This document shows, piece by piece, positions 1-64,000 of a stretch of DNA of 64,000 bases; within the stretch, counting starts at the first letter, position 1, and the number at the start of each line of letters is the position of its first letter. Below the pieces are notes generated by a model, which saw only the letters and a list, made by a program, of their open reading frames with translations, was not told the DNA's origin and ran no database searches. The translations under genes and the position numbers were made by a program. The DNA is from Myxococcota bacterium (GTDB lineage: Bacteria > Myxococcota_A > UBA9160 > UBA6930): positions 4,832,001 to 4,896,000 of the forward strand of contig OZ245002.1 of assembly GCA_965223415.1 (NCBI GenBank), in the 5' to 3' direction.

Positions 1-615
1 CTCGGAGCCGCGGCCGACTGGGCACGTCGCCACGGCGTGTGGCTCCTCGCCGGGACCTTCCCCGAGGCGGCCGGGGGGGAGCGCGTGTTCAACACGAGCG
101 TGCTGCTCTCGCCCGAAGGCACGCGGGTGGCGGTCTACCGCAAGATCCACCTCTTCGACGTGGACCTGTCCGACCAGGGCGGCGACCCGTACCAGGAGTC
201 CGCCACGATCGCCGCTGGCGACGAGCCGGTCCTCGCCCAGACCCCGTTCGGCCCGGTCGGCCTCTCGGTCTGCTACGACCTGCGCTTCCCGGAGCTCTAC
301 CGCCGCTATACCGCGGAAGGCGCCCGCTTCCTCACGGTGCCCTCCGCCTTCGCCCGGGAGACCGGCAAGGATCACTGGGAGGTGCTGCTGCGGGCCCGGG
401 CGGTCGAGAACCAGTGCTTCGTGCTGGCGCCCGCCCAATGGGGCGCTCACGGTCCCGAGCGCTCGAGTTACGGGCGGGCGATGGTCGTGGACCCCTGGGG
501 CCTGGTGCTGGCTCGCGCGCCGGATCGGCCCTGCGTCCTTCTGGCCGATTGCGACCTCGAGGCCCAGGACCGCATCCGCAAGGCCCTGCCCTGCCTCCGG
601 CACCGGCGCCTCTGA
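1..615 (+). CDS. Carbon-nitrogen hydrolase (nitrilase superfamily, Nit1/Nit2-like), 5' end outside window
   Basis: Motifs YRKIHLFDV, GLSVCYDLRFPELYR (catalytic Cys) and HWEVLLRARAVENQ; frame is open back to position 1. Confidence 0.92.
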   Translation, partial: LGAAADWARRHGVWLLAGTFPEAAGGERVFNTSVLLSPEGTRVAVYRKIHLFDVDLSDQGGDPYQESATIAAGDEPVLAQTPFGPVGLSVCYDLRFPELYRRYTAEGARFLTVPSAFARETGKDHWEVLLRARAVENQCFVLAPAQWGAHGPERSSYGRAMVVDPWGLVLARAPDRPCVLLADCDLEAQDRIRKALPCLRHRRL

Positions 616-680
616 GGCCTCTCAAGCGGGCCCGCTGGCGATCCGATGACTCCCAGGGCCCGCGTGGCCGGGGGGGATGT

Positions 681-1004
681 GTGTCTTCGAGACCGCACGC
701 CAAGCTGCAGATCCTGAACGGTGGGTTCGAGGGGATGACCTACGAGCTGGCCGACGAGGAGACGCTGATCGGTCGCAACCCGACGACCGACATCACGCTG
801 CTCGACGAGGGAATCAGCCGCGAGCACGCCCTCGTGGTCTACGACGGGGAGACCTGCGAGTTCTCCATCGAGGATCTCCAGTCCACGAACGGCACCAAGG
901 TGAACGGCAAGGGCGTCCGCTCCGCGCCGCTCGCGGACGGCGACGAGGTGACCATCGGCCACACCGTCTTCCGCTTCGAGCTCGCGGGATCCGATGCCGG
1001 TTAG
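681..1004 (+). CDS. FHA domain protein
   Basis: IGR...ISREHA...DLQSTNGTKVNG FHA signature in the C-terminal part of ORF 39..1004; GTG start at 681 is estimated. Confidence 0.9.
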   Translation: MSSRPHAKLQILNGGFEGMTYELADEETLIGRNPTTDITLLDEGISREHALVVYDGETCEFSIEDLQSTNGTKVNGKGVRSAPLADGDEVTIGHTVFRFELAGSDAG

Positions 1005-1053
1005 CCCTGCCCCGAGCCGAGGGGTATACCCCCACCCAGGAACGGAGGGTCCC

Positions 1054-1752
1054 ATGGTTTCGCTCGACACCCGGTCGTGGCTGCTCGTCACCCTGCTCGC
1101 CCTCGGGCTCGCTCCCGGGCTGGCCGGCTGCGCCTCCACCGCCGGTCCGCCGCCCACCGCCGAGGCCGGGAGGCCGTACCGCATCGGCCCCCCGGATCAG
1201 CTCGTGATCACGATCCTTCCGGCGCCGGAGATCCAACGCCAGGTCACGGTCCGGCCGGACGGCATGATCTCCATCGACCTGGTCGGCGACATCCCGGCCG
1301 CGGGACGGACCCCGGACGAGGTCGCCCACGACATCGAGCAGCGCATCGGCCGCTTCAAGCGCGACGCGGTGGTGACCGTCGCCCTCACCCAGTCCCTGAG
1401 CACCGAGATCACGGTCCTCGGCGAGGTGGGCCGCCCGTCGACCTTCCCGCTCTCTCGGGAGACCCGCCTGGTGGAGGCCCTGGGCACCGTGGGGGGTCCG
1501 CGTCCCTACGCGAACAAGGACGCCATCCGCATCATCCGCTTCGTGGACGGACAGACGAAGATCTTCCAGTGCGATCTCGCCGCCATCGAGAAGGGCGACC
1601 TCTCGACCAACTACCTGCTCCAGGGCGGCGACGTCATCGTCGTGCCGCCGACGTTCATCGCCCGGGTGGGCTATGCGCTGCAGAGCCTGCTCTTTCCCTT
1701 CCAGCAGGTCTTCGGCGCGACACGGAACGTCACCGGCGGCGGGGTGCTCTGA
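1054..1752 (+). CDS. Polysaccharide export lipoprotein (Wza/Poly_export + SLBB)
   Basis: GGAGGG RBS before ATG 1054; lipobox LAGC; YRIGPPDQL, VRPDGMISIDLVG, VLGEVGRP. Confidence 0.9.
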   Translation: MVSLDTRSWLLVTLLALGLAPGLAGCASTAGPPPTAEAGRPYRIGPPDQLVITILPAPEIQRQVTVRPDGMISIDLVGDIPAAGRTPDEVAHDIEQRIGRFKRDAVVTVALTQSLSTEITVLGEVGRPSTFPLSRETRLVEALGTVGGPRPYANKDAIRIIRFVDGQTKIFQCDLAAIEKGDLSTNYLLQGGDVIVVPPTFIARVGYALQSLLFPFQQVFGATRNVTGGGVL

Positions 1753-1756
1753 TCGC

Positions 1757-3196
1757 CTAGCGACCCGTGCCCCGCAGCACGGCGGGGATCGTGCGAAGCA
1801 GGATTCGCACGTCGTTGCCGAGCGACCAGGTGTCGATGTACTCGAGGTCCATCCGCACCCACTCGTCGAACTTGCTCACGTCGTTGCGTCCGCCGACCTG
1901 CCAGGAGCAGGTGAGCCCGGGGCGCATGGAGAGGCGCCGGCGCTCGAAGGTCTCGTACTGGGCCACCTCGTGGGGAAGCGGCGGGCGCGGCCCGACGAGG
2001 CTCATGTCGCCCTTCAGCACGTTCCAGAGCTGGGGCAGCTCGTCGATGCTGTAGCGGCGCAGGAAGCGACCCACCCGCGTGACGCGCGGATCGTCCTGGA
2101 GCTTGAACACGGGCCCGTCCATCTCGTTCAGGTGGGCCAGGCTCTCCTGCTGCTGCTCGGCGTCGTCGCACATGGTGCGGAGCTTCAGCAGCGAGAACTG
2201 CCGCCCGTTGAGCCCGCTGCGCAGCTGCCGGAAGAGGATCGGGCCCGAAGAGGTGGCGCGGATGACGAGCCCCGCCGCGCCGATCACCGGCGCCGTCGCC
2301 AGGAGCAGGAAGCCGGCTCCGGCGAAATCGAGAGCGCGCTTGACGAGCAGGCGGCTCGCGCTGTGGTGCACCGGAGCGAAGCGCAGGGACGCGAGGGAGC
2401 CGAAACGGGTCACCTCGGGCGGCGGCAGATAGTCGCCGAAGATGTCCGCCAGCAGGGTGAAGGGAATGCCGGCGCTCCCGCAGGCGGCGACCACCGGCAG
2501 GAGCTCCGTCAGCATGGAGCGCGGACAGGCGATGATCACGTCGTCGATCACCTGGTCCCGGAGCAGCTGGGGCATGTCGATCAGCTTGTGGCAGCGGTCC
2601 GCCGGGATGTCCGCGTCGACCGGCGGGTCCTCGTCGTCGATGAAGCCGACGATGCGCAGGCCCCACTCCGGGTGGGTCCGCACCAGCTCCTGCACGGCGG
2701 CGGCCCGGGGCCCGGAGCCGACGATCAGCACGTGGCGGGTGTTGCGTCCCAGGCGCCGCAGGCCCCGAAGGGTGCCGAGGATGGCCAGACGCTCGGCGGC
2801 CAGCAGGCCGAACTGGACGAGGCCGAACAGCAACGGGAAGCGGGGCCCGACCGGCGCCTTCAAGGCGAAGGCGGTCGCGGTGAGCAGCAGCGTGGCGATG
2901 GTGCCGGCCACCACCAGCCGTGTCAGCACCTTGTCCAGGGGCATCATCCGCTGGGACTCGTAGAGCCCCAGCTGCTGCAGCGTCAGGGGCCAGGCGAGGC
3001 AGGCCACGAGGGCCGTGACCAGCAGCCGGCCCGTGATCACCCACTCGGCCCCGGCATTGAGGCCGCTCACCGTGGGGAAGGCGAAGAAGAAGCCCAGCAG
3101 GATCGCCGCGGAGAGGGCGACGTCCAGGGTGACGAGGAGAGTGTGGAGTCGCCCGCCCTGGTTCTTCAGCACTGCCACTCCTCTCGCCCGGCGCAC
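1757..3196 (-). CDS. Priming undecaprenyl-phosphate sugar phosphotransferase (WcaJ/WbaP family)
   Basis: N-terminal TM helices, Rossmann-like middle, C-terminal KLRTM...DDPRVTRVGRFLRRYSIDELPQLWNVLKGDMSLVGPRP; real start may be ~20 nt downstream. Confidence 0.93.
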   Translation of the reverse strand: MRRARGVAVLKNQGGRLHTLLVTLDVALSAAILLGFFFAFPTVSGLNAGAEWVITGRLLVTALVACLAWPLTLQQLGLYESQRMMPLDKVLTRLVVAGTIATLLLTATAFALKAPVGPRFPLLFGLVQFGLLAAERLAILGTLRGLRRLGRNTRHVLIVGSGPRAAAVQELVRTHPEWGLRIVGFIDDEDPPVDADIPADRCHKLIDMPQLLRDQVIDDVIIACPRSMLTELLPVVAACGSAGIPFTLLADIFGDYLPPPEVTRFGSLASLRFAPVHHSASRLLVKRALDFAGAGFLLLATAPVIGAAGLVIRATSSGPILFRQLRSGLNGRQFSLLKLRTMCDDAEQQQESLAHLNEMDGPVFKLQDDPRVTRVGRFLRRYSIDELPQLWNVLKGDMSLVGPRPPLPHEVAQYETFERRRLSMRPGLTCSWQVGGRNDVSKFDEWVRMDLEYIDTWSLGNDVRILLRTIPAVLRGTGR

Positions 3197-3632
3197 GGCC
3201 GCAGAGAGCGACTGCTACCGATAGATGAGTGGCCTCGAAGCCCCCCCTGGTGTCCCGGGAAAAGGGACCCGGTGTTCCACTTCATGGACGGCACACCCCG
3301 CGGGGAACTGGGGCGCGGCGGAACAGCTACGGCGGCGGCGGGTTCCCTCCGGGAACCCAACGAACTCGGCATCGCGATCCTTCGAGAGCGTGAGGACTCG
3401 CCTGTGCGAGACCCAGCGGCCACCTGGACCTTCGATGAATACACGATTTCCCGGAACGATTCGAGAAAAACCCTAACCCGGCGAGGGGAATCCCCACCTC
3501 TTGCTGTTTTTCGCAGAGCCCCCAAGCTCACCTGGCAATCCAGGCGCGCGGAGGGGAACCTTCACTCCTCCCAGAGTCACGCCGAAGAGACCGAAGTCTT
3601 CCTCCACCGCCGGGAACCGAGGCACCCGCTGC

Positions 3633-4484
3633 ATGTACGAGTCGTTCTTCGGACTCCGCGAGCCGGCATTTTCGCTGGCTCCGGATCCGCGTTTCCTGTG
3701 GCCGTCGGACACCCATGACGAGGGCCTCGCGGCGTTGGTGTACGGGATCACCCGCCGCAAGGGCTTCCTGCTCATCACCGGCGAGGTCGGCACGGGGAAG
3801 ACGACGCTCCTGCGAGCGGCCCTCGACCGGATTCCCGCGGACACCGAGGTGGCCCTGATCCTGAACACCGCCGGGCTGCGCCCGGTGGACCTGCTCAAGC
3901 TGATCGCCACGGAGTTCCGGCTGCCGGGGCCCTTCGACGGCAAGGTGGACTACGTCATTGCCCTGAACCGCTTCCTCATGCAGCAGCTCGAGAGCGGAAC
4001 AAACACCGTTCTGATCATCGACGAGGCCCAGAACCTCGATTCCGAGCTGCTCGAAGAGGTGCGCCTGCTCTCGAACCTGGAGACGGACACGGAGAAGCTG
4101 CTGCAGATCGTCCTCACCGGGCAGCCCGAGCTTCGCCAGAAGCTCGCGGCCCCGAACCTGCGCCAGCTGCGCCAGCGGGTGGCGATCGAGCACCACATCC
4201 AGCCCCTCTCCTCCGACGAGGTGGCGCGCTACCTGGCCCACCGCCTCGAGGTGGCGGGCGGCCGCTCCGAAGAGGTCTTCGAGCCCGGTACCGACGCGGC
4301 TTTCTACGCCTTCTCCGGGGGCTGCCCCCGTCTGATCAGCCTGCTCGCCGATCGGGTACTCCTCGCCGCCTTTTCCAAGCAGGTGAAGCCGGTGCCGGCC
4401 GCCCTGGTCGAGCGCAAGGCGAAGGAGATGGCCGAGGCGCGCCTCCACGACGCTCCGGCCCTCGGCGGGGGCGAGCATGGGTGA
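3633..4484 (+). CDS. ExeA/GspA-like AAA ATPase (type found in PEP-CTERM/exosortase EPS loci)
   Basis: MYESFFGLREPAFSLAPDP start, Walker A GEVGTGKT, Walker B IIDEAQNL, LTGQPEL, GGCPRLI. Confidence 0.9.
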   Translation: MYESFFGLREPAFSLAPDPRFLWPSDTHDEGLAALVYGITRRKGFLLITGEVGTGKTTLLRAALDRIPADTEVALILNTAGLRPVDLLKLIATEFRLPGPFDGKVDYVIALNRFLMQQLESGTNTVLIIDEAQNLDSELLEEVRLLSNLETDTEKLLQIVLTGQPELRQKLAAPNLRQLRQRVAIEHHIQPLSSDEVARYLAHRLEVAGGRSEEVFEPGTDAAFYAFSGGCPRLISLLADRVLLAAFSKQVKPVPAALVERKAKEMAEARLHDAPALGGGEHG

Positions 4485-5367
4485 AATCTCGGAAGCCCTG
4501 CGCCGTGCCAAGGGCCAGGAAGCGGAGACGGAGCCCGCGGAGCCGACGCCCGCCGAGCACGTCTACCGCGAGGCCCTGGCCCAGGCGCCGGTGGAGGCCC
4601 CGGCCGAGTCCGGTCCGCCGGTCGAGATCCCGACCGCACCGCCGGACCACGGCCACGGGCGCATCGTCCTGCTCGAGCCGAAGGGGCCGGTGGCGGAGCA
4701 CTATCGCCACTTCGCGATCCGTCTGAACCGCGCCCTCAAGCGGGCCGAGGCCCGCTCGGTGCTGATCACGAGCGCGTCCCGGGCCGAGGGCAAGACCACC
4801 ACCTCCTGCAACCTGGCCCTGGCCCTCTCATCCATCGCCGGCGGGCGCCAGATCGCCTTCGTCGAGCTGGACATCCGCCGCCCGTCCGCATCGGACGAGC
4901 TGGGGGTCACGCCGCGGGTGGGGATCGAGCAGGTCCTCGCCGGCGACGCGCGCCTTGCCGAAGCGCGGGTCACGACGACGCTTCCGGACCTGGACCTCTA
5001 CCTGGCCAGCCAGCCCCGGGAGGACGCGCTCGCGCTGCACTCCGGGCCGCACCTTCCCCCGACCCTCCGCGAGCTCGGCCGACAGTACGACCTGGTCGTG
5101 ATCGACTCGCCGCCGGTGCTCCCGGTGCCCGACGTCCCGCTGATCCTGCAGCACGCGGACGCCGCCCTGCTCGTCGCCCGAGCGGGCATCTCGCGCAAGC
5201 ACGCCTTCCGCGACATGCTGGACGTGCTGGGCACCGAGAAGCTGATCGGCGTTTTCCTGAACCAGTCGGGCACGCCGCGCCACAGTCGCTACTACGGCTA
5301 CTACAGCTACGAGTCCTCCGCCGCCGCCGGCCCGGAGGACGCCGCCGAGAAGGAGCCGGCTTCGTGA
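4477..5367 (+). CDS. CpsD/CapB-family tyrosine-protein kinase (stand-alone Wzc kinase domain)
   Basis: SASRAEGKTT Walker A, VIDSPP Walker B, C-terminal tyrosine cluster RYYGYYSY. Confidence 0.9.
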   Translation: MGEISEALRRAKGQEAETEPAEPTPAEHVYREALAQAPVEAPAESGPPVEIPTAPPDHGHGRIVLLEPKGPVAEHYRHFAIRLNRALKRAEARSVLITSASRAEGKTTTSCNLALALSSIAGGRQIAFVELDIRRPSASDELGVTPRVGIEQVLAGDARLAEARVTTTLPDLDLYLASQPREDALALHSGPHLPPTLRELGRQYDLVVIDSPPVLPVPDVPLILQHADAALLVARAGISRKHAFRDMLDVLGTEKLIGVFLNQSGTPRHSRYYGYYSYESSAAAGPEDAAEKEPAS

Positions 5368-6749
5368 GCGAAGAGGATCTCGAGGGAGGCGGACTCCCGG
5401 ATTTCCTGCGCGACCCGACGGGCACCCTTCGCCGCCGCTGGCGGTGGATGGCGTTGGTCCTCGCGACCGGGCTCCTGGCCACCGGCGCGCTGGTGATCTC
5501 GATACCGGTCCAGTACCTGGCGACCGCATCGATCCTGGTGAGCGGGCAGTCGATCCCGGAGGACTTCATCCGCCCGATCGTGGAGGAATCGTCCTTCGAG
5601 CGGATGAACGAGCTGATCAGCGAGATGACCTCGCGGGAGCGCCTGCTCACCCTCGAGAAGGACCACGATCTCTACCCGGCCCTGCGCGGAACGGTCTCGC
5701 CGAACGAGCTGGTGGCCATGGTGCGCTCGAGCATCGAGGTGGGCACCGAGCGGGGCCTCGGCCGCCGGCAGCGCGGCGAGACCTCGAGCATCTACACCGT
5801 CTCGTTCCGGCACACCCAGTCCTCGGCGGCGGCGGCCGTGGCCAACGACCTGGCGGGGGACTTCGAGGCGGTGAGCGTGCGCATTCGCGGCGAGAAGGCC
5901 CGCCTCACCACCCAGTTCCTGCGTGACCAGCTCGTCGAGAAGGAAGCCGAGCTCCAGGCCCAGGAGCGCAAGATCACGCGCTTCAAGGAGCAGTACCGGG
6001 GCGAGCTTCCCAGCGAGCTGCAGTCGAACCTGGCCAAGCTCGAGCGGCTCGCGGCAGAGCGCCAGTCGATCAACGGCGCCATCGCCGAGGCCGAGACCCG
6101 GCTCGCGATGATGTCGGCGACCGGATCCCCCGAGAACCCGAACTCACCTCTCGCCCGCCTCACCTCGCTCAAGAGCCAGCTCGCCGAGCAGACCGCCGTC
6201 TACACCGACGAGCATCCGAACGTGCTCTCCCTGCGCCGCCAGATCGCGACCCTCGAGAAGGAGATCGCCGCGGGGGCCGGCGCCACCGCCGACCCGACCC
6301 GCGCCATCCTGCTTCGCTCGTCGGAGCGCAGCCTCAGCGACCTGCGCGCGCGCCTCGGCGAGATCGCCGTGGAGATCGCCGACCGGGAGGCCCGGGTGGC
6401 CCGCACGCCGAAGCGGGAAGAGGAGCTCAGCGCCCTCGACGACCGGGCCTCGGTGCTCCGCCAGGAGTACCTGGGCTTCCTCCAGAAGGTGGAGGCAGCG
6501 GAGCTGGCCGGGAAGCTCGAGACCGCCCAGCAGGGTGAGCAGATCGAGATCCTGAGCCCGGCCCTGCCGCCGAGCGAGCCCGAGGCCACGCGGCTCAAGT
6601 ACCTGCTGGCCGGTCTGGTCGGCAGCCTCGGCCTGGCCGCTGCCCTGGGCCTGGCCCTCGAGCTGCTCGATCCGGTGCTCGTGTCGGGGGAGCAGATCGA
6701 GGAGCAGTTCGGTCTGCCCGTGCTGGGCTCGGTCCCGCGCATCTCGTAG
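5364..6749 (+). CDS. Polysaccharide co-polymerase / chain length determinant (Wzz/GumC family)
   Basis: Two terminal TM segments flanking coiled coil; YTDEHPNV; PALPPSEP; ends GLPVLGSVPRI; 4-nt overlap with kinase gene. Confidence 0.88.
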   Translation: MSEEDLEGGGLPDFLRDPTGTLRRRWRWMALVLATGLLATGALVISIPVQYLATASILVSGQSIPEDFIRPIVEESSFERMNELISEMTSRERLLTLEKDHDLYPALRGTVSPNELVAMVRSSIEVGTERGLGRRQRGETSSIYTVSFRHTQSSAAAAVANDLAGDFEAVSVRIRGEKARLTTQFLRDQLVEKEAELQAQERKITRFKEQYRGELPSELQSNLAKLERLAAERQSINGAIAEAETRLAMMSATGSPENPNSPLARLTSLKSQLAEQTAVYTDEHPNVLSLRRQIATLEKEIAAGAGATADPTRAILLRSSERSLSDLRARLGEIAVEIADREARVARTPKREEELSALDDRASVLRQEYLGFLQKVEAAELAGKLETAQQGEQIEILSPALPPSEPEATRLKYLLAGLVGSLGLAAALGLALELLDPVLVSGEQIEEQFGLPVLGSVPRIS

Positions 6750-6757
6750 GAGCATCC

Positions 6758-7501
6758 GTGACGGCCCTGTGGCTCGGCCTGCTCGTGGCCTTCGCCCTCT
6801 CCCCGAGCCTGGCGGAGACCGCCCGCCACCTCGGCGAGGAGCCGTGGAAGAGCTCGGCGCTGGTGGTGCCCCTGCTGCTGGTCGCACTCGCGCGGGTGGA
6901 GCGGCAGCCGGGCGCTCCGCTGCGGCGGGGCGCCCTCGCCTGGATCGCCCTCGCCGTCGCCTGGGAGCTGTTCGCGGCGGGCAGCGGCGTGCTCCGCTGG
7001 TCCCGCCTGTCCCTCGGCCTGGCCGGCTACGGCTGGCTGCGCGCCACCTCCCTCACGCGGCCCGCCTCTGCCGCCCTGGCGTTCCTGGCGGTGCCGATCC
7101 CGAGCTTCGCGAGCCTGCTCACCAGCCCCTTCCTCGAGCACACCTGGGCGCGACTGGCCTCCCAGGTCCTGCCGGGCGTCGGGCCGTACCGGTTTCCGGT
7201 AGACCTGCACCACGGCGACGGCGGCGTTCATCTCACCGTGCTCGGCACGGCCCTCGGGCTCTACGCCGGCCTCCGCTTCGGCCAGCCGCCCCTTCGCCGC
7301 CTGGGCCTCGCCGGGGTCGGCGCCCTCGGCCTGGTGCTCCTCCAGCCCCTGGCCGTCACCCTGGCGGGCGGGATCGGTCAGATGGTCGGCGCCGAGGGGG
7401 GACGGCGCTTCCTCGACTTCGCCCTGCCCTGGGCCGCCGGCGCGGCGGTACTCCTCTCGGTGGAGCGGCGGGCGCCCGGGCCGGCGGAGGCTGCGGCCTG
7501 A
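6758..7501 (+). CDS. Exosortase (EpsH)-like multi-TM protein lacking catalytic residues
   Basis: Directly upstream of EpsI; multi-TM; SALVVP and FLAVPIP resemble exosortase motifs; no Cys anywhere in the protein. Confidence 0.6.
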   Translation: MTALWLGLLVAFALSPSLAETARHLGEEPWKSSALVVPLLLVALARVERQPGAPLRRGALAWIALAVAWELFAAGSGVLRWSRLSLGLAGYGWLRATSLTRPASAALAFLAVPIPSFASLLTSPFLEHTWARLASQVLPGVGPYRFPVDLHHGDGGVHLTVLGTALGLYAGLRFGQPPLRRLGLAGVGALGLVLLQPLAVTLAGGIGQMVGAEGGRRFLDFALPWAAGAAVLLSVERRAPGPAEAAA

Positions 7502-8166
7502 TGGGCGAGCGGATCCTGATGGGCATCCTGGGCCTGGGCCTGGCCCTTGCCGGGGCCTTCGCCTGGTGGCTCACCCTGCGCACACCGCTGGTGCCAGAGC
7601 CCGCATCCCTGGACGCGTTGCCCTTCCAGATCGGCCGCTACCGCGGCGAGCCGATCCCCGTCGAAGACACGGTGGAGTCGATGCTGAACGCCACCCACAA
7701 CGTGCAGCGCGCCTACCTGCACCCGCTGGGCGACGTGATCTGGCTCTACCTCGGCTACTACGGCACGGCCCGCGGCGGAACGCCCGAGCACACGCCGCGC
7801 GCCTGCTACACCGCCCACGGCTGGGAGATCGCGAGCGAGTCCACCATCGTCCGCGATCCGGTCTCGGCGCTCTCGGCCAACGAGTACCTGGTCGAGCTGG
7901 AGGGCCAGCAGCGGCTCGTCGTCTTCTGGTACCAGTCGTTCCGAGCGGCGGACCTGCTCTCGACCTTCGACCTGCGCGTCGACCACATCCGGGGCCAGCT
8001 CGGCACGGGCCGCGGGGACGGCGCCCTCGTGCGGCTCTCGACCCCGATCCGCGAGGGGGACCGGGAGGCGGCGCGAAGCCGGTTGCTCTCCTTCGCCGCC
8101 GAGATCTCCCCGCAGATCAGGCGGCACTGGCCCGCGGAACGGCCCGCCGCTCCCCCGGGCTCATGA
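7501..8166 (+). CDS. epsI: EpsI family exosortase-associated protein
   Basis: N-terminal TM, LPFQIGRY, WLYLGYY, EHTPRACY (H-x-P-x-x-C), FWYQ, DGALVRLSTP; ATG overlaps upstream TGA. Confidence 0.85.
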   Translation: MGERILMGILGLGLALAGAFAWWLTLRTPLVPEPASLDALPFQIGRYRGEPIPVEDTVESMLNATHNVQRAYLHPLGDVIWLYLGYYGTARGGTPEHTPRACYTAHGWEIASESTIVRDPVSALSANEYLVELEGQQRLVVFWYQSFRAADLLSTFDLRVDHIRGQLGTGRGDGALVRLSTPIREGDREAARSRLLSFAAEISPQIRRHWPAERPAAPPGS

Positions 8167-10004
8167 TCCAGCTCAAGCTCGAGCTCGCCCTGGCGACCGG
8201 GGCGCTGCTGGTGGGCCTGGCTCTCTCCGGGCCGCGGGGTGCGTGGACGGAGCTCGCGGGCCTGGCCCGGGCGACCGCGCTCCGGGAGCGGGCGCTCTTC
8301 GCCGGAGCGCTCGTGGTCTTCGCGGCCATGGCGCTCCTCGCGCACGGCGCCGAGGGCGCGCTCCGCCACCTGGCCAGCGCCATCGCCAGCACCCTCGCCT
8401 TCGCCGGGCTCTGGCTCGCGGCCCTGCGCCTGCCCGAGGGTGCCCGTCTGGTGCGCGGCGTGGTCGAAGCGCCGTGCTGGATCCCCGCCCTGGTCGCGGC
8501 GGTCCTCGCCCTGCTCGCCCAGCAGCTCGTGCTGGGCGACGTGCCCCACGTGAGCGACGAGGTCGCCTATCAATTCCAGGCCCGCGCCTACGCCCAGGGA
8601 CGGCTCGGCTTCGACCCACCCGCCCACTTGCGCTTCTTCGAGTTCATCCACACGACGATCGACGGCGGCGTCTGGCACGGCATCATGAACCCGGGCTGGC
8701 CGCTGCTCCTCGCCCCGGGGTTCGCCCTCGGCGTCCCGTGGCTGGTGGGCCCCGTGCTTGCGGGGGCGGCGCTTCCGCTCCTCCACGGCTTCCTGCGCCG
8801 GGCGGGAGCCGGGCGGCCGGTGGCGGGCCTCGCCATCTGGTCCCTCGCCCTCTCGCCCTTCGCCGCCTTCATGGCCGGGACCTACATGGCCCACACGGCG
8901 GGCCTCTTCCTGCTCTCCGCGTTCCTCTGGGGCTGGATCCGCGTGTGGCGCGAAGCGGAGTGGGCCGGTGCCGCCGTCGCAGGCCTGGCCCTGGCGCTCG
9001 GCCTGGCGGTCCGGCCGGTCGACGCGGCGGCCGCCGCCCTGCCCTTCGGTCTGGCCCTGGCGCTCCGCGCCCTGCGACGGCCCCGCTGGCTTCCGACCCT
9101 GCTGGCCATCGGTCTCCTCGGCTCCACCGGCGCCCTCGGCACCTTCGCCTACAACCGGGCGCTCACCGGCGATCCCTTGGTGTTTCCGCAGACCCGCTAC
9201 TTCGAGCAGCGCTTCCCGGGCCAGGGCTTCGGCCTGGGCTTCGGACCGCAGATGGGCAGCAAGGTGCACGGCCCCGAGTGGCCCGGCTACTCGCCGAGCG
9301 ACGCGCCACGGGTCACGAGCCATCGTCTCGTGCAGTGGCTGCGGGACGTCTGGGGCCTGCCCTGGCTCACCGCCGTGCTGATCGGCTGGGCGCTCCTGCG
9401 CCGGGGCGATCCGTTGCCGCTCCAGCTGCTGCCGGCGGCCGCCCTGGCGCTGCTGGCGATCTACCTGGCGCACTTCTACCACGGCATCGCCTTCGGCTCG
9501 CGCCATTACTTCCTGGCGCTGCCCGCCGCCGCCCTGATGCTAGGCGCGGCCCTCGCCCAGGGCCTCTTCTCCGACGCTGCCAGCCGCCGCCGCGCCGGTG
9601 CCGCGGCCGTCGCCCTCGCCGCTCATGGGATCTTCTTCGCGACGCCTCCCCTCGTGCTGGAGTACGGCGACGGCTACCGCATGGCGTCCTCTTCCCTTCG
9701 CGAGGCCGTGGAGGACGCGGAGCTCGAGGATGCGCTCGTGTTCGTGGCCGGTGACCACTGGGGCTGGAAGTCCGGCTTCCCCCTGAACGAGCACCCGATC
9801 GGCCGGGGGACCGTGGTCTACGCCCAGGACCTCGGCGACGAGAACGCGATCCTGCGGGCGGCCTACCCGGACCGCAGCGCCTGGCGAGCGACGCGCCGCG
9901 GCGACGACAGCGTCGTGCTGGAGCCCCTCGCTCCCCGGCTGAACCCGTCTCGGCGCCCGTGCGTGAAATGCTCCCGGCTCGCGAACGCCGACCCCCGGCC
10001 TTAG
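8163..10004 (+). CDS. GT-C fold membrane glycosyltransferase (ArnT/PMT-like)
   Basis: About 12 TM segments; PHVSDEVAYQFQA acidic loop motif, PGWPLLLA, VRPVD, FGSRHY. Confidence 0.75.
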   Translation: MIQLKLELALATGALLVGLALSGPRGAWTELAGLARATALRERALFAGALVVFAAMALLAHGAEGALRHLASAIASTLAFAGLWLAALRLPEGARLVRGVVEAPCWIPALVAAVLALLAQQLVLGDVPHVSDEVAYQFQARAYAQGRLGFDPPAHLRFFEFIHTTIDGGVWHGIMNPGWPLLLAPGFALGVPWLVGPVLAGAALPLLHGFLRRAGAGRPVAGLAIWSLALSPFAAFMAGTYMAHTAGLFLLSAFLWGWIRVWREAEWAGAAVAGLALALGLAVRPVDAAAAALPFGLALALRALRRPRWLPTLLAIGLLGSTGALGTFAYNRALTGDPLVFPQTRYFEQRFPGQGFGLGFGPQMGSKVHGPEWPGYSPSDAPRVTSHRLVQWLRDVWGLPWLTAVLIGWALLRRGDPLPLQLLPAAALALLAIYLAHFYHGIAFGSRHYFLALPAAALMLGAALAQGLFSDAASRRRAGAAAVALAAHGIFFATPPLVLEYGDGYRMASSSLREAVEDAELEDALVFVAGDHWGWKSGFPLNEHPIGRGTVVYAQDLGDENAILRAAYPDRSAWRATRRGDDSVVLEPLAPRLNPSRRPCVKCSRLANADPRP

Positions 10005-10206
10005 GGCCGAAGCCCGCTTCTCTCGATCGACCAGATCGAGCCGCCGCGACGTCGATGCCGGGGCCGCCCGATCTGCACCCGACCGCCGGGATCCCGAGCG
10101 CCTGGGGCGACGAGGAGCAAGAGCTTTAGGCGACGCGATGTGGGAACCGGCGCGCGGCCCGGCGGCTCGCTCCCGCGCTTCGGTGACGCCGCAGCCCCTT
10201 CGATCG

Positions 10207-11067
10207 TCACAGCCGGTCGTAGGCGGACAGGACCTGCAGGGCCTCGAGGGTCCGGATCGCGCGCCACTCCGCCACGGCCGTCGTCCCGGGCGCGGGCCAG
10301 TCGATCGGCCATCCGCCGTCCGGCTGCTGGTCCGCGGCCAGACGGTCCAGGAAGGCCTCGATGACGGCATCGCGGAAGAACGGTCGGACGGGATGCGCGG
10401 GCGCGGGCGCGAAGTGGAGGGGCGTGTGAACGTCCGGTGAGCCGGATTCTGCGGCGGGATCGACGGGCACCACGCGGCCGTCCCCGAGCGCTTCTCCCAG
10501 CGCATCGAGGAGAGGACGGGCGCGCGCCTGATCGGGCTCGTGGAGGAGGAAGTCCAATGCGGCGTGGGCTTGGTACTGGCTCGCGGGCAGCTCGCCGAGG
10601 GCCTGCTCCCAGCACCAGGCGGCGGCCCGGAGAACCCAGGGATGCTCTGGCAGACACCTCCTCAGGAGGCCGACGAGGCGCCCCGTCGGGTTCAGGTCCG
10701 GCTGGGGGACCGGCCGCCACCAGGGCGCCCGGGGGTAGCCCTCGACCGACGGCAGACAGAACGGCAGGCCCCCTTCCGGCGTGGCGACGGAGCCAAGCCA
10801 ATCGGCGCAGGGGCGCGCCCGCTCGTCGTCGAGGCTCCCGACCTCGTCCAGCACCGCGAGGCCCCAACGCGTGGCCTCGGGCTGGGAGTGCGGCGTCCGG
10901 CAATCCGGCTCCAGGGCCTGCCCGAAGCCGCCGTCCGGGTTCCGAAACGCCGCGAGGGCCCGCTCGACCGCCTCGGCGGATCCGCCGCCGAACCCGTGCT
11001 CGAAGATCCTCCGCTCGAGGACGCGTGCGTGGGTCCACAGGAAGTCGTGCGCTCGTTCGAGGTCCAT
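10207..11067 (-). CDS. Prenyltransferase/squalene-oxidase-repeat-like alpha-alpha barrel protein, function unknown
   Basis: QW-like repeats FRNPDGGFG and DQQPDGGW; ARVLERR N-terminal motif. Confidence 0.6.
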   Translation of the reverse strand: MDLERAHDFLWTHARVLERRIFEHGFGGGSAEAVERALAAFRNPDGGFGQALEPDCRTPHSQPEATRWGLAVLDEVGSLDDERARPCADWLGSVATPEGGLPFCLPSVEGYPRAPWWRPVPQPDLNPTGRLVGLLRRCLPEHPWVLRAAAWCWEQALGELPASQYQAHAALDFLLHEPDQARARPLLDALGEALGDGRVVPVDPAAESGSPDVHTPLHFAPAPAHPVRPFFRDAVIEAFLDRLAADQQPDGGWPIDWPAPGTTAVAEWRAIRTLEALQVLSAYDRL

Positions 11068-11071
11068 GCCT

Positions 11072-11860
11072 TCACCTCGCCGCGGGTGGGGTCTCGGAGA
11101 GCAGGTCCAGGGTGTGACCGAGCAGCTCGACGCCGCCCGGCTCCCCGTGGCCGGGGACGACGACCCGGGCGCGTCCGTAGCGCCGCTGCAGGGCGCGAAT
11201 CGACGCGGGCCAGGACGAGAGGTCCGCGTCGCGAAGGTTCCCGACCGAGGTGCTCGCCGCCGCGCGGACCATGCAGCTCCCCGCGAGCACAGCGGGCTCC
11301 TCGAGGTGGACGACGGCGTTGTCCACGGTGTGGCCGGGCCCCGGGAAGAACAGCTCGCCGGGCACGCCGAGGGCGTCGAGCCGGAACCCCGAGTCCACGG
11401 CCCGCGCGACGGGGGGCCAGCCGTTCTCGACCGCGATCGCGCCGGTCGCTTGGAGCGCGATGGTCTCGATGCCCCGGGCGTGCACCTCCCGGATCCCGCC
11501 GAGGCGATCGTCGTGGGCGTGGGTGACGACGAGCGCGGACACGGGACCGACGTCCCGCTCGACCCAGTCGAGGACCGCCGCCGTCTGCTCGTCGTCCCAC
11601 GCGGTATCGATCACCAGCGCCCCGCCGCCTGCCGCTCGCGCGACGATCCCGTTCGAGGGGAAGGGCCCCGTGGCCGGGTACCAGCGGAAGGACACGTGGC
11701 GCCACACGCCGGGAGCGACGGGCTGGACGTAGACGTCGTCCCGGAGCGCGGTCGCCCCGCCCGGAACCGGAGGCGCCGAGGTGCAGCCGGGAACGGCCAG
11801 ACCGACCAGACTGACCAGACCGAACGCAAGGATGGAGGCGCCGATGCCGATCGCACGCAA
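11072..11860 (-). CDS. Subclass B1 metallo-beta-lactamase, possibly lipoprotein
   Basis: THAHDDR, GPGHTVDN, GSCMVR, VGNLRDAD, VPGHG contain all six B1 Zn ligands; hydrophobic leader ending LAVPGC. Confidence 0.88.
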   Translation of the reverse strand: MRAIGIGASILAFGLVSLVGLAVPGCTSAPPVPGGATALRDDVYVQPVAPGVWRHVSFRWYPATGPFPSNGIVARAAGGGALVIDTAWDDEQTAAVLDWVERDVGPVSALVVTHAHDDRLGGIREVHARGIETIALQATGAIAVENGWPPVARAVDSGFRLDALGVPGELFFPGPGHTVDNAVVHLEEPAVLAGSCMVRAAASTSVGNLRDADLSSWPASIRALQRRYGRARVVVPGHGEPGGVELLGHTLDLLSETPPAAR

Positions 11861-11947
11861 GCGGGCCAGGGTAGCGGGCCGTCCGCGGTGGGCTCGGCGC
11901 CGGACCGGCTCGCGGCGGGCCTGGCGACAGGCGCCGTCAGCAGCGGC

Positions 11948-13393
11948 CTAGGACCCCAGGCCCAGCCGCCGGGCGATGATCAGCTTCAGCATGCGCAGGG
12001 CCGTGCGCGTCAGGTGGGGCAGGCTCTTGGAATGCTTCGATTCGCCGCCGATGCGCGGGAAGTAGCTCACGGGAATCTCGATCACCCGCTTCCGGGCCCG
12101 CAGCACCTCGATCATCATCTCGGGTGAGAACTCGGGGCCCACGCCGGTCATGCGGTCCCGCACCTGGAGCCAGACGTCCTTCCAGATGCCCCGGTAGGTG
12201 CAGCCGACGTCGGTGTAGCGGGCGCCGCGGCTCCACCAGAGCACCTCCACCAGCTTGCCGACGATCAGGTTCGCCAGGCGCACCATGCCGATCATGTTGG
12301 TGCCCTGCTCGGTCATCTCCCGGGTGGTGCGCGTGCCGATCACCATGTCCGAGTCCTTCAGGTACTCGAGGAACTTGCCCACGTCCTTGGCGCGGAAGGA
12401 GTGGTCCGCTTCGACCACGAGGACGATGTCGCCATCGGCGTGGTCGAGGCCCCAGGCGATCGTGTCGCCGTAGCCCTGGCGCTGCACCACCTCGACCCGG
12501 GCGCCGGCCTCCGCCGCCTGGGCGACGGTGGCGTCCGGCGAGGAGTTGTCGACCACCAGCACTTCGTCGACGAGGGGGCTGGCCTTGAAGTCCCGTACCA
12601 CCGAGGCGATCGACTCCTCCTCCTTGAAGGTCGGGATCACGACGCTCACCCGGGCGTCCTGGAAGGCCATGCTGCGCGCGAAGTAGTTGCCGTTGTTGTA
12701 GTCCTCGACCGAGTTCACGTTGAGGTAGTGGCCTTCGAGCTGGAAGGCGTGGACCGGGGCGCCAGCCCGGGCCGCGCTCCCGACCACGTCCATCAGCTCC
12801 ACCTGCCCGGAGCGGGGGGAGGGCGCAGCGGCGCGAATGCGGTCGAAGATCTCGGGCGTGAAGAGGTAGCTGCCGCAGCCGAGCCAGGAGGTCGGCGGCC
12901 GCTGGGGCTTCTCCTCCAGGTCGACGATCCGGTCGCCCTGGATGCGCACGCTGTAGTTCTTCTGGATGAGCCGCTTGTCCGAGCAGTGGCGGACGGCACA
13001 CACCGCCAGGTAGTCGCCCTCGGGCTCCCGCAGCTCGGCGTGGTTCGAGCCCAGGTAGAGCTCGTCCGCCAGCATCATCACGAAGGGCTTCTCCAGGTGC
13101 GGCTCGGCGAGGAGCATGCCGTTGGCGAGGCCGATCTTGGGCTCGGGGCAGTCGACCCAGATGAGGCGCAGGCCGAGCTGGGCGCCGTCGCCCAGGCGCT
13201 CGCGGATCTGGTCGCCCAGGTGGCCGGTGATGATCACCGCCTCCTCGATGCCCATCTCGTCGCGGAGGATCTCGAGGTTGCGCTGGATCAGCGGCTTGCC
13301 CGCGACCTCGAGCAGCGGCTTCGGGATCCAGCGCGTCTTCGGGTAGGCGCGCATGCCTTCGCCGGCCGCCGGGATGAGGGCAGTGCGGATCAT
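11948..13393 (-). CDS. Fusion of sugar-phosphate nucleotidyltransferase and GT2 (DPM-synthase-like) glycosyltransferase
   Basis: N-term LIPAAGEGMR...PKPLLEVAGKPLI; C-term SVVIPTFKEE, VVDNSSPD, QGYG, VEADHS, EIPVSYFPRIGGESK. Confidence 0.88.
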   Translation of the reverse strand: MIRTALIPAAGEGMRAYPKTRWIPKPLLEVAGKPLIQRNLEILRDEMGIEEAVIITGHLGDQIRERLGDGAQLGLRLIWVDCPEPKIGLANGMLLAEPHLEKPFVMMLADELYLGSNHAELREPEGDYLAVCAVRHCSDKRLIQKNYSVRIQGDRIVDLEEKPQRPPTSWLGCGSYLFTPEIFDRIRAAAPSPRSGQVELMDVVGSAARAGAPVHAFQLEGHYLNVNSVEDYNNGNYFARSMAFQDARVSVVIPTFKEEESIASVVRDFKASPLVDEVLVVDNSSPDATVAQAAEAGARVEVVQRQGYGDTIAWGLDHADGDIVLVVEADHSFRAKDVGKFLEYLKDSDMVIGTRTTREMTEQGTNMIGMVRLANLIVGKLVEVLWWSRGARYTDVGCTYRGIWKDVWLQVRDRMTGVGPEFSPEMMIEVLRARKRVIEIPVSYFPRIGGESKHSKSLPHLTRTALRMLKLIIARRLGLGS

Positions 13394-13495
13394 GGTGTTG
13401 GGCTCATCGGCGCCACGACCCGGAGAGCTTACCCGGTCCGCATCGGCCGGGCGGACGCGGCCCCGGGCGCCGGCCGGCGAGGCTCCTACACTCGA

Positions 13496-13675
13496 CGCCC
13501 GAGCCCGTCACCGATGCCCGCCGCCCGGGGGGCGCCCGAGCCCGTCACCGATGCCCGCCGCCTGGGGGGGCGCCCGAGCCCGTCACCGATGCCCGCCGCC
13601 TGGGGGGGCGCCCGAGCCCGTCACCGATGCCCGCCGTCCGGGAGGCGTACGAGCCCGTCACCGATGCCCGCCGCC
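13496..13675. repeat. Tandem repeat, 5 copies of a 37-38 bp unit
   Basis: Core CGAGCCCGTCACCGATGCCCGCCG identical in 5 copies; units start at 13496, 13533, 13571, 13609, 13646; linkers of the first three units end in G6-G7 tracts. Confidence 0.95.
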
Positions 13676-13686
13676 GAACGTCCTTC

Positions 13687-15540
13687 GTGAGCCCGCCGCC
13701 CCGAGAGCGCAGCCCCGCGTGGGCGTTGGCCCTGGCCGCCCTGTGGCCGGCCGCCTGGATCGGCGTCGGCGACGTGTGGGGACACGGCCGCGCACTCCCA
13801 GCCGGCGATGCGGCCCTCGCCGTCGCGCTCTGGTCGGGCTTCGCGCTGCCCGCGGCGCTCGTGGCCGGGCTCGTGGGTCGGGCGCTCGGCAGCGGCGTTC
13901 GCGGACAGGCCTTCGCGGCACGGCTGGTCGGCGTGGGCTGGGCCGCCGCGGCAGTGCTCGCCCTCGCCCGGGGCTGGCTCACACCCGCCGGTGCGGTCCC
14001 CCTCGCGCTCCTCGGCGTGCTGGTGGGCGGTGCGGCGCGCATGGCGCGCCTCGCGCCGCTCCTGGCCGGGGGCCTGCTGGCGGCGCCGGTCCTCGCCGCC
14101 TTCGCCGGCGGCGCCGCCACGCGCGCTCCCGCGCCGGACGTCGGCGCACCGCAGCCCGAGCCGCGCCACGTCGTGCTGATCGTGCTGGATACCCAGCGCG
14201 CCGATCACCTGGGCGCCTACGGCCATCCCGGTGGGATCTCACCGGCCTTCGACGCCGCGGCCGCCGACGCGCGGCTCTACCGGAGCTGCTTCGCGCCGGC
14301 GTCCTGGACCGTGCCGTCCCATGCCTCGCTCTTCACCGGGCTCTACCCGCGGAGCCACGGAACCCACTTCGATCAGCACCGCTGGCTCGACGACCGCTTC
14401 GAGACCCTGGCCGAGGGCCTCACCGCCGCCGGCTACCGCACCCTCGGCCTCGCGGCGAACCACCACGTGGCGCTCGCGAACCTCGCCCAGGGCTTCGCCC
14501 GCTACGAAAGCCTGGGCATGCCGCGGGGCCTGCGGCTGCGCCAGCCGCTGCAGCTTCTGGGCGGGCCCGCTCGCTGGATCGACGAAGGCGCCAGCGAGGC
14601 GGCGGAACGGGTCGAGGCCATTCTCGGAAAGGACCCTCAAGTCTCCGTCCCGACGTTCCTTTTCGTGAACCTGCTGGAGCCCCACTGGCGCTACCTGCCG
14701 CCCGCTGCCGAGCGCCGCCGCGGCCTGCCTGCCGGCCTCGACGCCTGGACGGCGACGCGCCTCGTCTCGGGCTTCTTCGGGCCGTTGGCCTTCGCCCGGG
14801 GCGGGGCCGTCCCGCAGGAGACCGCAGCCGTGCGCGCCTTCTACGCGGCGGAGGTCCGCTACCAGGATGCGCAGCTGGCGAGGCTTCTCGAGGTGATCGA
14901 CCGGCGGCTCGGGCGCGAGCGCACCCTCCTCGTCATCACCTCGGACCACGGCGAGAACCTGGGCGAGGCCGGGCGCTGGGATCACGTGTTCGCCGTGAAC
15001 GATCACCTGATCCACGTTCCCATGCTGGTCCGGGCGCCGGGGGCCGTGGCGCCCGGAGTCGAGAGTGGCCTGTGCCAGCTCCTCGACGTTCCGGCGACGG
15101 TCGCCGCCTGGACCGGCACGGGCCTCGAGACCGGGGCAGGCCACAGCCTCCTCGACGAGGCCTACCCGGGCCGCGAGGCGGTCTTCGCCGAAGGAGACCC
15201 CTTCTACGGCCACCTCGAGCGCATGTCCGTCCACACCGGCCTGGAGCGGGACGTGGCCGGATTCACCGCCCGCCTGGTCGCCGCACGGGACGAGCGCTTC
15301 AAGCTCGTCGTCTCGTCCCGCACCGGAGAGGCCCTCTACGATCTCACCGTGGATCCGGACGAGGAGACCGATGTGGCCACCGCGTTCCCGGAGCAGGTCG
15401 CCCGACTCCGGGAGGCCCTGGCGGCCTGGCGGAAGGACCAGCCGATCTACCGCAGGGAGGCAGCCGGCGAGGCAGCCGGCGCCGGCATGAGCGATGCGGA
15501 GCGGGAGCTCCTGGAAACCCTGGGCTACGTGGAGCCCTGA
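13687..15540 (+). CDS. Membrane-anchored sulfatase-like hydrolase/transferase (alkaline phosphatase superfamily)
   Basis: N-terminal TMs, then VVLIVLDTQRADHLG, WTVPSHASLFTG, ITSDHGE, HVPML, LYDLTVDPDE, LETLGY; start either GTG 13687 or ATG 13627. Confidence 0.88.
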   Translation: MSPPPRERSPAWALALAALWPAAWIGVGDVWGHGRALPAGDAALAVALWSGFALPAALVAGLVGRALGSGVRGQAFAARLVGVGWAAAAVLALARGWLTPAGAVPLALLGVLVGGAARMARLAPLLAGGLLAAPVLAAFAGGAATRAPAPDVGAPQPEPRHVVLIVLDTQRADHLGAYGHPGGISPAFDAAAADARLYRSCFAPASWTVPSHASLFTGLYPRSHGTHFDQHRWLDDRFETLAEGLTAAGYRTLGLAANHHVALANLAQGFARYESLGMPRGLRLRQPLQLLGGPARWIDEGASEAAERVEAILGKDPQVSVPTFLFVNLLEPHWRYLPPAAERRRGLPAGLDAWTATRLVSGFFGPLAFARGGAVPQETAAVRAFYAAEVRYQDAQLARLLEVIDRRLGRERTLLVITSDHGENLGEAGRWDHVFAVNDHLIHVPMLVRAPGAVAPGVESGLCQLLDVPATVAAWTGTGLETGAGHSLLDEAYPGREAVFAEGDPFYGHLERMSVHTGLERDVAGFTARLVAARDERFKLVVSSRTGEALYDLTVDPDEETDVATAFPEQVARLREALAAWRKDQPIYRREAAGEAAGAGMSDAERELLETLGYVEP

Positions 15541-15623
15541 GCGCCGCCCTCAGCTCGGGCCGTCGGACGGCCGATGACACCGACACCCGGGCCGGGGACA
15601 CCCACCCCTCACCGACACGCAGC

Positions 15624-16661
15624 ATGGGTCGAAACCTCTTCGAACATCACCCGATCCTGGGCTACCGCTTCGTGCCCGGTCTTCGGGCACGGGTCCGCCA
15701 CGAGGGCGGCGGCTACCTGGTGCGCTGCAACCGGGCGGGCTTCCGTTGCGATCACGAGACGACCCGGGAGCGGCGGCGGGGCCAGCGACGCGTGCTGCTG
15801 TTCGGCGATTCCTTCACCGCCGGCGAGGGCGTCTCCAACCGCTTCCGCTTCGGCGACCTGCTGGAGCGCCGGGTGCCCGACCTCCAGGTGCTGAACTTCG
15901 GCCTGCCCGGCTCGGGCACGGACCAGCAGTACCTGGCCTTCCGGGAGTTCGCGCGGGATCTCGAGGCGGACGCGCTGCTCCTGTGTCCGATGGTCGAGAA
16001 CGTGCGCCGCAACCTGGACACCCACCGGCTGACCCAGAGCGCCAGTGACGGCCACCTGGTGCTTCGCGCGAAGCCGTACTTCGCCTTCGAGGAGGGAACG
16101 CTGCGGCTCCACCACCAGCCCGTGCCGAAGCAGGTCGTGCCGGAGGCCGAGCTCGACGCCGGCGCGCGAATCTCGAACTGGACGCGCGAGCCGGAGGAGC
16201 CCTCCGAGGCCCGAGCACGCTGGCGGGCCCTCGGCGCCCGGCTCGACGGCTGGCTGCCGGGCGTGCGCGGCCTCTCGCGGAGGCTCCGCGGCGTGCGCTG
16301 GCCCCTCGACTACGAAGATCCGGCGAGCCCTGGCTGGCGGCTGATGGCAGCCATCCTCGAGCGCTGGGTCGGCGAGGCCCAGGCACCCGTGCTGCTGGCG
16401 CCGCTCCCGACCAGCGACCACGTGGCGGGAGACCTGGTCGCCGACGGCATTCGCGCGCGCTTCGGTGAGCTGGCCGCCGCGACCGGCGCCACCTTCGTCG
16501 ACGTGCTGCCGGCCCTGCGCGCCGAGTCCCGCCCGGTGCTGCGGCGCTTCCGCTTCCCGGAGGACGACCATCCGACCCGGCTCGGTCACGGCCTGCTGGC
16601 GGCGGCCCTGACCGATCCCGTAGCGGCGGCGCTCGCGCCCGCCCGCGGAGCGGCGGCATGA
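15624..16661 (+). CDS. SGNH/GDSL hydrolase family protein
   Basis: NRAGFR, LFGDSFTAG (block I), VLNFGLPGSGTDQ, DDHPTRLGH (block V). Confidence 0.88.
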   Translation: MGRNLFEHHPILGYRFVPGLRARVRHEGGGYLVRCNRAGFRCDHETTRERRRGQRRVLLFGDSFTAGEGVSNRFRFGDLLERRVPDLQVLNFGLPGSGTDQQYLAFREFARDLEADALLLCPMVENVRRNLDTHRLTQSASDGHLVLRAKPYFAFEEGTLRLHHQPVPKQVVPEAELDAGARISNWTREPEEPSEARARWRALGARLDGWLPGVRGLSRRLRGVRWPLDYEDPASPGWRLMAAILERWVGEAQAPVLLAPLPTSDHVAGDLVADGIRARFGELAAATGATFVDVLPALRAESRPVLRRFRFPEDDHPTRLGHGLLAAALTDPVAAALAPARGAAA

Positions 16662-18502
16662 GCCAGGGCCCGCTCTACGTCCTGGGCGTCTCCGCCTTCT
16701 ATCACGACGCCGCCGCCGCCCTGGTCTGCGACGGCCAGGTGGTGGCGGCGGCCCAGGAGGAGCGCTTCACGCGCAAGAAGCACGACCCGCGCTTCCCGGT
16801 GAACGCCATCAACGCCTGTCTCGAGACGGCGGAGATCGAAGCGGAGGCGCTCGCGGCGGCGGTCTTCTACGAGAGCCCGCTGCTCTCCCTCGATCGCATC
16901 CTGCGCACGGCCGCCGGCGCCGGCGAGGCCGCCCTCTCCGCGTGGGTCGAAGGCCTGCCCGGCTGGCTCAGGACGAAGCTCCACTTCGAGGGGCTCCTGC
17001 ACGAGGAGCTTGGCCTGGCGGTGCCAGTGCTCTACAGCGAGCACCACGTCTCCCACGCGGCGAGCGCCTTCTACCCCTCGCCCTACGAAGACGCGGCGAT
17101 CCTCTCGATCGACGGCGTCGGGGAGTGGGCCACCACGACCCTCGCCGAGGGCGACGCCACGGGGCTGCGGCTCCACGAGGAGATCCGCTTCCCCCACTCG
17201 CTGGGCCTGCTGTACAGCGCCTTCACCCAGTACTGCGGCTTCCGGGTCAACTCTGGTGAGTACAAGCTGATGGGCCTGGCGCCCTACGGCGAGCCGGTCT
17301 ACGCGGACCGCATCCGGGACGAGCTGATCGATCTCCGGCCCGACGGCTCCTATGCGCTCTCTATGGATCACTTCGCCTACGTCGAGGGCGAGACCATGAC
17401 GAACGAGCGCTTCCACGCGCTCTTCGGCGGGCCGCCCCGCGAGCGAGAATCGCGAATTCGCAAGAAAGACGCGGATTTGGCGGCCTCCATTCAAGTTGTG
17501 ACCGAAGAAGCCGTGCTGCGCATGGCCCGCCACCTGCGGGAGCTCACTGGCCGGAGCCGGCTGGTGATGGCTGGCGGCGTGGCGCTCAACTGCGTGGCCA
17601 ACGGCAAGCTCCTGCGGGAGGGCGTCTTCGACGAGCTGTGGATCCAGCCCGCCGCCGGCGACGCGGGCGGCGCCCTGGGCGCCGCCTACGTGGGGAGCCA
17701 CGTCTACTTCGAGGTGCCGCGGGTGGACGCGCCGGCCCCGGGCCGCGACCGCCAGCGCGGGAGCTACCTGGGCCCGCGCTACAGCAACGACGAGGTGCGC
17801 TCCTTCCTCGACCTCCACGACCTGCCCTACGAGCTGGTGAGCCACGAGGAGCGGTCCGAGCGCACGGCCGCGGCCCTCGCCGAAGGCCAGGTGGTCGGGT
17901 ACATGGTCGGCCCCGCCGAGTTCGGGCCGCGGGCCCTCGGAGCCCGTTCCATCCTCGGCGACCCCCGCAACGCGGACACCCAGTCCGTGATGAACCTGAA
18001 GATCAAGTTCCGGGAGTCGTTCCGGCCCTTCGCGCCCTCGGTGCTGCCCGAGGCCTGCGGCGAGCTGTTCGAGCTCGACGCCGAGAGCCCGTACATGCTC
18101 CTGGTGGCGCCGGTGCGCGAGGAGATCCGGCTCCCCCAGGAGGACGCAGCGGACGGCGACGGCGAGGACCTGATCGCCCAGGTGAACCGCCCCCGCAGCA
18201 GCATCCCGGCGGTGACCCACGTGGACTACAGCGCGCGGATCCAGACCGTCGACGGCGTGGACAAGCCGGACTATCACGCCGTGATCCGCGCGTTCCAGGG
18301 GCTCACCGGGGTCGGCTGCGTGGTGAACACCTCCTTCAACGTGCGAGGCGAACCGATGGTGCTCTCTCCCCGGGACGCCTACACCTGCTTCATGCGTACG
18401 GACATGGACCTGCTGGTGATCGAGAACTTCCTGCTGCGCAAGAGCGAACAGCCGAAATTCGAGGACCGCGCGGACTGGCAGGAGGAGTACGAGCTTGACT
18501 GA
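16658..18502 (+). CDS. O-carbamoyltransferase (NodU/CmcH/SxtI family)
   Basis: GVSAFYHDAAAAL, EHHVSHAASAF, DGVGE, GEYKLMGLAPYG, AGGVALNCVANG, EFGPRALGARS, KFRESFRPFAP, NTSFNVRGEP. Confidence 0.95.
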   Translation: MSQGPLYVLGVSAFYHDAAAALVCDGQVVAAAQEERFTRKKHDPRFPVNAINACLETAEIEAEALAAAVFYESPLLSLDRILRTAAGAGEAALSAWVEGLPGWLRTKLHFEGLLHEELGLAVPVLYSEHHVSHAASAFYPSPYEDAAILSIDGVGEWATTTLAEGDATGLRLHEEIRFPHSLGLLYSAFTQYCGFRVNSGEYKLMGLAPYGEPVYADRIRDELIDLRPDGSYALSMDHFAYVEGETMTNERFHALFGGPPRERESRIRKKDADLAASIQVVTEEAVLRMARHLRELTGRSRLVMAGGVALNCVANGKLLREGVFDELWIQPAAGDAGGALGAAYVGSHVYFEVPRVDAPAPGRDRQRGSYLGPRYSNDEVRSFLDLHDLPYELVSHEERSERTAAALAEGQVVGYMVGPAEFGPRALGARSILGDPRNADTQSVMNLKIKFRESFRPFAPSVLPEACGELFELDAESPYMLLVAPVREEIRLPQEDAADGDGEDLIAQVNRPRSSIPAVTHVDYSARIQTVDGVDKPDYHAVIRAFQGLTGVGCVVNTSFNVRGEPMVLSPRDAYTCFMRTDMDLLVIENFLLRKSEQPKFEDRADWQEEYELD

Positions 18503-18854
18503 CTCGAAGCAGAGGCTCGCCGAGGTCGAGGGCATCGACCCGAAGCAGCGGGACGCCCTCGTCGACTTCTTCCGGCAGCGGGTGGTCGCGCTGGGGAGCG
18601 ACGTGGCGGAGCATCCGCGGCCGCCGGCCGGCGCCGACGACTCGTACTACCACTCCCGAGGCGGCGAGCGGCCGCGGGCCACGTCGATGGAGATCGACCT
18701 CGGCAGCCGCCGCAGCATCGCCCGCGCCCTCGACGGCCACTGGCGGGGCACGCCGCTCGAGGGCCTCGGCAGGGGGCTCCTGCGGCTCGCGCGCCTCTTC
18801 CCGCGTCGCGCGGAGAAGGCCGATGTCTCCTCCGACGTCTACGAAATGTTCTAG
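18495..18854 (+). CDS. Small hypothetical protein coupled to carbamoyltransferase
   Basis: 119 aa, overlaps carbamoyltransferase end, GGAG upstream, fills the gap to the next gene; ends VSSDVYEMF. Confidence 0.65.
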   Translation: MTDSKQRLAEVEGIDPKQRDALVDFFRQRVVALGSDVAEHPRPPAGADDSYYHSRGGERPRATSMEIDLGSRRSIARALDGHWRGTPLEGLGRGLLRLARLFPRRAEKADVSSDVYEMF

Positions 18855-18866
18855 CCGCGGGCGTCC

Positions 18867-20444
18867 GTGAGCTCGCGAACCCAGGACGCGCTGGCCTGTG
18901 GCCTGCTCACCGGCCTCTGGTGGCTGCCGGCCCTGGCCATCGGAATCGCCGGCGAGTTTCCGATCAGCGACGACTGGTCCTACGCCCACACCGTGCAGGT
19001 GCTGCTCGAGACGGGCCGCTTCGAGCGCCCCGCCTGGACGTGGGCGCCCAGCCTGACGAACGTGGCCCTGGGCACCGTGTTCGCCTGGCCCGGCGGCTTC
19101 TCCTACGCGGCGCTGCGGGCGAGCACGCTGTTCGCCGGCTGGCTCGGCGTGCTCGCGACCTACGGCCTCGCCCGGCGCACCGGAGCCGCTGCCGCCGGTG
19201 CGGCCCTCGCCGGCGCATGCCTCGCCGTGAACCCGATCTGCGTGAACCTCGCCTACACCTTCATGACGGACGTGGCCTTCGCCGCGCTCACCACCGGCAG
19301 CCTGCTGGCGATGGCGATCGCGCTGGGCGGCGGCCCGGCCCGGGCGTGGATCGGAGCGGGCGCCCTGGCCCTGGCGGCGGTGCTCTCCCGCCAGCCGGCG
19401 GTCATGCTGCCGGCCGCGGCGGCCGGCGCGCTGCTGCTCCGCCACCGCCACCGGCCCGCCGTCTGGATCGTCACCGGCGCCCTCGCCCTGCTGGGCCTGG
19501 GCGTCTACACGGCGCTCCCGTACCTGTACGGCAGCGGCGACGGCGGCCGGCACATGCGCATCGGCTGGTTCGTGCGCAACACCGTGCTCGCGCCCCACGC
19601 GCCCTACCACGTGGCCCGGGGCCTGCTCACCGCCGCGTCGGTGCTGGGCCTGTCGCTGCTCCCCGTGGCGGTGGCCCTCCGTCTGGATCGACGGGCCTGG
19701 CTCGGCGGCGGCCTCCTGGCGATGGCCCTCGCGGCGGTGGCGTGGATGCTCGGCCTCTCCGCCCCCTTCCACCTGGACGTCCTGCGGGCCGATCTCGGCC
19801 TGGGCGCCATGACCCTGCCGAGCCCGCCGGACGCCCCGGGATGGGCGGGGCCACTCTGGTGGGGGCTCGATGCTCTCGGCTGTGCGGTCATGGGAGCGCT
19901 CGCCTTTCAGGCGGCACTCGCCGGGGGCCGCTTCGCCGGGCGGCCGGACCTCTGGGCCCTGGCCGCGTTCCCGGCCCTGTGCTTGGCCGTGCTCCTCTTC
20001 CAGCATCCCTTCTTCGATCGCTGGGTGCTGGCCTTCGTCCCGCCGCTGGCCGCGATCGCGCTCCACGCCGCGCCCGCCGAGCTGCGGTGCGGGCCGGCGC
20101 TGGCCGGGGTCGCGCTCCTCGCCCTGTGGAGCTGGCTCGGCACCGCCGACGCGATGGACCACCACCGCGCCCGTTGGGAGCTGCTCGCCGAGCTCCAGGC
20201 CACCGGTGTCACGCCGGATCGCGTCGACGGCGGCTTCGAGTTCAACGGCCTCTACAACTTCGCCAAGGACGACCGGGACTGGTCCCGCTTCAAGCCGAAG
20301 CCCGGCTCCCGCTGGGTCGTCGACGACGAGTTCGTCGTGAGCCACGCCCCCACCCTCCCCGGCTACCAGCCCATCGCCGAGCGCAGCTACCCCCGGCGCC
20401 TTCCGCCCGGCAGCCGGACGATCCGCGTCCACCAGCGCCGCTGA
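18867..20444 (+). CDS. GT-C fold membrane glycosyltransferase (family 39-like)
   Basis: FPISDDWSY acidic loop, TFMTDV, SRQ, FDRW, VDGGFEFNG; many TM helices. Confidence 0.75.
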   Translation: MSSRTQDALACGLLTGLWWLPALAIGIAGEFPISDDWSYAHTVQVLLETGRFERPAWTWAPSLTNVALGTVFAWPGGFSYAALRASTLFAGWLGVLATYGLARRTGAAAAGAALAGACLAVNPICVNLAYTFMTDVAFAALTTGSLLAMAIALGGGPARAWIGAGALALAAVLSRQPAVMLPAAAAGALLLRHRHRPAVWIVTGALALLGLGVYTALPYLYGSGDGGRHMRIGWFVRNTVLAPHAPYHVARGLLTAASVLGLSLLPVAVALRLDRRAWLGGGLLAMALAAVAWMLGLSAPFHLDVLRADLGLGAMTLPSPPDAPGWAGPLWWGLDALGCAVMGALAFQAALAGGRFAGRPDLWALAAFPALCLAVLLFQHPFFDRWVLAFVPPLAAIALHAAPAELRCGPALAGVALLALWSWLGTADAMDHHRARWELLAELQATGVTPDRVDGGFEFNGLYNFAKDDRDWSRFKPKPGSRWVVDDEFVVSHAPTLPGYQPIAERSYPRRLPPGSRTIRVHQRR

Positions 20445-20469
20445 CCCAGCCGTGAGGACACGGCTGCCT

Positions 20470-21501
20470 CTACGGGCGACGGGCGAGCCGGAAGCCCGCG
20501 GCGGCTCCGATCGCCGTGAAGCCCAGGGCGGCCAGGGCAAGGAGCGTCCGGCGGGTCGGGCCGCCGAGTGCCCGTTCGAGCTTCTGGCCGATGCTGAGCT
20601 CTTCCGGAGCGAAGACCTTGCGGAAGCGGTCCGGGGCCTGCTTGCCCGTGGCGAGGGCGGCGGCGGTGCGGATGCGCAGGTCGACCCTGTCGCCGGCGAT
20701 GTCGACCACGACGAAGTTCTCGTGCTGGTAGTTCATGATCCGCGTCGACTCGAAGTTGCGGATCGTGCGGATGTGGGAGAAGCCCTCGACGGCGGACTGG
20801 ACGTAGTCGATGCCGTCGCGCTCGGTGTGGGAGAACTTGAGCGGGCCGAAATCGCCCGCGAAGACGGCGCGCACCGGATGGCCGGCGAGAACGGGGTGCA
20901 CCTCCCGCCACCAGGACGCGTCGGCCTCCCACCACAGCACGTGGTGGACGAAGGCGAACACGTGCCGGGCGTCGTCGTGCTCGGCCAGGGTGTCCCGGAT
21001 CCACTGCAGCTGGGCCGGGGGCAGGCCCTCCGTGCGCACCCAGTTGCGGGGAGAGGGCGTCGGGATCACGTCGTCGTAGTGGGTCGAGTCGAGCAGGAGG
21101 AAGAGGACGTCCCCCCGGCGGAGCGCCGCAGGCCGGGTGCCGTAGCGCTCCTGGAAGACGGCGGCGGTGGTCGGGTCGTTGATGTCGTGGTTGCCGGGCA
21201 CCATGTGAAGCGGCGCGCCGATCGGCGCGAGGGCCGTCTCCAGCGCCTGCCAGTCCCTCACGATGACCTCTCGATCGACCCGCTCGGCGTGGTAGTCCGC
21301 CCAGATCTGGTCGCCCGTGAGGAAGACCAGGTCCGGAGCCTCGGCGGCGACGTCGGCCGCGATCTCCCGGATCCACGGGTTCATCTCCCCGTTCTCGTTG
21401 CCGCGCAGGTGGCCCACGACCGCGAAGCGCAGCGAATCCTCCTGGGCCGGAAGCGACTGGGGCCACAGCAGGGCGAGGAGGAGCGGGATCAGCGCCTTCA
21501 C
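20470..21501 (-). CDS. Secreted, C-terminally anchored calcineurin-like metallophosphoesterase (atypical motifs)
   Basis: Signal peptide MKALIPLLLALLWPQSLPA; FLTGDQI, VPGNHD, FVHH; C-terminal TM plus basic tail. Confidence 0.85.
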   Translation of the reverse strand: MKALIPLLLALLWPQSLPAQEDSLRFAVVGHLRGNENGEMNPWIREIAADVAAEAPDLVFLTGDQIWADYHAERVDREVIVRDWQALETALAPIGAPLHMVPGNHDINDPTTAAVFQERYGTRPAALRRGDVLFLLLDSTHYDDVIPTPSPRNWVRTEGLPPAQLQWIRDTLAEHDDARHVFAFVHHVLWWEADASWWREVHPVLAGHPVRAVFAGDFGPLKFSHTERDGIDYVQSAVEGFSHIRTIRNFESTRIMNYQHENFVVVDIAGDRVDLRIRTAAALATGKQAPDRFRKVFAPEELSIGQKLERALGGPTRRTLLALAALGFTAIGAAAGFRLARRP

Positions 21502-24476
21502 TCGTTCCCCTCGCGAAGGTAGAGCCCGTGGATGCGAAGCTCCGCCGGGCCCGTGCGCTGCTCCTCTCCCTCGGCGCGGAGCACGAGCTCGGAGAGGCCC
21601 TCGTCGGGAAGGCGCACGGCCGCGAGCCGCCGCTCGCCGCGCTCCGCCGTGGGCGGCAGCTCGAGCTCACCGGCGCCCGCCGGCCCGCGCCAGCGGAGCC
21701 CCGCCTGAGCGATGCCACGCGTCGCATACTCGACCACCAGGGTCGCGCCGCCCCGCGCCTCGGACCAGGCCCGGCGCACCTCCGCCGGCCCGCGCCGGGG
21801 CTGGAGGACGAGGTCGCCGTCGCGCTTGGCCAGCCGCGCCCGGTCGCCGCGCAGGGCCCAGCCGTCCCAGGCCTCGTGGAAGTCGTCGTCGAAGCGCAGC
21901 TCGGCCCCGGGTGCGCCGGCGATCCAGGGCGGCGGGGCCGGCAGCTCCTCCCGCGTGCGGGTGGAGGCCTCGTCCGCCTCGTAGTCCAGCTCGTTCCCCG
22001 CCAGGGCCGGACCGATCCATTTCGCTTGCCCGCCGCCGCCGTAGCGCCAGTTCTTCACCTTCTGGTTCAAGCCGACGCGGTTGCCCTGCACCTGGTTGCC
22101 GACCAGCCAGGGCCGCGAGCGGTCCTTCACCTCGAGCCCGGTGACGCACCCGCGGATCGCGTTGTCCTCGATCCAGGGCTCGCTGGCTTCGCCGATCGAG
22201 ATGCCCTTGTCCCCCGAGCCCGTGATGTGGTTGCCGACGATCCGCGGGTCGGAGGTCATCAGGTCGATGGCGTCGTTGCCGGCGGCCTCGAAGCGGTTCC
22301 GGGCGATCACGCCCGTGCTGTAGTCGTAGTCCACTGCATCGGCGTTGGTGCGCCGGAAATGGCTGCCTTCGATGTCGACCTCGGCGTGGACGGCGTTGAA
22401 CGCGTCGTCGGAGCGGAGGTTGTCCTCGAAGGCGCACGCCGAGAAGCGCACGTCCCGGGCCCAGTGGACGTCGACCATGCCCTTGAACTCCACCGCGTCC
22501 AGTTCGGCACCGCCGCCCCTCGCGAAGGTCACGTGGGCGAAGCGGCTGCCGCTGGCCGCGGGTCCCAGCAGGGCCACGGCCCCCCAGGGCCGCGCGGGAT
22601 CCAGGGCCTCGATGCGGATCGGTGCCTCGGCGGTGCCCTCGGCGAGGACGCGCCCCCGCGAGAAGATCGAGACGTCCGGAGCCAGGCGCAGGACCGTGCC
22701 CGGGGCGATGGTGAGGCTGCCGCCCGCTTCGATCCGGATCGTCTCGTGGATCTCCTGCTCTCCGGCCAGACGAAGGGCGCGGGGCTCGGGCTCCGGGAAC
22801 GCCCAGGCGTGGAAGCCGACCGTCGCAGCGGGAGTCGCCGGCGGAAGGAGCGAGGCGGAGATCGGCGAACCCGTGAGGGCGTTCTGGAACACGGGACGCC
22901 CGGGGCCCTCGACGAAGAAGCGGTAGTCGGCCGGCGCCGCCTCGATGCGCCAGGCGGTGGTGTCGGCGGCCGGAAGCAGCCGCAGCGGGAGCGAGACGAG
23001 GGGGTCCGCGTCGTCGAGACGCCCGTTGCGATTGCGGTCGGCGCGAAGCTTCGTCCTGGCGTCGGCCCCTTCCAGCGCCGCGAAGGACACCGCGGCGCGC
23101 CCGCTGACGCGCACGTCCAGCAGGCCGTCGTCTCCGGCCCCCACGGCCACCCGCGCGTCGTCCACCCAGGCCGCGAGCGTCGCGGCATTGGCCTCGAGGC
23201 GCGCCCGCACCTCCGCCGGCGGGGCGAGGTCCGGCACCGTCCCGGAGCGCAGGGCCTCGTAGGCCAGGGGGCCCGCGAAGCGCTCCTCCGCGCGCTCCAG
23301 CCGGGCCGCCACGCCGTCCAGCAGGGTGCCGTCCGAGCGCCTCCGCGCGATCTCGTCCATCACCGCATCGAGGAGCCGCGGGTCCCGCAGGAGCGAGGTG
23401 AAGCCCGTGTTCAGCGGATGCTGGGGCTCCGCATCGAGGGACAGCAGGCGGATGTCCCACACGATCGGGTGCACCCGGCCGCTCGATGGATCCTCGTACC
23501 AGAACTGGTTGTGGAGGTTCGTCATGTGGTACGGGTCGCCGGCCACGAGCAGGAACGCGAGGAGCCGCGCGATCTCCTCCCGGTCGAGGATCTGCCAGGC
23601 CCGGTCCAGCTCCGCCGGGGTGCCCGCCGCCACGGCCGTGAGGAGCCGCTCCAGCCCGGAGGCCGCGGGACGGGTCGGCCGCTCGTTCTTCGCGACCCGG
23701 TCCCAGACCGCCGGGTTGCGCCACAGGTTGCGCTGTACGCCGCGGAAGCTCTCGCCCCGCTCGGCGGTGTCGCCCCGGAACACGTCGCCGGGCATGCGCC
23801 GGAGGCGGCGGAGCAGCGATTCGTCGATCACCTCGGTGGCCCGGAAGAGCCCGTAGAAGCGGTCGTTCACGAAGACCGGCGCCAGGAAGGTCTCCGGCGC
23901 GAGCAGCCCGTAGTGCCCCGCCAGGCCGTTCACCGCCACCTGCTCCACCGGCGTCTTCACCGAGTAGACCAGCCGGCGACGGCCCTTGTAGAGGCGCTTG
24001 CGCGGCGTCTTCAGCGTGAAGGACTTCTTCGGCGTCAGCCAGTGCACGCCGGTGTCCCCGCGCTTGCGCAGCTTGACCGGATGCAGCTCGCGCCCGCGCA
24101 CCACCGACGCCTCGACCCACTCGCCGGACAGGGCGAGCGGTGCGTCCTGCCAGGTGTTCCACACGTCCCGGTCCACGTGCAGTCTCAGCCAACGCGGGTC
24201 GGGGGATTCCGCGTCGAGCCGCAGGCGGAGCGCGAGCGCCTCCGGAAGGTGCGCGAGGGTGGCGATGCGGGCGTCGGCCAACCGGCCCAGGCTCTCGGTG
24301 CGCGTCCACCAGTCCTGGAAGCTCCGGGCGTCGAGGTACCGGGCGACGGGCGTGCCGACCAGGAACGTGAGCACGAGCCAGAGCGGCAGGGAGAGCACGA
24401 AGGCGTCCCATAGCCGGAAGCTCCTCCAGCGCAGCCGGCGCGCGCCGAAGAAACGGGCGCGGTCCCGCGCGATCAC
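21498..24476 (-). CDS. CotH-family kinase fused to right-handed beta-helix domain
   Basis: N-terminal TM; KLRKRGD..HW...KKSFTLK, VFVNDRFYGLF...E, HNQFWYEDP...HPIVWD; beta-helix repeats DDAFN, DAVDYDYS, DAIDLMTS, DKGISIGE, GLEVKD; GTG start overlaps upstream stop. Confidence 0.85.
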   Translation of the reverse strand: MIARDRARFFGARRLRWRSFRLWDAFVLSLPLWLVLTFLVGTPVARYLDARSFQDWWTRTESLGRLADARIATLAHLPEALALRLRLDAESPDPRWLRLHVDRDVWNTWQDAPLALSGEWVEASVVRGRELHPVKLRKRGDTGVHWLTPKKSFTLKTPRKRLYKGRRRLVYSVKTPVEQVAVNGLAGHYGLLAPETFLAPVFVNDRFYGLFRATEVIDESLLRRLRRMPGDVFRGDTAERGESFRGVQRNLWRNPAVWDRVAKNERPTRPAASGLERLLTAVAAGTPAELDRAWQILDREEIARLLAFLLVAGDPYHMTNLHNQFWYEDPSSGRVHPIVWDIRLLSLDAEPQHPLNTGFTSLLRDPRLLDAVMDEIARRRSDGTLLDGVAARLERAEERFAGPLAYEALRSGTVPDLAPPAEVRARLEANAATLAAWVDDARVAVGAGDDGLLDVRVSGRAAVSFAALEGADARTKLRADRNRNGRLDDADPLVSLPLRLLPAADTTAWRIEAAPADYRFFVEGPGRPVFQNALTGSPISASLLPPATPAATVGFHAWAFPEPEPRALRLAGEQEIHETIRIEAGGSLTIAPGTVLRLAPDVSIFSRGRVLAEGTAEAPIRIEALDPARPWGAVALLGPAASGSRFAHVTFARGGGAELDAVEFKGMVDVHWARDVRFSACAFEDNLRSDDAFNAVHAEVDIEGSHFRRTNADAVDYDYSTGVIARNRFEAAGNDAIDLMTSDPRIVGNHITGSGDKGISIGEASEPWIEDNAIRGCVTGLEVKDRSRPWLVGNQVQGNRVGLNQKVKNWRYGGGGQAKWIGPALAGNELDYEADEASTRTREELPAPPPWIAGAPGAELRFDDDFHEAWDGWALRGDRARLAKRDGDLVLQPRRGPAEVRRAWSEARGGATLVVEYATRGIAQAGLRWRGPAGAGELELPPTAERGERRLAAVRLPDEGLSELVLRAEGEEQRTGPAELRIHGLYLREGNE

Positions 24477-25372
24477 GTCGGGTCTCCCGCAAAGGCGTCG
24501 GCGGGCGGCTCCTGCACCCGGGTGCGAGCCTCCAAGCGGGCCAGTCGGTCCCAGTCCGTGAGGTTGCGGCAGGCGCGGCGCACCGTGTCCCACAGCGTGG
24601 CATCCACCGGCTTGAACACGCGCAGGGTCGCCCGCTCTCGCCCGTCCGGGTCGACCCGCCGCTCCAGGGTCTCCAGGGGCGCGGCGGCGGCGAGCTCCCC
24701 CGAGCCCGGATCGAGCAGGAAGGTGTGGGGCGCGCCGTCCGCCTGCACCCATACGTCTTGGGGCTCGCCTCCGCGGACGAGCTGCACCATGCCCCACGCG
24801 TCGAGGTAGCGCTCGTAGGCCGCGACGGCGCCGGCCGCATCACCCCGGTCCGCGTGGTCCTGCACCACGCGGCGAACCGTGGGCAGGTGATTCGGATGGA
24901 TCGCGAGCACCCGCGCCCAGGCCTCGCGGGCCTCCTCCAGCTCGCCGAGCTCCGCCGCCACCTCGCCGTGCAGGGCGTGGAAGGCGAAGTTGCGCGGCTC
25001 GAAGGCGGTGAGCCGGCGGAGGGTCGCGAGGGTGCGCCCCTTCCGCCCCTTCGCCCGGTGAACCCGAGCCATGGCCTCGAGCACCCGAGCGCGCTGGCTG
25101 GCGAGGCCGTGCTTGATGTGGCGGGCCGGGAGCCGGCGATCGAGCCGGAGGAGCATGGCTTCCGCCGCCTCCAGGTCGCCCTCCCCGAGCCGCGTCACCG
25201 CCGCATCCACCCGCAGGGCCCAGGCCGCCTCGGCCCGGTAGCTGACTTTCTTGGCCTGGACCGACACCCAGCCACGCACCCCCGGGACCAGCCAGAGCGC
25301 CAGGGCGCCGGCCACGGCGGCCAGGTACGCCACGGCCAGGGTGCGTTCGTGGCGCCGGAGCCCGCGAAGCAT
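24473..25372 (-). CDS. Membrane-anchored tetratricopeptide repeat protein
   Basis: N-terminal TM LAVAYLAAVAGALALWLV; TPR-like helices LTAFEPRN..HGEVAAELGELEEAREAWARVLAIHPNH; ATG overlaps DUF4956 stop. Confidence 0.78.
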   Translation of the reverse strand: MLRGLRRHERTLAVAYLAAVAGALALWLVPGVRGWVSVQAKKVSYRAEAAWALRVDAAVTRLGEGDLEAAEAMLLRLDRRLPARHIKHGLASQRARVLEAMARVHRAKGRKGRTLATLRRLTAFEPRNFAFHALHGEVAAELGELEEAREAWARVLAIHPNHLPTVRRVVQDHADRGDAAGAVAAYERYLDAWGMVQLVRGGEPQDVWVQADGAPHTFLLDPGSGELAAAAPLETLERRVDPDGRERATLRVFKPVDATLWDTVRRACRNLTDWDRLARLEARTRVQEPPADAFAGDPT

Positions 25373-26067
25373 CAGACGTTGACGCTCTCCTGTCCGACGA
25401 GCAGCACGACCTTCTGGTTGCCGTTGATCGCGCGGATGCCGTTCAGGAGCTCCGTCTGGTCCGCGTCGTCCTTGAGGCGGATCGAGTAGACCAGCTCGAG
25501 GAGTGCGCCACCGCGGATGGTCTCGACGCTCACCAGCGAGTGATCGCGCAGGTGGGCGTAGAAGACCTCGTCGAAGATGCGATGGTGGTCGAGGTTCTCG
25601 GGCAGGTGGACCTTGAGCAGCACCTCCGAGCCGCTGGCGGAGCCGACGTCGAAGCGGTGGAGCACGTAGATCATCGCGCATACGGCCACCGTGAAGATCA
25701 GCGCGGCCTGGAAGAAGCCGGTGCCGGTCGCCATGCCGATGGCCATGGTGATGAAGATGAAGGCAACGTCCCGCGACTCCTTCACCGCGTTGCGGAAGCG
25801 GATGATCGAGAGCGCGCCCACGAGGGCGAAGGCCCGGGCGATGTTCGAGCCGATGATGAGCATGATGATCGACACGGTCACGCTCATCAGGATCATGGTG
25901 TGCACGAACGCCGTGGAGTAGGAGAGCCCGCGGTGGGTCTCCCGGTAGAAGTAGGCGACGACCAGGCTCAGGAAGAAGGCCAGGCCCAGGGCCAGCAGGA
26001 TCTCCCAGGCCGTGAAGCCCGCGTCCACACCGGGTCCGCGTAGCGCCTCGTTGATCCACTCGTCCAT
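25372..26067 (-). CDS. DUF4956 family membrane protein
   Basis: 4-5 TM helices with IGSNIARAFALVGALSIIRFRNAVKESRD..FIF...AIGMATG signature, plus C-terminal soluble domain. Confidence 0.88.
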   Translation of the reverse strand: MDEWINEALRGPGVDAGFTAWEILLALGLAFFLSLVVAYFYRETHRGLSYSTAFVHTMILMSVTVSIIMLIIGSNIARAFALVGALSIIRFRNAVKESRDVAFIFITMAIGMATGTGFFQAALIFTVAVCAMIYVLHRFDVGSASGSEVLLKVHLPENLDHHRIFDEVFYAHLRDHSLVSVETIRGGALLELVYSIRLKDDADQTELLNGIRAINGNQKVVLLVGQESVNV

Positions 26068-26145
26068 CGGTCGGCATTCCCTCCCCGTGCCGGCGCGGCG
26101 GCGGCCGGCGGGCGTCGGCCCGGGTGAAGACCCGGAGGCGGCGGC

Positions 26146-26871
26146 TCAGGTGAGCTCGCCGCCAAAGTACTCCTTATCGACCGCCGTGCAGTACTTCGAC
26201 ATGCGAATCATCTGCAGATCGAAGTCGGCGATGAGGCGACAGAGCCACAGCGGCACCGTGTGGTTGTACTTCACCTCGAGGATCGCCTGGTCCGGCGCGA
26301 TCAGGGCCTTGGCCGGCTCGGCCTTGTGCCGCAGGGTGAGATCCTTCGGGTGGAATTGCACCCGGGTGTCGAACGTGATGCGCAGGTCCGACTCGTTGGC
26401 GGCGAAGTAGGCCTGGCGCTGGTAGGAGGTTCCCATGGCGGGTCGAAGATCGTAGTGGCGCCACAGGAAGAGGATCTCCTGGAGCACGCGGTCGTCGGCG
26501 TCGGACAGCTCGCCCTCGGGCAGGGAGCCTTCGAAGAAGACCTCGAGCACCCGCTCCAGGGGCCAGCGGATCCGCCGCTTCTGGAGCGTGCGGTCGATCC
26601 GCTGCTTGATCTCGATCCAGACCTGGTCGCTCTCGCCATAGCGCCGGAAGCGCACCTTCCGACGGAACTTCAGGCCCTCGATCTTCTCCCAGAAGCAGGC
26701 CCACTCGGGCGAATCGGCGTAGATCGAGTAGATCGGGTAGCCGCCGCCCTGCCCGTTGTTCGGATCCGGGACGACGTAGCTGCCGAGGGCGTCGACGAAG
26801 CGACCGATCGTCGCGTGGGGCACGACGTACTTCAGCTCGAGCCGGTTGAAGTCCTTGATCTCTCTGGCCAC
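26146..26871 (-). CDS. VTC domain (polyphosphate polymerase domain) protein
   Basis: RLELKY, IYSIYADS, EKIEG..RRKVRFRRY, WIEIK, YQRQAY, LRITFD, ILEVKY, MSKYC; GAGGGA RBS before GTG 26871. Confidence 0.92.
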   Translation of the reverse strand: MAREIKDFNRLELKYVVPHATIGRFVDALGSYVVPDPNNGQGGGYPIYSIYADSPEWACFWEKIEGLKFRRKVRFRRYGESDQVWIEIKQRIDRTLQKRRIRWPLERVLEVFFEGSLPEGELSDADDRVLQEILFLWRHYDLRPAMGTSYQRQAYFAANESDLRITFDTRVQFHPKDLTLRHKAEPAKALIAPDQAILEVKYNHTVPLWLCRLIADFDLQMIRMSKYCTAVDKEYFGGELT

Positions 26872-26948
26872 GGTCCCTCGCTCGCCCTGGGCATCGGCAG
26901 GCCCGACGGGCGAATGAAGGTAGCGACAGGGCCGGTACCCTCCGGCCT

Positions 26949-28571
26949 GTGAGCTCCGGGGACGCGAAGCGGGCGCGAGCACGGGATGCGGTCCTCGCCG
27001 CGGGCCTCGCGCTTGCGGCCTTCGCGGCGTTCGCGACCGGGTGGCACGAGGGCCTCTACGGAGGCGTCGCCGAGGTGGGCGCGAAGCGGGTCCTGGCAGG
27101 GGACCTACCGTACCGGGACTTCTGGACGATCTACGCGCCGGGGCAGTTCTACCTCCTGGCCGGGCTCTTCCGCCTGCTCGGGCCCTTCTGGTGGGTGAGC
27201 GTCGCGGCGGCCAGCGTCCTCGCCGCCGCCGGTGTCGCCGCGGTGTACGCCGCCGGCCGCTGCGCGGGAGCCGGGCGCGGGCCCGCGCTCGCGGCGGGCC
27301 TCGTCGTGGCGGCGGCGGTGGCCGCCACGCCCTTCGCCCGTTCCTGCGGCAGCTACCCGCCAGCCCTGCCGCTCGTGGTCGGGGCCTGGGCGCTGGCGAT
27401 CCGCGGCGGGCGGCGGGCGCTCCTGGGCGCAGGGGCCTGCCTGGGGCTGGCGGCGCTCTTCAAGCACGACGTCGCCGGCTACGCGGCGGTCGGCATCGCG
27501 GTCTTCGGCACGCTCCGACGACAGGCCGAGGGCGCGCCGCTCCGGGACGGCCTGCGCGCGCCCCTGCCCGTCGCCGGCGGCGCCCTGGCGATGTTCGCGC
27601 CGCCGATGGCCCTGCTCGCCGTCCACGCGGGCCCGGACCTGGTGCAGGATCTCGTCCGCTTCCCCCTCGGCGATTTCTCCGCCTCCCGGCCCGAGCGCTT
27701 CCCGCTCTGGCCCGCGAGCCTGGCCAAGCCGGACGTGCCGATCGTCCTCCGGGCGGTGGATGTCGGCAACAGCCTGGGATTCTGGCTGCCATGGCTGGCA
27801 TGGCTCCCGGTCGCCTGGGCCGCCGCCCGCCGGCCGGCCCGGTGCCCGCTGGCCCTGGGTCTCTTCGCGAGCTTCCTGCTGCACATGCTGGCCGCTCGCG
27901 TGCAGATCAACACCCACGCGATCTCCTGGACCGTCTATCCCGCCCTGGCCCTCGCCGCCCTGTGGCGCCGGGAAGCGCCCCTCCCCTGGCGGGGCGCCGG
28001 GCTCGCGCTGGCGGTGGCTCTGCTGGCGAGCCACGCGGTCGGGCCGGCCGTGCGCGGGCTGACGGATCCGCGCCCGCGGATCGCCCATCCGCTGCCCGCC
28101 GCCGGGGGCCTGCGTGTGCCGGAGCCCCACACCGCCCACCTCGCCCAGCTCGCCGGCTGGGTCGAGCGCACCGTGCCGCCGGACGCGCGGATCTTCGCCG
28201 GTGCCGCGCGCCACGACTCCCTGCTCAACAGCCCGATCCGGCTCTACTTCCTACTCGAGCGCCAGCCAGCCGTCCGCTACCAGGAGCTCCACCCGGCGGT
28301 CGCGGACACCGCTCTGGTGCAGCGCGAGATGATCGCCGACCTGCAAGCGAGCCAGGCGCCCCTGGTCGTCCTGCGCAGCACCGTCTCCGACGCCCACCTC
28401 GACGCCTGGCTCGCCCAGCTGCGCCAGCACGTTCCGGAGGCGGGCGCGACCCTGCTGGATGCCTATCTCGCCTGTGCCTACGAGGAGAAGGAGCGGCTGG
28501 GGCCGTTCCGCGTGCGGGTGCGCCGCGCCGGCGACCGCAGCGGATGCGTCCCGGCGTCACCGGCTCGTTAG
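26949..28571 (+). CDS. GT-C-like integral membrane protein
   Basis: HEG...RVLAGDLPYRDFWTIYAPG, LFKHDV; multi-TM N-terminus with soluble C-terminal domain. Confidence 0.7.
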   Translation: MSSGDAKRARARDAVLAAGLALAAFAAFATGWHEGLYGGVAEVGAKRVLAGDLPYRDFWTIYAPGQFYLLAGLFRLLGPFWWVSVAAASVLAAAGVAAVYAAGRCAGAGRGPALAAGLVVAAAVAATPFARSCGSYPPALPLVVGAWALAIRGGRRALLGAGACLGLAALFKHDVAGYAAVGIAVFGTLRRQAEGAPLRDGLRAPLPVAGGALAMFAPPMALLAVHAGPDLVQDLVRFPLGDFSASRPERFPLWPASLAKPDVPIVLRAVDVGNSLGFWLPWLAWLPVAWAAARRPARCPLALGLFASFLLHMLAARVQINTHAISWTVYPALALAALWRREAPLPWRGAGLALAVALLASHAVGPAVRGLTDPRPRIAHPLPAAGGLRVPEPHTAHLAQLAGWVERTVPPDARIFAGAARHDSLLNSPIRLYFLLERQPAVRYQELHPAVADTALVQREMIADLQASQAPLVVLRSTVSDAHLDAWLAQLRQHVPEAGATLLDAYLACAYEEKERLGPFRVRVRRAGDRSGCVPASPAR

Positions 28572-28587
28572 GCGCGGAACGCGCCGC

Positions 28588-29484
28588 TCAGCGGACGCCG
28601 CCGCCGCGGAGGAAGCCGCCCAGGCGCGCTTTCTGCCAGCGGCGCAGCTCGCGGCGGAAGCGCTCGTCCTCGTAGCGGGGATCGCCGCGCAGGGCGGCCC
28701 AGAGGTAGCCCAGCACGATCAGCAGGCCGCCGATCACGTAGGGACGCTCGCGCATGCGAAAGGCGCCGGAGGCGAGCACGTAGAGCGGCGACGAGCCCAT
28801 GAACCACTGGCCCCGGCCCCAGCGGAGACGCCCCCGGTAGATGCTGCGGTCGGACGCGCCCATCGCGCGCAGCTCGGTGATGCGCAGGTTCGGATCGTCG
28901 ATGCTGCGGGTGCGCCAGCCCTCGAGCCGCGCCCGGTGGAAGTCGATGCCGTCCCACATCACCTCCCGCACGAAGCCGCCGATCGCCTCGAAGGCGCGCC
29001 GCCGGTACACCTTGAACTGGCCCGCCACCATCTCGTCGACCATGAAGTTCTCGACGAGGGTGCCGTCGGCGGCCAGGTAGACCTTGCCGCTCGCGGCCGC
29101 GAGCTCCGGGTCGGTCTCGAAGTACTGCATGAGGGTCTCGAGGTAGGTCGGCGGAAACTCGAGATCGACGTCGACCTTGGCGAGGAAGTCGTAGTCGACG
29201 TCGGCCGATCGAAGGCCCTCGTCGAAGGCCTCGATCACCCCGCCGCCCAGGCGCCGGAAGCCCCGGTCCTCACGGCGGATCACGCGGATCCAGTCGTGGC
29301 GCTTGGCCGCCTCCGCGGCGATCTGGGCCGTGCGATCGGTGGACCCGTCGTCGACGATGATCCAGCGCCGCGGGCGCCGGGTCTGGGCGACCATCGCGTC
29401 GATGGTGCGCTCGAGGGTCACCTCTTCGTCCCGGGCCGGAGACACCGCGACGAGCGCAAGGACATCGGCCTCCGATCGCTCCAC
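28588..29484 (-). CDS. Glycosyltransferase family 2
   Basis: VSPARDEE, IVDDGSTDRT, KVDVD, GQFKVYRR, WDGID; AGGAGA RBS before GTG 29484. Confidence 0.9.
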   Translation of the reverse strand: MERSEADVLALVAVSPARDEEVTLERTIDAMVAQTRRPRRWIIVDDGSTDRTAQIAAEAAKRHDWIRVIRREDRGFRRLGGGVIEAFDEGLRSADVDYDFLAKVDVDLEFPPTYLETLMQYFETDPELAAASGKVYLAADGTLVENFMVDEMVAGQFKVYRRRAFEAIGGFVREVMWDGIDFHRARLEGWRTRSIDDPNLRITELRAMGASDRSIYRGRLRWGRGQWFMGSSPLYVLASGAFRMRERPYVIGGLLIVLGYLWAALRGDPRYEDERFRRELRRWQKARLGGFLRGGGVR

Positions 29485-29734
29485 CTGGGTCGGCTCTCCT
29501 GTCGTCTCAGGCCCGGTCACCGAGCCGGAATGGCTGGCGGCCTGCCCCCTGCTCATCGAGGCAGCATTCGCCGGGCTTGAGGCCTGACCGGCGGGAGTGC
29601 GAGTGTGCCGAATTCGCATCGATTCGTCGTGGCCTGACGGCCACGGGATTTTCCCCTCGATCACCTGGGGTGGATCGTCGTGGCCTTCGAACCGTACGTG
29701 GCCCCGTCCTGCCTCCGGGCTCCCGGCCCGCCCC

Positions 29735-30736
29735 TCAACGGGCCGGCCCCTTGTACTCCAGGAGCGCGGGGGCCCCGCCCATGAGCCGGCGCAGGAAGAA
29801 GCGAAGCGCCCCCGAGGCCTCGGCCGGCTTGCCGAGCATCAGGAACGCCGCATGGAGCCGGGCGTCCGCCGCCCCGTGCCCGGCGCCCCGGAGCCCGCGG
29901 GCCGTGCGCAGCCCCTGCAGGCCGAAGGCCGCCAGCCCGACGGCCAGGGACAGGGCCCCGGTCCACGGAGCGGCTGCGAGGCTCGCCAGCGGCAGCGCGG
30001 CGCCCCAGAAGAGGGCCGACCGCAGCCGGGCGGCCATGAAGCCCTCTCTGCTGGCCCGGTGTCGCCACCAGCCCTCGGCGGCGGCATGGCCCCCGCGCCG
30101 CACCCGCTGCCACCAGCTCCCGAAGGCGTGGATGTCCGCGTCGTGGAGGGTCATCTCCGCAGCCAGCCGCTGGATGCGTCCGCCCTCCCGCCGCAGGCGC
30201 AGGCACAGCTCCGGCTCCTCCCCCGCCACGATCTCGTCGCGGTATCCACCGACCCGGGCCAGGGCCGCGATCCGCATCATCGCGTCGCCGCCGCAGCTCT
30301 CGGCCGCGCCCACCGGCGTGTCCCACTCGAGGTCGCACAGCCGGTTGAAGACCGAGGCCTCCGGGGCGCGCTCTCTCCGGCGCCCACACACGACCACGCT
30401 CTGCGGATCGTCCTCCAGCGCCCGCCGCCCCCGCTCGATCCAGCCTTCGACCACCTCACAGTCGCCGTCGACGAACTGCACCCACTCCGCCTCCGGGGCG
30501 AGGGTGCGCACCCGGGCAAGGCCCTCGTTGCGCGCGCGGGCGGCGGAGAAGGGGCGCGCGGGGTCCAGCTCCACCACGTCGCTGGCGAAGGCCCGGGCCC
30601 GCTGGGCGCTGCCGTCGCGGGAGCCGGAATCGACGTAGACGATCGGCTCGCAGCGCCCGGCGAGCGAGCGGAGGCAGCGCACGAGGCGTTCTCCCTCGTT
30701 GCGCCCGATCACGACCGCCGCCGGCTCCGCACTCAC
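29735..30736 (-). CDS. Glycosyltransferase family 2
   Basis: VVIGRNEGERL, YVDSGSRDGS, FSAARARNEG, FVDGDC, AGEEPELC, MTLHDA. Confidence 0.92.
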   Translation of the reverse strand: MSAEPAAVVIGRNEGERLVRCLRSLAGRCEPIVYVDSGSRDGSAQRARAFASDVVELDPARPFSAARARNEGLARVRTLAPEAEWVQFVDGDCEVVEGWIERGRRALEDDPQSVVVCGRRRERAPEASVFNRLCDLEWDTPVGAAESCGGDAMMRIAALARVGGYRDEIVAGEEPELCLRLRREGGRIQRLAAEMTLHDADIHAFGSWWQRVRRGGHAAAEGWWRHRASREGFMAARLRSALFWGAALPLASLAAAPWTGALSLAVGLAAFGLQGLRTARGLRGAGHGAADARLHAAFLMLGKPAEASGALRFFLRRLMGGAPALLEYKGPAR

Positions 30737-30791
30737 CGTGGAAACCTACTGATCGCGCCGCGACCCGCCCGGGAAGCGGGGGGAAGCGCTT

Positions 30792-31799
30792 CTAGGCGCG
30801 CCGGCGGCGGACGGCGGCGACGAGCCCGGCCAGGCCCAGCACGAGCAGCCCGGGCTCCGGCACCTGGAACACGTAGATCGCGCCGTCACCGCGATCGGTG
30901 ACGATCAGCTGCGAGCCGTCGGGCGTGAAGTCGAGGCCCGAGAACTCCGTGCAGCAATCGATGAACGAGAAGCCCGAGAACATCACGCTCACGTTGCCGG
31001 TGCTCGGATCGATGCGCAGCACCTGGTCGCTGGTCTTGTCGATCACCACCAGATCCCCCGTGACCGGATCGACGGTGATCGCGGCCACCCGGCCCAGGGG
31101 CACCGACGTGGCGAGCTGCACGGGCGTACCGGCCGCGGTGAGCTGCCAGATCGCGTTGGCGTCCACGTCGGCGATCCAGATGTCCGTGGCAGAGACGGCC
31201 ACGTCGACGGGCTGCACCAGGGGCGGCGTTCCGTTGGGATCCGTGTAGATCTGGAACTCGCCCTGGGCCGTGCCGAAGTTCCAGCCCCACAGCTCGTCGG
31301 GACCGAGGGAGCCTTCGTCGACCACGATCGACTGGCCCGGCAGCAGGTGGGCGCCGGTGTAGTTGGAGGGCGCGAAGGCCAGCGAGACCGGGTCGTCGTC
31401 GCCCGAATGGAAGCCGTCGACCCAGACCGTCGAGCCGGGCGTACCGAGCACGTGGCGATGGATGGCGCCGACGCCCGGCGTGGCGAAGAAGACGCTCCCG
31501 GTGGCCGGATCCACCACCACCCCAACGGCCCGCTCACCGGTCGCGACCCGGGTGGAGGTGCCGTCGGCGTTGATGCGGTAGAGACCGCCGTCGATGGCGG
31601 CGCTCGTGGTCACCGAGGCGTAGAGCAGGCCGTCGACCGGGTTGTATCGGGCCGAGTTCGCGTTGGCGAGAGACACGGTCCGGACCAGGCTCCACCCGCT
31701 CTCGTGGATCATCGGAGCGGCGTGCGCCGGTGCGGCGCCCAGCAGGGCCAGGAAGGCCAGGAAGCCAAGGGCGCGAGTCAGGTCGTGGATGCGTGACAT
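30792..31799 (-). CDS. PEP-CTERM sorting-domain protein, beta-propeller (NHL/SMP-30-like)
   Basis: Signal peptide ending AHA; propeller-like repeats; C-terminus VPEPGLLVLGLAGLVAAVRRRRA; GGAGG RBS. Confidence 0.9.
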   Translation of the reverse strand: MSRIHDLTRALGFLAFLALLGAAPAHAAPMIHESGWSLVRTVSLANANSARYNPVDGLLYASVTTSAAIDGGLYRINADGTSTRVATGERAVGVVVDPATGSVFFATPGVGAIHRHVLGTPGSTVWVDGFHSGDDDPVSLAFAPSNYTGAHLLPGQSIVVDEGSLGPDELWGWNFGTAQGEFQIYTDPNGTPPLVQPVDVAVSATDIWIADVDANAIWQLTAAGTPVQLATSVPLGRVAAITVDPVTGDLVVIDKTSDQVLRIDPSTGNVSVMFSGFSFIDCCTEFSGLDFTPDGSQLIVTDRGDGAIYVFQVPEPGLLVLGLAGLVAAVRRRRA

Positions 31800-31937
31800 G
31801 GATCCTCCGCTCCGGCCGGCACCCATGCCGGCAGGCCCCTGAGCCCCTCGCTCCAGTAGGTGGCCACGGGGCCACAAACGTGTCGCGGGAACCGCCCGGT
31901 TCGGCACAAGACGATCCCCGAGGGGGCGAAGTAGGGC

Positions 31938-32741
31938 TCAGCTCAGGGAGGGCGGCCCGTGGCGTCCCCGCAGGGCCTTCGTCAGGCCCGAGAGGGCGAA
32001 GGGCACGTTGCGCAGGTAGCGCCCCGCCAGCCGCCCGGGCTCCTGCAGCAGGCGATGGGCCCACTCGAGGCCGATCCGCTGGACCCAGCGCGGCGCCCGC
32101 TGGACCTCACCGGCCACGAAGCTCAGGCTGATGCCGCAGCCCATCCACCAGGTGCGGGGGAAGCGCGCCCGGAGGGCGTCGATCAGGTACTCGGTCTTCG
32201 GGGAGCCGAAGGCCACGAACACCAGGTCCGGCTGGGCCGGCGCGAGGGCCTCGGCGATGGCCGCGAGCTCTTCGCCGGTCGGCGGCGTGCTCACCCGGGG
32301 CGCGAAGTGGCCGGCCACGACCAGGCCCGGGTAGTGCGAGGTGAGCTTTCGGGCGGCCTCGGAGGCGACGCCGTCGTCTCCGCCGAGCAGGAAGAGCCGG
32401 TGGCCGGCGTGGGCCGCCTGCTCCGCCAGCAGCCAGACCAGGTCGGAGCCCGCCACCCGCTCCGGGAAGGGATGGCCAGCCAGGCGAGCCATCCACAGCA
32501 GCGGAGAACCGTCCGGCACCCGGAGATCGGCCCGGCCGTAGAGTGCCCGCACCTCGGCGTCGCGGCTGGCCTGCTGGACGAGCTCCACGTTCGGCGTCAA
32601 CACCCAGCCCCCCCGTCCCGCGGCCACGCCCTCCCGGACCCGACGACACACTTCGTTGCGATCGATCCGGTGGAGCGGAAGCCCGTGGAAGTCGAAGGTC
32701 CCGTACTCGGCGGCCGCCCCTCCGGCCGGCGGCGCGGTCAC
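31938..32741 (-). CDS. WecB/TagA/CpsF family glycosyltransferase
   Basis: VLTPNVE, VPDGSP, ERVAGSDL, FVAFGSPKTE, RAPRWVQRIGLEWAHRLLQEPGRLAGRYL. Confidence 0.92.
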   Translation of the reverse strand: MTAPPAGGAAAEYGTFDFHGLPLHRIDRNEVCRRVREGVAAGRGGWVLTPNVELVQQASRDAEVRALYGRADLRVPDGSPLLWMARLAGHPFPERVAGSDLVWLLAEQAAHAGHRLFLLGGDDGVASEAARKLTSHYPGLVVAGHFAPRVSTPPTGEELAAIAEALAPAQPDLVFVAFGSPKTEYLIDALRARFPRTWWMGCGISLSFVAGEVQRAPRWVQRIGLEWAHRLLQEPGRLAGRYLRNVPFALSGLTKALRGRHGPPSLS

Positions 32742-33478
32742 GGCCTGGGCTCCCCGCCCGGAACCCAGCGGCACACCAGCCGCTCGGCGCCGGTCGCCGC
32801 CACCGCCAGGTGATGGCGGGGGGTGGGCCGCCCGTGCCAACAGCGCCAGCCCGGCCCCGCCCCGCCGGGCGCGACCGGCGAAGGCGTTCCGGCTTCGCGG
32901 GCCTCGGCGTCGCCGGGCGGAAAGTGGACACGGCCCAGGAGCCCCGCCAGCCCGCCGCCCTCGGCCTTGGCCAAGGCCTCCTTCAGGCACCACAGGCGGA
33001 GGAAGCGCTCCCGCGCGAGCGCATCGTCCGAAGGCTCGCCCACCCGGCGCGCCTCGTCCGGATGGAAGAAGCGCCCGGCCAACGCCCGCGGGTCGCGCAG
33101 CCGGCGGCCACCCTCCACGTCCACGCCCACGGCCCCTCGGCCGACGGCGCAGGCAACGAGCCCGTCCGTGTGGGAGACGTTGAACGCCGGGGCGTCGGCC
33201 TGGGCGAGCTCGGGGCGCCCCCGCGCATCGCGGCGAAGGGTCCAGGCCTCCGGCCCGCGCCCGCCGTAGCAAGCGAGGACGTGGCGGAGGAGTCCCCGCC
33301 CGCAGGCGAACCGTCGCCCGGGCTCCTCCGCCATGCGCCCCAGCTCCCCGCGTTCCGCGTCGGACAGCACGCGCCGCAGACAGGCCGGCGTGTCCTCCGG
33401 CTCGGCCATCAGCCACACGTGGATCTCGTCGGGGGGCAGCCCGGTGTCGGGGGTGCTCGGCGGAGCGGGATCGGACAC
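32738..33478 (-). CDS. 4'-phosphopantetheinyl transferase (Sfp type)
   Basis: GRPEL, FNVSHT, VGVDVE, FLRLWCLKEALAKAEG. Confidence 0.92.
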   Translation of the reverse strand: MSDPAPPSTPDTGLPPDEIHVWLMAEPEDTPACLRRVLSDAERGELGRMAEEPGRRFACGRGLLRHVLACYGGRGPEAWTLRRDARGRPELAQADAPAFNVSHTDGLVACAVGRGAVGVDVEGGRRLRDPRALAGRFFHPDEARRVGEPSDDALARERFLRLWCLKEALAKAEGGGLAGLLGRVHFPPGDAEAREAGTPSPVAPGGAGPGWRCWHGRPTPRHHLAVAATGAERLVCRWVPGGEPRP

Positions 33479-33619
33479 AGCGGCGAACGGTGGGGTGCCG
33501 GAGGATGTGTGTCAACGCACGGGGCCCATTCCGCCTCGGAGCGAGGCTCGGTCGGTACCGTACCGGGAGCGAGCCGCCCACGTGGCAACCGGGCGTGGGT
33601 CCGCGATCCTCAGGCCGCC

Positions 33620-35434
33620 GTGTCGTCCCACGCCTCGACCCCTGCTCCGGGCGCCAGCCCGGAGACGCCCTGGCTCCATCCCTTTGCGGGATGCGTGGCC
33701 GCACGGGGCGCGGTGAAGGCCGCGCTCCAGCGGAGCCCCTGCGTGGCGCTCACCGGGCCCGAGGGCATCGGGAAGACGCGTCTCCTGCACGACCTGCCCG
33801 TGGTGCTCGGCGGCGCCTTCCGGGTGGCCTACGTGCCCTTCGCCGCCCTGCCGGGGAGGGAGCTCGCCGCCTGGGCGCTGGGTGCCCTGGACGAGCCCGT
33901 GGAGGGAGATCCGGCGGAGAACCTGCGGGCCCTGGCGACCCGGAGCGGACAACCGCCGCTGCTCCTCGCCATCGACGAGGCCCACGCGATGCCCCAGGCG
34001 AGCGCGCGGCAGCTGGCGGATTGGATCCCCGAGGCGAAGGGACGCCTGGCACTGGTCGCGGCCTTCAACCCGGACCCGCGCACGCCCCGGGTACGGCTCG
34101 CCTTCGGGCCGGAACGGGTGGACGTCGCTTTCGAGCGGCCCCTCACGCCGGACGAGGCCCGCGAGCTGGTCCTGGCCTTCGTCGAGCGTTGCGACCCGCT
34201 CCCGAGCCGTCGGGCACGCTTCGACGAGACGACCCTGGCCGGCCTCTTCGCCACCTCCAGCGGCCTGCCCGGCCGGCTGCTGGACCTGACGCAACACGTG
34301 CTGGAGGGCGGCCCCGCACCCGGGCCCGACGGCCGCTTCGTGCTCGGCGACGAGTTCGACCCGTTCGCCGTCACGGCCAATGCCGACGGCTACGTGGCCC
34401 GGCCCGCCACCGAGGACACGCTCCGGGCCCTCGAGGAGACCCTCGACGGCGGCGCCCCCCTGCTGGCGATCGTCGGGCCGGCGGGAATCGGCAAGACCCA
34501 GATCCTGCGCGTGCTCGCCGGCCGGGTCGGCGAGCGCTTCCAGCCCCTCCACGTGGCCTACGGCAGCCTCGAGCCCAACGAGCTCGAGCGCTGGATCGCC
34601 ACCCTGCTCGGCGCGCCGACCAGCCCCGGCGCGCTGCTGGAGACGGCGAAGAGCTCCTCCCACGCCGGGCGCCCGCTGCTGCTGATGATCGACGACGCCG
34701 GCGCCGTTCCGCCGCGCTCCCTCGAGTGGCTCCACGAGCAGGCGGTCTCGAGCGAGGGCGCCCTGCGCATCCTGTTCGCGGCCACCGACAGCGGCGGCGA
34801 TCGCCCGCTGGCGAGCCTCGACGTCCTCGAGCCGGCGCCCCAGCGGATCCCGCTCTCGGATCCTCTCGATCCCGAGGAGAGCGAGGCCTGGGTCGCGGCC
34901 CAGCTGCGGGCCGCGGCCGCACCGGAGCCGGTGCGCCGGGCGTTCCACGCCCGGGCCGTGCGCGAGCTGCACCAGGAGGCGGGGGGCAACCCGGCCGAGC
35001 TGAAGCGCCTGGCCGAGGACCGGGTGCGGGAGATCTCCGCCCTGCCCGCTCCCGCTCCGCCGACCACCCGCGCTGCCCCCTTCGACCCGGAGCTCGTCGG
35101 CCAGCCGGCGTGGCTTCGCGGACGGTGGGCCGGCCTGCTGATCGGCGCCCTCGCGCTCCTGGCCTTTGCGGCCTTCTTGTTTCCCGCCCTCACCGACTGG
35201 AGTCCGGCGGACCCGGGGCGCAGCGTCGACGCGGACATCGTGAGCGTCCACATCAACGCCACACCCTGGGCCCGGGTCTCGATCGACGGCCGCGAGCTGG
35301 GCGCCACGCCCCTCGGCAACGTCGAGCTCAGCGTGGGGCCCCACGCCCTGCGGGCCGAGCTGGCGGACGGGACCGTGATCGAACGGGAGATCCAGATCGA
35401 CACCGAGCACCGGCACGTGGTCATCACCCGGTGA
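33620..35434 (+). CDS. Tandem ExeA-like AAA-AAA protein with TM helix and C-terminal PEGA-like domain
   Basis: Two Walker A (GPEGIGKT, GPAGIGKT) and Walker B (IDEAH, IDDAG) sets; TM; INATPWARVSIDGRELGATPL; start uncertain. Confidence 0.78.
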   Translation: MSSHASTPAPGASPETPWLHPFAGCVAARGAVKAALQRSPCVALTGPEGIGKTRLLHDLPVVLGGAFRVAYVPFAALPGRELAAWALGALDEPVEGDPAENLRALATRSGQPPLLLAIDEAHAMPQASARQLADWIPEAKGRLALVAAFNPDPRTPRVRLAFGPERVDVAFERPLTPDEARELVLAFVERCDPLPSRRARFDETTLAGLFATSSGLPGRLLDLTQHVLEGGPAPGPDGRFVLGDEFDPFAVTANADGYVARPATEDTLRALEETLDGGAPLLAIVGPAGIGKTQILRVLAGRVGERFQPLHVAYGSLEPNELERWIATLLGAPTSPGALLETAKSSSHAGRPLLLMIDDAGAVPPRSLEWLHEQAVSSEGALRILFAATDSGGDRPLASLDVLEPAPQRIPLSDPLDPEESEAWVAAQLRAAAAPEPVRRAFHARAVRELHQEAGGNPAELKRLAEDRVREISALPAPAPPTTRAAPFDPELVGQPAWLRGRWAGLLIGALALLAFAAFLFPALTDWSPADPGRSVDADIVSVHINATPWARVSIDGRELGATPLGNVELSVGPHALRAELADGTVIEREIQIDTEHRHVVITR

Positions 35435-36084
35435 CCGGACCCGGGCGGAGATCCCTCGGGCTCTCTGGTGCGGCCCTGCTGCTGCTCGCGGCGGCGGCCG
35501 GGGCCCAGCCGATCCCGGGCGGGGTCTCGTCCATGGCGGTGATGTGGGCCCAGGGCGAGTACCGCTCGCCCATGATCTGCGAGATCGACGGCCAGCCCGC
35601 CCGCGCCCTTCGCCGGGTGGTGGTCCGTCCCGGCCCGCGCCGGGGCGCGCGCCTCAGCGGACGCCTGACCTTCTTCGACCTGGAGGCTCCGTCGAACACG
35701 GTCTGCTACGGCGAGACCGGCGGCGACCAGCCGAACCTGATCGGTGCCCTGTACTTCGTGCTCGAGGGGCGGGCCAACAGTGACACGGCCCGCCACGACT
35801 TCGACGAGACCCTTCGCCGCAAGGGAGGCTTCGCCTTCGACGTGACCGGCGGAAGCCTGCGCGGCGGCCCGCCCGGCGCCGCGACCGGCGGGCTTCCGGC
35901 CTTCGAGCTCGCCGAGGCCGAGCTCCGGGTCGACACCGTCGCGCGGGGCAGCGACGCCTTCCGTCGCCTGGCCGACTTCGGCGCCCGCGACAAGCGGGTC
36001 CTCACCCTCCAGCTCGCGGACGGACGCAGCTGGTCCTTCGACCTGGTGCGCTGGGATCCCCCGGACCGCCGCCGTCCGCGCTGA
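35431..36084 (+). CDS. Secreted hypothetical protein
   Basis: GTG overlaps upstream stop; signal peptide ...LLLLAAAAGAQ; two Cys. Confidence 0.65.
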   Translation: MTGPGRRSLGLSGAALLLLAAAAGAQPIPGGVSSMAVMWAQGEYRSPMICEIDGQPARALRRVVVRPGPRRGARLSGRLTFFDLEAPSNTVCYGETGGDQPNLIGALYFVLEGRANSDTARHDFDETLRRKGGFAFDVTGGSLRGGPPGAATGGLPAFELAEAELRVDTVARGSDAFRRLADFGARDKRVLTLQLADGRSWSFDLVRWDPPDRRRPR

Positions 36085-36088
36085 GCCG

Positions 36089-37372
36089 GTGCACGGGCCC
36101 TACCGGATCGGCGCGACGCGCTGGTGGCTGCGAGACGGGGTCGATTTCGACACCGCCCGGGCGGCCCTCGTCGGGACCCAGGAGGCCCTGACCTCCGGTG
36201 CCCTCGTCGATCGCAAGCACGGCCGACGCAAGGGGCTCTTCGACCTGGCGCTGGGCGTTGGCGCCGGCGACGACGCGCCGGACCACCTGCTGAAGCGCAA
36301 CGCCTACGAAGGCATCGCGCGGCTCCGGCGCAGCCTGCGGGGGAGCAAGGCGCGGGGCGAGCTGGAGCGAGCCGAGCGCGCTGCCGCCCGCGGCATCGCC
36401 ACGCCCCTGCCTCTGGCCGCGGGGGAGGTGAGGTGGGCCGGTCTCCTCGACCACTGCCTGCTGCTGATGCCGCGGCTGGAAGGAGCCGTCGACCTCCGGG
36501 TCGTGTGGGAGAGCCGGGCCCTGGCGCCGACCGAGCGCCGTGCCGTCGCGACGGCGTTCGGCGCCCTCTCCCGGGAGGCCGTCGAAGCCGGCCTCTTCCA
36601 GGACGACTTCGCCCCCAACAACGTGCTGCTGCGCCGCGGCTCGCCGCCCGAGCTCTGGATGATCGACTTCGAGCGCGCGGAGCTGCGCGACCGGGTGACG
36701 GCGGAGGAGCGCACCCGCATGCTGGCCAAGCTCCAGCGCGAGCTGGTCGGCGCCACCCGCGCGGATCGGCTGCGCTTCCTCCGGGCCTTCGACCCGGACG
36801 ATCCTCGCGGCGGGTGGCGCCGGGCCGAAGCGGAGGCGCCGCGGCTGCTCCAGCGGGACCTGGCCCACCTCGAGCGCACCCTTCGACGCCCGGGACGACG
36901 GTTCGCCCCGCTCCGGGACGGCGCCTTCTTCGGGTGGCAACGCAGGGACGTGGCCCTAGCGGACCTCCGACATCCTCGCGATGCCTCGGCGCCGCTCCCC
37001 GGACGCCGGGATCTTCCGCCGGTCTCCCGCGCCGCCGGGCGCCGCCTGTTCGCGACCGCCGTCCTCCTGGCCCGTCGGGGCCTCGGGCCGCGGCCGCTGG
37101 CCTGGTTCGGCTCGCCGGAGCGGAGCTGCCTGCTCTCCGAGCCGGCCGACGTGCAGGCCGAGGCCCCGGAATCCCCGGCAGGCCGGGTCCTGCTTCGCAG
37201 CCTGCTCGCCCTGGCCGATCTCGAAGGTCCGGTCCGGCCCGGAGACCTGGGCCGGATGCGCGGCCCGCACGGTGAAGCCGCCGCCGTGTGGCAGGCGCCG
37301 GAGCGCCTGATCGTCACGGGCCGCAGCGCTCCGCCGGAGCGCCATCGGGAGATCCTCTCCTCCCACCGCTAG
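36089..37372 (+). CDS. Lipopolysaccharide kinase (Kdo/WaaP/InaA family)
   Basis: HLLKR, SKARGE, GIATPLPLA, FQDDFAPNNVL, WMIDFE, RADRLRFLRAF. Confidence 0.8.
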   Translation: MHGPYRIGATRWWLRDGVDFDTARAALVGTQEALTSGALVDRKHGRRKGLFDLALGVGAGDDAPDHLLKRNAYEGIARLRRSLRGSKARGELERAERAAARGIATPLPLAAGEVRWAGLLDHCLLLMPRLEGAVDLRVVWESRALAPTERRAVATAFGALSREAVEAGLFQDDFAPNNVLLRRGSPPELWMIDFERAELRDRVTAEERTRMLAKLQRELVGATRADRLRFLRAFDPDDPRGGWRRAEAEAPRLLQRDLAHLERTLRRPGRRFAPLRDGAFFGWQRRDVALADLRHPRDASAPLPGRRDLPPVSRAAGRRLFATAVLLARRGLGPRPLAWFGSPERSCLLSEPADVQAEAPESPAGRVLLRSLLALADLEGPVRPGDLGRMRGPHGEAAAVWQAPERLIVTGRSAPPERHREILSSHR

Positions 37373-37422
37373 GAGGCCCCCCGGGTCTCCAGTCGCGCGG
37401 CGAAGCTTCCGATACGAGGCGC

Positions 37423-37752
37423 ATGAGCGAGCGCCCTCCGAAAGCGATCCGCTCCCTGCGCGAGGACGACCCCGCCGTCGAGGAGCGGATCGACACGTTC
37501 ATCGCCGGTCTGGGTGAGCGCATCGACCGGCTCCAGGACCTGGAGGCCGGCGGCGACCCGAATGCGCTCCGCGACGGCGTCCTGGCCTTCGCCGCCGAGG
37601 CCCTCGAGCTCGGCTACCCGGCGCTCGCAGAGACCGCCCGACGGGTGGCCACCGCCTGCGACGAGGGAAGCGCCGAGGCCATGCGCAAGGGAGTCCTCGA
37701 CCTCACCGACGTCTCCCAGCGCGTCCGCCGCGGGCATCGCTCCGCCGCCTGA
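37423..37752 (+). CDS. Hpt-like four-helix protein lacking the phospho-accepting His
   Basis: IRSLREDDP...DTFIAGLGERIDRL...LGYPALAETARRV resembles stand-alone Hpt domains; the AHxLKG motif is replaced by VLAFAA. Confidence 0.6.
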   Translation: MSERPPKAIRSLREDDPAVEERIDTFIAGLGERIDRLQDLEAGGDPNALRDGVLAFAAEALELGYPALAETARRVATACDEGSAEAMRKGVLDLTDVSQRVRRGHRSAA

Positions 37753-37820
37753 GCCCGGCGCGAGGCGGGGCATCGCTCCGCCGCCTGAGCCCGGCGCGAG
37801 GCGGGGCATCGCTCCGCCGC
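37732..37820. repeat. Tandem repeat, ~2.5 copies of 36 bp
   Basis: GGGCATCGCTCCGCCGCCTGAGCCCGGCGCGAGGCG at 37732 and 37768, partial copy at 37804. Confidence 0.95.
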
Positions 37821-37837
37821 TCGACGGTCGCTCCGGC

Positions 37838-38533
37838 TCACAGGAACGGGCGGAGCGCCTCCGGACCCAGCAGCACGGCCACCGCGATCGCGCCGTTCGC
37901 CACGGCGTGGGCCAGCACCGGCGCCGCGAGGTGCCCGCGCCGATAGAGCCACAGGTTGAAGGCGATGCCCGTCGGCAGGGCGACCAGCCACTCCCACTGG
38001 GCGTGGGTGAAGGTGAACCAGACCACCGTCACCCAGAAGCTGCGGGCCGCATAACGCGCCATCGGCTGCTTGCGGAAATCCTCTCCGGTATCGATCACGT
38101 CGGCGTAACGAATCAGGAAGCTCCGGACGAAGAGCTCCTCGACGAAGGGCGTCACGACCACGAAGCCCACGAGCCGCAGGCCCAGGGCCAGGGACTCGCG
38201 GCCCGGACCCAGGAGCGCGGCGTCGAAGCCCTCGTCGGAGCCCGGGCGCGGCAGCTCGGCGAAGAGCAGGAACGGGCCCATCCACACGGCGGCGATCGCG
38301 AGGCCCGCCAGTACGTCGGCGAGGCTGCCCGGCCCCAGCGGATAGCCGCGGAGCTCGGGATAGCGGCCGCGCAGCGCGAAGACCACGACCAGGGCGCCGG
38401 GCAGCAGCACCCGCGCGATCAACACGTAGGGAGCGGCGGCCTCGGGAAGGCGCGAGCCGAAATCGGCGATGGCGAGGAAGAGACCGTAGGGGGCGAGATA
38501 GGGCCACCAGCCGTGATCGTTCCCCGCCGTCAT
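37838..38533 (-). CDS. CPBP/CAAX prenyl protease-related intramembrane glutamic protease
   Basis: VVTPFVEELFVRSFLIRY (EExxxR), FTFTH, AHAVAN; multi-TM. Confidence 0.88.
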   Translation of the reverse strand: MTAGNDHGWWPYLAPYGLFLAIADFGSRLPEAAAPYVLIARVLLPGALVVVFALRGRYPELRGYPLGPGSLADVLAGLAIAAVWMGPFLLFAELPRPGSDEGFDAALLGPGRESLALGLRLVGFVVVTPFVEELFVRSFLIRYADVIDTGEDFRKQPMARYAARSFWVTVVWFTFTHAQWEWLVALPTGIAFNLWLYRRGHLAAPVLAHAVANGAIAVAVLLGPEALRPFL

Positions 38534-38588
38534 CCGCTCCCCACCATGGCGCCCCGGGCGGCGGGTGCCAACCCTCTCCGGTTCGGCG

Positions 38589-39329
38589 CTAGGCCGCCGC
38601 CACGGCGAGCAGGGGGATCAGGATCGCGAGACCGATCCCGACCGCGATGCCGACGCCGATCACGAGCAGCAGCGTCACCACCGCGATGCCCAGAGCTCGC
38701 GGGAAGGAGTCGGTGAGCATGGCCCGCAGCACCAGCGCGTTCACCAGGATGCTGAGGCCGATGCTGGCCAGCTGATAGCCGAGGGCTCCGGCGACATCGG
38801 TCGGCTCGGTGGGTCCGGCGACCAGCACCAGGCCCGGGCCTGCCAGCGCGCCGGCGACCGCCTGGACCAGCACGATGCCGTAGGCCTTCTTGAAGCCCGG
38901 GCTCTCCTGGCCGACGACACGACAGCCCATCAGCAGGAACAGGGCGGAAATCGCGACGAGAAGGCCGATCATCGCGAGGAGGGCGAACAGGATGCCGGCG
39001 ATCACGGCCGCGTCGGCGTCCTCCGTCCAGGCCTGGGCCTGCTCCAGCATGTCGCCGGAGAGCTCCGGCGTGTTCCAGCCCTCCGGGGTCTCGCCGGCAG
39101 CGGTTCCGTCCGCCTCGCCGGGAAGGACGCTGAGCCCTTCGAGCTGGCTGAACGGGAGATCCTCGATCTCCTCGCGGCCCAGCACCTGATCGCGGAAGGC
39201 CGGCGGCACCTCCTCGGCGCGGTCCGTGTAGTGGTGCGTGCCGTTGGCATCCACCCAGCGGTAGATCTCGGCCTGGGCGGCGGGAGCCGCGAGACCGGCC
39301 AGGACGAAGCTGACGACCAGGAGCTTCAC
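38589..39329 (-). CDS. DUF4124 domain membrane protein
   Basis: Signal peptide, AEIYRWVDANGTHHYTD, followed by about 4 TM helices. Confidence 0.8.
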   Translation of the reverse strand: MKLLVVSFVLAGLAAPAAQAEIYRWVDANGTHHYTDRAEEVPPAFRDQVLGREEIEDLPFSQLEGLSVLPGEADGTAAGETPEGWNTPELSGDMLEQAQAWTEDADAAVIAGILFALLAMIGLLVAISALFLLMGCRVVGQESPGFKKAYGIVLVQAVAGALAGPGLVLVAGPTEPTDVAGALGYQLASIGLSILVNALVLRAMLTDSFPRALGIAVVTLLLVIGVGIAVGIGLAILIPLLAVAAA

Positions 39330-39389
39330 CTCTCGCCTGTCGACCCCCCGGAGCGCCCCCTTGAGAGGGGGCCGTGCTACCGGTGCGCC

Positions 39390-39941
39390 ATGGTCCCGGC
39401 GCCCCGGAACGTCCCGCTCGCCTTCTGGATCCGTCCAGAGCGGCTGCTCGCCGGCGCCTTCCCCGGCCACGTCCTCCCAGAGGTCGCCGACCGACAGCTG
39501 GGCGCGCTCCTCGATGCCGGAGTGCGCCGGGTGCTCGACCTGATGGAGGAGCCCCCGCGCGGTGCTCCGCCCTACCGCCCGCGCCTCGACGAGCTCGCGG
39601 CCACCCGTGGGCTTCGGGTCGAGGTCGCGCGGATCGGCATCGAAGACCACGACGTGCCGGACGCCGCCGGCCGGGAGGCCCTGGAGCACTGGCTCGACGG
39701 CGTCGTCGCGTGCGAAGGCGCGAGCTACGTGCACTGCTGGGGCGGCCGGGGGCGAACCGGCCTGCTTACGGGGCTCGACCTGCTCCGCACCGGTCGGGCC
39801 GGCAGCGACGACGTCGCATCGGCGATCGCGGCGCTCCGCTGCGGCCTCCCCGGCGTGTCTCCAGAGAGCGACGAGCAGCGCGCGTGGCTCCGGGCCTATC
39901 CGGTCCTCAGGGCGCCAGCCACAGCTGCACGATCGCGGTGA
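39390..39941 (+). CDS. Protein-tyrosine/dual-specificity phosphatase family protein
   Basis: LLAGAFP, IEDHDVP, YVHCWGGRGRTG (HCx5R), SPESDEQ. Confidence 0.88.
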   Translation: MVPAPRNVPLAFWIRPERLLAGAFPGHVLPEVADRQLGALLDAGVRRVLDLMEEPPRGAPPYRPRLDELAATRGLRVEVARIGIEDHDVPDAAGREALEHWLDGVVACEGASYVHCWGGRGRTGLLTGLDLLRTGRAGSDDVASAIAALRCGLPGVSPESDEQRAWLRAYPVLRAPATAARSR

Positions 39942-40479
39942 GCGTGAACAGGCCAGCGGCGCCGAACACCGCGGCCGTGAGCCGGGGCGCGCGGCGTACC
40001 GCCAGGACGAGGCCGCTCGCGGAGAAGGCGACGAGCGCGACCGCGCTCGCGTCGGCGAGGGCCGCCCACAGCACGAAGACGGCGCCCCCGCGGTAGCGAC
40101 GCTGGCCGTGCAGCTCGGCCATCCGGGTCGCCAGGCTCGGCACGCGCACCTGCACCCGGGCGTGATCGGCACCAGGGGCGACCGTCACCGTCGTGTGTCG
40201 GCCCGGACGGCGAAGCACCACCTGGACGCCGCCCTCGTCGCTCCGAACGCGATCCAGCCGGGCGCGGGGATCGAGTCCGACGCCGACGAGGCGGGCGGCC
40301 TCCTCACCGGTCTCGGCGTCGAGCAGCGGACGGCGGCCCTGCTCCGCCTCCCACCTCGTCGTGCCGAAGACGATCGCGGCGCCGGTCAGCGTGTAGAGGA
40401 GCAGCGCCCCCGCCAGCAGCACCGCCGAGAGCTGGTGGAGGGTCAAGAGGGCCCGGGTCCAGCGGAGCCGCCTCCTCAT
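39907..40479 (-). CDS. PepSY-associated TM helix protein
   Basis: LH...LYTLTG N-terminal TM, ELHG, ASGL C-terminal TMs; ATG overlaps upstream stop. Confidence 0.7.
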   Translation of the reverse strand: MRRRLRWTRALLTLHQLSAVLLAGALLLYTLTGAAIVFGTTRWEAEQGRRPLLDAETGEEAARLVGVGLDPRARLDRVRSDEGGVQVVLRRPGRHTTVTVAPGADHARVQVRVPSLATRMAELHGQRRYRGGAVFVLWAALADASAVALVAFSASGLVLAVRRAPRLTAAVFGAAGLFTLTAIVQLWLAP

Positions 40480-41060
40480 GCCGCGAGCCACCCGGCCAGG
40501 ACCAGGATCCCGAGGCACGCCGCGCCGGCGAGCCACGCCCAGCCGGGACGCCGCCGCCACCGGGCGCCTTCCAGCAACACGCCGCTCGCCACGAGGAACG
40601 GGAAGCCGACGAACGACAGCTGGGTGTAGAGCCCCCAGGCCGGCCCCCAGAACGATCCGGGCAACGCGTGCAGCCCGTGAAGCCCCGTCACCACGCCGAG
40701 CAGCCCTCCGTCGCGCAGGCGCACGTGAACCTCTTGCGCCGCCGGATCCCACTCCGCGTCGTAGACCCGCCCGGGCCGCACGACGCGGAACCGCAGGCGA
40801 CCGTCCGGTTCGGTCTCGACGCGCCAGGGCGGAACGTGGCCCACCCAGCCGAGCGCGTCTCTCGCGGCCACCGCCCGGGCCTCCGACGTCTCGGCAGCCG
40901 GAACCGCGAGCGGCTCCCGCCACTCCCGACGCCCGGCCGGCGCCCAATCCGGGTGGCTCAGCAGGAGCGAGCTGACGCCGTAGACGAGGGCATAGGGAGC
41001 GAGCAGCGCGCCGACGGTGAGATGCCACACGACCCAGCGCCGGCGCCAACGGGGAGACAT
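40476..41060 (-). CDS. PepSY-associated TM helix protein (paralogue of neighbour)
   Basis: WHLTVG...YGVSSLLLSH, GLHGLH, ASGV. Confidence 0.7.
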   Translation of the reverse strand: MSPRWRRRWVVWHLTVGALLAPYALVYGVSSLLLSHPDWAPAGRREWREPLAVPAAETSEARAVAARDALGWVGHVPPWRVETEPDGRLRFRVVRPGRVYDAEWDPAAQEVHVRLRDGGLLGVVTGLHGLHALPGSFWGPAWGLYTQLSFVGFPFLVASGVLLEGARWRRRPGWAWLAGAACLGILVLAGWLAA

Positions 41061-41119
41061 CCGGCGAAGAGTAGGGAGTCGCGGCCCGTCTGATAGGCTG
41101 GCTCGACCGGGAGACGAAG

Positions 41120-41785
41120 ATGACGCGTGTGCGACGCCCCGCCTGGATCCCGCTGCTGCTGCTCCTCCTCCTCGCCGCGCCGGCGCTGCCGGCACCGCCG
41201 GGCGAGACGCCCATCGAGGACGTGCTCCAGATCGTCGCCCTCGACCGGGAGCTCATCGCGATCGACGGGGCAAGCGGCCACGAGCTGTCCCTGCGGCTCG
41301 AGATCGGCGAGCGGCTGATCGGCCGACACACCCGGGGCCGCGTCGGCGTGGTCGTGACCGATCGCCGCATCCTCGCCGTCGGGGTCGGCTCGGGCAGCTG
41401 GCAGCGGGAGCGCCTTCGCCACGGCGAGGCGCTCCTGGAGCCGCCGCTGCTGGGCGATCGGGTGGCCCTCGTCCTCACCACCCGCCGCGCCCTCGGCTTC
41501 GACGGCGGCAGCCGCAACCTCGTGGAGAAGGACCTCGGGCCCCGGGAGAAGCCCCGCCTGCGTGCGGTGGGGGCGAACGTCGCGATCCTGGCGACCGGGC
41601 GGCGCGCGCTCGGCCTCTCTCCCTTCCGCGGCGGCTTCTTCGAGATCGGGCTGCGCCTGAACGAGGCGCTGGAGGGCGCCGAAGCCGGCGGGAACCTGGC
41701 CACTCTCACCACCTCCCAGCGGCTGCTCACCTTCAAGGCGGCCAGCGGCCATTGGAGCGAGCGCCAGCTGGGCCTCGGCTTCTAG
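41120..41785 (+). CDS. Secreted beta-repeat hypothetical protein
   Basis: Signal peptide; ~41-aa repeats VVTDRRILAV / VLTTRRALGF / LATGRRALGL / LTTSQRLLTF. Confidence 0.7.
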   Translation: MTRVRRPAWIPLLLLLLLAAPALPAPPGETPIEDVLQIVALDRELIAIDGASGHELSLRLEIGERLIGRHTRGRVGVVVTDRRILAVGVGSGSWQRERLRHGEALLEPPLLGDRVALVLTTRRALGFDGGSRNLVEKDLGPREKPRLRAVGANVAILATGRRALGLSPFRGGFFEIGLRLNEALEGAEAGGNLATLTTSQRLLTFKAASGHWSERQLGLGF

Positions 41786-41792
41786 GTGGCGG

Positions 41793-42881
41793 TCACAGCC
41801 CGCTCAGGTCCTCCGGCGGGCCGGCGCGGAGGTCCACCCGGGCACCGGTGCGCGCCGATTGGTAGGCGGCGGCGATCACCTCGAGCACGTCGCGCCCGGC
41901 CTGGCCGTCGGCGGGAAGCTCGCCGCCGCCGCGGAAGGCCTCGAGAGTCGCGTCGATCAGGCGACGGGTAGCATCCATGGGCGCGTTTCGCGGATTGCGC
42001 TCCAGGTGACTGCGGTCGGTGCCGCACTCGCTCCAGGCGATGCCCTCGGCGCCGAGCTCGACGCGCAGGTGGGGCCGGGTGGAGCGGTAGAGCCCGGCTG
42101 ACACCCGGGCGCGGCCGCCGTAGGAGGCGCGCAGGGTGGTCTCCTCGCAATCGGCCCGCACCTCGAAGTACTGGGTGTTCACGTGGGAGAGCCGGTTCTG
42201 GGTCACCTGGGCGAGCCGGCCGCCGGAGAACTCGAGGGTGACGAAGGCGACGGCGTCGCTCGCTTCCTCGCGGGCGCCGCAGCTCGACGTCGCCGCGGAG
42301 ACTGCGACGGGCTTCTCCCCGAATAGGAAGAGCAGATAGTCCACCAGGTGGAGGCCTGCCTCGTAGAGCACGCCGGAGAGCAGCTGGCCGCGCCAGCCCG
42401 GCTCCCTCCAGGGCGGCAGGTCCATGCACTGCCACGCCTGCGCCGTGACCAGGCCGCCGACCCCGGCCTCCCCGATGCGATCCTGGAGAGCGCGGAAGAT
42501 GGGCATGCAGCGGAACTCGTGGTTCAGGGCCAGGCGCCCGGTACCGGCGTCGGCAGCCGCCAGGATGCGATCCGCCTCGGCCAGGCTCGGCGCGAGGGGC
42601 TTCTCGCAGAGCACGTGGACGCCGGCCTCGAGGGCGGCGATGCAGACCGGCACGTGAGCCGCCGGCGGGGTCGCCACGACGATCACCTCGGGGGCCGTCG
42701 CGGCGAGCATCTCGGACAGGTCGGCGAAGGTGCGCAGACCGAAGTCCCGGCCGGCGGCCTCCCGCAGCGCTCCATCGAGATCGCAGCCACCCAGCAGCTC
42801 CGCGCCGGGAAGCGAAGCCAGGGCCGGCAGGTGCATGGCCCTCGCCGCGTTGCCGAGGCCCACCACGGCCACCTTCGTCAT
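41793..42881 (-). CDS. Gfo/Idh/MocA family oxidoreductase
   Basis: VAVVGLGNAA, VATPPAAH, HVLCEKPLA, EAGLHLVD. Confidence 0.92.
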   Translation of the reverse strand: MTKVAVVGLGNAARAMHLPALASLPGAELLGGCDLDGALREAAGRDFGLRTFADLSEMLAATAPEVIVVATPPAAHVPVCIAALEAGVHVLCEKPLAPSLAEADRILAAADAGTGRLALNHEFRCMPIFRALQDRIGEAGVGGLVTAQAWQCMDLPPWREPGWRGQLLSGVLYEAGLHLVDYLLFLFGEKPVAVSAATSSCGAREEASDAVAFVTLEFSGGRLAQVTQNRLSHVNTQYFEVRADCEETTLRASYGGRARVSAGLYRSTRPHLRVELGAEGIAWSECGTDRSHLERNPRNAPMDATRRLIDATLEAFRGGGELPADGQAGRDVLEVIAAAYQSARTGARVDLRAGPPEDLSGL

Positions 42882-42897
42882 CGATTCCCCCATGGCT

Positions 42898-43800
42898 TCA
42901 ACACACCCGGGCCAGCGCGCCGCCATCACCGAGCCAGGCCCCGACCACCTCGCCCGCGGCCCAGGACGACACGAAGAGCGCCAGGAGCGGCAGCGACTTG
43001 ACGAGGTCTCCCTGCAGCCGGCCGGAGGCTCGCACCGCCTTCACCGTCCGCCACAGGAGCAGCGGCGGGAGTGCGAACGCGGCGGCGCCGTAGGCGAGGC
43101 GCCCGGCCGCGCTCTGACCCTCGGCCCGCATGGCGGCGTAGGAGCGCGCGTAGAGGAAGCGCTGGGAGAAGTACTCCCAGAACGTGTAGTGCTTCTTGTG
43201 GCCCACGCCGATCTCGGGGTGCGAGTGCAGGGTGACGCCCGCCTCGCGCATCGCGTCGTGGAGCCGGTTCTCCCAGCGACCCTCGGCGAGCACCGGGGCG
43301 AAGCGCTCGAGGAGCGCCCGCCGGTAGGTGACGTTGTTGCCCGTGAGCCACTCCGAGGGCCCCTCCGGCGGCGCCAGGCATGCGGCGTACTCGCAGAGGA
43401 ACGCGGCGCGGTCGATGAAGCGCACGTCGGCGGCGTTGTCCACGCGCCCGCCCACCACTTCCTCACCGGCGGCCTGGAGGACGAGCATGCGCCCGGCCCA
43501 GTCGGGAGGCACGCGCACGTGGTCTTCGATCACGCCGACCACCTCTGCCCGGGCGGCCTCGAAGGCGAGGCGGCGCATCTCGGGGATCGTGGTGGGCGGC
43601 GGGACCTCGAGAACGCGCACGTCGGGAAAGCGCTCGCGAAGGGGCGCCCTCACCGCTTCGCCGAGCCGGTCGACCACGAGCAGCTCGAGGGCGTGCCCGC
43701 CTTCCTGGGCCTGGAGCGCCTCCACTGCACCCTCCAGGTCCCCCCAGCCGTTGACCGAGGGAATCACGACGCTGAGCTGCGGCGGGGTCTCAGGCGGCAC
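42898..43800 (-). CDS. Glycosyltransferase family 2
   Basis: LSVVIPS, VIEDHV, VGGRVDN, FLCEY, GNNVTYRR. Confidence 0.85.
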   Translation of the reverse strand: MPPETPPQLSVVIPSVNGWGDLEGAVEALQAQEGGHALELLVVDRLGEAVRAPLRERFPDVRVLEVPPPTTIPEMRRLAFEAARAEVVGVIEDHVRVPPDWAGRMLVLQAAGEEVVGGRVDNAADVRFIDRAAFLCEYAACLAPPEGPSEWLTGNNVTYRRALLERFAPVLAEGRWENRLHDAMREAGVTLHSHPEIGVGHKKHYTFWEYFSQRFLYARSYAAMRAEGQSAAGRLAYGAAAFALPPLLLWRTVKAVRASGRLQGDLVKSLPLLALFVSSWAAGEVVGAWLGDGGALARVC

Positions 43801-44668
43801 GCGCCACCTCGGCCGGCCCGCGGGCGTAACCGGCGGCCTCTCCGACCGACCAGGCCGCGAGGAAGGTCAGCGTGAAGGGCAGCGCGCGCAGGAACTCGCC
43901 TTCGCGCCCGTGGCGGGCGGCCGCCGCGACCCGGCGCAGCAGCAGGAACGGCAGGAGGGGTGTCGCGGCCAGGTAGGGCCAGCGGCGAATGGAGCCCTCG
44001 TCCACCAGGCGGCGGCGGGCGTAGGCGAAGCCGTGGTCGAAGCGGTCCCGGCAAAAAGCGCCCAACGCATAGCGGTGGTTCTGGTGGACGAGGGCGTCCG
44101 GCGCGAAGGCCACGGCGGTGTCCCTCGCCGCGAGACGCTCGTTCGCGACGTTCTCCCACAACCCCTCCCGGAACCAGCCGCCGATCTCCCGGGCGAGCTC
44201 GCCCGCGTAGGAAACGTTGGCCCCGGTCGGTGCAATCGGGGCTCCCGGCCCGGCAGCCTGCGGACCGAAGAAGCCGTACTCGGCGAAGAAGGCGCCGCAG
44301 TCGATGGCCCGATCGGTGCGCGCGTTGCCCATGGCGCCGCCGACCACCCGGGCGCCGGCGTCGTGGGCTCGCTCCAGGGCTTCGAGCCAGCCGGGCTGGG
44401 GCACGCAGTGATCCTCGGTGAGGGCGACCCTCTCGCCGGCGCAGGCGCCGAGGGCGAGGCCCCGCAGAAGCGGCACCGAGGCGTCGCCCGGCGCCTCCAC
44501 GAAACGCACCCCTGCGGGCTCCGGGGGGACGGCCGGCCCGTCGCCGGCCCGGGCGACCACGACCTCCGCCCCGCGCGCGCGCGCCTGGGGGAGGATCCCC
44601 TCCAGGCATGCGTCCAGCAGGCCGCGTTCGCGAAACGACGCGACGGCCACGGACCAGCTGCTGCCCAC
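43790..44668 (-). CDS. Glycosyltransferase family 2 (paralogue of neighbour)
   Basis: SVAVASF, LTEDHC, VGGAMGN, FFAEY, GANVSY; start estimated. Confidence 0.82.
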   Translation of the reverse strand: MGSSWSVAVASFRERGLLDACLEGILPQARARGAEVVVARAGDGPAVPPEPAGVRFVEAPGDASVPLLRGLALGACAGERVALTEDHCVPQPGWLEALERAHDAGARVVGGAMGNARTDRAIDCGAFFAEYGFFGPQAAGPGAPIAPTGANVSYAGELAREIGGWFREGLWENVANERLAARDTAVAFAPDALVHQNHRYALGAFCRDRFDHGFAYARRRLVDEGSIRRWPYLAATPLLPFLLLRRVAAAARHGREGEFLRALPFTLTFLAAWSVGEAAGYARGPAEVARAA

Positions 44669-44801
44669 CAGGAAGGAACCTCCAGGCTGCGAGGCGAGGG
44701 GAGAGTAGTGGTTTCGGTACGGCGGCGAGAGCGCTGAAGCCTGTCGCGAGCGCCGCCGGCGCCGTGCTGAAGCCGCCGCGCCGATCGGCCGACCGGGAGG
44801 C

Positions 44802-45725
44802 ATGCGATGTCCGCGCTGTGACCACGAGCAGGTCTTTCCGGGCGCCGAGTGCGAGCGCTGCGGGATCGTGTTCGCGCGCTGGCGGACGGACGCCCCCGGC
44901 GACACGCGCAGGAGGAAGGACGCCCCGGGCGACGCGCCCGGGCCGATCCGGCACGCGGCTTCCGCTTCCCGACCGCCCCTCGAGCCCGCCGCTCGCCGTG
45001 CACTCGGAGTCGGCCTCACCCTCGCGCTCGCGACGCAGCTCGCGCCCGTGCTCCAGATGCTCATCCAATACATGGTCGTGCTGGTCCACGAGCTGGGTCA
45101 CGCGGCCGCCGGTTGGCTGTTCGGGTTCCCCTCGGTTCCCGCCTTCGACTTCATGTACGGCGGTGGGGTGACCACCCATGCGGAGCGCTCCAAGACCCTG
45201 GTGCTGCTCGTGCTCGGGGCTGGGGGCTTCGGCCTATGGAGCCTCCGCGAGCACCCGCGCCTCATGCGCTTCGGGCTCGCCACTTGCGGTCTCTACCTGC
45301 TCGCGATCGGCGTGGGCGCGGACGAGGCCCTGATCCTCGCCATGGGGCACGGGGCGGAGCTCGGGTTCGCGGGGCTCTTCTTCTACCGGGCCCTCACCGG
45401 CTCGGGCTGTCACCTGGAGGCGGAGCGTCCGCTCTACGCCTGGCTCGCCGGCCACATCGTGCTGTTCGACCTGCGCTTCGCCTGGGGTCTGGCGACCAGC
45501 GCCGCGGAGCGCGCTCGCTACGGGGCCGCCAAGGGCGGCGGCCACTGGATGGACTTCTCCCGGCTGGCGGACGAGGTGCTCCACGTGCCCCTCGAGGGCC
45601 TGGCGGTCGCCTTCGGCCTGCTATGCCTGGTGCCGCTTCCGCTGGCCTGGCGCCTGGCGCGACGCCCGCGCGGGAGCGAGGAGCTGCCCGCGGTCGCCGA
45701 CGAGCCGATCCCTTCGCTGGGCTAG
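44802..45725 (+). CDS. Zinc-ribbon membrane protein with HExxH (M50-like peptidase)
   Basis: CPRC..CERC N-terminus; VHELGH in TM region; HWMDF. Confidence 0.72.
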   Translation: MRCPRCDHEQVFPGAECERCGIVFARWRTDAPGDTRRRKDAPGDAPGPIRHAASASRPPLEPAARRALGVGLTLALATQLAPVLQMLIQYMVVLVHELGHAAAGWLFGFPSVPAFDFMYGGGVTTHAERSKTLVLLVLGAGGFGLWSLREHPRLMRFGLATCGLYLLAIGVGADEALILAMGHGAELGFAGLFFYRALTGSGCHLEAERPLYAWLAGHIVLFDLRFAWGLATSAAERARYGAAKGGGHWMDFSRLADEVLHVPLEGLAVAFGLLCLVPLPLAWRLARRPRGSEELPAVADEPIPSLG

Positions 45726-45759
45726 GCTCGCCCGCCATGCCGGCGACGACCGCGGGACC

Positions 45760-47073
45760 ATGAGCGACGCGCCGGACGAACAGGTCGCGCACACCGCCGA
45801 GACCCCACCCGGCTGGCGGCGCGAGGGCGTGGCCGGAATCACCACGTTCCTCACCCTCGCCTACATCGTCGTGGTCAACCCGACCATCCTCGCGGCGGAG
45901 GGCACCGGCATTCCCTTCGACGGCGCCGTCACCGCGACGGTGCTGCTGGCGGCGGGTGCGACCCTCCTGATGGGAATCCACGCCCGCCTGCCCTACGCGG
46001 TGGCGCCGGGCATGGGGCTGAACGCCTTCCTCGCCTACGGCCTCGTGCTGGGCCGCGACATCCCATGGCCGGTCGCCCTCGGCATGGTCTTCTGGTCCGG
46101 CGTCGTCTTCCTCGTGCTCTCGCTCACGCCGCTGCGCGAGGCGATCGTCCGCGCCATCCCGCCCTCGCTGCGGGCCGCGGCGGCGGCGGGGATCGGGCTC
46201 TTCCTGGCCTTCCTCGGTCTCCGCAACGGTGGCGTCGTCGTCGCACACCCGAGCACCCTGGTCGCTTTCGGCGGGCTCTCCTTCCCGGTGTTGATGACCG
46301 TCGCCGGCGTGGCCACCGCCCTCTTCGGCCTGCAACGTCGCAGTCCGTGGGCGTTCCTGGGCAGCGTGGCCCTCACGACGGCCCTCGCCGCCGGCACGGG
46401 CCGCATCGACCTGCCCGAGACTTGGCTCCGTGCTCCGGACTTCTCCCTGCTGGGCGCCCTCGATCCGGTCGGCGCCCTCGAGCTGGCGCTGCTCCCGGCC
46501 ATCGTCGCCCTCTTCTTCACCGACCTCTTCGACTCCCTCTCCACCTTCGTGGGCGTGTCGAAGGCCACGGGGATGGTCGACGGACGGGGCGAGCCGCTCC
46601 GGCTGCGAGAGGGCCTGCGGGTGGACGCGCTGGCCACCCTCGGAGCCGGGCTCCTGGGGACGTCGTCGGGGACGACCTTCATCGAGAGCGCCGCGGGCAT
46701 CGAGGCCGGCGGCCGGAGCGGGCGGACGGCCATCGTCACCGCGGCCTGCCTGCTCCCCTGCCTGTTCGTCGCGCCATTGGCAGCGGCCGTGCCGGCCTAC
46801 GCGACGGCCCCGGTGCTGATCGTGGTCGGCGGCCTGCTGTTCCGCAGCGTGGCGGAGCTCTCGGGGGCGACGCCGGAGGAGCTCTTCCCGGCCTTCCTCA
46901 CCGTGATCCTGATCCCGCTCACCTTCTCGATCACCCAGGGCGTCCTGTGGGGCCTCGTCGCCCACGCTGCGCTCTTCGCCCTGGCGGGCCGGCGTCGGGA
47001 GCTCTCCCCGGTGACGATGGCCCTCGCCGTCCTGTGCGCCCTGCTCCTCGCGCTCGACGCCATCGCGCGCTGA
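45760..47073 (+). CDS. NCS2/AzgA family purine permease
   Basis: GITTFLTLAYIVVVNPTIL, APGMGLNAF, GIGLFL, FIESAAGIEAGGRSG, IPLTFSITQG. Confidence 0.93.
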   Translation: MSDAPDEQVAHTAETPPGWRREGVAGITTFLTLAYIVVVNPTILAAEGTGIPFDGAVTATVLLAAGATLLMGIHARLPYAVAPGMGLNAFLAYGLVLGRDIPWPVALGMVFWSGVVFLVLSLTPLREAIVRAIPPSLRAAAAAGIGLFLAFLGLRNGGVVVAHPSTLVAFGGLSFPVLMTVAGVATALFGLQRRSPWAFLGSVALTTALAAGTGRIDLPETWLRAPDFSLLGALDPVGALELALLPAIVALFFTDLFDSLSTFVGVSKATGMVDGRGEPLRLREGLRVDALATLGAGLLGTSSGTTFIESAAGIEAGGRSGRTAIVTAACLLPCLFVAPLAAAVPAYATAPVLIVVGGLLFRSVAELSGATPEELFPAFLTVILIPLTFSITQGVLWGLVAHAALFALAGRRRELSPVTMALAVLCALLLALDAIAR

Positions 47074-47075
47074 CG

Positions 47076-47633
47076 CTAGGCGGAGACCGGGGCGAAGCAG
47101 ACCACGGTCACCGCGACGGCGGGCCTTCGGGCGTCGAGGTTGCGGTAGACGTGGCGCTGGTCGCCGCGGAAGACCAGGGCGTCGCCGGCGGCGAGCTGCC
47201 AGCGCTCGCCGGAGGCGACCAGCTCGAGCTTGCCGCGCTCGCAGGTCAGGTACTCCCGGGTGCCCGCGGTGTGCGGAACGCCCGGCATCTGCCCGCCCGG
47301 CGCGAGCTCCATGCGGGAGATGTCGAGGCCGGGAATGGGCTCGGGGAGAAGCGGCCGCAGGGTCGCGCCCGAGCGCTTGCGCGCCTTCACGTCGGCGGCC
47401 TTCACCAGTCGCGCCGCCGTGCGCGGAGCGCCGATCAGCTCCTCGATCGAGACCTGGAGGGCCGCCGCCGCCCGGCTCAGCACGCTCAGCGTCGGATTCG
47501 CCGAGCCCGACTCCAGACTGGCCCAGGTCGGCCGGGGAATGCCGGAGAGCTGCGCCATCTTCTGCTGGGAGAGGCCACGGGCCTCCCGCAGCCGGCGGGC
47601 GTTGGTGGCCAAGTTGGCTCGTGAATCGTCCAT
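47076..47633 (-). CDS. XRE-family HTH transcriptional regulator with cupin domain
   Basis: RRLREARGLSQ...LESGSANPTL; PHTAGTREYL...GDQRHVYRN. Confidence 0.92.
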   Translation of the reverse strand: MDDSRANLATNARRLREARGLSQQKMAQLSGIPRPTWASLESGSANPTLSVLSRAAAALQVSIEELIGAPRTAARLVKAADVKARKRSGATLRPLLPEPIPGLDISRMELAPGGQMPGVPHTAGTREYLTCERGKLELVASGERWQLAAGDALVFRGDQRHVYRNLDARRPAVAVTVVCFAPVSA

Positions 47634-47733
47634 CCGGACGATGAAGTAGCATCCTGCCAGCGAAATAGCCATTCGGTCGAAACAGCGACCATCTCGACCG
47701 ATGCTCCCGGAGCGCACCCAGGGAGAACCACCA

Positions 47734-48168
47734 ATGACCCTCCGCCTCGAACACGCCAACCTCGCCGTCCGCGACGTCGACGCCGCCGTCCACTTCCTCC
47801 AGACCGCCTTCCCCTCGTTCCGCATCCGGAGGGAAGGCAAGACCTGGCAGGGCTGGCGCTGGGTCCACGTGGGCACGGACGACACCTACGTCGCCGTCAC
47901 CGAGGCCCCGGAAGATCCCGCGGAGGCCTGGCAGCCCTATGCGGGCAAGCCCGGCCTGAACCACCTGGGCTACGAGGTGAACGACGTGGAGGCTCTCCGG
48001 CGCCGGCTCGCCGCCGCCGGGTACCGGGACTCGACCGTCCCCAACGACCACCCTCATCGCCGGCGGGTCTACTTCCACGACGCCGAGGGCAACGACTGGG
48101 AGTTCGTGGAGTACCGCTCCGACGATCCGGACGAGCGCAACGACTACGACCTGCCCGACGCCACCTAG
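47734..48168 (+). CDS. VOC/glyoxalase family protein
   Basis: LEHANLAVRD, GLNHLGYEV, RVYFHDAEGNDWEFVEY. Confidence 0.9.
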   Translation: MTLRLEHANLAVRDVDAAVHFLQTAFPSFRIRREGKTWQGWRWVHVGTDDTYVAVTEAPEDPAEAWQPYAGKPGLNHLGYEVNDVEALRRRLAAAGYRDSTVPNDHPHRRRVYFHDAEGNDWEFVEYRSDDPDERNDYDLPDAT

Positions 48169-48171
48169 ACC

Positions 48172-48204
48172 TTGACAAGAGATAATGTTTCCATAATTAT
48201 GGAA
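48172..48204 (+). promoter_or_regulatory. Sigma70-type promoter overlapped by a 16-bp palindromic operator upstream of arsM
   Basis: TTGACA at 48172-48177; 17 bp later AATTAT at 48195-48200; perfect palindrome TTCCATAATTATGGAA at 48189-48204; AT-rich island in high-GC DNA. Confidence 0.75.
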
Positions 48205-48206
48205 CT

Positions 48207-49031
48207 ATGAGTTCTAGCCACTCTCCGAGACGACCCGACGACCCCGACCAGCTCCGCGCCCTCGTCCGTGAGGGATACACCCGGGTGGCCACCGGCCAGG
48301 ATGCCGCGGGCCAGGCCGCGGAGACGGCCCGCCGCATCGGATACAGCCAGAGCGAGCTCGACGCCGTGCCCGAGGGGAGCAACCTCGGGGTCGGCTGCGG
48401 CAATCCCACGGCCATCGACCGGCTGCGCGCGGGCGAGACGGTGGTCGACCTGGGCTCCGGGGCCGGCATGGACGCCTTCCTCGCCGCTCGCCAGGTCGGG
48501 CCGACGGGCCGGGTGATCGGCGTCGACATGACCGAGGCCATGCTCGAGAAGGCCCGACGGGGGGCCCGCAGCGTGGGCGTCGACGGCATCGTTGAGTTCC
48601 GGCGGGGCCAGATCGAGGCGCTCCCGATCGAGGACGAGAGCGTCGACGTGATCCTCTCCAACTGCGTGATCAACCTCTCTCCGGAGAAGGACCGGGTCTT
48701 CGCCGAGGCCTACCGTGTGCTCCGCCCGGGCGGCCGGCTGATGATCTCGGACGTGGTGCTGGATCGGCCCCTGCCCGAGGCGGTGCTAGGCGCGGTCGAC
48801 GCCTATCTGGGCTGCGTGGGCGGCGCCAGCCTGCGCGGCGCCTACCTCGAGGCCATCGCCGAGGCCGGCTTCTCCGGGATCCGCGTGGATCGGGAGGCGA
48901 GCTTCGTGGACGCGATCTCGCTCGACGATCCCCAGGTCCGCGAGGCGATGGACCGCCTCGGGATCTCCGACGAGGAGGCCCGCGGTTATGCCGACGCCGT
49001 CACGAGCCTTCACGTCTTCGCCGTGAAGTAG
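48207..49031 (+). CDS. arsM: Arsenite S-adenosylmethionine methyltransferase
   Basis: NLGVGCGNP, VDLGSGAGMD, VIGVDMT, ILSNCVINLSPEK, YLGCVGGA. Confidence 0.88.
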   Translation: MSSSHSPRRPDDPDQLRALVREGYTRVATGQDAAGQAAETARRIGYSQSELDAVPEGSNLGVGCGNPTAIDRLRAGETVVDLGSGAGMDAFLAARQVGPTGRVIGVDMTEAMLEKARRGARSVGVDGIVEFRRGQIEALPIEDESVDVILSNCVINLSPEKDRVFAEAYRVLRPGGRLMISDVVLDRPLPEAVLGAVDAYLGCVGGASLRGAYLEAIAEAGFSGIRVDREASFVDAISLDDPQVREAMDRLGISDEEARGYADAVTSLHVFAVK

Positions 49032-49083
49032 GGGGGGCCTGCCGGGATTGCGGCGCCCCGGCGCCGCGTGCGACCATGGCGCG

Positions 49084-50943
49084 ATGGAGCCCGGGTCGTT
49101 CGACGAGCGGCTGGACCTCGGCATCGAGCGAGCCCTGGCGGGCCTGCTCGCCGACCAGCTGCCGAGCGGGCGTTGGTCGGGGGAGACCCACGCCGGCCCC
49201 GCCTACACGGCCATGGTGCTGATCACCGAGGCCAGGCTCGGCGTGCTGTCCAAGAGCGACGCCGACGAGGGCGCCCGCTGGCTCCGCCACCATCAGGAGG
49301 AGGACGGCTCCTTCGCGCCGTCGGCCACCCTTCCCGGCACGCCCAACGCCACGGCCCTCTGCTGGGGCGCCCTGTGCGCCGTCGGCCACGGCGAAGACGA
49401 CCCCACGGTGCGCGCCGCGCGGACCTGGCTCGACGCCCACGGCGGGCTGGCGGAGCTCGACCTGCTGACCCGCGTCTGGCTCGCCCTGGCCGGAGAGCTG
49501 GAGCCGAAAGGCCTCGGCACGAGCACCCTCTTCCCCCTGCTCCTGCCGGGCTTCCACCGCTCCCTCGGGCGGCGCTTCCTCTTCTTCGTGCCGCTCATGG
49601 CGACCCTCTTGCCCGCCGTGGTGCGCGGCCTGCGAAGGGGCGCACCGCTGCGCGGTGGCCCCCTCTTCGGCCTCGAGCGGAACGCGGCACTCCGCTATCT
49701 CAGCGACCGCCAGAACCCGGATGGCAGCTTCGCATCGCTGGCCACTACCACCTGCTTCGGCGCCCTGGCCCTGCACGCCCTCGGCGTCCCCCGTACGGAT
49801 CCGCGCTTGCACGGCGCCGTGCGCTACCTGCATCACCTCAAATCCTACGAGGGCGCGGGCATGTACGTCATGCCCTACACGGCCGAGGTCTGGAACACGG
49901 CCGAGGCGGTCCGGGCGCTCCTGATCGAGGGCGGCGAGGAGGCGCACCGGGCGGCGGCCCGGGGCGTGGCCTACCTGGTGGGCCAGCAATGCGACGACCC
50001 GGAGCCCGAGGACTGGCAGAACCCGGCCGCGGGCGCTCCGCGCACCGGCGCCTTCCCCTTCGAAGCGGGCAACGAGCTCGCCCCGGATTGCGACACCACC
50101 GCGGCGGTGCTCGCGGCCCTGCGCATGGCCGCCGCGGCCGGCCAGGGCGATGCCCTGGCGGCGCCCCGCGAACGGGCGTGGCGCTGGCTCGTGGCCATGC
50201 AGAACCCAGGCGGCGGCTGGCCGGCCTTCACCCACGGCCTGCCCGAGAAGCCCCCGAGGCCACTCTTCCTGGACGGCACGCCGGAGCTTCCGGGCACGGT
50301 CTTCGGCATGGCGAAGCTCCTGCTGCGGCCGCCGGCCGAGCTCTCGGACCCGGCCTGGGAAGACGTCACCGGGCGCCTGCTCCGCGCCCTCGGCGAGGAA
50401 GGCCGGCGCCTCGACGACCCGATCGTCGCCGAGGCCATCCTCTTCCTGCAGCGCCAGCAGGCCCCGAGCGGCGCCTGGTGGGGCCGCTGGCAGGTGAACT
50501 ACCTCGGCGCCACCTCCTACGTGCTGCTCGGGCTCATCGCCGTGGGGCAGGATGCGCGCGAGGCCTGGGTGCAGCGCGCGGTGGCCTTCCTCCTCGAGCA
50601 CCAGAACGAGGACGGCGGCTGGGGCGAGTCCCTCGAGAGCTACCGCGATCCCGACCAGGCCGGGCGGGGACCGAGCGGCGTCCTGCAGACGGCGACGGTG
50701 CTGCTGGCCCTCCAGGCCGTACGCCACCAGGGCGACGACGTCGGGGTTCCCGACGAGGCGCTCCGCCTCGGGATCGAGCACCTGCTCGACCGGCAGGACG
50801 CCTCGGGGCTGTGGCCGATCCGTGAGCCGACCGGCGTGATGACGCCGCCCTTCGACTTCTACTGCAATCCGCTCTACGGCCGGAGCGTCGCCTTCGAGGC
50901 CCTGCTGATCCACCGGAGCCTGAGGCGGGGCACCCACGCTTGA
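49084..50943 (+). CDS. Squalene-hopene-cyclase-like class II terpene cyclase with variant active-site motif
   Basis: Seven QW-like repeats; VWNTA; GAFPFEAGNELAPDCDTTA; QNPGGGWPAF; WWGRWQVNY; QNEDGGWGES. Confidence 0.88.
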   Translation: MEPGSFDERLDLGIERALAGLLADQLPSGRWSGETHAGPAYTAMVLITEARLGVLSKSDADEGARWLRHHQEEDGSFAPSATLPGTPNATALCWGALCAVGHGEDDPTVRAARTWLDAHGGLAELDLLTRVWLALAGELEPKGLGTSTLFPLLLPGFHRSLGRRFLFFVPLMATLLPAVVRGLRRGAPLRGGPLFGLERNAALRYLSDRQNPDGSFASLATTTCFGALALHALGVPRTDPRLHGAVRYLHHLKSYEGAGMYVMPYTAEVWNTAEAVRALLIEGGEEAHRAAARGVAYLVGQQCDDPEPEDWQNPAAGAPRTGAFPFEAGNELAPDCDTTAAVLAALRMAAAAGQGDALAAPRERAWRWLVAMQNPGGGWPAFTHGLPEKPPRPLFLDGTPELPGTVFGMAKLLLRPPAELSDPAWEDVTGRLLRALGEEGRRLDDPIVAEAILFLQRQQAPSGAWWGRWQVNYLGATSYVLLGLIAVGQDAREAWVQRAVAFLLEHQNEDGGWGESLESYRDPDQAGRGPSGVLQTATVLLALQAVRHQGDDVGVPDEALRLGIEHLLDRQDASGLWPIREPTGVMTPPFDFYCNPLYGRSVAFEALLIHRSLRRGTHA

Positions 50944-53912
50944 TCTGTCCCGGCTGCGGCAAGGCGGCAGACGCGGGCAACCTCTACTGCTCCGGGTGCG
51001 GCGAGCGCCTCCAACCCCCCGAGGCCGACCGCCGTCAGCTCACTGCGATGTTCTGCGAGATGGCCGACTCGGCCGAGATCTCGAGCCGCCTCGATCCGGA
51101 GGAATGGCAGGCGCTCCTCCACGCGGTGCAGGCCGAAGCGGCCACCGTGGTCGAGCGCCATGGCGGGTTCATCGCCCAGTACCTGGGGGACGGACTCCTC
51201 GTCTACTTCGGCTACCCCCTCGGGCACGAAGACGATGCCGAGCGTGCCATGCGCGCCGCGATCCAGGCGGTGGAGCGGATCGACGGCGCCCGGCCGCGAC
51301 TGGGCACCCGCTTCGGGGTGCAGCCGCGGCTCCGCATCGGCGTCCACACCGGACCGGTGGTGGTCGATGCGCCCGCGACCGGGACGAGGCGCGAGCCCCT
51401 CGCCGTCGGTGACGCGATGAACCTGGCCGCCCGGGTCCAGGCAGAGGCCGAACCGGGCACCGTCGTCGCCAGCGCCGCCTCCTGCGCGCTCGCACCCGGC
51501 GTGTTCGAGCTGGAGAGCCTGGGGACGCGCCGGCTGCGCGGGGTCCGCGATCCCGTGGCGCTCTTCCGGGTGCGGGCCGCGCGAGAGGGAGCCCGCTTCG
51601 ACCTGGCGACGTCCCGCGGCCTGAGCCCTCGCGTGGGCCGGGAGGCCGAGCTGCGAACCCTTCGCGTGAGCTGCGAGAAGGTGGCCCAGGGCGAGGGCCA
51701 GATCGTTCAGGTCGCCGGTGAGCCCGGGATCGGCAAGTCGCGCTTGATCGAGGAGCTGCGCAGCGAGCTGGCACCGGACGCCCCTCGCTGGCTCTCCTGC
51801 CCCTGCTCGGAGCTCCAGCGGAACCACCCGTTCCACGCGATCTCGGCGGGCCTCCGCTCGTGGCTCGGCGATCGCGCCGACCCGGTAGAAGCCCTGGGCT
51901 CGCTCGGTGTCGACCGATCCGGCGCGGCCGTCGTGCTCCGTGCCCTGGACCGACCGCTCCCCGAGGGCCTCGAGCCGCCCCAGGGGCCGCCGGACGAGCT
52001 GCGCGAGCGCACCCTCGAAGCGCTCACCAGCTGCCTGCTCGGCTTCGCTGCCGAGTCCCCCTTCGTGCTGCTCGTCGAAGACCTGCACTGGGCGGATCCC
52101 TCCAGCCTCGAGCTCCTCCGCGGCCTGCTCCCGGCGGTGGCCGGGCGGCACCTCCTGCTCCTGCTGACGCGCCGGCCCGCGCCTCCCACCTCCCTGCCGC
52201 TCCCGGACGGCGCGTTGGAGATCACCCTCGACGCCCTGGATCCGCGCGACACGGCGACGCTGATCGAGTCCGTGGCCGGGCGACCCCTCGCACCGGGCCT
52301 GGTCGAGCAGCTGGTGGCCCGAAGCGACGGCGTGCCGCTGTTCGCCGAGGAAGTGACCCGCCTGCTACTCGCGTCCGGCCACGACCTGGACCGGCCGCTG
52401 GCCCAGGCCGACGTGCCCATGACACTGCAGGATTCCCTCGAAGCCCGTCTCGACCAGCTGGGCCCGGCCAAGCCCGTCGCCCAGGTGGCCGCGGCCATCG
52501 GCCGCGAGTTCCCGGCCGGTCTCCTCGCCCGCGTCGTCGACCTCTCCGGGGAGGCGTGCGCCCGGGCGCTGCGCAGCCTGGCCCGGGCCCGCCTGATCGA
52601 GGCGGTCGACGAGGACGTCTGGACCTTCCGCCACGCACTGGTCCAGGAGACGGCCTACCGATCCCTGCTGCGCCGGACACGGCGGGAAATCCACGGGCGC
52701 ATCGCGGACGCCCTGCAAGGCCACTTTGCCGACCGGGTCGAAGGCGAGCCCCAGCTCCTCGCCCATCACGCCACCGAAGCCGGCCGCACCCTGCCGGCGC
52801 TTCACGGGTGGCTCGCGGCCGCCGGTGCCGCCGTGCATCGCGCGGCCCGCGTCGAGTGCGAGGCCTTCCTCGATCGCGGCGTCCCCCTCCTCGCTGACGT
52901 CGAAGACGGCGACACGCGGGCCTCTCTCGAGCTGACCCTGCTCCTCATGCGGGTCACCTGCCGTCTCGCGCGGGAGTGGTTCAGCGAGGCCGTCGTCGAC
53001 GATGCCCGGCGCGCCGAGCAGGTCTCGCGTCGCTTCGGGGACGATCCACGGCGGGTCTCGGTACTGAGCCTCCTGTGCATGAGCGAGTCCGCCCGCGGTC
53101 GCTACCGGGCGTCGCGCGGCGTGGGCGAGGAGGCGGTCCGGGCCGCCGACGCGCTCGGCTTCAGCCAGTCGCGGGCCGGGGCCTGGATGCCGCTCTCCCA
53201 GACCCTGCTCGCGACGGGAGACCTGCCCGGCACCCTGGAGGCCCTGGCCCAGGTCGAGCGCCTCGACCTCCCCGCCGAGACGAACGTCGCCGGCCTCGGG
53301 ATCTCCCATCCGCGGGCCCAGTGTCTCGCGATGGCAGCCCTGGCGGAGCACGCCCGGGGCGCCGACGACCGGGCGGACGCGCACCTCGATGCGGCGACTC
53401 GGATCCGGGCGGCCGATGGTGGCCCCCTGCCCGATCCCCTGCGCCACCAGGCCGTCGTGCGGCTGCTGCAGGGACGGGAGGAGGAGGCGCTCGAGTGTGC
53501 GGCCCTGGCGGTCGAGCGGCTTCGCGAGGCTGGTCAGCCCTGGGCGCTCTTGCTGGCACGGACGACCGAGCTGGCGGCTCGGGTCTGCGCGCGGAACGCG
53601 GCGGCGGCGCTCCCGGACCTCGAGCGCCAAGTGGAGCGACTCGAGGAAATCGGCCAATGCTCCCTCTCGCCCCTGCTCCGCGGCTCTGCCGCCCAGGGCT
53701 ACGCGCGGCAAGGCGACGACACGGCCGCCCAGGGCGCCCTCGACCAGGCCCTCGCCGCGGCCCGGGCGATCGGCGAACGTTATTCGGAGGCCTGGCTCCT
53801 CACCCTCGGCGCGGAGCGGCTGGGCCGGGATCCGGACGCCGCCGCCGGCGCCGCGGAGGCGATCGGAGCCTACGGCTGGGTGACGCGCGCCCGGGCCCTC
53901 GCCCGGCGCTGA
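50940..53912 (+). CDS. Zn-ribbon + class III adenylate/guanylate cyclase + STAND AAA ATPase + helical repeats
   Basis: CPGC..CSGC; RRQLTAMFCE, YLGDG, RIGVHTG, GDAMNLAARVQ; GEPGIGKS, EDLHWAD, GVPLFAEE, FRHALVQETAY. Confidence 0.9.
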   Translation: MICPGCGKAADAGNLYCSGCGERLQPPEADRRQLTAMFCEMADSAEISSRLDPEEWQALLHAVQAEAATVVERHGGFIAQYLGDGLLVYFGYPLGHEDDAERAMRAAIQAVERIDGARPRLGTRFGVQPRLRIGVHTGPVVVDAPATGTRREPLAVGDAMNLAARVQAEAEPGTVVASAASCALAPGVFELESLGTRRLRGVRDPVALFRVRAAREGARFDLATSRGLSPRVGREAELRTLRVSCEKVAQGEGQIVQVAGEPGIGKSRLIEELRSELAPDAPRWLSCPCSELQRNHPFHAISAGLRSWLGDRADPVEALGSLGVDRSGAAVVLRALDRPLPEGLEPPQGPPDELRERTLEALTSCLLGFAAESPFVLLVEDLHWADPSSLELLRGLLPAVAGRHLLLLLTRRPAPPTSLPLPDGALEITLDALDPRDTATLIESVAGRPLAPGLVEQLVARSDGVPLFAEEVTRLLLASGHDLDRPLAQADVPMTLQDSLEARLDQLGPAKPVAQVAAAIGREFPAGLLARVVDLSGEACARALRSLARARLIEAVDEDVWTFRHALVQETAYRSLLRRTRREIHGRIADALQGHFADRVEGEPQLLAHHATEAGRTLPALHGWLAAAGAAVHRAARVECEAFLDRGVPLLADVEDGDTRASLELTLLLMRVTCRLAREWFSEAVVDDARRAEQVSRRFGDDPRRVSVLSLLCMSESARGRYRASRGVGEEAVRAADALGFSQSRAGAWMPLSQTLLATGDLPGTLEALAQVERLDLPAETNVAGLGISHPRAQCLAMAALAEHARGADDRADAHLDAATRIRAADGGPLPDPLRHQAVVRLLQGREEEALECAALAVERLREAGQPWALLLARTTELAARVCARNAAAALPDLERQVERLEEIGQCSLSPLLRGSAAQGYARQGDDTAAQGALDQALAAARAIGERYSEAWLLTLGAERLGRDPDAAAGAAEAIGAYGWVTRARALARR

Positions 53913-55765
53913 CGCAGGGCCCCGAGGAGCGGGAGCAGCAGCCCCAGCTCCGGTCCCAGCCCGCAGCCGCCGCCGGTGTTCGCGGCCTCCTTGTTCCGCG
54001 TCGCCGTCGTGCATTGGGGATCCGCGCCGTTCGGGTCACCGTTGCCCACGCCGTGGATCGACTCGCCGCCGTCGAAGTCGGTGCCGACCTGGCCGTCGTT
54101 GTCGATGCCGTCCTGGCACTGGGGGTCCTCGAGAATGCCGGCGGCCGAAGCGCAGCCCGGGTCCGACGGAAAGTCGGTAGAGCCGTCGCCGTCGTTGTCC
54201 ACGCCGTCGGCGCAGGCCGCCGGAAGGGGGAGCGCCGCCAGGGCGGCCGGCGTGAAGGCGTCCAGCCCGGCCTCCTCGCCGGTGGTCACGGCGACGGGAT
54301 CGATGACGTTGTAGAGGAGCCGCCGGCCGAGCGGCGCGACGCCCGACTGGGTCCCGACCAGGTACAGGCGGCCGGTGTGGCTCGAGTAGGCCAGGCTCGC
54401 ATCCCAACGGGCGACACCGAGACCGACGAGCTGGTTGAGGCCGCAGAAGGAGCCACAGGTCGAGGTGTCGATCTCGTAGATGCCGTCGACCAGCGGACTG
54501 GCCGTGTAGATCCTGGCGTTGGCGCTGTCGTAGGCGAGCCCGCGGAAGCCGTTCGCGGCCCCGAAGGCCAGGGGCCCGATGAGGGTGGTCGAGCTCGGCG
54601 ACGCGGGGTCGATCTCGACCAGGTCCTCGAACGTGCCGTCGGATTCGAGGGCCAGGAGCCGATCGTCGCTGGTGGCCGAGGTCGCGCCGGGATCGTAGGC
54701 GAGCGCCACCAGCAGGTCGGTCCCGTTCGCGATGGTGCCGACCGTCGCGAGGATGTCGCCGGTCGCCCGGTCGACGGTCACCACCGAATCGTCGCCGGAG
54801 GTCGGCACGACGCCGTAGAGGATGCCCGCGTCCGTGGACCAGGCGAGGCCCTCGACCACGTCGCCGGCCCCGTTCAGCGGGCCCAGATCGGTCCAGTTTC
54901 CGGGCAGGCCCGCGATGCGCAGGGCGTCGTCCGGGGTCGCGCCGTCGGCGTTCTCCGGCCCCGCGGCGCCCAGCAGCTCCACGCCCGCGTGGCTGACGTC
55001 GTTGCCGCAGACCCCTCCCGAGCAGACGCCGTTCGTGATCTCGTTGCAGCTCCGGCGGTCCGGCTCGATCCCCCCGAGGCCGTCGTGACAGCTGCACACG
55101 CCGCCGGTGGCGTTGCGGCCCGCGCTCAGGTTCGCGCACTCGGTGGCGTCGACACAGCCACCGCCACCGGCCGGCCGCATGATCTGGCACTCGTCCACAT
55201 CGACGTGGGGGAGACAGGCGTTGTGGCCGCGCTCGTGGGCGGTGACGCCGCCCAGGTCGCCGGAGTCGAGGGCGTCGACGGTGACGACCATGTACAGGTC
55301 CGGATCGTCGTTCGGGTTGCCGTCGCACGTGGGCCGCTGGGCGCAGCCGATCGCGCTGGGCGCCGCGCCCCCGCAGTAGGTCATGCTGTCGACCAGGAAG
55401 GCCCGGGAGCCGGGAAGGCCGGTTCCGCCGATCGTGGTGTACTCCGCCGCGCTGTCGAGCACGTCGAGGCCGTCGCCGGGCGTCCCGAAGGTCACGACCG
55501 GGACGCTGCGTTCGATGCGCGTGCAGCAGGGCGTATCGAACGGCCCGTGCCCGGCCTCGTACAGGCGCGTCGCGGTCGCCATCGCCTCGTCGATCCGCGC
55601 CTGCCAGTACGCCAGGTCCGTGCCGGCCCCCGCGTCGATCAGGTCCACGTGGACGAACCACGGGAGCTGGTGGAGATCGGCGGTGGGCGGCGCCGCTCCC
55701 AGGGGATGCGGCGCCAGGACCGACGCGCCGAGGACGAGGGCCAGGACGAGACCGGGGCGGCTCAT
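53870..55765 (-). CDS. Secreted Cys-rich metzincin-like protein with propeller region, DGxDNDGDG repeats and C-terminal CGLG-TM-basic tail
   Basis: Signal peptide; HERGHNACLPH plus CQIM Met-turn; CADGVDNDGDG and CQDGIDNDG; GGGCGLGPELGLLLPLLGALRQRR. Confidence 0.8.
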   Translation of the reverse strand: MSRPGLVLALVLGASVLAPHPLGAAPPTADLHQLPWFVHVDLIDAGAGTDLAYWQARIDEAMATATRLYEAGHGPFDTPCCTRIERSVPVVTFGTPGDGLDVLDSAAEYTTIGGTGLPGSRAFLVDSMTYCGGAAPSAIGCAQRPTCDGNPNDDPDLYMVVTVDALDSGDLGGVTAHERGHNACLPHVDVDECQIMRPAGGGGCVDATECANLSAGRNATGGVCSCHDGLGGIEPDRRSCNEITNGVCSGGVCGNDVSHAGVELLGAAGPENADGATPDDALRIAGLPGNWTDLGPLNGAGDVVEGLAWSTDAGILYGVVPTSGDDSVVTVDRATGDILATVGTIANGTDLLVALAYDPGATSATSDDRLLALESDGTFEDLVEIDPASPSSTTLIGPLAFGAANGFRGLAYDSANARIYTASPLVDGIYEIDTSTCGSFCGLNQLVGLGVARWDASLAYSSHTGRLYLVGTQSGVAPLGRRLLYNVIDPVAVTTGEEAGLDAFTPAALAALPLPAACADGVDNDGDGSTDFPSDPGCASAAGILEDPQCQDGIDNDGQVGTDFDGGESIHGVGNGDPNGADPQCTTATRNKEAANTGGGCGLGPELGLLLPLLGALRQRRARARARVTQP

Positions 55766-56397
55766 CGCAGGCGCTCCGCTGCGCGCTCGGCGTGGCGTGC
55801 CCGCATGGCGGCCAGGTGGGCCTCGAAGTCCGGATCCGCGCTGCGGCCGCCGCGCAGGGAGGCGGCGGCGGCAGGCAGGCCGGTCTCGGCCAACGACGTG
55901 GCCGCTGCCCGGCGTTGGAGCGTCTGCAGCTCCGCACCGTGATTCCGGCCGAAGCTCCACGTGGGGGCCGGGGCATTCAGGAGCCCGGCCAGCCGTCCGA
56001 GCGCGCGGGGATCCCGATCGGCCAGGTAGCCCAGGGCATGGGGAAGGGCCTGCCAGGCGCGGAAGGTGGCGCGATCTACCTGGCCGGTCCGGGGCACGGC
56101 GGCCCAGGCGTCGATGGCCTCGAAGGCGCCCGGCGCCCCGCAGTGGCCGAGGGCCACCAGGATCTTCCCGTGGTGCGCCGCCTCGGCCGCATCCGCCAGC
56201 ATCTCCGCCAGACGCTCGGCGCCCTCAGGCCCGATCCGCCGCGCCTCGGCGGCCGGGAGCCCCTCGTACCAGGTCAGGCGGACGAGCTCCTCGGCCTCGC
56301 CCGCATCCAGGGGCTGCCCTGCCGCGGCGACCGCCAGACCGAAGAGAAGGACGACGAGAGCACGGGCCGAGCGCAAGGTGAGCCTCCGGGTGGCCAC
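55762..56397 (-). CDS. Secreted HEAT-like helical hypothetical protein
   Basis: Signal peptide; WYEGLP; ALGH/ALGY/SLAE helical repeats; stop overlaps next ATG; start estimated. Confidence 0.65.
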   Translation of the reverse strand: MATRRLTLRSARALVVLLFGLAVAAAGQPLDAGEAEELVRLTWYEGLPAAEARRIGPEGAERLAEMLADAAEAAHHGKILVALGHCGAPGAFEAIDAWAAVPRTGQVDRATFRAWQALPHALGYLADRDPRALGRLAGLLNAPAPTWSFGRNHGAELQTLQRRAAATSLAETGLPAAAASLRGGRSADPDFEAHLAAMRARHAERAAERLR

Positions 56398-56420
56398 CCT
56401 AGCAGGTCGCGCCTGTTCCC

Positions 56421-56438
56421 TGGCACACGTTTGTGCCA
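56421..56438. promoter_or_regulatory. Inverted repeat between divergent genes, candidate operator
   Basis: TGGCACA-CGTT-TGTGCCA, 7-bp perfect arms, in the short divergent intergenic gap. Confidence 0.4.
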
Positions 56439-57689
56439 ATGTCCGCGGCCATGGAGCCGGGGGCGGCGCGAGCGGTGGTCTTCCTCACGTCGAACGGTGT
56501 GGGGAACGCCTGGGTTCCGGACCAGGTCCTCGGCCTGCGCGCGCGCGGCGTCCCCGTCGAGCTCCACGCCCTGCACGCCGCGGAGCAGGACTTCCACGGC
56601 TCGGAGCGCATCGAGGCGCTGCGCGCCGAGACGCACCGCGTGTATCCCGTCGCATGGGCGGCGGTGGTCCGGGACCTGCTGCTCGCGCCCTTCCGCTTCC
56701 GCGGGCGCCTGCTCGGCGCCCTCGCCTCCGCCCTGCGTCCCGGTGAGCCGACCGCGCCGACGGATCGCCTGCGCCTCCTCGTCCAGCTGGCCGTCGCCGT
56801 GTCCTGGGCTTCGGGCCCGGGCGCACGAGCCGCCCACGTGCACGCGGACATGGCGCACTCCCCGGCCAGCGTCGGCATGCTGGTCGCCCAGCTCATGGGC
56901 GTGGGCTTCAGCTTCACGGGACACGCCAACGACCTGTTCGAGCGCCGCGTGGCCCTGCGGCGCAAGCTCGCCCGAGCGAACTTCGTGCACTGCATCTCCC
57001 GCTTCCACCGCGACCTCTACCTCCGTGAAGGCGGTCGGCCCGAGCAGATGGAGCTCGTCTACCTGGGGACCGAGGTGGCGCGATTCGCCCGGGTCGCCCC
57101 GTTCGAGCCCGCGCCGGGCACGGCACCGGTGGTGCTGGCCGCCGGCCGTCTCGTTCCCAAGAAGGGCTTCGACGTCCTCCTCGAGGCCTGCGCCCTGCTC
57201 CGCGGGCGCGACGTCCCGTTCCGGCTCCTGATCGCCGGCTCGGGCCCGGAGCGGGACCGCCTGCGCACGCGCGCCGCGGCTCCGGACCTGGCGGGGGTGG
57301 CCGAGATCACGGGCGAGGCCCTGCTGCAGAGGGAGCTCCCGGCCTTCCTCGGCGCCGGCAGCGTCTTCTGCCTGCCCTGCGTGCGGTCGCCGGACGGCGA
57401 CATGGACGGCCTTCCCCTCGTGCTGGTCGAGGCGATGGCGGCCGGCCTACCCTGCGTCTCGACGCGTCTCGTGGGCATCCCCGACCTCATCGCCGACGGC
57501 GAGACCGGCCTGCTGGCGGAGCCCGACGACGCCAGTGGGCTCGCCGACCGACTCGAGGTGTTGCTCGGCGACGCCGAGCAACGACGGCGCCTGGGCGAAG
57601 CCGGTCGCCGAGCCGTGACCGCCGGCTTCGACCAGGCCCAGCTCCTCGATCGCCTCGCCGCCCTGTTCCGCGAACGCCTAGCGACCTAG
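56439..57689 (+). CDS. Glycosyltransferase family 4
   Basis: HVHAD, FSFTGHAND, GRLVPKKGF, DGLPLVLVEAMAAGLP, GIPDLIADGETG. Confidence 0.92.
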   Translation: MSAAMEPGAARAVVFLTSNGVGNAWVPDQVLGLRARGVPVELHALHAAEQDFHGSERIEALRAETHRVYPVAWAAVVRDLLLAPFRFRGRLLGALASALRPGEPTAPTDRLRLLVQLAVAVSWASGPGARAAHVHADMAHSPASVGMLVAQLMGVGFSFTGHANDLFERRVALRRKLARANFVHCISRFHRDLYLREGGRPEQMELVYLGTEVARFARVAPFEPAPGTAPVVLAAGRLVPKKGFDVLLEACALLRGRDVPFRLLIAGSGPERDRLRTRAAAPDLAGVAEITGEALLQRELPAFLGAGSVFCLPCVRSPDGDMDGLPLVLVEAMAAGLPCVSTRLVGIPDLIADGETGLLAEPDDASGLADRLEVLLGDAEQRRRLGEAGRRAVTAGFDQAQLLDRLAALFRERLAT

Positions 57690-59141
57690 TACGTCTCGCC
57701 ACTCCCCCCGGAGCAGGAGGGCCGCCATGAGGCCCCAGCTGAGCCCCGAGGCCCCGAGGGCCGCGAGCAGCTGCATCCAAGCAGGAGAGCCCGCATCGGC
57801 GACGAGGCGCGCCGCGCCGAGGCCCAGTGCCCCCGCTGCCGCCAACGCCGCGGTCGCCAGCAGGTCGCCCCGCAGACCGCGGAGCTGGAACTGGCGGGTC
57901 GCCCAGACGGCCACCCCGTAGCGCACCACGTCGGCGCACACGAGCGCGACGATCAGGCCCTGCAGACCGCCGAGCCGATAGCCGGCCGCGAGGAACGCCA
58001 CCAGGGCGGCGAGCTTCACGCCGTTGCTGAGCGCCATGAAGCGCGGCGCGCCGTGGGCCAGGAGCGCCGACTGGTGCGGGACCTGGACGACGTTGAACCA
58101 GGCCCGGATCGCGAGCAGCCCGAGCATCCAGCCGGCCTCCGCGTAGCGCGCGTCGTAGAGCGTGGCGATCAGCGGCTGGGCCGAGGCGCCCATGCACACC
58201 ACGACCAGGCCGCCCATCGCGAGCAGCGCCCGGCGGGTGCGCTGGAACACCGCCGCGAAGTCGTCACCGCGCTCCATGCTGCGGCTGAAGGCAGGGAAGG
58301 CCACCAGGGCGCCGAGCTTCGTCATCAGCTGGACGGGCAGGTGCGCGAACATGGCGGCGATGCTGTAGGCACCCAGCAGGTCCAGGGCGATGAGCTTGCC
58401 GAGCACCAGCCGATCCGTCTGGTCGGCGAGGAACGTGAGGAGCGTGCTCAGGAAGACCCATTTCCCGAAGCCGATCAGCTCCGAGAGCGCCGACCGGTCC
58501 CAGGCGGGGCGCGCGCGGTGCTCCGGCACCAGCCAGAAGCCCAGCGCCACCCGGGCGAGCTGTCCCGCCACGCCACCGATCACCAGCGCCCAGACCGTGG
58601 GCGACACCCACGCCCAGGCCACCATCGCCAGGGCCGGCGCCACCTGGCCGGCCAGCTCGATCGCCTCGAAGCGCGCCAGGGACATGTGCCGCTGGAGCCG
58701 GTAGACGCCGGTCGAGAAGAAGCCCTGCACCAGCAGCGCGAGCCCCGCCACCGGGAGCATGGCCCGCAGCTCCGGCAGCTCGTAGAAGGCGGCCACCGGC
58801 CAGGCGAAGGCGCAGACCAGGCCGAAGAGCGCGAGCCCGCGCAGGATCTGCACGCTGTAGGCCGTGTCGAGGAAGCGGGGATCGTCGCCGCGGGGGCTCT
58901 GGATGACGTTCAGGCTGAGCCCCAGGTCCGAGAACATGTGCACGCCGATCAGGAAGACGTTGACGATGGCCATCAGGCCGAACGCCTCGGGGAAGAGCAG
59001 GCGCGCCAGCACCAGGTTCGCGCCGAGGCGGATCGCCTGGCGCAGCAGGAAGCCGCCGGCGGTCCAGGCCGTGCCCGTCGCCGCGCGCGCGCGCAGCGAG
59101 CCCGGCGCGCCGCGAGTCCCCTCCCCCGTCTCCTCGCTCAC
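57678..59141 (-). CDS. Oligosaccharide flippase (Wzx family)
   Basis: LARLLFPEAFGLMA, FSDLG, FGKW..LST, DRLVLGK, GAYSIA; about 12 TMs. Confidence 0.92.
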   Translation of the reverse strand: MSEETGEGTRGAPGSLRARAATGTAWTAGGFLLRQAIRLGANLVLARLLFPEAFGLMAIVNVFLIGVHMFSDLGLSLNVIQSPRGDDPRFLDTAYSVQILRGLALFGLVCAFAWPVAAFYELPELRAMLPVAGLALLVQGFFSTGVYRLQRHMSLARFEAIELAGQVAPALAMVAWAWVSPTVWALVIGGVAGQLARVALGFWLVPEHRARPAWDRSALSELIGFGKWVFLSTLLTFLADQTDRLVLGKLIALDLLGAYSIAAMFAHLPVQLMTKLGALVAFPAFSRSMERGDDFAAVFQRTRRALLAMGGLVVVCMGASAQPLIATLYDARYAEAGWMLGLLAIRAWFNVVQVPHQSALLAHGAPRFMALSNGVKLAALVAFLAAGYRLGGLQGLIVALVCADVVRYGVAVWATRQFQLRGLRGDLLATAALAAAGALGLGAARLVADAGSPAWMQLLAALGASGLSWGLMAALLLRGEWRDVLGR

Positions 59142-59169
59142 GCCCGGGAGAGTAGCCGTCCGGCGGGCG

Positions 59170-60165
59170 TCACGAGCCGGTGGCCTGCTCCCAGCGGCTG
59201 CGCTGGCGGCCGCGCACGGTGCGCAGCAGCTTGTTGACCACCCGCCACTGGGGCCGTTCCGGGTTGACGATGGGCCCCTTCGCGGCGAGCCAGGCGTGCA
59301 CCTCCGGGCGCACGGCCTCGAAGTGGGCGAGGAAGGCCGGCCACTTCTCCGGCCACATGGACCCGCGGTAGTGGACGACCCTGGCCTTCTCCAGGATCCG
59401 GGGATCCGGGTGGGGAACCTCCGGCCGCATGGTCACGTTGTGGGTGCCCGGCAACGCCCGCCACTCGAGACCCGCGCGCAGCATCGCGAGCCCGAGCCCG
59501 ATCTGCTCGGAGTAGAAGACGCCGGCATCGGGGTGCCGCACGTCGCTGTCGAGGATCTCGACGATCACGTCGAAGTAGTGGCGACCGAGCCCCCGCCCCT
59601 TGCGGAACGCGAAGACACCGGAGTTGAAGTAGCAGCGGATGCGCTCGCCGGTCTCCTCGGTGGTGACCCAGGGCAGGTCGTCCAGCGACAGCCCCACCAG
59701 CTCGCAGATCGCCTTCCAGTAGCCGTCGTAGGGATCGGCGGGTCCGGAGGTGCCCGCGTTCTTCTCGTTGGGACAAGCGGCGAAGGCCTCGCCGGCCTCG
59801 AGCCGGACGGCGCCCGGCTCGCCGAGCACGAGCGTGTCGCTGTCCAGCCACACGATACAGTCGTGGCTCGCTTCGCGCTCGGCGACGAGGATCGCCTTCG
59901 GCTTGTTCATGAGGCCGAACCAGGCATAGCGAGGGTCGACCCGCTCCCGGATGTGCCGCACGCCGTGCGTGCGGAACACCGCGTGGGTCGATGGCAAGAG
60001 CGGACAGCCGCCCCGCGGCGTGACCGCCAGGATCTCCGCGTTCCGAAGCGCCCCGCCCCACGTCCGCAGGCTCTCGATCATCCGCACCGTCTGCGCCTCG
60101 AGGGGCCCGGACTCGACGCAGCACACGAAGCTCAGCGGGAAGGGCTCGTCCACGAGGCTCCTCAT
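59170..60165 (-). CDS. GT-A fold glycosyltransferase-like protein (GT8-like)
   Basis: NKP, VWLDSDT (DxD), YFNSGV, EQ, HN, VVHY; start uncertain. Confidence 0.7.
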   Translation of the reverse strand: MRSLVDEPFPLSFVCCVESGPLEAQTVRMIESLRTWGGALRNAEILAVTPRGGCPLLPSTHAVFRTHGVRHIRERVDPRYAWFGLMNKPKAILVAEREASHDCIVWLDSDTLVLGEPGAVRLEAGEAFAACPNEKNAGTSGPADPYDGYWKAICELVGLSLDDLPWVTTEETGERIRCYFNSGVFAFRKGRGLGRHYFDVIVEILDSDVRHPDAGVFYSEQIGLGLAMLRAGLEWRALPGTHNVTMRPEVPHPDPRILEKARVVHYRGSMWPEKWPAFLAHFEAVRPEVHAWLAAKGPIVNPERPQWRVVNKLLRTVRGRQRSRWEQATGS

Positions 60166-60364
60166 CGGCGATTGGCGGTGGGCGCTGAAGATGGCCCTCG
60201 CGAGCCGTGTCGGCATGCGAGGGAACGCTCGGTTCCTTGCGCGAGTCGACGGAGCGTAGCGGGGCCGGGGCCGACCGGCGGCCGTCCCGGGCGAAACCGG
60301 CGAGAGCGGCGCCCCCGCGCGAGACGTGGCACGCTCGGCTCCTCCCCCAACCGAGGAGCAAGCC

Positions 60365-61390
60365 ATGCGCGCCGCCCGCCTCGAAGCCGGCACCCTCCAG
60401 ATCCAGGACCTCCCCACCCCCGACCCCGGGCTCGAGGAGGCCCGGGTACGCATCCACGCCGCCGGCGTCTGTCACTCGGACCTCCACATCGTGCGCGGCG
60501 ACTGGGTCGGCGTGCCGGACACGATGCCCGTCGGGCACGAGGCGATCGGCACCGTCGAGGCCCTGGGCCCCGGCGCCGAGCGCTACATCGCCGTCGGCGA
60601 TCGCGTGATCCTCGGCCTCGGCGGCAGCGGCGGCGGCTACTGGTGCGGCGCCTGCGAGTACTGCCTCGGCGGCCAGCCCCGCCTGTGTGCCCAGACTCAG
60701 GGCATCATGGGCACCTTCTCCGAGCAGTTCTGCGTCTACGCCAAGTCCCTCGTGAAGCTCCCCGACAGCGTGGGCGACGAGGAGGCACCGCTCGCCTGCG
60801 GCGGCCTCACCGCCTACGGCGCCGTCAAGAAGCTCTGGCAACACCAGGTGCGCCCGGGCAGCCCCGTCGCCATCGTCGGCGCCGCGGGCGGCCTCGGTCA
60901 CTACGCGATCCAGATCGCCAAGGCCTTCGGCTACACCGTCGTGGGCGTCGACGTCGGCGAGGAGCGACTCAAATTCGTCGAGTCCCTGGGCGCCGATCTG
61001 GCCGTCAGCCCGGAGGACGCACCGGCCGCCGCCGAGAAGCTCGGCGGCGTCACCGCGAGCCTCGCCTTCACCGCGAAGATCGCAGGCTTCCAGCTCGGCC
61101 TGCAGCTCCTGCGCCGCAGCGGCCTGTTCGTCGCCGTCGGCATTCCGGCGACCAGCGAAGGCCCGCTCCAGATCAACCCCTTCGAGTTCTTCTACAAGGA
61201 CCCCACCCTGATCTACTCCGCCGTCGGCAACGTCCAGGACATGCGAGAGCTCGTCGACATGGCGGCATCCGGCCAGGTCAAGAGCCACATCGGCCGGGTT
61301 GCCAAGCTCTCGGAGCTGCCCGAGGTGTTCGACGACCTCGAGGCGGCTCGTTACGTGGGGCGCGCAGTGATCACGGACCTGGCGGGGTAG
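60365..61390 (+). CDS. Zinc-dependent alcohol dehydrogenase
   Basis: GVCHSDLH, GHE, CGACEYC, LACGGLTAY, GAAGGLGH; GAGGAG RBS. Confidence 0.93.
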   Translation: MRAARLEAGTLQIQDLPTPDPGLEEARVRIHAAGVCHSDLHIVRGDWVGVPDTMPVGHEAIGTVEALGPGAERYIAVGDRVILGLGGSGGGYWCGACEYCLGGQPRLCAQTQGIMGTFSEQFCVYAKSLVKLPDSVGDEEAPLACGGLTAYGAVKKLWQHQVRPGSPVAIVGAAGGLGHYAIQIAKAFGYTVVGVDVGEERLKFVESLGADLAVSPEDAPAAAEKLGGVTASLAFTAKIAGFQLGLQLLRRSGLFVAVGIPATSEGPLQINPFEFFYKDPTLIYSAVGNVQDMRELVDMAASGQVKSHIGRVAKLSELPEVFDDLEAARYVGRAVITDLAG

Positions 61391-61405
61391 CCAGGCGGGG
61401 CGATC

Positions 61406-62434
61406 TCACCCGGCGCCGAAGCGAAGCTCCAGCCGGTGGACGTACCGTTCTCCCGGCCGGAGCACCGGCGACGGCGCCCAGGGCTGGTTCGGCGCGTCGG
61501 GCAGGTGCCCCGGCTCCACGCAGAGGGCGGAGAACCGGTCGTGACGGCGGCCGCGGCCGCTCGCGGTGCCGTCGAGGAAGCCGCCCGTGTAGAGCTGCAC
61601 CCCGGTCATGTCGGACCCCACCTCCAGCCAGCGCCCGCTGCGCGGATGCTCGACCCGGGCGTGGCGGCGGAACCCCTCGCCGTCGGGCAGGAAGCAGTGG
61701 TCGTAGCCCGCGGGAAGGGCCGAGCCGATGCGGTCGCCGAGACGCGTCCCGGTGCGCAGGTCGAAGGCGGTTCCGTCGACCGGGATCGGAGGACCGGAGG
61801 GAAGCGCGGCCGCGTCCACCGGGAGGACACGGCTCGCCGGCAGGATCACGTGGTGGTCGGCGACCCCGGGCTCGGCGGGGCCGCCGAGGTTCCAGTAGGT
61901 GTGGTTCGTGAGCGAGACGACGGTGGGGGCATCGCTGGTCGCCTCGAAGCGGATGGACAGGGCTCCCGCGGTGAGCCGGTAGGTCACCTCCGTCTCGAGG
62001 CATCCCGGGAAGCCCATCTCGCCAGCCGGACTCGTCCGCCGGAAGCGCACGCCCCCCGTCACGGGCTCGGCGTCCCACACCACTTGATCGAATCCGACCG
62101 GCCCGCCGTGGAGCTGGTTCGGCCCTTCGTTCGCGTGGAGGCGGTGGACCCGACCGTCGATCGCCAGGCGGGCCCCGGCGATCCGGTTGGCATAGCGGCC
62201 GACCGTCACGCCGAGGTAGGGGTTGCGCTGCGGATCCTGGTGATCGGAGAGGGAGTCGAGGGCGAGGCACACGTCGGCCGGCTCGCCGCGGGCGTCCGGG
62301 ACGCGGACGAGATCGATGGCGGCACCGAGGTCGAGCAGGTCGACCGTCGCACCGCCGCCGTCGTCGAGTGAGTAGCGGTGCACGTCCGTCGGCCCTTGCA
62401 GGGCGTTGCCGGCCGTCGTGCCCACGTGCGTCAC
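61406..62434 (-). CDS. galM: Aldose 1-epimerase (galactose mutarotase)
   Basis: GRYANRI, LHGG, GFPG, LTNHTYWNL, YDHCF, QLYTG, CVE; start uncertain (could be 62536). Confidence 0.9.
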   Translation of the reverse strand: MTHVGTTAGNALQGPTDVHRYSLDDGGGATVDLLDLGAAIDLVRVPDARGEPADVCLALDSLSDHQDPQRNPYLGVTVGRYANRIAGARLAIDGRVHRLHANEGPNQLHGGPVGFDQVVWDAEPVTGGVRFRRTSPAGEMGFPGCLETEVTYRLTAGALSIRFEATSDAPTVVSLTNHTYWNLGGPAEPGVADHHVILPASRVLPVDAAALPSGPPIPVDGTAFDLRTGTRLGDRIGSALPAGYDHCFLPDGEGFRRHARVEHPRSGRWLEVGSDMTGVQLYTGGFLDGTASGRGRRHDRFSALCVEPGHLPDAPNQPWAPSPVLRPGERYVHRLELRFGAG

Positions 62435-62608
62435 GGGGTCCAAGGTGGGCCCCAGCGTACGGGAGGCCACGCTCCGGTTCACCTCCGCGCCGGCGCCGAG
62501 GCGGGTCGCCGCCGCAGCGCCGGTGGGATCCGTCACCGACGGCCGCGGCCGATCCGATAGCCTCCCCCCGATGACGGCTGGCGCCCGCCGCGCCGAAGAG
62601 GAGGATGC

Positions 62609-63124
62609 ATGAACGCCCTGGCCCGCCGCGGATGCACGATCCTGCTCGCTGCGACCCTGTCCCTGGTCCCGACCGCCAGCGGTGCCGAGGCCGAGGACGG
62701 GGCGGGGGAGGGGCATCATCCCCTGCACGTCTTCCTCTTCTACGTGCCGAATCGCATCTTCGACACCCTCGACGTGTTCCGGGCCCGGGTCCGCGTGGGC
62801 CCCGGCATCGCCGTCGGCGCCCGGGCCACCGAGGTGGCCGACGTCTTCCTGGGCACCTACACGACGCTCTACACCGGCATCCCCGGGCCGCGCGGGAAGC
62901 CGGTTCCGAGCCTGCCGATCGGCTTCGAGGCGAACCACGGCCTGGAGGTGAGCGTGGCCGACGCCTCGACCGGGCTCGGCTTCGCGCCCGAGTACGGCCT
63001 GCTCGAGGTCGGTGCCGGCGCCCAGGCGGTGCTGGTGGGCTTCGACCTGGGCGTCGACCCCCTCGAGCTGCTGGACCTGCTCGTGGGCATCGTCGGCCTC
63101 GACATCGTCGGCGACGACCTGTAG
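62609..63124 (+). CDS. Secreted/membrane hypothetical protein
   Basis: GAGGA RBS, signal peptide, Gly-rich amphipathic strands, host-like codon usage. Confidence 0.7.
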   Translation: MNALARRGCTILLAATLSLVPTASGAEAEDGAGEGHHPLHVFLFYVPNRIFDTLDVFRARVRVGPGIAVGARATEVADVFLGTYTTLYTGIPGPRGKPVPSLPIGFEANHGLEVSVADASTGLGFAPEYGLLEVGAGAQAVLVGFDLGVDPLELLDLLVGIVGLDIVGDDL

Positions 63125-63131
63125 GTCGGAG

Positions 63132-64000
63132 CTAGGCCGCCAGCAGGCGCTCCGCGTTGCCGCGCAGGATCGCGGCGCGGACGTCCGGGCTCCCCTCGGT
63201 GACGATCAGCACCTTCGCCAGCGTCGACGCGAGGTGGTAGAAGGGCCAGTCGGTCCCGAAGAGCATCCGCTCCCCGCCGGTCTGGCGGATCATCTCGTGG
63301 AGATGGGTCACGCCCTGGCCGTGGATCCCGAACCAGGCGTTCTCGTACCGCCGGCCCAGCTCGAGCATCCCGTCGCCGTCCCGCGCACCGGAGTGGCCGA
63401 GCACGAAGGGGAGCTTCGGGAAGGCCGCGAGTGCTCCTTCGTAGTGGCGCGGCAGGGCATAGCGATGGGAAGACTCCGGCTCGATGCCTGCGCGCCCCGC
63501 GTGGAAGAAGACCACCATCCCCAGCCGTTCGCACCCCTGGTAGAGCTCCATCATCTCGGGATCGTCGGGATAGAAGCGCTGCATGGGCGGATGCAGCTTG
63601 AGCACCCGGGCGCCGGCGGCGGCGTACCGCTCCAAAGCCGCGAGGCGATCGGGATCGCGCGGATGCACCGAGGCGCCCATCCGCAGGCGATCGCCCTTCC
63701 CGGCCCGCTCGATCGCGGCCCGCCAACGCTCGTTCAGGTCGTCGCCGAACGGAAAGCCGAACACGATGGGCAGGATCAGCGCCCGCTCGACGCGCGTGGC
63801 ATCCATCTCTGCGAGCAGGCTCGGGATCGTATGGGTGGCGGCCGCGCGGCTGCCCCACAGGCCTTGCGCCACGGCCCCCCAGCGCAGCTTTCGCAGCGCC
63901 GCCTCGCTGAAGTTGCCGTTCATGTAGATGTCGAGGTCGATCTCGCAAGGCGGCTCGCTGCCGTCACAATCCAGCAGGTGCTCGACCCGGGGCGGACGCG
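63132..64000 (-). CDS. Amidohydrolase_2 family protein, 5' end outside window
   Basis: ASVHP, LKLHPPMQ, FFHAG, VLGHSG, MLFGTDWPF, RGNAERLL; frame is open to the window edge. Confidence 0.9.
   Translation of the reverse strand, partial: RPPRVEHLLDCDGSEPPCEIDLDIYMNGNFSEAALRKLRWGAVAQGLWGSRAAATHTIPSLLAEMDATRVERALILPIVFGFPFGDDLNERWRAAIERAGKGDRLRMGASVHPRDPDRLAALERYAAAGARVLKLHPPMQRFYPDDPEMMELYQGCERLGMVVFFHAGRAGIEPESSHRYALPRHYEGALAAFPKLPFVLGHSGARDGDGMLELGRRYENAWFGIHGQGVTHLHEMIRQTGGERMLFGTDWPFYHLASTLAKVLIVTEGSPDVRAAILRGNAERLLAA

Follow-up and report, generated by a model that had tools for sequence, protein, structure and literature searches.

A fixed five-gene cassette of VTC, DUF4956, TPR, CotH and phosphoesterase genes in a Myxococcota bacterium, a candidate envelope module for polyphosphate-linked chemistry

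Five adjacent genes on the minus strand of this Myxococcota genome encode a VTC-domain protein, a DUF4956 membrane protein, a TPR protein, a CotH-like kinase joined to a right-handed beta-helix, and an atypical metallophosphoesterase, and the same five genes form a fixed cassette that travels as a unit through several bacterial phyla. Because the co-occurrence of VTC, DUF4956 and CotH is already in print (PMC7112168; PMC12345266), the association of these three families is not new; the cassette is a diderm five-gene version of this known, uncharacterised gene set, and it is the five-gene diderm form that is new. We put at roughly 45% the probability that the five genes constitute one envelope module linking cytoplasmic polyphosphate (polyP) synthesis to chemistry at the periplasmic face of the inner membrane.

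Organization and conservation of the cassette

The operon occupies about 6.4 kb (20470-26871) of the 64,000-nucleotide stretch that we analysed (the window), with gene calls taken from the ORF list and its translations:

26146..26871, minus strand: VTC-domain protein, 241 aa (Pfam PF09359)
25372..26067, minus strand: DUF4956 membrane protein, 231 aa (Pfam PF16316)
24473..25372, minus strand: TPR protein, 299 aa (weak Pfam TPR families and a family profile)
21498..24476, minus strand: CotH-like kinase / right-handed beta-helix protein, 992 aa (Pfam PF08757 with Beta_helix/NosD)
Residues 26-44 of that protein, minus strand: predicted N-in TM anchor (hydropathy, with 7 basic residues before the TM)
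23157..24071, minus strand: CotH domain, about residues 136-440
22068..22394, minus strand: beta-helix of the CotH protein, about residues 695-803
20470..21501, minus strand: atypical metallophosphoesterase, 343 aa (Pfam PF00149)
20447..20466, minus strand: GC-rich hairpin, possible operon end (sequence and fold)

The VTC gene, which starts with GTG and has GAGGGA upstream, is separated from the DUF4956 gene by 78 nt, and the other junctions are overlaps: TGATG between DUF4956 and TPR (stop 25374-25372, start 25372-25370), GTGA between TPR and CotH (24476-24473) and GTGA between CotH and the phosphoesterase (21501-21498). The sequence places the TPR start at 25372 rather than at 25375. The overlaps are those that a first-pass annotation of this DNA had read, and its gene identities held as well, with VTC, DUF4956, CotH and Metallophos all scoring above the Pfam cut-offs. 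Hydropathy and positive-inside counts bear out the topologies it had proposed, namely a leaderless VTC protein, a multi-TM DUF4956 protein, one N-terminal TM each in the TPR and CotH proteins, and a signal plus a C-terminal anchor in the phosphoesterase. At the other end of the operon, the phosphoesterase stop (TAG, 20472-20470) is followed by a 25-nt gap to a convergent GT-C gene, and this gap contains the GC-rich hairpin (-21.1 kcal/mol, z -2.68, 6 of 200 shuffles equally good). Since the hairpin lacks a T-run, a terminator function is only presumed. A promoter and terminator scan stayed near the level of chance, with a single promoter-like site, which is intragenic, and three weak sites resembling terminators; Rfam over 19500-29000 and PADLOC returned no match, and PDB searches with single sequences were uninformative.

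All five genes are present in the same order in 27 of the 30 related loci having both flanks, an arrangement far beyond chance. The related loci come from Gemmatimonadota, Planctomycetota, Myxococcota, and one MAG labelled Alphaproteobacteria; VTC, DUF4956 and TPR lie upstream in 37/39 loci and the phosphoesterase downstream in 39/43. A stop/start overlap joins DUF4956 to TPR in 24 of 37 loci, a count that rests on start calls made in our analysis. Planctomycetota carry an SGNH/GDSL gene inserted between TPR and CotH, and the cassette phosphoesterase was found in just 2 of the 201 Myxococcota genomes sampled. An apparent TPR-CotH fusion in one genome (G083) was rejected: the 1396-aa ORF is over-extended, its first ~345 residues are out of frame, and the TPR ortholog (33% identity, E 4e-38) lies in another frame.

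Surface-glycan genes are the usual neighbours of the cassette. Of 12 other cassette loci, 10 have a gene for a glycosyltransferase, a Wzx-type flippase or a polysaccharide deacetylase in the flanks scanned; the cassette of G083 lies in no obvious EPS locus. Here, the EPS/PEP-CTERM setting suggested by the first-pass annotation is supported by Wzx and PEP-CTERM-type markers in the window, and the co-occurrence in other genomes that it had mentioned proved to be strong, so that its own refuting condition, absence of co-occurrence, does not hold. The link between CotH and VTC is frequent without being obligatory, given that 21 of 113 CotH-positive Myxococcota genomes have no VTC, 6 of 98 VTC genomes have no CotH, and a Pfam-detectable CotH occurs within the ~5 kb scanned in 9 of 20 Myxococcota VTC loci. 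No PelG turned up in the host genome (97%-complete, single contig), DUF4832 is absent from the Pfam matches of the cassette and window ORFs scanned, and the 540-aa divergent neighbour is not homologous to the ORF that lies upstream of VTC at a related locus (L024).

The VTC protein and its DUF4956 partner

The VTC match (PF09359, E 6.8e-41, 140.8 bits against a cut-off of 23) covers residues 9-232 of 241, and the VTC family profile aligns at full length to Vtc4 (3G3Q, E 4e-23; profile positions 4-248, Vtc4 residues 190-470). In a mapping read manually off the HMMER alignment, K14, R74, R76, K89, Y150, R152, E199, S225, and K226 correspond to Vtc4 K200, R264, R266, K281, Y359, R361, E426, S457, and K458. 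The available text of a VTC cryo-EM preprint gives these nine Vtc4 residues as essential and K458 as missing from the inactive Vtc2/3. All nine are invariant or at least 90% conserved among 53 VTC sequences; the invariant positions of this alignment, which was also made in an 18-sequence version, include R10, E12, K14, Y51, D53, R70, K72, R74, R76, and Y78, as well as E87, K89, K98, Y150, R152, R164, D168, E199, K201, and K226. Hydropathy gives no TM segment, and there is no SPX domain, Pfam giving no second family in the 241 aa. Judged by its sequence, then, the protein is a cytoplasmic Vtc4-type tunnel enzyme that keeps every residue Vtc4 needs for polyP synthesis, and the earlier description of basic tunnel motifs in a protein with no leader stands. 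Bacterial polyP is textbook PPK1/PPK2 chemistry, and the genome also has PPK1, two PPK2 genes, and PPX ~380 kb from the cassette, so VTC is not needed for bulk polyP. A quick VTC tree did not resolve the Myxococcota rows against other VTC types, and we therefore claim neither a donor nor a direction of transfer. Our literature search on bacterial VTC-domain function found nothing relevant.

The DUF4956 protein (PF16316, E 8.4e-19, 68.4 bits against a cut-off of 30.6) has 4-5 TM segments, a soluble C-terminal domain, and an IIRFRN motif. Loop charges across 37 orthologs suggest an N-out/C-in orientation, which would place the conserved basic motif R90, F91, R92, and K96 on the cytoplasm side. 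Its match to MgtC (PF02308, 27.9 bits) falls under the cut-off of 31.4, consistent with its being a distant MgtC relative, and a search of its profile against solved structures gave nothing meaningful. Some mentions of DUF4956 in the literature are entries in expression tables only.

VTC and DUF4956 are near-obligate partners. Among 201 sampled Myxococcota genomes, VTC was detected in 98 and DUF4956 above cut-off in 98, with both in 97; of 115 Myxococcota VTC loci, 111 have DUF4956 no more than 5 kb away and 75 have it within 1 kb, and in the control genomes the two families were detected in the same 3 of 14. Word-limited and hence weak searches found no longer (fused) VTC relatives and no VTC-DUF4956 or VTC-CotH fusions; the sole fused form in such a search was one protein combining DUF4956 with a Cthe_2159 carbohydrate-binding domain. 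The neighbours of the pair offer hints at export. Genes of the HlyD family and/or OEP (TolC-type) follow it in 5 of 20 Myxococcota VTC loci, with no other inner-membrane pump among the ORFs scanned there, and one VTC-DUF4956 locus is adjoined by a phosphate porin, PHO4, and PhoU. These HlyD-TolC loci share the VTC-DUF4956 core with our cassette and have an adaptor and an outer-membrane duct, whereas the cassette has TPR, CotH/beta-helix, and phosphoesterase genes and no duct; we found no paper on them in a literature search.

Such neighbours, together with the 6 of 98 genomes that have the pair without CotH, are what might be expected if polyP were itself the product, with VTC and DUF4956 exporting a polyanionic matrix or cation-binder, CotH priming the chain or attaching it to a glycan or protein, and the phosphoesterase setting its length. 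The phosphoesterase is predicted to be tethered in the membrane beside the presumed exit, and in yeast the length of chains beyond the VTC complex is under the control of Ppn1/Ppn2 (PMC7381174, in the part available). However, the five-gene form contains no outer-membrane duct or adaptor by Pfam, and the catalytic residues of its CotH domain are those of a phosphotransferase that in the characterised member moves single phosphoryl groups (PMC7821199, as excerpted). We regard polyP as the end product as unlikely.

A different role for the pair, as a sensor or regulator of phosphate or ATP status that tunes CotH and the phosphoesterase while the phosphoryl donor comes from elsewhere (for example, a lipid-linked or sugar-phosphate donor), would fit the sub-threshold MgtC match of DUF4956, the profile search in which no solved channel resembles it, and the 21 CotH-positive genomes without VTC. 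The accessible portion of an mBio paper treats MgtC as a regulator rather than a channel and describes a streptococcal DUF4956 relative with an ACT-type cytoplasmic domain (PMC12345266). A sensor would, however, have no need of the full polymerase-specific residue set, including the K458 equivalent, and both the HlyD/OEP pairing in sister cassettes, which points to transport, and the tight translational coupling of DUF4956 to the gene for a predicted periplasmic TPR protein speak against such a role. We consider it distinctly unlikely.

Three predicted periplasmic proteins

The TPR, CotH/beta-helix, and phosphoesterase proteins are all predicted to have an inner-membrane anchor and domains that lie outside it. 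Pfam TPR families match the TPR protein only weakly, and a profile of its 38-sequence family matches solved consensus TPR structures with E down to 2.9e-31; a query of the ESM Atlas returned generic TPR clusters only. A TM at residues 12-30, preceded by 4 basic residues and present in 41 of 41 orthologs, predicts an N-terminal signal-anchor followed by a periplasmic TPR domain.

The CotH match of the large protein is marginal by Pfam (PF08757, 25.3 bits against a cut-off of 23.8, model positions 2-211 of 322), and profiles strengthen it: its subfamily matches Bacillus cereus CotH (5JD9, E 1.2e-11), and hhalign puts the match to 20 canonical CotH domains at 99% probability (E 5.4e-18, 287 columns). 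This profile-profile alignment places D314, N323, and D341 on D195, N203, and D221, which are invariant or nearly so in canonical CotH, with one extra residue between the catalytic Asp and Asn. Single alignments had given the impression that the catalytic Asp is replaced, HMMER against 5JD9 by M318 and MAFFT by Y316; the profile-profile alignment overrules them, and we attribute the M318 placement to the difference in loop length. At least 90% of the 71 subfamily members retain the Asp/Asn/Asp set, which argues for an active phosphotransferase rather than a relic, and the TM with its positive-inside pattern probably turns this domain to the periplasm, as had been proposed for it. In Bacillus subtilis CotH, D228 and the metal-binding D251 are essential, and the characterised enzyme uses ATP (PMC7821199, available text). 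Compared with the Bacillus spore-coat kinase (5JD9/5JDA), the cassette protein has a homologous kinase-like domain with the same three residues and putative kinase activity, but is ~1000 aa long, predicted to be membrane-anchored and periplasmic, and extended by a beta-helix (Beta_helix, E 5e-10, plus NosD) and a further C-terminal domain.

The beta-helix region has near-invariant residues of its own: N686, R688, D690, D691, D713, D716, D718, D735, and D738, followed by D756, K757, E763, E782, K784, and D785. So many acidic positions could mean that the main work of the large protein is to cleave or bind glycans with its beta-helix, in the role that the DUF4832 hydrolase has in Gram-positive sets, with a kinase-like domain that only binds or regulates and a phosphoesterase that removes phosphodiester-linked substituents. 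The Gram-positive relatives of the gene set carry an active glycoside hydrolase (PMC12345266, in its available part), and the Cthe_2159 fusion shows that DUF4956 can be joined to a carbohydrate-binding domain. Retention of the kinase Asp/Asn/Asp across the subfamily, though, runs counter to a merely regulatory domain, and the link to VTC would be left unexplained; we find this account very improbable.

The phosphoesterase (PF00149, 35.6 bits against a cut-off of 21.5) begins with a signal-like h-region and carries a TM near its C-terminus (319-337), after which comes RLARRP; these anchors are conserved in 38/39 and 37/39 orthologs and predict a signal peptide, a periplasmic catalytic domain, and a C-terminal TM anchor with a basic tail. 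The best solved relatives of its family profile are purple acid phosphatases (1QHW, E 1.1e-6). The canonical ligands of dinuclear metallophosphoesterases are D, H / D / N / H / H / H. Residues H31, D64, N104, H105, and D217 are invariant and H187 is near-invariant; in the purple acid phosphatase alignment, the GD (D64), GNHD (N104, H105), and motif-IV His (H187) motifs are kept, the motif-I Asp has become H31, and the GH..H motif reads G216-D217-x-G219. With other residues in place of the motif-I Asp and of two canonical His ligands, the enzyme may not be a dinuclear hydrolase. It thus shares GD, GNHD, and the motif-IV His with the mammalian purple acid phosphatases (1QHW, 1WAR) and differs from them in His31 at motif I, Trp67 at the position of the tyrosinate ligand, and G216-D217-x-G219 in place of GHDH.

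Discussion

The closest known counterpart is in Gram-positive pel loci, which carry cotH, polyphosphate polymerase (VTC), and DUF4956 genes, with DUF4832, as accessory genes (Whitfield et al., 2020, PMC7112168; PMC12345266; both as available in part). In both settings, the three families are adjacent, co-oriented, and beside a surface-polysaccharide locus, and the Gram-positive CotH is exported and its DUF4956 protein MgtC-like, as in our cassette. According to the available text of the 2025 Streptococcus intermedius study, deleting the DUF4956-type and CotH-type genes lowers Pel and aggregation, these genes being needed for full polysaccharide-dependent aggregation, and the trio is reported as not found outside Pel loci (PMC12345266); the trio described here sits outside a Pel locus. 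The cassette differs from the Gram-positive set in its diderm host, in having Wzx/PEP-CTERM-type markers rather than pelDEADAFG beside it, in adding a TPR anchor protein and a tail-anchored phosphoesterase as fixed members, and in fusing a beta-helix to CotH instead of carrying a separate DUF4832 hydrolase.

A second comparison is with the eukaryotic VTC complex (Vtc4/Vtc3/Vtc1; 3G3Q, 7YTJ, 8I6V), which has in common with the cassette the nine catalytic residues, a dedicated membrane partner, and an enzyme of the metallophosphatase superfamily on the far side of the membrane, the lumenal Ppn1/Ppn2 in eukaryotes. In contrast to the eukaryotic complex, the cassette VTC protein has no SPX domain and no fused channel-forming TM domain; its DUF4956 partner is a separate protein that is not homologous to the yeast TM domain, and translocation by the pair is putative.

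We infer polyP export and polyP-driven periplasmic phosphorylation. In the single-module arrangement that we favour, VTC would dock on a DUF4956 oligomer at its basic cytoplasmic side, polymerise phosphate from ATP, and deliver the chain into the membrane or through it. The CotH domain could then take polyP as phosphoryl donor or transfer the chain itself, with the fused beta-helix positioning the kinase domain on a polysaccharide, the TPR protein serving as a scaffold, and the EPS made by the surrounding locus as the probable target. The purple-acid-phosphatase-like enzyme might trim or recycle polyP by analogy with Ppn2, a yeast endopolyphosphatase of the metallophosphatase type that is located on the far side of the VTC complex (PMC7381174, as excerpted). 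The most specific form of this proposal is a self-contained, ATP-free extracytoplasmic phosphorylation system in which VTC threads polyP through a DUF4956 pore, CotH marks a polysaccharide held by the beta-helix, and the phosphatase recycles; taken with all its parts, we think it somewhat unlikely.

We know of no ATP pool in the periplasm or at the cell surface, and the supply of exported kinase-fold enzymes is therefore a standing question. The cassette brings a candidate donor-maker, a candidate kinase, and a candidate phosphatase together in one operon, and it may show how bacteria power phosphate chemistry in places that lack ATP. If the most specific form of the proposal is true, the five genes would include a bacterial polyP synthase/translocase of a new kind together with the first extracytoplasmic kinase to be driven by polyP, and if the target is EPS, they would add a novel type of glycan modification, one relevant to biofilm matrices; the Gram-positive version is tied by published genetics to Pel-dependent aggregation (PMC12345266, available text). 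For the Myxococcota more broadly, an intact, membrane-paired Vtc4-type enzyme in about half of the sampled genomes (98/201) would amount to a second, compartment-crossing route for polyP.

A five-gene operon within an EPS locus

Positions 20470-26871 of the window, which has a G+C content of 71-76%, are filled by five minus-strand ORFs, as read from the ORF list and translations.

Genes of the cassette, in order of transcription
26146-26871, minus strand: VTC protein, 241 aa (Pfam PF09359, E 6.8e-41)
25372-26067, minus strand: DUF4956 protein, 231 aa (Pfam PF16316, E 8.4e-19; MgtC sub-threshold)
24473-25372, minus strand: TPR protein, 299 aa (weak matches to Pfam TPR families)
21498-24476, minus strand: CotH/beta-helix protein, 992 aa (Pfam CotH 25.3 bits against a cut-off of 23.8; Beta_helix E 5.3e-10)
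20470-21501, minus strand: phosphoesterase, 343 aa (Pfam Metallophos 35.6 bits against 21.5)

NCBIfam added no further family above cut-off for these proteins. The VTC gene starts with GTG at 26871, preceded by GAGGGA, and is separated by 78 nt from DUF4956, whose ATG follows a GGAGG-like stretch. At the other junctions, read from the sequence, TGATG holds the DUF4956 stop and TPR start, and GTGA is common to the TPR/CotH and CotH/phosphoesterase boundaries. A GC-rich hairpin past the last stop (-21.1 kcal/mol, z -2.68) occupies most of the 25-nt gap between the phosphoesterase gene and a convergent gene. Gene content, order and coupling are therefore as the first-pass annotation described them, with one correction, the TPR start, which lies at 25372. 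The genome carries a single copy each of VTC, DUF4956 and CotH, all within this operon. Divergent from VTC, 26949-28571 (plus strand) encodes a 540-aa polytopic membrane protein that matched nothing in Pfam or NCBIfam and showed no homology to the ORF lying upstream of VTC at L024, the locus of the closest relative.

The surroundings had been called an EPS/PEP-CTERM locus, a fair description given the Pfam families present (Poly_export, Bac_transf, AAA_22, AAA_31) and two NCBIfam models above cut-off, those for EPS_sugtrans and for the CAAX protease associated with PEP-CTERM; the PEP-CTERM models for export, ATPase and tyrosine kinase stayed below theirs. Pfam also identified several GT2/GT4 genes, a carbamoyltransferase, a PMT_2-type GT-C, a Wzx-type flippase, a sulfatase-family protein and a Kdo/WaaP-like kinase. 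The sulfatase-family protein (13378-15540, plus strand, 720 aa), within the EPS locus, has an N-terminal extension of ~260 aa, and the Kdo/WaaP-family protein in the EPS region (35846-37372, plus strand, 508 aa) is a candidate second, cytoplasmic-type phosphotransferase for the glycan. Pfam matches fall in each of two ORF calls that overlap (32345-35434, plus strand, AAA_22/AAA_16; 32738-33511, minus strand, 4'-phosphopantetheinyl transferase). A squalene-hopene cyclase gene followed by one for a 1028-aa adenylate/guanylate-cyclase and AAA_16 protein (49027-53912, plus strand) is unrelated to the cassette.

Conservation of the cassette and of the VTC-DUF4956 pair

Across phyla, the five genes are conserved as a unit. 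In the protein collection the CotH/beta-helix protein has, besides the entry for the window itself, 67 full-length relatives at 36-72% identity, and the best 80 of 590 confirmed stretches from a genome scan with its alignment gave 56 loci in Gemmatimonadota, Planctomycetota, Myxococcota and one Alphaproteobacteria MAG, at which partners were searched with local HMMs. VTC, DUF4956 and TPR were co-oriented and within 5 kb at 37 of the 39 loci that had 4 kb or more of upstream sequence (one of the two exceptions has VTC ~9.4 kb upstream, same strand), and the phosphoesterase was present at 39 of the 43 with at least 2.5 kb downstream. By these HMMs the cassette was complete at 27 of the 30 loci with both flanks (18 Gemmatimonadota, 6 Planctomycetota, 2 Myxococcota and 1 labelled Alphaproteobacteria); the TPR and phosphoesterase HMMs were built from the window and G083, a second Myxococcota genome with the cassette, only, and one row, L025, is the same record as G083 and thus circular. 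When starts are called heuristically, the stop of DUF4956 overlaps the start of TPR in 24 of 37 cassettes, and in 36 the two are no more than 50 nt apart. The G083 TPR protein is 33% identical to the window's (E 4e-38) and its phosphoesterase 48%; among 201 sampled Myxococcota genomes, a close phosphoesterase ortholog occurs in these two only. In a quick VTC tree the cassette VTCs group largely by phylum, and the Myxococcota rows have no resolved placement, so we claim no transfer. The MAG labelled Alphaproteobacteria (L053) has a complete cassette whose VTC is nested inside the Gemmatimonadota clade of that tree, a placement due to gene transfer or else to misbinning.

The pairing of VTC with DUF4956 is near-obligate. 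VTC was found in 98 of the 201 Myxococcota genomes, DUF4956 above cut-off in 98 and both in 97, with VTC in none of the seven others from the window's family. After four second halves of split VTC matches and eight sub-cut-off DUF4956 rows were left out, DUF4956 lay on the same contig within 5 kb of VTC at 111 of 115 loci, and within 1 kb at 75. CotH is commoner than VTC, occurring in 113 of the 201 genomes; the joint table (VTC and CotH 92, VTC only 6, CotH only 21, neither 82) takes in related genomes whose entries are not independent, so that its Fisher P value carries no weight.

We fetched 20 Myxococcota VTC loci, all 14 of the window's order and six other high-scoring ones, and scanned with Pfam the 136 of 271 called ORFs within ~5 kb of VTC. 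Among these loci and the window, the five-gene form occurs in the window and G083, and CotH was Pfam-detectable (E <=1e-5) among the scanned ORFs of 9 of the 20. Four loci (L010, L013, L014, L017) have the order DUF4956, large CotH-like protein, VTC, and one (L023) is a CotH-VTC-DUF2490 arrangement that includes DUF4956, in the order CotH-VTC-DUF4956-DUF2490. In five others (L018-L022) VTC-DUF4956 is followed by an OEP/TolC protein and/or one of the HlyD family, the latter carrying a phytase-like part at two loci, and the scanned ORFs held no other inner-membrane pump. This class is the best comparative hint that DUF4956 may be the inner-membrane export component, and it also speaks for the rival explanation in which polyP itself is the exported product. 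In L007, from a genome with no CotH match, VTC-DUF4956 and a 303-aa protein adjoin a phosphate-selective porin, a PHO4 transporter and a PhoU-like gene (5074-10899). A PPDK_N-type (PEP/pyruvate-binding) gene adjoins the VTC cassettes of two Myxococcota genomes (L005, L020), and a double adenylate-kinase gene adjoins VTC in L018.

Glycan-related neighbours of the cassette are frequent, not universal. In the flanks of 12 cassette loci (72 of 98 called ORFs scanned), 10 had a glycosyltransferase, Wzx-type flippase or polysaccharide deacetylase, with a Wzx-type gene at most ~3.5 kb upstream of VTC in five. The window and L024 have PMT_2 and carbamoyltransferase neighbours in common; in Planctomycetota, sulfatase-family and amine-oxidase genes lie upstream and an additional SGNH/GDSL gene sits between TPR and CotH; and the G083 flanks hold nothing obviously glycan-related except an LPG_synthase_TM gene and a GDSL gene.

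Predicted activities and topology

The catalytic motifs of VTC are intact. Its family profile (18, later 53 sequences) aligns with the whole of the Vtc4 catalytic domain (3G3Q, E 4e-23). According to a VTC cryo-EM preprint, Vtc4 residues K200, R264, R266, K281, Y359, R361, E426, S457 and K458 contact triphosphate/Mn and are required for polyP in vivo, and K458 is missing from the inactive Vtc2/Vtc3. Counted by hand along the profile alignment, these nine correspond to window K14, R74, R76, K89, Y150, R152, E199, S225 and K226, each invariant or at least 90% conserved in the family. The window protein has neither an SPX nor a TM domain. PPK1, two PPK2 genes and PPX lie elsewhere in the genome, and bulk polyP metabolism can therefore do without the VTC gene.

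The CotH domain looks catalytically competent, because its putative catalytic residues match canonical ones and are conserved. In B. subtilis CotH, D228 is the catalytic Asp and D251 a second essential Asp (PMC7821199). In the HMMER alignment of the subfamily profile to B. cereus CotH (5JD9, E 1.2e-11), the catalytic Asp fell on window M318. We compared the subfamily by hhalign with 20 canonical CotH domains from the same phylum, in which D195, W220 and D221 are invariant and N203 near-invariant (99% probability, E 5.4e-18, 287 columns). This pairs D314, N323 and D341 with D195, N203 and D221 and speaks against M318, the mis-registration being attributed to one additional residue between Asp and Asn in the subfamily. 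Among 71 subfamily sequences D314 and D341 are at least 90% conserved, and N323 and H317 invariant. The beta-helix (~695-803) and following region, for which sequence search found no solved relative, are rich in near-invariant acidic and basic residues, consistent with a role in binding or cleaving glycans. The rival explanation that this is mainly a glycan-processing protein would draw on these residues; the conserved D314, N323 and D341 are what a kinase reading would draw on. A metagenome protein (P0075, 877 aa) fuses DUF4956 (32-189) to a Cthe_2159 carbohydrate-binding beta-helix domain (344-622).

The phosphoesterase profile finds its best solved relatives in mammalian purple acid phosphatases (1QHW, E 1.1e-6). 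It retains GD (D64), GNHD (N104/H105) and the motif-IV His (H187); the motif-I Asp is replaced by an invariant His (H31), the PAP tyrosinate position is Trp67, and the GHDH motif reads G216-D217-x-G219. Judged by these motifs, the metal centre is not a canonical dinuclear one, and strictly conserved R33, K222 and S224 suggest a working, anion-binding site. The family is small, with 122 representatives at E <=1e-30 among 1.84 billion, ~50 of them full-length. The yeast parallel is Ppn2, an endopolyphosphatase of the metallophosphatase superfamily that sits in the vacuole, beyond the VTC complex (PMC7381174), as the phosphoesterase would sit across the membrane from VTC.

Topology was assigned by rule, from hydropathy and flanking charges. 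VTC has no TM segment by hydropathy. The TPR protein has a single TM (12-30) behind a +4 N-terminus, and the CotH protein one (26-44) behind a +7 N-terminus; the phosphoesterase starts like a signal peptide and closes with a C-terminal TM (319-337) and basic tail. Relatives agree: an N-terminal TM occurs in 70 of 71 CotH proteins, 54 with more K+R before it than after; all 41 TPR proteins have a TM, 34 being N-in; and of 39 phosphoesterases, 38 have a C-terminal anchor (mean of 4 K/R behind) and 37 an N-terminal h-region. DUF4956 has four clear TM segments and a fifth, less hydrophobic, ending in the IIRFRN motif. Because its orthologs have an acidic N-terminus and basic loops (42-53, 90-100), an N-out/C-in arrangement fits, which would place invariant R90, F91, R92 and K96 on the cytoplasmic face.

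A possible mechanism and its relation to Pel loci

We propose that VTC would make polyP on DUF4956, that the polymer or its phosphoryl groups would reach the periplasmic side, where CotH would use them on EPS, and that the phosphoesterase would trim or recycle. We give this family of mechanisms somewhat under even odds (about 0.45); the specific version in which polyP is the kinase donor for CotH seems doubtful.

The association of VTC, DUF4956 and CotH is already known. According to Whitfield et al. (2020, PMC7112168), Gram-positive pel operons are adjoined by accessory genes, namely cotH, a 'poly-phosphate polymerase', DUF4956 and DUF4832, and a 2010 paper on C. perfringens records a locus with both VTC-domain and CotH genes. 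In S. intermedius (2025, PMC12345266), mutants of the DUF4956-type and CotH-type genes had less Pel and less aggregation, and the membrane protein was described as MgtC-TM plus ACT; that study reports no co-occurrence of the three genes outside Pel loci and leaves the mechanism open. This membrane-protein architecture speaks for a rival explanation, an MgtC-like regulatory role for VTC/DUF4956, and the HlyD/OEP class against it. Our literature searches found nothing relevant on bacterial VTC-domain function or a polyP-CotH link, expression-table entries only for DUF4956 genes otherwise, and no description of the five-gene form. Unlike the Gram-positive set, the genes here are not part of a Pel locus (a search of the genome gave no PelG), lie in a diderm host, and belong to a fixed five-gene form. 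The trio itself is thus already known; what is new is its five-gene diderm form outside Pel.
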